From a virus (Duplodnaviria > Caudoviricetes), in IMG/VR virus record IMGVR_UViG_3300012878_000051, positions 1 through 26,632 of that record: a stretch of 26,632 nucleotides of DNA; one strand, 5' to 3'. This document shows positions 1 to 26,632 of the stretch, piece after piece. The notes beneath the pieces are model-generated. The model made no database searches. It was not told the origin of the DNA and saw nothing but the letters and a program-made list of their open reading frames with translations. A program made the position numbers and the translations under genes. How positions within the stretch are numbered: the stretch's first letter is position 1; every line of letters begins with the position of its first letter.

Positions 1-1458
1 TCACAGATACGGCGTGGCCAGCCAGATGATCTTGTTGCGCAGCCGCTTGGCAAACGGCGCCTGCGTCAGGTCTTCCAACGCCACGCGTTTGGCTTGGCCG
101 ATCAGCCCGTCAACCCGGTCGCCGATCCAGCGGGCAACCGTGGGGTCGTAGATCTCGGTGTCCAGCTCGAAATTCAGCCGCAGGCTGCGCGGGTCGAGGT
201 TGGACGAGCCCACATACGCCCAGGCGTCATCCACCGTCATCAGCTTGGAATGGTCGAACGCGCCATGCGCGCGCCACACCCGGCAACCCGTGCGCACCAC
301 CTGGTCCAGCTGCGCCGACATGGCGTAGTCCACCAGCCGCAGGTTGTTCTTGCCCGGGATGACGATGTCCACATGGATGCCGCGCCGCGCGGCGGTCGCC
401 AGGGCCCCGATCAGCGTCTGGTCGGGCAGGAAGTAGGGCGACTGGATGCGCACATGGCGTTGCGCCACCGCCAGCGCGCCCAGCAGCATATTGTGCGAAC
501 TGCCCAGCGCCCGGTCGGGGCCGGACGGCACACAACGCATCGGCACGTTGCCTGAGGGCGGCAAGGCGTGCGGGTCGAACCAGGGCTTGGCGGGCAGGGA
601 TTCGTGCGTCGTGAAGTTCCAGTCGTGCGCAAACACCGACATCAGCTGCGTCACGATCGGCCCTTCCACGCGGAAGTGCGTGTCGCGGTTGGTGGCGTCG
701 CCCGCCAGTGCGCTGACAAAGGCCGCGCGCACGTTCATTCCGCCGGTGAAGCCCACGCGTCCGTCGATCACCAGTACCTTGCGATGGCTGCGCAGATTCG
801 CGTAGGGCATGCGAAGCACGCCCAGTGGGTTCGTCATGAAGCGCGCCACCGGCACCCCGCCGCGCGCCAGCATGCGCACGATGGGCGGACGCGAATACTT
901 GGAGCCGATGGCGTCGATCAGCACCCGCACCTCGACGCCGCGCTCGCGGGCTTCGATCAGCGCCTGCGCCAGCTCGCGCCCGATCGCGTCGTTGTCGAAG
1001 ATATAGCTTTGCATCGCCACGGCGTGACGCGCGTCGCGGATGGCCTGCAGCATGGCCGGGTAAGTTTCGTCGCCACCGGCAAGCGGCCGCACCGCGTTGC
1101 CGCCCAACAGCCGGAAACGGCTGACGCGGTCGCCCAGCACTTTCAGGGACGCAAACTGCGGCCCCGAAATGGGCGCCACGTCCACGGGCAAGGTCTCGAC
1201 CTGCTCGGCATCCACCACCATCGCTTCGTCGCGCTGCTGCGACAGCCGCGTCTTGCGGATCCGGTTGATGCCCGCCACGAAATAGAACAGGGCGCCGAAC
1301 AACGGCGAGAACAACGCCACCCCGACCCAGCCGATGGCCGCCCGCACGTCCTGCTTGGTCATCGCGGCATGCACCGCCGCGCCCGTGCCCGCCACGATGC
1401 TGATGGCAAAAACCAGATGGGGCCAGTAATCGATCAAAATTGCGTGTATGCGATCCAT
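1..1458 (-). CDS. cls: Cardiolipin synthase (phospholipase D family)
   Basis: N-terminal hydrophobic helices and two HKD motifs (HRKVLVID, HSKLMTVD) with the GSSNLDPRS tail. ATG at 1458 chosen; the ORF track extends to a TTG at 1485. Confidence 0.93.
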   Translation of the reverse strand: MDRIHAILIDYWPHLVFAISIVAGTGAAVHAAMTKQDVRAAIGWVGVALFSPLFGALFYFVAGINRIRKTRLSQQRDEAMVVDAEQVETLPVDVAPISGPQFASLKVLGDRVSRFRLLGGNAVRPLAGGDETYPAMLQAIRDARHAVAMQSYIFDNDAIGRELAQALIEARERGVEVRVLIDAIGSKYSRPPIVRMLARGGVPVARFMTNPLGVLRMPYANLRSHRKVLVIDGRVGFTGGMNVRAAFVSALAGDATNRDTHFRVEGPIVTQLMSVFAHDWNFTTHESLPAKPWFDPHALPPSGNVPMRCVPSGPDRALGSSHNMLLGALAVAQRHVRIQSPYFLPDQTLIGALATAARRGIHVDIVIPGKNNLRLVDYAMSAQLDQVVRTGCRVWRAHGAFDHSKLMTVDDAWAYVGSSNLDPRSLRLNFELDTEIYDPTVARWIGDRVDGLIGQAKRVALEDLTQAPFAKRLRNKIIWLATPYL

Positions 1459-1550
1459 AGCGACGGCGTAAAAGACGGCCTCCAAGTGGGAACCATGCGG
1501 AAGGATAGCAAGCTGTGACAGTCAGGCAAGTGAAATTAGGGGCAGGGCGT

Positions 1551-1578
1551 TTGACGGGCCAAAAAAGTGTGCTATAGT
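1551..1578 (+). promoter_or_regulatory. sigma70 promoter of tRNA-His
   Basis: TTGACG (1551-1556), 16-bp spacer, then TATAGT (1573-1578) preceded by an extended TG. A 16-bp spacer is typical of stable-RNA promoters. Confidence 0.75.
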
Positions 1579-1676
1579 TCGGCCTCTTCGTTGTTGAGCT
1601 TCTTTCTGAAGCGCGGCGGCAGAAAAAAAAGCGCTGCGAAAGTGGCGCGCGAAAAGTAACACCAAGCAGTACCAGA

Positions 1677-1753
1677 GGTGGCTGTAGCTCAGTTGGTAGA
1701 GTCCTGGATTGTGATTCCAGTTGTCGTGGGTTCGAGCCCCATCAGCCACCCCA
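1677..1753 (+). tRNA. tRNA-His (GTG)
   Basis: Acceptor stem GTGGCTG/CAGCCAC, G-1 at 1677, anticodon GTG at 1711-1713, GTTCGAG T-loop, C discriminator and encoded CCA at 1751-1753. Confidence 0.97.
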
Positions 1754-1771
1754 AAGAATTCCTTAGAAATC

Positions 1772-1793
1772 AGCCGCCTAGAGCGGCTTTTTT
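1772..1793 (+). terminator. Intrinsic terminator after tRNA-His
   Basis: AGCCGC-CTAGA-GCGGCT hairpin followed by a T run. Confidence 0.85.
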
Positions 1794-1909
1794 CTTTTGT
1801 GCGATCCGAATAATTCTAATAAATCGTACCAGGAACAATGAAGGCTGCGCTTCAACTCATTACGGCAGATGTGACCGCAACATGGGCTCAAGGTCGCTAC
1901 CCAGAGGAC

Positions 1910-2007
1910 CTAGTCCGAACTTCGGACTGCCGCTAGTCCGAATCCTGGACACATCGCTAGTCCAAAGTTCGGACACACAAAACACAACCTTCCAAAAGAC
2001 AATCAAA
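1910..2007. repeat. Three dyad-symmetric iteron-like repeats plus A-rich tract; putative lambda-type replication origin
   Basis: AGTCCGAACTTCGGACT (1912-1928, perfect dyad), AGTCCGAATCCTGGACA (1935-1951) and AGTCCAAAGTTCGGACA (1959-1975), spaced 23 and 24 bp, each preceded by CT. An almost G-free A/C-rich tract follows (1975-2007). Confidence 0.75.
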
Positions 2008-2078
2008 GGGCGCGGATTGTTGTGCATTCACGTGCACAAGAAAAGACCGCATTTCCCCAACATACATTGAAAATCTGC

Positions 2079-2107
2079 TTGACCGTTGCGATTCACACCT
2101 GCAGAAT
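2079..2107 (+). promoter_or_regulatory. Putative late (PR'-like) promoter of the tail/lysis operon
   Basis: TTGACC (2079-2084), 17 bp, CAGAAT (2102-2107); followed within ~40 bp by a strong terminator. Confidence 0.6.
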
Positions 2108-2143
2108 AGGGCCTGTGTTGATAAGTTCTATCAATGCGTCTAG

Positions 2144-2177
2144 AAAAAGCCCGCCAGCGAAAGCAGCGGGCTTTTTT
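2144..2177 (+). terminator. Intrinsic terminator (tR'-like, possibly bidirectional)
   Basis: AAAAAGCCCGC...GCGGGCTTTTTT inverted repeat. Confidence 0.85.
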
Positions 2178-2666
2178 GCGTTCCTACCGATCACATCGGC
2201 GCATTGCACGACCCCCTGGGCTCGTCACTAGACCTTGTCCATCCCGCCTCGCGTCGCCATTGGCAACACGGCTCTCTGATCGGGGACGCAAAGGCACAAA
2301 CGCAATATGAACTCATACCGGAAGACAGGCCACTGAATGGCCTGCCGTCTGGAGACGGCTGCGCGCAGCATTCGCAGCTGTCTTTCCTTGGCGGACAGTT
2401 CTATGGAGGAATGTCTTGAAACTCTCGCAACGATCAAACGCGGGCGATACGAACAGCGGCAAGGATGCGCCAGCGCAAACCTACACCATCCCCGCTGCGC
2501 CGGTCGAAATCGACGGCTTCGGAAATTTGTCACTCGACCGAGCTCTACGGGCGCGGTCCTACCTGGAATCGATCACCCAGCAAGCGGAATAGGCGTTTCC
2601 AAGGAGTGGGCATGCGCCCATGAAAAGTGATCGGTATCGCAATCTGACTTACCTGGAACCATTCAC

Positions 2667-3092
2667 ATGAAAAATCTTGCCCTGCGTTATGTGCAGGACC
2701 TGTGCGCCGAGTTCAACGCAACGCCGGGTTTCACCGCCGTGGTGGAGTCCTCTCCCGCACGGGCCGTCGCGCTTGACGCGCCACAGGTCCTTCTGGTGCA
2801 ACTTGGCGCGGAATCGATCGAAGGTGCGGCGCCGCCCAGGGTGACCCGGCAGCGGGAAATCCAGCTCATTGTCCATACCCGCGGCGACGACCATCTGGCG
2901 CTTGCCGAGCAGGTATTCGAACAAGCGCATCCCGTCGTCATGGCCTACGCCGATCCGAGCATCGTGATGGTCGCCGAGTTCGGGACTGACGATGCCAAGT
3001 ACGCCAATGGCGATCTGCGCCGCCAGGTGGTGACGAAGCGGTATCGCATTACGTATCAGACGGATGAACACACGCTGGGCCGTCCGGCCTAA
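2667..3092 (+). CDS. Putative tail terminator/completion protein (gpU-like), 141 aa
   Basis: Size and position directly before the tube gene; C-terminal YRITYQT beta-strand pattern typical of tail terminators. Confidence 0.65.
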   Translation: MKNLALRYVQDLCAEFNATPGFTAVVESSPARAVALDAPQVLLVQLGAESIEGAAPPRVTRQREIQLIVHTRGDDHLALAEQVFEQAHPVVMAYADPSIVMVAEFGTDDAKYANGDLRRQVVTKRYRITYQTDEHTLGRPA

Positions 3093-3143
3093 GAGAAATT
3101 TCCCATGACGTCGAAAGGCGCATAGGGAGTATCGGGAACACCT

Positions 3144-3170
3144 GCGGGCCGAGAGGCTCGCTTTTTTTTT
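3144..3170 (+). terminator. Intrinsic terminator inside late operon
   Basis: GCGGGCC-GAGA-GGCTCGC hairpin (GNRA loop) followed by T9. Confidence 0.85.
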
Positions 3171-3257
3171 ACCGCGCCAAGTTGCGCACACGCTGTTAAG
3201 TCAGCATCAACTGCAACTCAATAGGTCCCGCAAGGGCCTGACCCTAGAGGAAAACAA

Positions 3258-4193
3258 ATGGCTAAATCGACCCGGAAAACGCTTCTGCTGGCGAAAATTC
3301 AAACGGCGCCTGGCGCGGATCCGATTCCGACCGGCGCCGCCGATGCGATGCTGGTCCGTAACCTGACGCCGACGCCCCTGTCGGCGGAATTCGTCGATCG
3401 GGAACTGCTGCGCCCGTACATGGGAAACGCTGGCCAGATCGCTACGACGCAATACTCCCAACTTGAATTCGAAGTGGAGCTCGCTGGTGCGGGAGAGGCG
3501 GGCAAGTCGCCCGCATGGGGCGCATGCCTGCGTGCGTGCGGCTTCTCGGAAACGGTCGCCGAAGGCATTGATGTCCGATACGCGCCGGTCTCCCAGAACT
3601 TCGAGCAGATCGGCTTGCACTATTACCTGGATGGCCTGTTCCACAAGATTCTGGACGCTCGCGGCACCGTTTCCATCGACATGACGGCCAAGGGCATTCC
3701 CGTACTGAAGTTCCGCTTCATCGGCGCCTATCAGCCGATCAAGGATTCGGCGATGCCGGCCGACGTGAATTTCGACGCGTTCATGATCCCCAAGGCCGTC
3801 AATAAACAGAACGTGCCCAGCTGGTCGTTGGGCGCGTACACGGGTTGCCTGCAGACGCTGTCGATCGATATGGCGAACGAACTGGTCTGGCGCGCGCTGA
3901 TCAACTGCGAAGGCGCCGAAATCACCAACCGCAAGCCGACCGGCAAGATCTCCCTGGAGCTGCCGCCGATCGCGCAGCTGAACTGGCCGGCGATGGTGTT
4001 GTCCGGCCAGGGCGCGCCTCTGACGATTACCCACGGCACCGAGGCGGGCAACGTCGTCCAGCTCAACGTCAAGGACGCTCAACTGACGAACCCGGCCTAC
4101 TCGGACCTGGACGGCGTCGCCATGCTGGACCTGGACATGAACGTGAACCCCGGCCAAACCGGCAACGACGAGTTGGAAATCGTGGTGCGTTGA
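3258..4193 (+). CDS. Major tail tube protein, 311 aa
   Basis: Strong RBS (GAGGA), strongly biased codons, position before the chaperone and tape measure genes, siphovirus tube-like sequence. Confidence 0.8.
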   Translation: MAKSTRKTLLLAKIQTAPGADPIPTGAADAMLVRNLTPTPLSAEFVDRELLRPYMGNAGQIATTQYSQLEFEVELAGAGEAGKSPAWGACLRACGFSETVAEGIDVRYAPVSQNFEQIGLHYYLDGLFHKILDARGTVSIDMTAKGIPVLKFRFIGAYQPIKDSAMPADVNFDAFMIPKAVNKQNVPSWSLGAYTGCLQTLSIDMANELVWRALINCEGAEITNRKPTGKISLELPPIAQLNWPAMVLSGQGAPLTITHGTEAGNVVQLNVKDAQLTNPAYSDLDGVAMLDLDMNVNPGQTGNDELEIVVR

Positions 4194-4230
4194 GCGTCAG
4201 CTTGCGGCAACCGTTCAATCTTTACCTGTG

Positions 4231-4260
4231 GCGCCCGGAATTTTCCGGGCGTTTTGCTTT
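4231..4260 (+). terminator. Probable intrinsic terminator after tube gene
   Basis: CGCCCGGAA/TTCCGGGCG inverted repeat followed by TTTTGCTTT. Confidence 0.7.
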
Positions 4261-4275
4261 CTGGAGATCCCAATA

Positions 4276-4689
4276 ATGGCTTTCATCGCAGCCAAGCGCC
4301 CCGTTGCGGCAACCAAAATCGACCTGACCGCCAATGACCAACATGGCAATGCCATCAATATTGAGTTTGTGGCCCAGTACCGCCGGCACATGCCCGACGA
4401 CCTAGCCGACCTGAAGGATGGTATGGCGAATTCGGTGCGCGTCCAACAAGGGCTGGAACTGGTCGAGCGACCCGATGGTTCGCCGGTTCCGCCGTATGCA
4501 TACACGAGCGATATGGCGTTCATCAAGGACAAGCTTGTCGGCTGGCTGGGCGTGAAGGACGGCGGCGGCGACGCCATCCCTTATTCGGAGCAGGCGCTGG
4601 AGAATGTGTTGTCCGATTGGCCGGAGTTGATCGGGCCGTTGTTCAAAGGGTTCTTCAGTGCCCATGAGGGCGCCCGGCAAAAAAACTGA
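4276..4689 (+). CDS. Tail assembly chaperone (gpG-like), 137 aa
   Basis: GGAG RBS before ATG 4276; lies between tube and tape measure genes; ends in CAA AAA AAC TGA slippery sequence. Confidence 0.8.
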   Translation: MAFIAAKRPVAATKIDLTANDQHGNAINIEFVAQYRRHMPDDLADLKDGMANSVRVQQGLELVERPDGSPVPPYAYTSDMAFIKDKLVGWLGVKDGGGDAIPYSEQALENVLSDWPELIGPLFKGFFSAHEGARQKN

Positions 4690-5075
4690 TTGAGGCGGCG
4701 TGCTACTGGGCTGGCGGCGCGCAGGCTTCGAAAGACGATTTCGACCTCGACGAGCAAGTGGTCGAGGCCCTGCGCGCGGCGGGAGCGCCGCCAGAGATTA
4801 CTGCGTCAGCGTCAAAGCCGGGCGATACGGATGGCGATCATTTCGAAGTGTGGCCGGAGAACTGGGATGCACTCTCGGTTTTTCTGGCCTTGGGCAATGT
4901 GTGGTCATGGGTAACGCCCGGTATGGGGGAGCCTGTACGCGTCGGGATTCCCGCGACAGAGATCAAAGCGACTTTTTGGTTCACAGGAATCAAGAAGCGC
5001 GAGCGGCAGCGGATTTTTCAAGACATACGAGCCATGGAGCGGGCCGCGCTCGATGTGTTTTCGGCGAGAGCCTAA
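4686..5075 (+). CDS. Tail assembly chaperone gpT-like segment (DUF1799-like), reached by -1 frameshift
   Basis: The -1 frame is open from the A7 run (LIEAACYWAGG...) to 5075 and contains the EVWPENWDAL...F and IRAMERAAL motifs. Confidence 0.75.
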   Translation: MIEAACYWAGGAQASKDDFDLDEQVVEALRAAGAPPEITASASKPGDTDGDHFEVWPENWDALSVFLALGNVWSWVTPGMGEPVRVGIPATEIKATFWFTGIKKRERQRIFQDIRAMERAALDVFSARA

Positions 5076-5096
5076 GCGACGAGAGTGGAGTAAGGA

Positions 5097-7664
5097 ATGG
5101 CTGACAAGAACCTGGGGGTTCAATCAACGGGCGATGCGTCCGAACGGGTGCGCGCCTACGGCATGGGCGGAGCCGCCGCCGCCAAATATGCGGCGGTATC
5201 GGCGGGGGCAATGGAGGTGGCGGGGGCGGCCGCGGGCAAGGCGGAGGCCGCGAGCCTGGCAGCCGCCAGCGCCAGCCAGGCGTTGGGCCAAGCGGCTGTA
5301 GAAGGCGCGGCAAGCATGCTGGCGGCCAATCGCGTGGCTGTTGAGCGCGCTGGCGCCCTCATGGGGCTGGCCGCGGCGGCCAGGGATGCCGCCGCGGCGG
5401 AGCGTGAACTTTCGGCCGCGGCTGGCGCGTCTCGGAGTCCTCCACCGCAGGATCGGGGCGCGGGTCAGACCCGCGCGGTTCAACCTGCGGGTCCGAGCAC
5501 CGATCTGTTGCAGCGTGCGAGCCAGGTCAAGGATACGCTTGACCTGACGATCCCGGCGGCAAGGACGGTGGGCGCCATTTTTGGGAGTTGGGCATTGCCG
5601 CTGTCCGGGGCGGCGGCAGGCGTTGGGGCGCTTAGCGCCGCCTACATGGGCGGGGCGGAAGAATCGCGGGAGTATGCGCGCACGCTGATCAAGACGGGCG
5701 ATGCGGCGGGCTTGAGCGCCGAGCAGATGCAGGACATGGCGCGCCGCATCAGTAGCGTGGCGGGAACGCAAAGCCAGGCTGCGCAGGCCATCAACCTGCT
5801 TGCGCTGAACACCGCGGTCAGCTCGGACGGCATGGAGCGTGCGGCCCGGACCGCGGTGGTCTGGAACCAAGCGACCGGAACGGCGATCGCCGAGACGGTA
5901 GGAGCCTTCGGAGAAATCGCGAATGCGCCGCTGGCGGCCACGGTGAAACTCAACGAAGGCATGAACTTCCTGACCGCCAGCACCTACGAACAGATCCGGT
6001 CGTTGGTGGAACAGGGCAGGGTTGCGCAAGCTGCCGACATTGCACAGCAGGCGTATGCCGACGCGCTGATGGACCGCGCGCCAAAGCTGGAGCAGCAGTT
6101 GGGGGGCCTTGAACGCGCATGGAAAAGCATCAAGTCCACGGCTATGGGGGCTTGGGACGCCATGGCCAATTTGGGGCGCGACCAGACTCTGGAAGAGAAG
6201 ATCCACACTCACGCGGCGGTCGTTCAGAACCTGGAAAACAAGTACCAAGCTTCTCTGACGCGGAACCGAGCGTCTGGAAATCTTTCCGCCAAGCTTGCCA
6301 TGGCTCAAGATCTGCAAGCCGACCTTGAGAAACAGTACTACGCAACGCTTGCGGTGAAGTCCGAAGGCGCGGCCCGTAAGCAAGAGACGGATCAAGTCAC
6401 CGCGCGCAACACTTACCTGTCGGCGAATAGCCGGATGACGGATGGCCAACAACGCATCAACGCAATCCAAGCGGAGAATGCTGAATTCCGTAAGGCGGTA
6501 GGGGACCTGGAAGAGGGAACGAAAGAGTACCAGGAGGTATATGCGGCGCATGAAACAGCACTCGCCCGCATCAACGCGAGATTCGATAGTCAAAGGAATG
6601 CCCCGAAGGGAACGCCGCGGCTACCTCCTCTACCGTCGCGCTCGACCCCCGCCCCTGTCGAGGGATCTTCTGGCACGTCTAATACCAAGCTCGAACCGCC
6701 CAGCGCTTTGGACGAGGCGAACTTGGCCATGTCTGACTTTGCGAAAGCCCGCGGTTCGCAAGCTGAGTCGCAGCTGATCGGCATCGGACTGACCGCGAAT
6801 CAGCGCGTGGCACAAACCTCCCGTGCTCAGGTAGTGGATCGCTTTCAGCAGATCCGCAGCAGCTTTACAGCACGGACCATGCGCGAAGGGGGAGGGCTTG
6901 AAGCCCTGAATTCGACGGCCTACGCCGAGGGGATGGCTGCGATCGGCCGGGGGGGCGAACAGCAACTTGCCGACGAGGATGCACAGACCCAAAGGCGAAT
7001 TGGCATGCAACAGGACTGGACGGTGGGCGCCAAGCAGGCCTACGGCGAGTGGGCGGAAAGCACCGGCAACCTCATGGAGCAAACCAAGGGCGTGGTGTCC
7101 TCAGCTTTTACGGGCATGACCAATATGGTCACGCAGTTTGTGATGACCGGCAAAGCCAGCTTTAGCGATTTTGCTCGGAGCATTCTTGCTGATATGGCGC
7201 AGATCGCGGTCAAACAGGCCGTTCTGCGGGTAGTGACATCCGCCGTGGGGTTGTTCGCCAACGCCAAAGGCGGAGTCTATTCGTCCCGCAGCTTGTCCGC
7301 CTATTCCAACGGCGTCTATGACAGCCCGCAGTTCTTCGAATTCGCAAAGGGGGCAGGGGTTTTCGGCGAAGCCGGGGCCGAAGCCATCATGCCTTTGAAA
7401 CGTGGTCCCGACGGCAGTCTGGGCGTCAGGGCCGACGTTCCCCAATGGGCGCCGCAACCGACGACTACGGCGGGCGCGTCCGAAGTCAACGTCATTACGT
7501 CCATTCAGGTCATGGGCGACGGCAATGTGAACGAGACGAAGGACACCGGCAACAACGATTCCGCCCGGATGCTGGGCGACATGATCTCTAGCCAGACCAA
7601 GGCAATCATCGCCCGGGAGCTGCGTCCGGGCGGGCTGATCTACAACTTCGGAAATAGGGGGTAG
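5097..7664 (+). CDS. Tail tape measure protein (lambda gpH-like), 855 aa
   Basis: Long Ala-rich helical protein with lambda-type central region and C-terminal motifs (SFSDFARSILADMA, FANAKGGVY, GEAGAEAIMPL). Confidence 0.92.
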   Translation: MADKNLGVQSTGDASERVRAYGMGGAAAAKYAAVSAGAMEVAGAAAGKAEAASLAAASASQALGQAAVEGAASMLAANRVAVERAGALMGLAAAARDAAAAERELSAAAGASRSPPPQDRGAGQTRAVQPAGPSTDLLQRASQVKDTLDLTIPAARTVGAIFGSWALPLSGAAAGVGALSAAYMGGAEESREYARTLIKTGDAAGLSAEQMQDMARRISSVAGTQSQAAQAINLLALNTAVSSDGMERAARTAVVWNQATGTAIAETVGAFGEIANAPLAATVKLNEGMNFLTASTYEQIRSLVEQGRVAQAADIAQQAYADALMDRAPKLEQQLGGLERAWKSIKSTAMGAWDAMANLGRDQTLEEKIHTHAAVVQNLENKYQASLTRNRASGNLSAKLAMAQDLQADLEKQYYATLAVKSEGAARKQETDQVTARNTYLSANSRMTDGQQRINAIQAENAEFRKAVGDLEEGTKEYQEVYAAHETALARINARFDSQRNAPKGTPRLPPLPSRSTPAPVEGSSGTSNTKLEPPSALDEANLAMSDFAKARGSQAESQLIGIGLTANQRVAQTSRAQVVDRFQQIRSSFTARTMREGGGLEALNSTAYAEGMAAIGRGGEQQLADEDAQTQRRIGMQQDWTVGAKQAYGEWAESTGNLMEQTKGVVSSAFTGMTNMVTQFVMTGKASFSDFARSILADMAQIAVKQAVLRVVTSAVGLFANAKGGVYSSRSLSAYSNGVYDSPQFFEFAKGAGVFGEAGAEAIMPLKRGPDGSLGVRADVPQWAPQPTTTAGASEVNVITSIQVMGDGNVNETKDTGNNDSARMLGDMISSQTKAIIARELRPGGLIYNFGNRG

Positions 7665-7666
7665 CA

Positions 7667-7996
7667 ATGGAAACGTTCAATTGGAGCTACCGGAAGAATC
7701 CGCGTGGGCAGATCACGCACCGGACGCTGAAAGCGCAATTCGGCGATGGCTATGCGCAAGAGGCCGAAGACGGCATCAATTCGCGCGTGGAGTCATGGCC
7801 GCTTGAATTCTTCGGCCGTGAAGACGAGGTTCGACCCATCAAGGAGTTCCTGGACAGGCACAAGGGCTGGAAGCGGTTCTATTGGACGCCGCCGCTGAGC
7901 CCGCGTGGAACGTTCAAGACAACAGGCGAGTACCAGGTCGTGCCGCTAGGGGGCGGATGGTTCACGCTGTCCGTCGTGTTCGAGAGTCGGCCGTAA
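7667..7996 (+). CDS. Minor/distal tail protein (lambda gpM-like), 109 aa
   Basis: METFNW..., AQFGDGYAQ, GIN, FLDRHKG...FYWTPP motifs; directly after the tape measure gene. Confidence 0.92.
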   Translation: METFNWSYRKNPRGQITHRTLKAQFGDGYAQEAEDGINSRVESWPLEFFGREDEVRPIKEFLDRHKGWKRFYWTPPLSPRGTFKTTGEYQVVPLGGGWFTLSVVFESRP

Positions 7997-8017
7997 CGGA
8001 AAGAAGGGACTTGGAGT

Positions 8018-8638
8018 ATGGGAATTATCACTGACATCAGCCGAGTGGTGCCAAGCGCGGCAGGAGACGTCGACGGTGTGGTGCTGTTTACTGGCGGACA
8101 GATCATTCAGAACCTGACGGTGTCGTCCGCGCTGCAAGACGTTGCCTTCAGCGTTGGCCTGAAACGTGGCACCGTCGTCTATTCATTGGTCAAGAAGCAG
8201 ACGTTACGGGGTAACTCTTCCCTGCGCTTGCGGCTTCCACCCTTTCGATTGGACGCCAACGACCAGTTGCTGGCGTTCAGCGACGGTCCAGCGATCTGGA
8301 CGGCATTGGGCGCGGAACTGAAGATCGCGCGAAGCACCACCCTGCGCATTTACGCGAGCCAAGGTGCGAATTACACAGCCATCATCGGCCCGGGCACGGG
8401 TTCGCCGCCCATCAGAGTGGCGGGGATTGTGGGCTGCGTGCAGGGGAGCAGCGATGCGATCGCGACGTTGGCCGTGTGGGACGGGGGAATCGTTCGGGAG
8501 ATCATCCCGCCGACCGTCGTCCCGGGGTACGGATCCGTGCGCGCCGTCAATCTTCCAACTGTTTCACCCGGATTCTCGATTCGCGCGCGTTCCGATGCGC
8601 GAATGGTCTGGTTTTCCTACGGGGAGATTATTTCTTGA
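8018..8638 (+). CDS. Module 1 gene A: uncharacterised beta-rich protein, 206 aa (paralog of 10390..11037)
   Basis: GGAG RBS; shares the LRLPP.R, GIV.C, YGS.R and W.SYG motifs with the second copy. Confidence 0.7.
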   Translation: MGIITDISRVVPSAAGDVDGVVLFTGGQIIQNLTVSSALQDVAFSVGLKRGTVVYSLVKKQTLRGNSSLRLRLPPFRLDANDQLLAFSDGPAIWTALGAELKIARSTTLRIYASQGANYTAIIGPGTGSPPIRVAGIVGCVQGSSDAIATLAVWDGGIVREIIPPTVVPGYGSVRAVNLPTVSPGFSIRARSDARMVWFSYGEIIS

Positions 8639-9951
8639 ACAACACTACCTCGTTCGGGTTCGTGACTGGCCTTCGCGCGGCCGAAGCAGCGGTCATCGAC
8701 CTTGATTTCAGATCCGGCGACCTTCCTTCTTCCGTCGTCGCCCCCACTCGCCCTGGCAACAGCGCCACATATTGCGATAGAGAGCGTATGCACATCGCTG
8801 AGCCGGATACCGCGCGTGTCGGCTTTTGCCACGACACGGGCATGTGGGGGCTGGTGCGCGATTACGCCAGCACGAACCGGGTGGCGTATAGCCAGTATTC
8901 TCCAAGCACTTGGGGGGCAAGCACCGCTGGCGCTGAAATCTCCGTGGCAGGCGCCGCCCCGTTCCTGCTGGACTCCGAATCCTTCGCGCTATGCCGGGCT
9001 GGCAGTGGGTACGTGTTCCCGGGAAGAGGGACGGTGTCGACCATCTATCCCGTCGACGGCTACAGTGTGGCCTCCATCTTCATACGGCCACTTTCGGCTG
9101 CCGCCCGGCCAAGATTGCTATTGCACAACGTGGCGTTCGGCGCGAATCAAACCGTGACCTATAACCCGGTATCGGACGCGGTGGAGGCAGACGCGACGAA
9201 CGCGGCCGATACCTACATCGGGATGCAGAAGTACCCCAATGGCGTGAGACGAATTTTCGTCGCGGCGAAGGCGGTGGCCTCGACGGCAACGTATCCGCCC
9301 CTAATGTGGCCAACAGGAGCCAATGGAGGCGACTTCCTTTTTGGCGGGATGCAATTGGAGTGGTTGGGCTACCCGACCAGTTATATCCCCACGACTGGAA
9401 CGGTCGTCACCCGCCTGGCCGACCGAGGGCTGGCCGCAGTCATCGACCCGGCCATACTGCACGCGACGCAGGGAACGCTGATTGCGGATGTATTCCATGG
9501 CCCATCGTTGGCTGCCGACGCGAACGGATTTGCGGGGTTGGAAAGCGACGACACCGGCACCACGAACACGGAGAACTACTCGCTGCTGGCCTGCAGTCCC
9601 GGGACTACAGCCGGCTTGGCCGACAGGCGGATCCGTGCCTACATCCGGAGCGCGGCGACGCCTCAACAGGCGCCGTTGGCTCCGGGGGCCGCTCCTAGCG
9701 GTGCCCGCGTCATCCTCGGATCGTCATGGGATTCTACGACGGGCGCGATGGTGTTGGCGGCGAACTATGACGGTTCTGTCAGCTACAGCAGTGCCGTTGC
9801 CCCCAAGCTGGACGTGACCAAGTTCAATCGCATGCAGCTAGGCGCGATGTATTCCAGCGCCAATCGAAATATGACGGGATTCATTCATCGTGTGCGGTAC
9901 TTCCCGAGGGCGATGGCGGTGGCCGAACTGCGTCAGGAGGTGGGACTGTGA
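8635..9951 (+). CDS. Module 1 gene B: putative fibre/receptor-binding protein, ~438 aa (paralog of 11034..12359)
   Basis: TTG start overlapping the upstream stop (TTGA) after GGGGAG. Motifs TYCD, R.GF.HD...WGL.RD, KYP.G.RR, FGG.QLE...TSYIP are typical of phage fibre/spike lectin-like domains. Ends in EVGL. Confidence 0.65.
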   Translation: MNNTTSFGFVTGLRAAEAAVIDLDFRSGDLPSSVVAPTRPGNSATYCDRERMHIAEPDTARVGFCHDTGMWGLVRDYASTNRVAYSQYSPSTWGASTAGAEISVAGAAPFLLDSESFALCRAGSGYVFPGRGTVSTIYPVDGYSVASIFIRPLSAAARPRLLLHNVAFGANQTVTYNPVSDAVEADATNAADTYIGMQKYPNGVRRIFVAAKAVASTATYPPLMWPTGANGGDFLFGGMQLEWLGYPTSYIPTTGTVVTRLADRGLAAVIDPAILHATQGTLIADVFHGPSLAADANGFAGLESDDTGTTNTENYSLLACSPGTTAGLADRRIRAYIRSAATPQQAPLAPGAAPSGARVILGSSWDSTTGAMVLAANYDGSVSYSSAVAPKLDVTKFNRMQLGAMYSSANRNMTGFIHRVRYFPRAMAVAELRQEVGL

Positions 9952-10265
9952 ACCAGGTAAAAACTCCTCTACACCTGCACGCGGCATCCCGTAGGGAAAT
10001 TGAAGACGCCTTGGTCCGAGTGGGGGTGCTGATCCAGGACCCTGGTGGTTACGTGGAGGCAAAGGCGCCGTTTGATTATGTTTTCCTGGGGCCGCAGCCC
10101 TACGAAACAGGCGACACCGAGCCTTCTGACAGCGGCGAAGATGCACCCGTTCTGGGTTGGTATCCGGGGGTATGGGCTGTGGTGTTCGGGCCGATGTCCG
10201 AAGCGCAGCTGGCGTTGTTGCCACTGCCTCCTGCCCAGCCCTTTCCGCCCATGGTCGCGTTGTGA
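9948..10265 (+). CDS. Module 1 gene C: small acidic protein, putative fibre chaperone, 105 aa
   Basis: GTGA overlap with gene B and GGAGG RBS; position after a fibre-like gene. Confidence 0.6.
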   Translation: MNQVKTPLHLHAASRREIEDALVRVGVLIQDPGGYVEAKAPFDYVFLGPQPYETGDTEPSDSGEDAPVLGWYPGVWAVVFGPMSEAQLALLPLPPAQPFPPMVAL

Positions 10266-10289
10266 CCCCGAACTGCCGATTTAACCCAC

Positions 10290-10314
10290 GCCCGCACGAT
10301 GCGGGTTTTTTTTT
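10290..10314 (+). terminator. Intrinsic terminator between the two modules
   Basis: GCCCGCA-CGA-TGCGGGT hairpin followed by a T run. Confidence 0.8.
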
Positions 10315-10389
10315 GGATTTGAGAGATGACCCCAGCCTTGATGCAGGTCTTTGTATTCAATCCGCCTGAAATTGCACTAGGGGACGAAC

Positions 10390-11037
10390 GTGATTATTGA
10401 TGAAACGATTACTGGATTCAGCACAGCCGGCGTTGACTTCACTCTGGCGCCGCCGTCATATCTCCCAGCCAGCATTCTGGCGAGCGCTGCCGCTGCCGAT
10501 ACTGTCATCGAAATAGGCATCTGCACGTCGGCGGACCCGGCCACGTATCGCCGGATCTTGTCGCCGCGCATATTGCAGACAGGGCAGGCCGCGCGCGTTC
10601 GATTGCCGCCCATGCGCATGAATGCCGGTGTCGGTGCGCAGTTGGTGGCGAAGTCGGACAAGACTGTGAACTGGCTGGTCGCCAGTCAACGTTTTGGTGC
10701 GTCCAGCCGTGTCACTTCGCTTCGCACCGTCAATGTTCGCCCGAACGTTCGGACGGCGATTTACGCGCCGAACGCGGGGCAAAGACGTTGGCGAGTGCCG
10801 GGAATTGTCTGCTGCAATCCCACGGCCGCGTCTTCTCTGGTGACGCTGAGCATCAGCCGAGTAGAAGGGACGAGCACCGTCTATCGCGACATTGCGGGTC
10901 CCGAACTCGTTCCGCCGTATGGATCGCTGCGGCTCGCCATTCCCCAAGTGGTAGATGCCGACAACGGACCACTCTCCCTTTATGCGACCAGCGAAACCGC
11001 CAGCATCTGGCATTCCTACGGAATATTTCTCCCATGA
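10390..11037 (+). CDS. Module 2 gene A: uncharacterised beta-rich protein, 215 aa
   Basis: GTG start after AGGGGA; paralogous motifs with 8018..8638. Confidence 0.7.
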   Translation: MIIDETITGFSTAGVDFTLAPPSYLPASILASAAAADTVIEIGICTSADPATYRRILSPRILQTGQAARVRLPPMRMNAGVGAQLVAKSDKTVNWLVASQRFGASSRVTSLRTVNVRPNVRTAIYAPNAGQRRWRVPGIVCCNPTAASSLVTLSISRVEGTSTVYRDIAGPELVPPYGSLRLAIPQVVDADNGPLSLYATSETASIWHSYGIFLP

Positions 11038-12359
11038 CGTCTGCAACTTTCGGGTCCATTTCAGAACTTGCACCCGCCATTTTTCCCGATTTCTCCGTGG
11101 ACTTCTCGGATGGAAACGGCCCGGCCAACTTGATTGGACCGGATAAGGGAATCACCGGCCAGCGCACCTATTGCGATCAGGGACGCATGTACATCGCCGC
11201 CGATGGACAGCCCAGAATCGGCTTTGACCATGACCGGATGCGCTGGGGGTTGCGACGCGACGTCGGGTCCGAAAACCTGGTTTCGCGCTCTCAGTTCGAG
11301 ATCAACCAGTGGTCGTTCACGGCGGTTGCAACGGAGCGCTGTTCGCACAATGTCGCCGATTTCCTGCTGCCCAGCGAGCGGTGTTCCATGATGGACTACC
11401 GCGGCGAGGCTAATAGCTACGTGCGCGCCACGATTGCTGCGTCGATCAATTACGTGGAGGGAAGCTGGTACACCGCGTCGGTCTTTTTCAAGAATCTGGA
11501 TCAGGCCGGGGTCGATGTTCGCTTAAGGCAAGCCGCCGAACCGTTTGGAGGCTACCAGGACGCCACCTATCTTGCCGCGAGCGACTCGGTGGCGATGAGC
11601 TCGGGGAGCAGCGCGAATTCTATCGTGGGTCTGGAAAAATACCCTGACGGATGGCGACGCTTGACCATCACGTCGCTGTGCACTGCGGGCGGCAACCTTC
11701 GCGGCCCGTTGCTGTGGCCCGGCGGTACGCGACAAGGGCGGTTTCTCTTTGGCGGGTTCCAACTGGAGAAGCTGGGATTTTCGACGTCCTACATTCCGAA
11801 ATCCACGGCCACGGCGATAAGAGGGAACGAGCGAGGCGTCTTCGCAGTGCTGCCTGGAGGAGTGTTGGTTGGCGCTAACTCGGGAACGATCTGGACTGAC
11901 CACTGCATACAGACGCGCCTTCAAGGCAGCGCGGTAGGCATTGCGGGGTTCGACCGGGTGCCTGCTAGTGCACCCTACATGTCCGTAGCAGCGACATTCA
12001 GCATCGCCATGCCTGCTCAGCAGGTTGCCCGGCTCTATTTCATTGGCCGGGACGGCGTATCGGGCAATCCCGGGGCGCCCCAGAACTTCTCAGACGACCG
12101 CCGGGACACCTTCTGCGCCAGTTGGGACAACGAGGCAAAGTCGTTGGAGCTTTGCCATCTGTATGGCCACACCAGAACGGATCCAGTCGGGATACATCCG
12201 ACCTTTCCAGGCATGGATCCTGCCATGTCCGCAGACCGCATGTGCCTGGGATCCATGCACAGTGCGACAGGATTCATCGCGACCGGCTGGATCTACGGCG
12301 TTCGCCTGTATCGCCGGAAGTTGACCCGAGACCAGATGATGGAGGAAGTCGGACTATGA
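11034..12359 (+). CDS. Module 2 gene B: putative fibre/receptor-binding protein, 441 aa
   Basis: ATGA overlap; same motif series as 8635..9951 (TYCD, PRIGFDHD..WGLRRD, EKYPDGWRR, FGGFQLE...TSYIP); ends in EVGL. Confidence 0.65.
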   Translation: MTSATFGSISELAPAIFPDFSVDFSDGNGPANLIGPDKGITGQRTYCDQGRMYIAADGQPRIGFDHDRMRWGLRRDVGSENLVSRSQFEINQWSFTAVATERCSHNVADFLLPSERCSMMDYRGEANSYVRATIAASINYVEGSWYTASVFFKNLDQAGVDVRLRQAAEPFGGYQDATYLAASDSVAMSSGSSANSIVGLEKYPDGWRRLTITSLCTAGGNLRGPLLWPGGTRQGRFLFGGFQLEKLGFSTSYIPKSTATAIRGNERGVFAVLPGGVLVGANSGTIWTDHCIQTRLQGSAVGIAGFDRVPASAPYMSVAATFSIAMPAQQVARLYFIGRDGVSGNPGAPQNFSDDRRDTFCASWDNEAKSLELCHLYGHTRTDPVGIHPTFPGMDPAMSADRMCLGSMHSATGFIATGWIYGVRLYRRKLTRDQMMEEVGL

Positions 12360-12700
12360 GCACCATTCATAACCCTCGCGACGGCGTGCTGCTGGTGCGT
12401 TGCGCCAGTGACGAAGCGTTACTCCAGGCGGGCCGCCGCAATGGCCTCGTGACAAACCGCCCCATCGATAGCGCCGCCGAGTGGTCGGATGGCGTGCTGG
12501 TCTTGTCGGGACGCCCCGGCCTTCGTAGCACGGGGCGCTACCGCGATGCGGGCGAAGAGGGCAGGGAGGAAATCATGGAAACGTCCCCTCATCTGTACGC
12601 CATGATCGTCGGGGCTGACCTGCAGGATCTCCGTTATCAGGATTTCGACATCGTCCACGAGGCCGAAGGCTGGGACGTTCCGGGATGGGGTGACGCATGA
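12356..12700 (+). CDS. Module 2 gene C: small acidic protein, putative fibre chaperone, 114 aa
   Basis: ATGA overlaps on both sides and GGAGG RBS; positional and weak sequence counterpart of 9948..10265. Confidence 0.6.
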   Translation: MSTIHNPRDGVLLVRCASDEALLQAGRRNGLVTNRPIDSAAEWSDGVLVLSGRPGLRSTGRYRDAGEEGREEIMETSPHLYAMIVGADLQDLRYQDFDIVHEAEGWDVPGWGDA

Positions 12701-13443
12701 AAATCTACGGAGACGTACAGCGCCTGGACTTGGGCGAACTGGTGGATCTTTTCGAAATTGACCTTACCCCGTTTGGAGGTGAACACCTGCGCTTCCATGG
12801 CTACCTGCAATTGCAGGTGATCAAGTGGCAGGGAAACGAGTATGGCCCCTGGCCGCTGCAGATCGAAGGTATTGAAACGAAGGGCGACGGACCATCCCCG
12901 ACGCCTACGCTCTCGGTCGGCAATATCGGATCGGACAAGGACGGGAACCCGCTGCCCGGTGTGATCTCTGCCCTTTGCATGCAGTACCGGGATCTGAAGG
13001 GCGCACGGGTCACGATGCGCCGCACGCTCGGGAAGTACCTGGATGCAGACAATTTCCCGGAAGGAAATCCAGAGGCCGATCCGGCCCAGGAGTTGCCGCC
13101 GCAATCGTGGGAGATCGAGCTCAAGCAATCGGAAAATTCGCAAAGCGTGAGTTTTGAACTTGCCACGGTCATGAACGCGGACGGCGTGCGATTACCCGGC
13201 CTGATCGTCCAGACCAGCGTCTGCCAGTGGACGCGAATCGGCGGCTATCGCGGTTCGTACTGCGCATATGCCGGACAGGCGATGTTCGACCGCGACAACC
13301 AACCGACCACGGACCCCGCCGCCGACCGTTGCCCCGGTTTGCTCTCATCGTGCCGACTTCGGCTGGAGGCGACCAACGGCGGGTTTGCGGGCGGCAACAT
13401 GAATTTCCTGGCCTTTCCGGCCGCGGATCGATTGAGGGGATGA
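12697..13443 (+). CDS. Minor tail protein L (lambda gpL-like), 248 aa
   Basis: LFEID, PTLSVGN, YLDADNF..GNP.ADP and C-terminal four-Cys Fe-S motif (CQW...C.Y...C....SC). Confidence 0.93.
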   Translation: MKIYGDVQRLDLGELVDLFEIDLTPFGGEHLRFHGYLQLQVIKWQGNEYGPWPLQIEGIETKGDGPSPTPTLSVGNIGSDKDGNPLPGVISALCMQYRDLKGARVTMRRTLGKYLDADNFPEGNPEADPAQELPPQSWEIELKQSENSQSVSFELATVMNADGVRLPGLIVQTSVCQWTRIGGYRGSYCAYAGQAMFDRDNQPTTDPAADRCPGLLSSCRLRLEATNGGFAGGNMNFLAFPAADRLRG

Positions 13444-13445
13444 CG

Positions 13446-14240
13446 ATGAAAAGAACAACGGTTGCCGCCATTCAGCGCCACGCCATGGACCGCTATCCGC
13501 AGGAGTGCTGCGGGGTGGTGATCCGTCGCGCAGACACCCTGGCCGAGACATATCTGCCTGCGGAGAACGAACTGGGCCCGGAAGAGGCGTTGAAGGCTTT
13601 CGAGATCGGCGGTGCGTTCATGGCAAGCGCCGAAGACCAGGGAACGCTGATGGCCATCATCCACTCCCATCCCGATGGCCCAGACGAAGCGAGCGAAGCA
13701 GACCAGGCCGCGTGCAATGTCAGCGGGCTGACCTGGTACATCCAGCCTCTCCATCGTGGCGACGATGGGGAGTTGCGTTGCACCAACCTGATCGGCATCG
13801 CCCCGGCATCGCAAGATGCGCCCCTGGTGGGCCGCCAGTTCGCCCATGGAGTCCTGGATTGCTACGAACTGATCCGGGATTGGTTCAGGCGGACGCGCGG
13901 CGTAGAACTTGCCCAGCACGAACGCGAAAACGAATGGTGGCGAAAGACGCCTGAAAAAGATCTGTACATCAGCAACCTGGCTGGCGACGGCTGGCGGGTG
14001 CTGGGCGACGGGGAGCCGCTGAAGGCCGGCGACATGATCGTCATGCAGGTGGCTTCCGTCGTGCCCAATCACGCAGCGGTCTACCTGGGCGACGAACCCT
14101 TGCCCGACTACCAGGAGCCTTACATGCGCCGTGATCGGATCTTGCACCACTTGTACGGGCGCCCCTCGGCCGTCGATGTCTATGGCGGCATGTGGAAGCA
14201 CTGCACGCGCGTGATCGCGCGGCACCAGAGTCAGGAGTAA
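13446..14240 (+). CDS. Tail assembly protein K (JAB + NlpC/P60), ~264 aa
   Basis: YPQECCG, HSHP....S..D JAB motif; DCYELIRD, NHAAVY, ILHH NlpC/P60 motifs. Start at 13446 or 13440. Confidence 0.92.
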   Translation: MKRTTVAAIQRHAMDRYPQECCGVVIRRADTLAETYLPAENELGPEEALKAFEIGGAFMASAEDQGTLMAIIHSHPDGPDEASEADQAACNVSGLTWYIQPLHRGDDGELRCTNLIGIAPASQDAPLVGRQFAHGVLDCYELIRDWFRRTRGVELAQHERENEWWRKTPEKDLYISNLAGDGWRVLGDGEPLKAGDMIVMQVASVVPNHAAVYLGDEPLPDYQEPYMRRDRILHHLYGRPSAVDVYGGMWKHCTRVIARHQSQE

Positions 14241-14243
14241 GAC

Positions 14244-14879
14244 GTGGAAAACATGAATGAGACCGAAGTCCGTACGATCTTGCTGTACGGCCCGCTGCGC
14301 GCCCGGTTCGGCCGCGAATTCCGTCTGGCTGTCAGCAATATGCGCGAGGCCATTCATGCGCTAAGCGCGCTGGTTCCCGGGTTCCGCCAATTCATGGTGC
14401 AGGCGGCGGCAAGCAAGCAGGAGTTCGCGTGCCTGCATGGTCAACGCCGTATCGGCGAGGAGCGCCTTGGGGAGTGGCTGGATAGCGAAGAACCCATCCG
14501 GATCGCCATGGTGGTCAAAGGGAACAAGCGAGGCGGATTGTTTCAGATCGTGCTGGGTGCTGTGCTTATTGTGGCCGCGACGATAGCGAGTGGGGGCGCT
14601 GTTGCCGCGGCCTTCGCCTCTAAAGGATTGATTGGCGCGGCTGCCTGGATGGGCGCATCGATGATGCTCGGCGGAGTGCTTCAGGCTATTTCCCCGCAGC
14701 CCCAAGGATTATCCGCCAGCGATAGCCCGGAGAACGGCGCCTCCTACGCGTTCAACGGCCCCGTGAACATGATCGCGCAGGGCAACCCGATTCCGATCGC
14801 GTACAGCGATCCCGACGGTTTTGTGTGGATGGGGTCCGCCACCTTGTCGCAGGGCATCTATTCCGAGGATCAAGTCTAA
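14244..14879 (+). CDS. Tail assembly protein I (lambda gpI-like), 211 aa
   Basis: LYGPL...FGR N-terminus, hydrophobic Gly/Ala stretch, SYAFNGPVN...QGNPIP motif. Alternative start ATG 14253. Confidence 0.92.
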   Translation: MENMNETEVRTILLYGPLRARFGREFRLAVSNMREAIHALSALVPGFRQFMVQAAASKQEFACLHGQRRIGEERLGEWLDSEEPIRIAMVVKGNKRGGLFQIVLGAVLIVAATIASGGAVAAAFASKGLIGAAAWMGASMMLGGVLQAISPQPQGLSASDSPENGASYAFNGPVNMIAQGNPIPIAYSDPDGFVWMGSATLSQGIYSEDQV

Positions 14880-17800
14880 TGAATGTTCACCAATCCAATG
14901 ACCTGGGCGTGGCCGAAACCGATGTCGCGCTTCAGCACTCGGCCCGCGCGGTTCGGGGCTACAAAGGCAAGGGCGGCGGCGGCGGACGTATCGCAAAGGA
15001 AGCGCCCGACAGCCTGCATTCCACGCAATACGCGCGCATCCTGGATGCGGTCAACATCGGCCCCATGGGGGAGATCGCCTCCACGCCGGAATGCGTTCTG
15101 CGTAATGTGTTCCTGGATGGAACCCCCATCATCGGCGAAGACGGTTCAGAGAACTTTCCGGGAGTGGAAGTCCATGTCCGCTATGGCACGCAGACACAAG
15201 ATCCGATTCCGGGCTTCCCGGGCGCCGAAAACACCATCGCCGTAGGGACGCAGCTTAAGACGACGAAGAGTTGGACGCAACTGATCACGAACACCGGCAT
15301 CGACGCAGTGCGCGTCACCTTGTCGACCGACCGCCTGACTGAGCAGAACACGAAGAACGGCGACCTGAACGGATACTTCATCGACTACGTCATTGAGGTC
15401 ATGAGCGCGGGCAGTTCGTGGGAGCCCGTGGTGACGGCGGCGATGCGCGGCAAGACGACCCAGCGATACACCCGTACCCATCGTATCGACCTGCCGCCCG
15501 ATACGGGGCCTTGGACCGTGCGAGTGCGTCGGATTTCAGAGGACGCTACGGGCGGCGCTATCCAGTCGAACTTGTTCGTCGATGCCTATACGGAAGTGGT
15601 CGATACCAAACTGCGCTATCCCATGGTCGCGATGGTGGGGTACAAGATCCCCGCGTCCTTGTTCAACTCCATTCCTTCCCGGGCGGTGCGCGGCAAGGGC
15701 CGCGAGATCCGCGTGCCCAGCAACTATGACGCCCGCACTCGCGTATACGCCGGGGTGTGGGACGGGACGTTCAAGCTGTCTGTTTGCGCCAATCCGGCCT
15801 GGGTGCTGCTGGATATCCTGACCAACGACATATTCGGTCTGGGAAAGCGCATTAATGTGGGGATGGTCGACCGTTGGACGCTCTACCAGATCGCGCAGTA
15901 TTGCGATGAGCTGGTGCCAGACGGCCTGGGCGGCATGGAGCCTCGTTTCCGGTGCATCGGCCAGATCATGAAGCGGGAAGACGCCCACAAGCTGATCCAA
16001 GATATCGCCAGCATATTCCACGGGATGACCTATGCGCTGAACGGCACAGTGACCGCGCGCGCCGACATGCCGGGCAACCCGGTCTATACCTACAGCCGCG
16101 CAAACATCATCGGCGAGTTCGAGTTCGCGGGGACCGCCCGCAAAACCAACTACAACGTGATGCGCGTCTCGTACACGAATCAGGACGATTTTGGCCGGCA
16201 GAAGGTCGAAGTGGCCGAGGACACCGAGAGCATTGCCCGTATCGGCCTGCGCGACGCCGAAACCACCGCGTTCATGTGCTGCAGTCGCAGCCAGGCCAAC
16301 CGCATGGCGCGGTGGGCGATCATGACGAGCCAGGCGCAGGACCGTCTGGTCAAATTCCGCGTAGGCCTGGACTACGCCCTGGTCAAGCCCGGCGAGGTCA
16401 TCTACGTTGCCGACAATATCCTGGCCGGTGCGATGATATCGGGACGCTTCCGCAGGGTGATCAGCGCAAGCGTGATGGTGCTTGACCGGACGGCCCGAGT
16501 GAAACCGGGCGATACCCTTCTGGCCAACATGCCCGACGGCAGTTGCGAAGAGCGGCGCGTGAATGCGGTGGAAGTGAGCGACGACGAAGTCAGGTTGACG
16601 GTAGCCCCGTTCTCCGATGCGCCGCTTGATGAGGGGATCTGGTGTGTTCAGGCCGATGACCTGAAGCCCTTTCAGTTCCGCATACAGGACGTGGCGCTGA
16701 CGGGCCCGATGGAAGCGCAGATTTCTGCGATCCTGGAGATTCCCGGAAAGCATGCGTCGGTGGACTACGGTACGAAGCTGGACTTTCCCGACAACAGCGT
16801 AGTGCCCTCGCTGATGATGGCCGCGCCCACGGATGTGCGCCTGAGCAGTTCGACAAGTGTGGATCAGAGCATTGCCCAGCACGTCATGCGTGTTGAATGG
16901 AAAGGCAGCAAGGAGGCCCGAAGCTACAGCGTGCAATGGCGACGCGACAATTCGGATTGGATTTCGCTTCCCGACACGGGGGCGGAATCCATCGAAGTGC
17001 CGGGCATCCGTGCCGGTCGCTATCAGGCTCGGGTGCAAGCGCTCAGTGCGCTGGACGTCCGCAGTACCTGGGTGTTATCGGACATGGCGCAATTGTCCGG
17101 AAATCTTGAAGCGCCGCCGGCCGTCGCCTATCTGACTGCCTCCAACAATCAGCTCTACGGTATTACGGTCAAATGGGGTTTCCGCGACAGCAGGAGCCCA
17201 ATCCGTCGCGCGGAGCTGTGGTTCTCGCCAAACAACAGTTTTCAGGACGCCTCGCGCCTGTCTGAAATCTCATATCCGGGGGACTCGTTTTCGATCGCGG
17301 GCTTGCCTGCGGGAACGCAGTACTGGTTCTGGATCCGGCTGGTGGACTCTACGGGGGAGGCGGGCGAATTCTATCCTGCGACCAGCGTTGCCGGCGTGTA
17401 CGGCGTGACGAATACCGATGCTAAGGACTATCTCGACGCTATCAAGGAAGAGGTGTTGTCTTCTGAGCTTGGGCAGCAGATGTTCGAGGACATTGGGAGA
17501 ATCTCGAGCGGGCTAAGCGGTCTAGGTGAGGTGGTGGGAGAACAAGGGCAGACGTTGACCGATCATGCCCAGCAACTGATCCGGCAAGGGGAAGACCTTC
17601 GCCTGGAGGCCGCCGCCCGCGTGGCCGCCAATGCGGTGCTGGCGGAAAACCTGGCAACCGAGGCTCAGTCGCTGCAGCAAGGACTCTTGGCAGAGGAGCG
17701 TGCCCGTCAGCAGGCCCTGGCCGCAGAGACGACAGCGCGCCAGACCGGGCTGTTGACCGAAGCGCAAGCTCGGCAAGACGGCATAGCGGCGCTATCGAGC

Positions 17801-20800
17801 GAGTTGCAGCAAGAAGTGCACGACCGTTTGGCGTCTGTGGACGCCACCGAGCAGTCGATCAATGCGCAAATTGCGACGTTGCATGCGGAGATTGCCGATA
17901 TTCAAGGAATTCTGCCCTGGGATGCATCCCGGGCCTACGAGCCGGGCAATATCGTGTCTTGGGACGGACGCCTGTACAGCGCCAATTTGGCCAACACCGG
18001 GGTGGAGCCCAGTGACGAAGCAACCTGGGAAAAGATCGGCGACTACTCCAGCTTGGCTGCTGTAGTCGGAGACTTGGGGGCGCGCGTTTCCACCGCGGAA
18101 GTCGTGCAGGCGGGGCAAGCCACGAAGTTGAGCAGCCTGGAGACCGCGCAAGGTAAGCAGGGCAGCAAAGTCACCGGCCTGGAACGGACCTCCGTTGAGC
18201 AGGGACAGCGCCTGTCCTCGGTGGAAACCCAGGCCACGGATAGCGCCAGCAAAATCCAGACGCTGGATACCACGACCGCAAACCTCGCCCGCCGTGCGAC
18301 CACGTTGGAAACGCAGTCGGCCGCGAGCGCGGGCAAGATATCTCTGCTAGAGGAATCCTCGGCGGACCACGCCTTGCGCATGGGCGAACTGCGCGCGACG
18401 GCTGCAGACCAGGACGGCGCCATTACCAACCTGGAGCGCGTGTCGGCATCCAGCGCCAGCAGCATGCGACGGCTGGCGGTGCGCCAGGGCGATCTGCAAT
18501 CGTCCATTGAACAGGTCGATGCCGTTGCGGCGGGGCTGGCTCAACGGGCTACTACGCTGGAAACGAACCAGGGGCTGCATGGCAGCAAAATCGGAGTGCT
18601 GGAATCCGCCACCAGTGAATTGGCGAATCGTACGACGACCCTGGAAACGACGCAGGGGCAGCAGGCCAGTAAGATCACCAGCGTTGAGCAGACGCAGGGC
18701 AATCAAGCCCAGCGTCTCGCATCCATGGAGACCACTCAGGGACAGCAGTCGGGCAAGATTTCTTCGCTGGAGGAAACGACGGCGGACTATGCGCTGCGCA
18801 TGGGAGAGTTGCGGGCAACCGCGGCCGATCAGGACGGTGCGATCACCAACCTGGAACGCGTATCCGCGACCAGCGCCAGCAGCCTGCGTCGGATGGACGT
18901 GCGTCAGGGCGATCTGCAGTCGTCTATTGAGCGTATCGAGGTGGTGAGTGCTGGGCTGGCTCAGCGCGCCGACACGCTGGAGACCGTCCAAGGTCAGCAT
19001 GGAAGCAAAGTCGGTGTGCTGGAACAGACGACGCTGGATCAGGGAAAACGTCTAGGTACGGTGGAAACCACGCAGGGGCAGCAGACCAGCAAGATCACCA
19101 GCATCGAGCAAACGCAAGGAGGGCATGCCCAGCGGCTGTCGACGGTGGAGACCACGCAGGGCCAGCAAGGCGGAAAGATCTCGACCTTGGAGCAGACCTC
19201 AAACAGCCTCGCTCAACGTACGGGTACGCTGGAGACTAATTCCCAGGCATTGAGCGCCCAGGTGCGGACGCTTGAAGAGGCCAGCGAGGATACCGCCCTT
19301 CGCTTGATGGAGGTCAGGGCGACGGCAGCGGATACGGACTCTGCGGTCAGCGAGCTGGTCCAAGCCACCAAAGAGAACGCCAGAACGTCGCTGCGCATCA
19401 GCGCGCGGACTGACCAGAACAGCGCCGGCATCATCGAAGAGCGAGAGGCGCGCGCCACCGAGAACTCCGCTTTGGCAAGCCGTTTGGTGATGCTGGAGGC
19501 CCAGACGACGGAAACGTTCGATGCGGAAAGGTCCTGGAGCTTCGACGCGGGGCAAGAGGGTTGGACGGCTTTCAATGCACCGAACGCGGCAGTGTCGTGG
19601 ATTGCTCAATCGCCATACTACCTTCGTGCCGAACCTCTCGTGGGCACGGCGATCGGCCGTCTTGACCGCATCCTGGCTCCGGCTGAACGATACAACCCGA
19701 AGGTTAATCCCGTGGTCCGCGTCAGGGTTCGATTCCCGAACGGTTGCCCCAGCGGGATGTTCCAGATCTATGTCGCGGTCAATGGCAGTACTAGCACCGG
19801 CACGAATGCCCAGCTGCGCATGGTTAGCAAGACGCTTACTGGATGGCAGACGGTGGATTTCGACCTGATGGCAATCAACGACATCGTTTCGGGTGCCACC
19901 GATATCAGCCGCATCATCCTGGGCGATACCCGCACGGCGTCCAACGGCGTATTCGAGGTGGATTTCGTGGGGGTGGGAAGGTATGGCGCGCCGGTCAGCC
20001 GTGCGGTGTTTCAACAGAAGACAGATGTTCTTGCTGCCGAGAATGAGGTCCGTGCGAAAGATATCCAACGGATGGAAACGGCGCTTGGAAAAACCACGAC
20101 TGGTGCCTACACCACCGTCGAAACCGTGCACAAACTCGATGGGGCGGTGTCGACGAATTGGACAGTGCGCGTCCAACAGAACAGCAACGGGCAGAAGTAC
20201 CTGGCCGGCATTGGAGTGGGGATCGAAAGCGCGGGCGGAAGCAGTCCTGTGCAGTCCACGATCGCCATGGTGGCCGACCGGTTTGTGCTGATGTCACAGG
20301 TGGGAGCGGTGCCTGAAGCGGTGTTCTCGGTGGACAATGGTCAAGCTTTTCTGCGTTCGGCATTTATTCAGGACGGCACCATTACGGCCGCCAAAATTCA
20401 GGATGCCGCGATCACCAACGCGAAGATAGCCAATGGGTCCGTCGACAACGCGAAGATAGTGAATGCAGCGATCGACAATGCGAAGATCCTGAATGGCGCG
20501 ATTTCCACAGCTAAGATCGGCGAGGCACAGATTGATACGCTTCGCTTGGCCTCCGGTGCCGTGGTGACCGGCCAGATTATGCCGTTCAACATCACCTACG
20601 GACGAACGAGCGGTACGGATTACGTGTCTATTGGCGTGCATCTTCCCTTCGGCGGTACACCGATGATTTTCTGGGATGCGACGACCGGTGAGTGGGATTC
20701 GGAATATCCCCGAAACACCACAAATATCTTGGTTCGGACGAGTCACTACGGAGTCATCTATAACGAATTGCCCAATGCGGGCGTTCGATTGCCGAATCTT

Positions 20801-20944
20801 CATTATTGGCGGCACCAGGGCTTCTATATCGGTACGTCGCTGCCTGCCAATTCCACGTTTGTCGTGGATTTCGTTGGGGCCCGTCCTGGTGACCGGACTG
20901 TTAACTGGGCTGGCCGTGCAGCCGTCCTTGTTTTCCAGAGGTAA
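14879..20944 (+). CDS. Central tail fibre / host-specificity protein (lambda gpJ-like), ~2021 aa
   Basis: GYKGKGGG...EAPDSL start, WDGTFK...NPAW, EPRF, FnIII-like region, long coiled-coil repeats, YLAGIG.G..ADRF..F.....IQDGTI (DUF1983-like) segment. TAATG overlap with gene I. Confidence 0.93.
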   Translation: MNVHQSNDLGVAETDVALQHSARAVRGYKGKGGGGGRIAKEAPDSLHSTQYARILDAVNIGPMGEIASTPECVLRNVFLDGTPIIGEDGSENFPGVEVHVRYGTQTQDPIPGFPGAENTIAVGTQLKTTKSWTQLITNTGIDAVRVTLSTDRLTEQNTKNGDLNGYFIDYVIEVMSAGSSWEPVVTAAMRGKTTQRYTRTHRIDLPPDTGPWTVRVRRISEDATGGAIQSNLFVDAYTEVVDTKLRYPMVAMVGYKIPASLFNSIPSRAVRGKGREIRVPSNYDARTRVYAGVWDGTFKLSVCANPAWVLLDILTNDIFGLGKRINVGMVDRWTLYQIAQYCDELVPDGLGGMEPRFRCIGQIMKREDAHKLIQDIASIFHGMTYALNGTVTARADMPGNPVYTYSRANIIGEFEFAGTARKTNYNVMRVSYTNQDDFGRQKVEVAEDTESIARIGLRDAETTAFMCCSRSQANRMARWAIMTSQAQDRLVKFRVGLDYALVKPGEVIYVADNILAGAMISGRFRRVISASVMVLDRTARVKPGDTLLANMPDGSCEERRVNAVEVSDDEVRLTVAPFSDAPLDEGIWCVQADDLKPFQFRIQDVALTGPMEAQISAILEIPGKHASVDYGTKLDFPDNSVVPSLMMAAPTDVRLSSSTSVDQSIAQHVMRVEWKGSKEARSYSVQWRRDNSDWISLPDTGAESIEVPGIRAGRYQARVQALSALDVRSTWVLSDMAQLSGNLEAPPAVAYLTASNNQLYGITVKWGFRDSRSPIRRAELWFSPNNSFQDASRLSEISYPGDSFSIAGLPAGTQYWFWIRLVDSTGEAGEFYPATSVAGVYGVTNTDAKDYLDAIKEEVLSSELGQQMFEDIGRISSGLSGLGEVVGEQGQTLTDHAQQLIRQGEDLRLEAAARVAANAVLAENLATEAQSLQQGLLAEERARQQALAAETTARQTGLLTEAQARQDGIAALSSELQQEVHDRLASVDATEQSINAQIATLHAEIADIQGILPWDASRAYEPGNIVSWDGRLYSANLANTGVEPSDEATWEKIGDYSSLAAVVGDLGARVSTAEVVQAGQATKLSSLETAQGKQGSKVTGLERTSVEQGQRLSSVETQATDSASKIQTLDTTTANLARRATTLETQSAASAGKISLLEESSADHALRMGELRATAADQDGAITNLERVSASSASSMRRLAVRQGDLQSSIEQVDAVAAGLAQRATTLETNQGLHGSKIGVLESATSELANRTTTLETTQGQQASKITSVEQTQGNQAQRLASMETTQGQQSGKISSLEETTADYALRMGELRATAADQDGAITNLERVSATSASSLRRMDVRQGDLQSSIERIEVVSAGLAQRADTLETVQGQHGSKVGVLEQTTLDQGKRLGTVETTQGQQTSKITSIEQTQGGHAQRLSTVETTQGQQGGKISTLEQTSNSLAQRTGTLETNSQALSAQVRTLEEASEDTALRLMEVRATAADTDSAVSELVQATKENARTSLRISARTDQNSAGIIEEREARATENSALASRLVMLEAQTTETFDAERSWSFDAGQEGWTAFNAPNAAVSWIAQSPYYLRAEPLVGTAIGRLDRILAPAERYNPKVNPVVRVRVRFPNGCPSGMFQIYVAVNGSTSTGTNAQLRMVSKTLTGWQTVDFDLMAINDIVSGATDISRIILGDTRTASNGVFEVDFVGVGRYGAPVSRAVFQQKTDVLAAENEVRAKDIQRMETALGKTTTGAYTTVETVHKLDGAVSTNWTVRVQQNSNGQKYLAGIGVGIESAGGSSPVQSTIAMVADRFVLMSQVGAVPEAVFSVDNGQAFLRSAFIQDGTITAAKIQDAAITNAKIANGSVDNAKIVNAAIDNAKILNGAISTAKIGEAQIDTLRLASGAVVTGQIMPFNITYGRTSGTDYVSIGVHLPFGGTPMIFWDATTGEWDSEYPRNTTNILVRTSHYGVIYNELPNAGVRLPNLHYWRHQGFYIGTSLPANSTFVVDFVGARPGDRTVNWAGRAAVLVFQR
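18331..19170 (+). repeat. Tandem 420-bp (140-aa) duplication within J coiled-coil
   Basis: 18331-18750 aligns without gaps to 18751-19170 (GKIS.LEE..AD.ALRMGELRATAADQDGAITNLERVSA...). Confidence 0.9.
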
Positions 20945-20946
20945 GC

Positions 20947-21372
20947 ATGAACGATAAAAACGAGTTGTACCCTGCGGGGGGCTCCCAAGGCTCATCAACT
21001 TCAGAGAGGGAAATGTTCTTCTTTTTTCGTCCGGAGTCAGGTGTGGTGACCTCCTCCACGCAATGTCATGAGCGCGATGCCCAGGTGATCGCAGAGCACT
21101 CCGGTTCAGGCTATGCGCGAGGCCAGGCGCGGCCCGGGCTGGATTTCTTTGAGTCAGGTGAAGTCAAAGCTAGGGTTAAGCTGCCAATCGTGGTTGATGG
21201 GCTAACCCTTCGCAATGTCCCCTTTCCATCGGTCCTGACCGTTGGGGGATTCGATCATGACGTGAACGAAGGCGTGGTGGAGCTAGATCTTGGCACTGGG
21301 AAAACGACCATAGCCATGCTTTTTGAACCCTATCTCAACTGGGAGGTTGTCCTTGAAAATCAAACACCGTAA
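20947..21372 (+). CDS. Hypothetical protein after J, putative fibre assembly/accessory protein, 141 aa
   Basis: GAGGT RBS; directly follows J. Confidence 0.6.
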   Translation: MNDKNELYPAGGSQGSSTSEREMFFFFRPESGVVTSSTQCHERDAQVIAEHSGSGYARGQARPGLDFFESGEVKARVKLPIVVDGLTLRNVPFPSVLTVGGFDHDVNEGVVELDLGTGKTTIAMLFEPYLNWEVVLENQTP

Positions 21373-21562
21373 TTGCTATAGGGCGAGTCGTTCCGTCGAA
21401 TACCCGCCTATTCCCGAGCAATTGGATGCGCTCTTGAAACTTGCGCTTCATCTGAGTGGTCAGCGAGATGACCTGCCGACCGGGGTGCAGGAATGGATCG
21501 CCAAATGCCAAGAGATAAAGCGCAAATATCCCAAACCCGATCCAGACAACCAGCCCGCCTAG
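21353..21562 (+). CDS. Small putative tail-fibre chaperone, 69 aa
   Basis: TTG start after GGAGGT; R..EYPPI.EQLDAL...W...C..IK.KYPKP pattern common in small genes following phage fibres. Confidence 0.6.
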   Translation: MKIKHRNCYRASRSVEYPPIPEQLDALLKLALHLSGQRDDLPTGVQEWIAKCQEIKRKYPKPDPDNQPA

Positions 21563-21575
21563 CGCGGGCTTTTTT
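21552..21575 (+). terminator. Intrinsic terminator before lysis cassette
   Basis: AGCCCGC-CTAGC-GCGGGCT hairpin followed by a T run. Confidence 0.8.
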
Positions 21576-21597
21576 ACGCCCAAATAGGAGGGCGATC

Positions 21598-21966
21598 ATG
21601 AACGAATCACTAAGCACGGCCAGCGCGTCTGGCCTGGTCTTGGGCGCGGGCTTGCTAAGCGTCCTTTTCGACCGCGACCCAAGCGTCGTGATATGCGCTT
21701 TTTTTGGCGCCGTGGTGTTTGTGCTGTCAGCGAAGGAATCCACCCGCCTTGAACGGATCCTGTACCTCGTCGTGTCGTTCTGCGTCGGGGTGATCGGCGC
21801 CGACTTCGGCACGCGGGTGCTGGCTGACCTGCTGCCGGGCAGCTATTCCGTCCCGACCAGCATTTCAGCGCTGGTGATCAGCACTGTCGCCGTCCGGCTT
21901 TTGCAGTTCGGCATCCGCCGCGTCACCAACCCGGAATTCCCAAGGATCGGAGGGCCGAATCCATGA
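21598..21966 (+). CDS. Putative holin, 122 aa
   Basis: AGGAGG RBS; several hydrophobic helices and basic C-terminus; first gene of the lysis cluster. Confidence 0.75.
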   Translation: MNESLSTASASGLVLGAGLLSVLFDRDPSVVICAFFGAVVFVLSAKESTRLERILYLVVSFCVGVIGADFGTRVLADLLPGSYSVPTSISALVISTVAVRLLQFGIRRVTNPEFPRIGGPNP

Positions 21967-22271
21967 CCGTGGGGTTCATCGTATTCATCTTGAACGGCAC
22001 GGCATGCGCGATCACGTGCCTCAGTATTCTGATGTACCGACGTGAGGGAGCCCGTTTTCGCCTGGGCGCCAGCGCTGTGGCCTATGCGCTTGTGCTGGCC
22101 ACCGGCGCGGTAACAATCCGCACGCTGTACGGGACCTACGGCGGTCCCGTTGACCCGTCCGAATTGCTCATCAATGGGGTGCTTTGCGTATCGATGTTGG
22201 CGAGCCGGGGGAACGTGACGGTGCTGATATCTCCACGAAGGATGTTCGGGAGGGCGAGATTTTGGACCTGA
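21963..22271 (+). CDS. Second putative holin/antiholin (DUF754-like), 102 aa
   Basis: Three hydrophobic segments with YRR.GAR.R and RGNV motifs; ATGA overlap. Confidence 0.75.
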   Translation: MTVGFIVFILNGTACAITCLSILMYRREGARFRLGASAVAYALVLATGAVTIRTLYGTYGGPVDPSELLINGVLCVSMLASRGNVTVLISPRRMFGRARFWT

Positions 22272-22756
22272 CTCTCTTGCTTCGAGGAACGATCGTTCCT
22301 GCGCTGGACTTGCTGCCTGCCAAGATGGATACGCCCGCCGCGCGCATCTTGCTGCTGGCGATTGGCCTGCAGGAAAGCCGATTCCAGCATCGTCGTCAGA
22401 TCGGCGGGCCCGCGCGGGGATTGTGGCAATTCGAGCGCGGCGGAGGCGTTCGCGGCGTGCTGACCCATCCGGCAAGCCGTGATCATGCCTATCGGATTTG
22501 CTACGCCCGCAGTGTCGCGCCTGTTGCCGCCACGGTGCATGCCGCGATTGAGTTCGACGACGAGCTGGCGGCCGTATTCGCCAGGCTGCTGATGTGGACC
22601 GATGCGTGGCGTCTGCCGGATGCGGGCGATGTGCAGGGCGGGTGGGATTTTTATATTCGCACCTGGCGTCCGGGAAAGCCGCATCCCGGGACCTGGCCGG
22701 CGCTTTACGCGCATGCCGATGCCGTCGTGGGAGGTCTCGATGTGGCCGCCGCTTAA
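22262..22756 (+). CDS. Endolysin, lysozyme-like fold, ~164 aa
   Basis: TTG start after GGGAGGG; LLAIGLQESRF (candidate catalytic Glu), GPARGLWQFE and WRPGKPH motifs; lies between holins and spanins. Confidence 0.7.
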   Translation: MDLTLLLRGTIVPALDLLPAKMDTPAARILLLAIGLQESRFQHRRQIGGPARGLWQFERGGGVRGVLTHPASRDHAYRICYARSVAPVAATVHAAIEFDDELAAVFARLLMWTDAWRLPDAGDVQGGWDFYIRTWRPGKPHPGTWPALYAHADAVVGGLDVAAA

Positions 22757-23009
22757 ACGTGTCCAGGGCTGGTTGATGGTGCTGGCGCTCGCCCTGACAA
22801 CGTTGGCCGGCGTGTTCTACAGGGGCCGCGCAAATGGAAAGGCGGTGGAACGTCAGGAGCGCGACGCGCAGCTCCGCAGGCAGGCCTCGGCGGCCAGAAA
22901 GGAGGTTCGCGATGTGCAAAGAGAGACGGCGCACCTGGATGATGGTGCTATTGCCGATGAGCTTAAGCGTGAGTGGGTGCGTGGCGCCGGCGGCAAGGGT
23001 GGGCGTTGA
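22740..23009 (+). CDS. Putative inner-membrane spanin (Rz-like), 89 aa
   Basis: GGAGG RBS; single N-terminal TM helix followed by a charged coiled-coil. Confidence 0.7.
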   Translation: MWPPLKRVQGWLMVLALALTTLAGVFYRGRANGKAVERQERDAQLRRQASAARKEVRDVQRETAHLDDGAIADELKREWVRGAGGKGGR

Positions 23010-23130
23010 GTTCTGCGAACATGCCAGGCCGGTGCATTTTGATACTCCAGGGCAAGTGGACGCGACGCCGGCGCCCGTGCGCCGTCAAGTGTTGGAGATC
23101 AACGAAACCTGGCGGCGGCTATGCCGATGA
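22912..23130 (+). CDS. Putative outer-membrane spanin lipoprotein (Rz1-like), 72 aa
   Basis: AAGGAGGT RBS before ATG 22912; basic N-terminus, hydrophobic stretch and lipobox VSG|C; overlaps the i-spanin in another frame. Confidence 0.7.
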   Translation: MCKERRRTWMMVLLPMSLSVSGCVAPAARVGVEFCEHARPVHFDTPGQVDATPAPVRRQVLEINETWRRLCR

Positions 23131-23171
23131 GCAGGCGTCTTGCCGCCTAAGCCCGCCGCAATGATCTTGTC

Positions 23172-24224
23172 TTAGCGCGCAACCAGGCGCTGATCCACGC
23201 CGTTGCGCAGATCGTAGGGGGACCAAAGAATGCGGCCGACGATACGGATCTCGCGTCCGTCTTGCTCATGCAGCGGGAAGTCCGCGTGAGCGGGATTCAA
23301 AGAGCGCGCGAGCCACGTGCCGTCACGGTGGCGGACTACGCACTTCACGATCATCTTGCCGCCATGGTTGATGGCGTAGATGGTCCGGGGATGGATCTGG
23401 TTCAGGTCGGTGATCGCGTCCTCGTAAAAGAGCATCGGGCCGCAGTGGCGGATGACGGGCTCCATGCTGTCGCCATCGGCGTACACGATCCGCATGCGGT
23501 CGACAGGCAAACCGAAGGACTGCAGAAATGATCGGCGCAACAACAGTTCGCCGATTTCGGTCTCGTGATAGTTTTCGATGCCGAGTCTGCCCGCCGCCAA
23601 GCGCACATCCAGTTCGGGAATCGGCGTGAACTCTTGGTCGTTGGCCGAGTAGCCCGCGTTCGGGACATGGCCGACGTCGACATCGGTGCTGATGCGCAAT
23701 GCGTGCAGCGGCGACGGTTCGAAGGTCGTCTTGCCGCCGGCCTCCCAAGGCATGGGTTCGCGCAATCGCATCGGGAACGGATCTTCTACACCGTCGATGT
23801 CCATGACGCCACCGCGCTGCGCCGACGTGTAGACCGGGTCGGCCACGGCGTATGTCGCGCGCACGCCCATTTGCCCAAGCGCAAGCAGCAAGGCGCCTTC
23901 CAGGCGCTTGATCTGATCGCCGGGTAAGGAACGCAACAAGGACTCCGGCACTGACGGAAAGGGCCATTCGGCGCCTGGCTTGGCTCGCGCGGCAGAAGGC
24001 GGAAATTCTTGTGGGGTGGGAGGGTGGTCCTGTCCGGTTTCCAGATAAGCCAGCGAAACGCCCAAGGCCTCCGCAAGCAGCCGCCCATGACGCGTATTGC
24101 CGCCACCTTCGATCTTCTTGATGGCGACCTGAGAGATCCCAACCCGTTTGGCGAGTTCGGTCTGCGAAAGCTTCAGGCGCTCTCGGCGATCTTTGACTCG
24201 GGAGGCGAAAGTGGCGGGGTTCAT
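23172..24224 (-). CDS. CI/PrtR-like repressor (XRE HTH + S24 autopeptidase), 350 aa
   Basis: LSQTELAKRVGISQVAIKKIE HTH; LAAG cleavage site; GDSMEP catalytic Ser; IVK catalytic Lys; IVGRI C-terminus. Confidence 0.92.
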   Translation of the reverse strand: MNPATFASRVKDRRERLKLSQTELAKRVGISQVAIKKIEGGGNTRHGRLLAEALGVSLAYLETGQDHPPTPQEFPPSAARAKPGAEWPFPSVPESLLRSLPGDQIKRLEGALLLALGQMGVRATYAVADPVYTSAQRGGVMDIDGVEDPFPMRLREPMPWEAGGKTTFEPSPLHALRISTDVDVGHVPNAGYSANDQEFTPIPELDVRLAAGRLGIENYHETEIGELLLRRSFLQSFGLPVDRMRIVYADGDSMEPVIRHCGPMLFYEDAITDLNQIHPRTIYAINHGGKMIVKCVVRHRDGTWLARSLNPAHADFPLHEQDGREIRIVGRILWSPYDLRNGVDQRLVAR

Positions 24225-24230
24225 GGGCGC

Positions 24231-24302
24231 ATCCTATAACCACGGTTGTATGTGGTCAAAGAACCTAAGTTATTGACTAATCTATAACTAGGGTTATAAA
24301 CT
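24231..24302. promoter_or_regulatory. Divergent promoters with three 16-bp operators (lambda OR-like switch)
   Basis: TATAAC-CACG-GTTGTA (24235-24250), AAGAAC-CTAA-GTTATT (24259-24274) and TATAAC-TAGG-GTTATA (24283-24298) at exact 24-bp spacing. Leftward TTGACC-17-TAGGAT; rightward TTGACT-18-TAAACT. Confidence 0.8.
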
Positions 24303-24307
24303 GAGTT

Positions 24308-25183
24308 ATGGACACGCGCAACCCAGCTCGCGTCCCAAGAAGTAACCATCCACATTGCCGGCTTGCTGCACCTTCGGACGAAAAGATGAATAAGGGACTG
24401 GAGACGACCGCCTTGGCTGCCCGTGCGGCGCGCCAAGTGGGACATACGCAAATCGCCAACGAGCTGCTGGAAGCGATTACCCGGCATCCTTTCAAGCAGA
24501 CCGCGCTGCGCGTGCTGCTGGCGCTAGTTCGCAAGACGGTCGGCTTCAACAAGCAAGAGGATGACCTGTCCGCGTCGCAATTGGGGGCGTTGCTGGGAAC
24601 CATGAGACGGCAGCACATCACCTCGGTACTGAACGAGCTCGCGGCGATGCGCGTCATACACAAGCGGCCAGGGCGCTACGGCTCGGTCGTAGGAATCAAT
24701 AAAGACTATTCGCAATGGCTGGCGCGTCCGGATTGCGGGCGGGCAAATGAAGACCGGTCGATGGGGGCCCCGAGATCAGCCGAAGCGGGCGGGGTTGCCC
24801 TGCAGGACGCCGAACTTGCCTTGTGGCCATCAGACCATAGCGGCCTGGCGTCCGCCGTCAGTACGCTGCCGTTGATGGATGGATCGGAGCATGCCGCGCG
24901 GGTAGATCAAGTTGCGCAATGGAGCGCCGCTTTTCCTGACGTCGATGTGGCGGCCGAGTTGCGGCGGATGCGGGTCTGGCTGGATGCCAACAAGGCTTTG
25001 CGCAAGACGAGTCGAGGAATCGACCGGTTCATTGTCAGCTGGCTGGGGCGCGCGCAACGCGACACGGCCAAGCCCCAGTACGTTCGCCCCAACCGGGAAG
25101 GGAATCCGCAAAGAGGACAGATTCATGGAAATTTCAATGAGCAAGACTACCGTGCCGGGATTTCGGAAGATGGCCGGTTTTAG
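24308..25183 (+). CDS. Phage replication initiator, lambda O-like N-terminal domain, up to 291 aa
   Basis: GHTQIANELLEA...RVLLALVRKT.GFNK..D...SQL...GINKDYSQW matches the O-type N-domain. C-terminal FPDVDV..EL..M..WL.AN...RKT..G..RFI.SWL domain is seen in phage initiators. Start uncertain (24308 or 24386). Confidence 0.82.
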   Translation: MDTRNPARVPRSNHPHCRLAAPSDEKMNKGLETTALAARAARQVGHTQIANELLEAITRHPFKQTALRVLLALVRKTVGFNKQEDDLSASQLGALLGTMRRQHITSVLNELAAMRVIHKRPGRYGSVVGINKDYSQWLARPDCGRANEDRSMGAPRSAEAGGVALQDAELALWPSDHSGLASAVSTLPLMDGSEHAARVDQVAQWSAAFPDVDVAAELRRMRVWLDANKALRKTSRGIDRFIVSWLGRAQRDTAKPQYVRPNREGNPQRGQIHGNFNEQDYRAGISEDGRF

Positions 25184-25904
25184 TCTCGAAACTCACGTGC
25201 GGCAGTGCAGCGTCCACGGTGAGTATCAGGCGCTGCAAACCCCGGTGGGGCTGTCTGAGTGTCCGCAATGCAACGCCCGCCGCCAGCAGGCCGCGCTGTT
25301 GCGGCAAGAGGCCCAGGCCTTCGAGCTTGCCCAACTGCGGCGTGCGGCGATTCCCGAACGGTTCTCGGATCGCCATATCGACACGTTCCATGCCACGAAC
25401 CCGCGCGCTCAGGCTGCGCAAGACCTGGTGCGCACCTACGCCAGCGAATTTGCCGATGTCCGCAGGACTGGCCGCGGCATCATTTTGTGCGGCGGTGTCG
25501 GCACGGGCAAGACGCATTTGGCCGTTGGGGTGATCCGCCACGTGACGGCGGCGGGATTCACCGCGTTGTACGCGGTGCTGTTGGATTCCTTCCGCTCGAT
25601 CAAAGACACGTATCGCAAGGATTCTTCGGTGACGGAGACTGCCGCCATGGCTCGCCTGACCGCGCCAGACCTGCTGGTGTTGGACGAGATAGGCGTCCAG
25701 CACGGCACTGACACCGAACGCATGCTGATGTTCAGCATTCTCAACGAGCGATACAACCAGATGAAGCCCACGATCTTGATCAGCAATCTGGCTCGGGAGC
25801 CGTTGGAGAAATACCTGGGCGAACGCGCATTCGACCGCATGCGGGAGGGCGGCGGCCGCATGGTCGTCTTCGATTGGGAAAGCTACCGGGGGACTCAGGC
25901 GTGA
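25170..25904 (+). CDS. DnaC/IstB-like AAA+ helicase loader, ~244 aa
   Basis: N-terminal C..H...CPQC, IPERF, Walker A GGVGTGKT, Walker B LLVLDE, ISNL, DRM and FDWESYR motifs; overlaps the initiator gene. Confidence 0.9.
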   Translation: MAGFSLETHVRQCSVHGEYQALQTPVGLSECPQCNARRQQAALLRQEAQAFELAQLRRAAIPERFSDRHIDTFHATNPRAQAAQDLVRTYASEFADVRRTGRGIILCGGVGTGKTHLAVGVIRHVTAAGFTALYAVLLDSFRSIKDTYRKDSSVTETAAMARLTAPDLLVLDEIGVQHGTDTERMLMFSILNERYNQMKPTILISNLAREPLEKYLGERAFDRMREGGGRMVVFDWESYRGTQA

Positions 25905-25984
25905 ATGGCACCTTGTCTTACTTCAATGTGATAGCCGATGCGGAGTTTGGCCGCGAGACAGACACTCTTTTGGGGAATAGAACG

Positions 25985-26632
25985 ATGTCAGCATCAAGCA
26001 CGATTCATCCGCAGGCCGAGCCTCGCACGCCGTTGGAACCGGAGCCGCTATTCAGTTCGGCACACGCCGCGCTGATGTTCGCGTACAACCATCACAACCA
26101 GATCTATGACCGGCCGCTACTGGCGCGCCTCGCGCAGCGGACGTCGCCGGGAAAAAGCAAGGGGCTGGGGGGCGTGGACGGCGCTGCGCAGGCGGGCATT
26201 ATCCTGGCTGCGGTGCAGAAACTTCCCCGGCTGTATCAGGCAATCGTTGTAGCGCGCTTTTCCCCGCGCACCGATCAGTGCAAGTGCTGCCACGGGGCGG
26301 TAGACCGGCAAGAATGGATGGCTGCCATTCGCGAAATTTCCGATGCGGCTGCCAGCGATGCGCTGTCGGCGCACCCCACAGCACGGATACTGCGTGACGC
26401 CATCGTCGCCCGCTATTTCGGTAAGGACTTGCTGTTGGCCGACGCCGCGAATCGCGCGGGCGTCAGTGTGTCGACCGCGACGAACCATAACGGCAAAATC
26501 AAGTTGTGGCTCCACGGCACGCGAACGACCAAGGAGAAAGATGGCGGCCGGGGGCCGGGCAGCAAGGGGGTGGAGGCGCTGGCCATGGAGTACATCTCGG
26601 ACGTTCTGACCGCCAAAGGCTTATGCCCGTGA
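25985..26632 (+). CDS. Putative late-gene regulator (Q-like antiterminator / DNA-binding protein), ~215 aa
   Basis: Position after the replication genes, CKCC motif, and C-terminal HTH-like LADAANRAGVSVSTA. The function is inferred. Confidence 0.5.
   Translation: MSASSTIHPQAEPRTPLEPEPLFSSAHAALMFAYNHHNQIYDRPLLARLAQRTSPGKSKGLGGVDGAAQAGIILAAVQKLPRLYQAIVVARFSPRTDQCKCCHGAVDRQEWMAAIREISDAAASDALSAHPTARILRDAIVARYFGKDLLLADAANRAGVSVSTATNHNGKIKLWLHGTRTTKEKDGGRGPGSKGVEALAMEYISDVLTAKGLCP

Follow-up and report, generated by a model that had tools for sequence, protein, structure and literature searches.

Gene content and flanks of the element

The window, by which we mean the whole stretch of DNA analysed (26,632 nucleotides), carried a set of phage genes lying between host-type genes (Table 1). 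On the left, the element is preceded by a PLD-type host gene and begins at a host tRNA-His gene, which marks its integration-site end; on the right, gene X is the last gene before host genes resume. The parent metagenome contig was 100% identical to the window over positions 15874-26632 and then continued into host-type genes, which within 10 kb included CMD, GGDEF cyclase, Lnb_N, C92 peptidase, and MFS transporter genes. Neither a PHROGs search of the window nor the inspection of picked ORFs in the right flank revealed head, terminase, or integrase genes, and the tRNA 3' end was not found repeated (attR) near the right junction. Judged by its genes, the element is a head-less prophage remnant of ~25 kb, fixed between tRNA-His and host genes.

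Table 1. Features of the window, with their positions, strand, and the basis of each assignment.
Feature	Position	Strand	Basis or remark
PLD-type host gene, cardiolipin-synthase-like (cls)	1-1485	-	Pfam PLDc_2, 3e-43
Host tRNA-His (GTG), integration-site end of the element	1678-1753	+	ARAGORN; Rfam tRNA, 63.7 bits
tRNA terminator, hairpin and T run	1772-1797	+	Hairpin at 1772-1788
Putative damaged fourth iteron and spacer (AGGTCGCTA + CCCAGAGGAC)	1889-1909		~5 bp short of a full unit
Iteron 1, AGTCCGAACTTCGGACT	1912-1928		Perfect 17-bp palindrome; position -62 from the end of the last iteron
Iteron 2, AGTCCGAATCCTGGACA	1935-1951		Position -39 from the end of the last iteron
Iteron 3, AGTCCAAAGTTCGGACA	1959-1975		Position -15 from the end of the last iteron
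A-rich, nearly G-free tract, predicted DNA unwinding element	1975-2007	+	Composition; motif; KL4 O alignment
Small palindrome, TTGTGCA-N6-TGCACAA	2019-2041		Just right of the A-rich tract
Late-promoter module	2079-2182	+	Q/pR'/tR'-like architecture; includes an inverted repeat with 11-nt perfect arms
Promoter-like site, TTGACC-17-CAGAAT	2079-2107	+	
Palindrome, TTGATA-AGTTC-TATCAA	2118-2134		
Terminator hairpin and T run	2144-2176		
Siphovirus-type tail operon	2592-20944	+	PHROGs; Pfam Phage_tube_2
Tail parts: terminator, tube, chaperones, tape measure, minor tail proteins	2667-3092 (terminator), 3258-4193 (tube), 5097-7664 (tape measure)		
Central fibre J	14825-20944	+	PHROGs
Lysis genes: two holins, Rz/Rz1-like spanins	21493-23130	+	PHROGs
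CI-like repressor, HTH and S24 self-cleaving peptidase	23172-24224	-	Pfam HTH_3, Peptidase_S24; PHROGs
Divergent control region, two TATAAC-N4-GTTATA-type dyads	24235-24298		Unlike the dyads at 1912-1975
O-like initiator, no internal origin	24308-25183	+	Pfam PF04492 (Phage_rep_O), 5.9e-18
DnaC/IstB-like helicase loader	24912-25904	+	PHROG 50 at 1.2e-65; Pfam IstB_IS21
Gene X, Cys-rich, 252 aa	25874-26632	+	Last gene of the element; host genes then

Most of the element is occupied by the tail operon, and protein-level homology to tail-module relatives started at its first position. Among the lysis genes, no clear endolysin was found, the ORF at 22184-22756 giving only a weak SLT match (E 0.12). 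The dyads in the control region between cI and O are likely repressor operators. The helicase-loader gene probably has its true start near 25126-25180, and gene X matched no PHROG or Pfam family.

The best homologues of X were found in Achromobacter, and an O gene of 344 aa that holds four iterons of the GTCCGAA type was present in an Achromobacter species genome (G019); for these two reasons, the host probably belongs to this genus. In a second copy of the element (G001), the same genes were preceded by myovirus prophage late genes and by tRNA-His in a partial 3' copy with its terminator. This copy also contained an extra 885 bp with a 112-aa ORF, ending 33 bp to the left of the damaged iteron described below; an extra small ORF beside the cassette was seen in a third copy (L002) as well. 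The picture that emerges from the gene content is that of a domesticated tail-and-lysis element, similar to F-type tail bacteriocins, with kept replication genes.

Iterons and an A-rich tract in non-coding DNA

The interval between the tRNA terminator and the putative late promoter was non-coding, as the sequence-only reading had described it (tRNA at 1678-1753, promoter-like site at 2079-2107), and in a search of positions 1500-2800 against Rfam families, the tRNA alone scored above threshold. This interval contained a cassette that lay outside any ORF, with no O-like ORF around it. At positions 1910-2007, we observed the three dyad repeats that had been reported at 23/24-bp spacing, with GTCC-N7-GGAC cores and starts of the repeat family at 1910 (CTAGTCCGAACTTCGGAC), 1933 (CTAGTCCGAATCCTGGAC), and 1957 (CTAGTCCAAAGTTCGGAC). 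When up to three mismatches were allowed, the dyad pattern was counted twice in the window, versus 0.05 expected, and two or more occurrences were obtained in none of 100 shuffles. Perfect GTCC-N7-GGAC sites were restricted, across the 26,632 bases, to the three cassette iterons, while tolerance of at most one mismatch over the eight specified bases gave 19 sites in the window, these three included. The iteron cores read GTCCGAA, GTCCGAA, and GTCCAAA.

The repeats were followed by the A-rich, almost G-free tract that had been noted earlier. Positions 1975-2007 were composed of 58% A and contained one G, with an AT content of 67% (top 0.3%); among the ~26,600 segments of 33 nt, a share of 58% for A or for T was reached at this place only. 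The tract, taken with the last bases of iteron 3 (1971 onward), carried the motif GGACACACAAAA-N3-AACCTTCCAAAAG. All three iterons retained eight of eight specified bases, and 25 of 25 positions of the A-rich motif were intact. One frame through the cassette read ...SPKFGHTKHNLPKDNQR... and was shut by an in-frame TAG at 1911-1913, in agreement with the earlier description of a frame closed upstream by a TAG at 1911.

By comparison with the conserved spacer and iteron units of O-internal origins, AGGTCG(C/A)TAGTCC...GGAC, positions 1889-1909 appear to be a damaged fourth iteron. Because of this damaged repeat, we placed the tRNA-side edge of the origin unit at ~1886 rather than at 1910; so delimited, and judged by its repeats and tract, the orphan origin copy spans positions 1886-2009, i.e., ~120 bases. 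To the right of the A-rich tract, the small palindrome was located at an offset seen in many O-internal origins; it has a mismatch in G001 and L002. Inspection by eye, blastn, and tblastn gave nothing convincing in the way of residual O or X coding sequence in positions 2010-2078.

Homology to origins located inside O genes

A blastn search with positions 1750-4200 against a set of 50,697 phage records returned a single match, the O gene of Burkholderia phage KL4 (one phage, two accessions). The alignment covered window positions 1910-2007 (74.5%, E 3e-6) and lay inside the annotated replication protein O gene, where the layout was alike, with AGTCCC..GGGAC repeats and then ACACACAAAAGAAAACCTTCCAAAAG. 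The 28-nt A-rich motif was present in 54 viral contigs. It was located in the middle of an ORF in 50 of these 54 (residues 145-347 of ORFs of 265-566 aa), and in 51 of the 54, the spanning ORF was homologous to the O protein of the window by blastp. In one motif contig (L027), the N-terminal domain of O (L157) lay just upstream, and another (L047) was cut by the contig end. The motif stood outside an O gene solely in L048 and L052, two window-type contigs that were 97-98% identical to the window.

Similarity to O proteins was also recovered by tblastn, as the earlier reading had led us to expect: O ORFs of viral contigs matched with up to 23 of 32 amino acids (72%), and the matches were confined to window positions 1914-2009. 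In the flanks of the cassette, tblastn revealed no O homology on either side, with no trace of the N-terminal or of the C-terminal domain. Since the similarity is confined to this segment and the flanks are devoid of O domains, the cassette is to be regarded as an origin cassette and not as a recognisable pseudogene.

The last three iterons of the family are placed at -15, -39, and about -62, and the three iterons of the cassette occupied those places. By the same count, the cassette had 3 intact iterons, plus a damaged one, versus 4-8 in O-internal origins that were uncut by a contig end; the lambda origin has 4 iterons and Stx phages have 6, as reported in PMC7466680. The location of lambdoid origins in the middle of gene O is textbook knowledge (PMC7466680). 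On this homology, positions 1886-2009 are an orphan copy of the iteron and A-rich origin that related phages carry inside O, which bears out the lambda-type identity first proposed from the repeats and the tract. That the origin was derived from an O gene and now lies outside O is well supported by these alignments. This part of the earlier proposal stood, as did the cassette's location at the start of the tail operon; the part according to which it was kept as a working cis element did not find the same support, the cassette having 3 intact iterons versus 4-8.

The resident O gene and its missing origin segment

The O-like gene of the element starts at 24308, 22.3 kb from the cassette, which matches the 22 kb given by the sequence-only reading. 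Its N-terminal Phage_rep_O domain and its C-terminal domain were both intact. Over its full length, the protein was 63% identical to its nearest relative, the O of two loci (L046 and L071), whose gene carries iterons and an A-rich tract. At the place where the origin stands in these loci, the linker of the resident gene (~24722-24800) was GC-rich and showed a gap of ~64 nt. One degenerate iteron was left in this linker (GTCCGGATTGCGGGC at 24726), and the gene contained no perfect iteron and no A-rich tract. Moreover, when 14 O proteins were aligned, the origin-coded peptide SP..GHTK.NLPK was missing from that of the window, whereas all 13 others carried it almost unchanged.

To avoid bias from selection by motif, 80 O genes were gathered by the N-terminal domain alone, 79 of which had 300 nt or more downstream. 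With the exception of two window-type loci, every one of these 79 genes had an A-rich tract or the origin motif in its interior; in one of the genes (L144), the tract or motif comes after an insertion. Origin loss was common to the three independent window-type O alleles (3/3). As far as these alignments go, the resident O gene is without exactly the origin segment and otherwise intact.

Correspondence between the cassette and the resident O protein

An O protein with a Phage_rep_O domain thus resides in the same element as the cassette. Among the O genes whose N-terminal domain was at least 72% identical to that of the window, 14 of 17 had two or more GTCCGAA iterons, versus 3 of 61 when identity was below 72%. 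The motif-selected set of O genes gave the same picture, and the six closest loci (86% N-domain identity) were also those with the origin most like the cassette. The DNA-binding domain of the resident O, as placed by these comparisons, is a member of the clade of GTCCGAA-type iterons. This co-variation of iteron and domain is support and not proof, since relatedness inflates such counts. We predict from it that the resident O recognises and binds the cassette; in lambda, O is able to work in trans on origins placed ectopically (reported in PMC4488673).

Late-promoter module and gene X

Just right of the cassette interval, the module at 2079-2182 heads the tail operon, and X is located at the far end of the element. 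In all of the eight Achromobacter prophages or contigs examined, an X homologue was followed within ~20 bp by promoter, palindrome, and terminator signals, and a more distant X homologue (G048) was followed by the same three signals in the same order. Positions 2144-2184 of the window were 100% identical to the terminator after X in L084, and positions 2077-2176 were 81% identical to the stretch after X in G048. Because matching modules follow X homologues, we consider 2079-2182 to be the late promoter-terminator module for X, and X to be a candidate late regulator, Q-like by position.

The promoter downstream of X itself was lost beyond its -35, where the host junction falls. In relatives, the order is cI, replication genes, X, late promoter, terminase, and head; the window has tail, lysis, cI, O, and X, which amounts to this order after permutation and deletion and would most simply be derived from tandem copies plus deletions.

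Orthologous copies and signs of selection

The lineage of the element is known from four contigs, namely the window, G001, L002, and L109. The orthologous copies of the cassette were only 97-98% identical to the window. Over the 97 bp of the iterons and A-rich tract, there was 1 difference, versus ~2.8 expected from the rate in surrounding non-coding DNA, which is not significant; constraint on the cassette is not detectable because the copies are too similar.

In 62 Achromobacter species genomes, the query was matched piecemeal and never over its whole length, the pieces corresponding to O-internal origins, promoter modules after X, and tail-terminator genes. The five related phage records of the GTCCGAA class all had a single iteron cluster, located inside O (5/5). 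Since these records hold the internal cluster alone, the split between origin and initiator gene appears peculiar to the lineage of the window. An ancestor with two origins, as in phage SPP1, was also considered and is unsupported by the same five records. As for the tail-module relatives (64% tube identity), none of five records had an O-like gene or iterons upstream of the tail genes, and they are for this reason uninformative on the cassette.

Selection on the genes was estimated from one pairwise comparison, between two head-less copies (the window and G001). The dN/dS values ranged from 0.06 to 0.19 for tube, TMP, M, L, K, I, and J, with, for example, 0.06 for the tube gene (10 synonymous and 2 nonsynonymous changes), 0.16 for the tape measure gene (29.5 and 14.5, respectively), and 0.08 for J (51 and 14, respectively). 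For cI, 15 synonymous and 0 nonsynonymous changes were counted (dN/dS 0). The short tail-terminator gene, with 0 synonymous and 3 nonsynonymous changes, was uninformative, and the lysis genes and X had too few changes for selection to be judged.

For O, 26 synonymous and 15 nonsynonymous changes were observed (dN/dS 0.18); according to our own count on the alignment, 8 amino-acid differences fell before residue 45. By this comparison, the origin-less O is under purifying selection, which could date from its time in active phages. With 95.3% identity between the two copies, O was more diverged than the neighbouring genes and may for that reason have been exchanged.

Discussion

The identification of the cassette, made by comparison of sequences, is solid; its function is predicted. 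The reading to which we lean, with a degree of belief slightly short of even, is that the resident O binds the orphan cassette and starts replication there, in place, i.e., that the cassette is a working origin. In such a scheme, cleavage of the SOS-sensitive repressor would allow the promoter next to cI to drive O, the DnaC-like loader, and X. O would then assemble on the three iterons, the A-rich tract would open, and host helicase would be recruited to the cassette by the loader. Because no integrase gene was found and there is presumably no excision, replication would proceed from ~1.95 kb outward in the chromosome (onion-skin), and the copy number of the late promoter and of the tail and lysis genes would rise; X would switch on the promoter-terminator module at 2079-2182. 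Speculatively, opening might be aided by divergent transcription from this promoter, which lies 70 bp away from the A-rich tract. In favour of a working origin, the window contains exactly one candidate, the only place with perfect iterons; its class fits that of the resident O, its iteron cores and A-rich motif are unbroken, the initiator is conserved although it has no origin of its own, and O works in trans in lambda (PMC4488673). The lower number of intact iterons (3 versus 4-8 in O-internal origins) speaks against it, as do the small palindrome, imperfect in G001 and L002, and the deletion or indel junctions that flank the cassette, since a scar would look similar. For the same reason, the earlier view of a stand-alone element held up as regards its location, and not as regards its having been kept: junctions lie around it, and orthologous copies that are 97-98% identical are too close to reveal constraint.

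A further proposal, which we regard as rather unlikely, is that a head-less tail-and-lysis element keeps O, the loader, and the relocated origin as a gene-dosage device, amplified on SOS so that more tail particles and lysis proteins are made. If this were true, selection would have brought the origin from the initiator gene to the cargo for amplification.

Alternatively, the cassette may be all that survives of a different O gene, one that belonged to a tandem or earlier prophage at tRNA-His; it would have been trimmed on both sides and have no function, the resident O and loader being retained merely as part of the transcript to X or not having decayed yet. We consider this quite conceivable, if on the doubtful side. 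The element is heavily deleted, as indicated by the head, terminase, and integrase genes and the attR repeat that were not found, by the truncated promoter after X, and by a permuted gene order for which tandem copies and deletions are the simplest source; this tRNA does harbour tandem prophages, as in G001, where a myovirus prophage lies beside the element. The three intact iterons next to a damaged fourth, and three copies with no measurable constraint, would also be expected of a relic. However, both deletion ends would have to fall within ~10-30 bp of the functional limits of the origin, and the adjoining N-terminal coding sequence, which is much better conserved, would have to be wholly removed. 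A relic would also have to combine an iteron class that fits the clade of the resident O with specified iteron bases and an A-rich motif that are all intact. Finally, an origin-less O that is open and under purifying selection in 3/3 alleles would be odd with nothing to initiate.

It is improbable, in our view, that the orphan iterons serve against superinfecting phages of the GTCCGAA class, by titrating their O or by being fired by it, and thereby protect the lysogen. Lambda origin copies placed ectopically compete for O and block lambda growth, O-binding being sufficient for this effect (reported in PMC4488673), and plasmids with iterons ITN3-4 and oop exclude rep-lambda phages (reported in PMC3349717); an O of the same class is present in the genus, in the 344-aa gene of Achromobacter G019. 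On the other hand, the lambda effect was described at 20-40 plasmid copies per cell (PMC4488673), whereas the element has one chromosomal copy with three sites, and a protective role would leave the retention of the resident O unexplained.

Another role for O binding, either as a fork barrier or replication-mode switch, comparable to SPP1 oriR, or in O-dependent control of the late promoter, seems very improbable. According to PMC6316719, SPP1 gp38 was proposed to stall forks at oriR, and the cassette is located 70-170 bp upstream of the late promoter. Nevertheless, the element has no second origin as a source of forks, and the A-rich tract, dispensable for a site that served for binding alone, was retained together with the iterons. 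Lastly, the layout of lambda operators resembles three 17-bp dyads at 23/24-bp spacing and the repeats lie ~160 bp from the tRNA integration site, but a reading as operators of the CI-like repressor, or as att-region arm sites for integrase or excisionase, is hardly credible and was set aside because of the direct homology to O-internal origins, A-rich tract included, the lack of any integrase gene found in the element, and the TATAAC-N4-GTTATA dyads in the cI-O control region, none of which is of the GTCC-N7-GGAC type.

To return to the cassette as a putative origin acted on by the resident O, the system can be compared with several known ones. With lambdoid origins located in O (lambda, Stx phages, KL4, and 50-odd contigs), it shares dyad iterons, a phasing of about two helical turns, and an A-rich tract on one side, as well as an O with a Phage_rep_O domain followed by a helicase-loader gene. 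It differs from them in that the cassette is found outside ORFs, 22.3 kb away from O and adjacent to a late promoter and a tRNA; its intact iterons number 3, as opposed to 4-8, and the resident O gene has lost its origin.

The closest precedent, by analogy, would be SPP1 oriR. As reported in PMC6316719, SPP1 oriL is inside initiator gene 38 and oriR is intergenic, among late genes, where its repeats and AT-rich unwinding element interrupt the virion-assembly genes, with transcription signals around and moron genes beside. The cassette is similarly located between a terminator and a late promoter, and a small extra ORF lies beside it in G001 and L002. SPP1, however, is a complete lytic phage that keeps both origins, whereas the element of the window is a grounded remnant with the outside copy alone; as far as they were compared, the proteins and repeats are not homologous, so the likeness remains one of arrangement. 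What sets the present case apart from SPP1 is that the internal copy was lost, that the outside copy was derived from an internal origin of the O type, and that the carrier is head-less and grounded. The laboratory decoys made from ectopic lambda origins are also origins separated from O and able to bind it in trans (PMC4488673; PMC3349717), but these are multicopy plasmids, whereas the cassette is a natural, single chromosomal copy.

As for the cargo, the element resembles an F-type tail bacteriocin, with its siphovirus-type tail operon, lysis genes, and S24-type repressor, with tail genes under purifying selection, and with no head or packaging gene found. F-type pyocin clusters consist of tail, lysis, and repressor genes and have no head genes; to this set, the element, known here from its genes alone, adds an origin cassette together with initiator and helicase-loader genes. 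In the literature searched, we found no account of a tail-bacteriocin cluster that carries an origin.

Origin and initiator form one physical unit in lambdoid phages, the iterons being part of gene O. Here, nature has split the two: O has shed its origin, and a matching cassette lies 22 kb away. If the cassette fires, this would be a natural case in which a trans-acting lambdoid initiator amplifies chosen genes in place, and, among the tail-bacteriocin-like clusters that we have found in print, the first to control its own replication. If the cassette is dead, it would be a clean example of an origin carved out of a gene, and the conservation of the origin-less initiator would then be puzzling. 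Either way, one protein and one 120-bp site make up a directly testable pair.

Tandem prophage and indel at the tRNA-His end

In G001, the second record carrying the same element, the stretch ahead of the element was the late half of a prophage of myovirus type (stretches L073 and L074), with genes for a Mu-F-like head protein, sheath and baseplate. This prophage extends as far as a partial, 73-bp copy of the 3' end of tRNA-His, which is followed by a terminator; tandem occupancy of the tRNA-His site therefore occurs. The tRNA end was separated from the origin cassette by an 885-bp indel, a segment present in G001 (stretch L003) and missing from the window. Within this segment lies an ORF of 112 aa that has a terminator of its own; the ORF had no family match and is possibly a moron.

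Variation in O-internal origins

In the related phage initiator (O) gene of locus L144, an insertion of about 110 amino acids separated the N-terminal domain from the origin. The iterons of this gene were of a different type (GTACAGAATCTGTAC), yet the same A-rich motif came after them. In the motif region of the L062 O gene, the A-rich-tract unit AACCTTCCAAAAGAC was observed three times in tandem.

Tail, lysis and repressor genes of the window

The J-like central fibre gene contained two adjacent 418-bp segments with approximately 75% mutual identity, a domain duplicated in tandem within the gene. Between the minor tail genes, several long ORFs overlapped each other in different frames; tail-protein PHROG 5939 was matched by two of them. 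The overlaps may represent genuine overlapping genes, programmed shifts or frameshifts.

The lysis cassette was characterized by the presence of two holins and Rz/Rz1-like spanins, with no recognisable endolysin; its 190-aa ORF matched SLT only weakly (E 0.12). The adjacent CI-like repressor was unusually long (350 aa), and the approximately 140 residues between its HTH and S24 peptidase domains were without any match.

Features of the window and of related loci
Feature	Record or locus	Position
Myovirus-type prophage, late half	G001	1-22372
885-bp segment	L003 (G001)	3714-4597 (22373-23256)
Site of missing 885-bp segment	window	between 1800 and 1853
O gene with extra residues	L144	1780-2400
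Overlapping ORFs	window	8018-12700
Paired fibre segments	window	18330-18747; 18750-19167
Lysis cassette	window	21963-23130
190-aa ORF	window	22184-22756
CI-like repressor	window	23172-24224 (-)
HTH domain	repressor	residues 10-61
S24 peptidase domain	repressor	residues 216-332
Protein X gene	window	25874-26632 (+)

Protein X and its downstream module

Protein X, a Cys-rich protein of 252 aa encoded by the last gene of the window, had no family match in Pfam or PHROG. Homologues were present in prophages of Achromobacter and other Burkholderiales, positioned after the replication genes. When the regions following the X gene were compared (loci L076, L077, L078, L079, L084, L085, L086, L089, and L206), a promoter, a palindrome and a terminator were found within about 20 bp after the gene, with the palindrome varying from one X subtype to another. 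Protein X and its homologues may form a new family of late regulators resembling Q.
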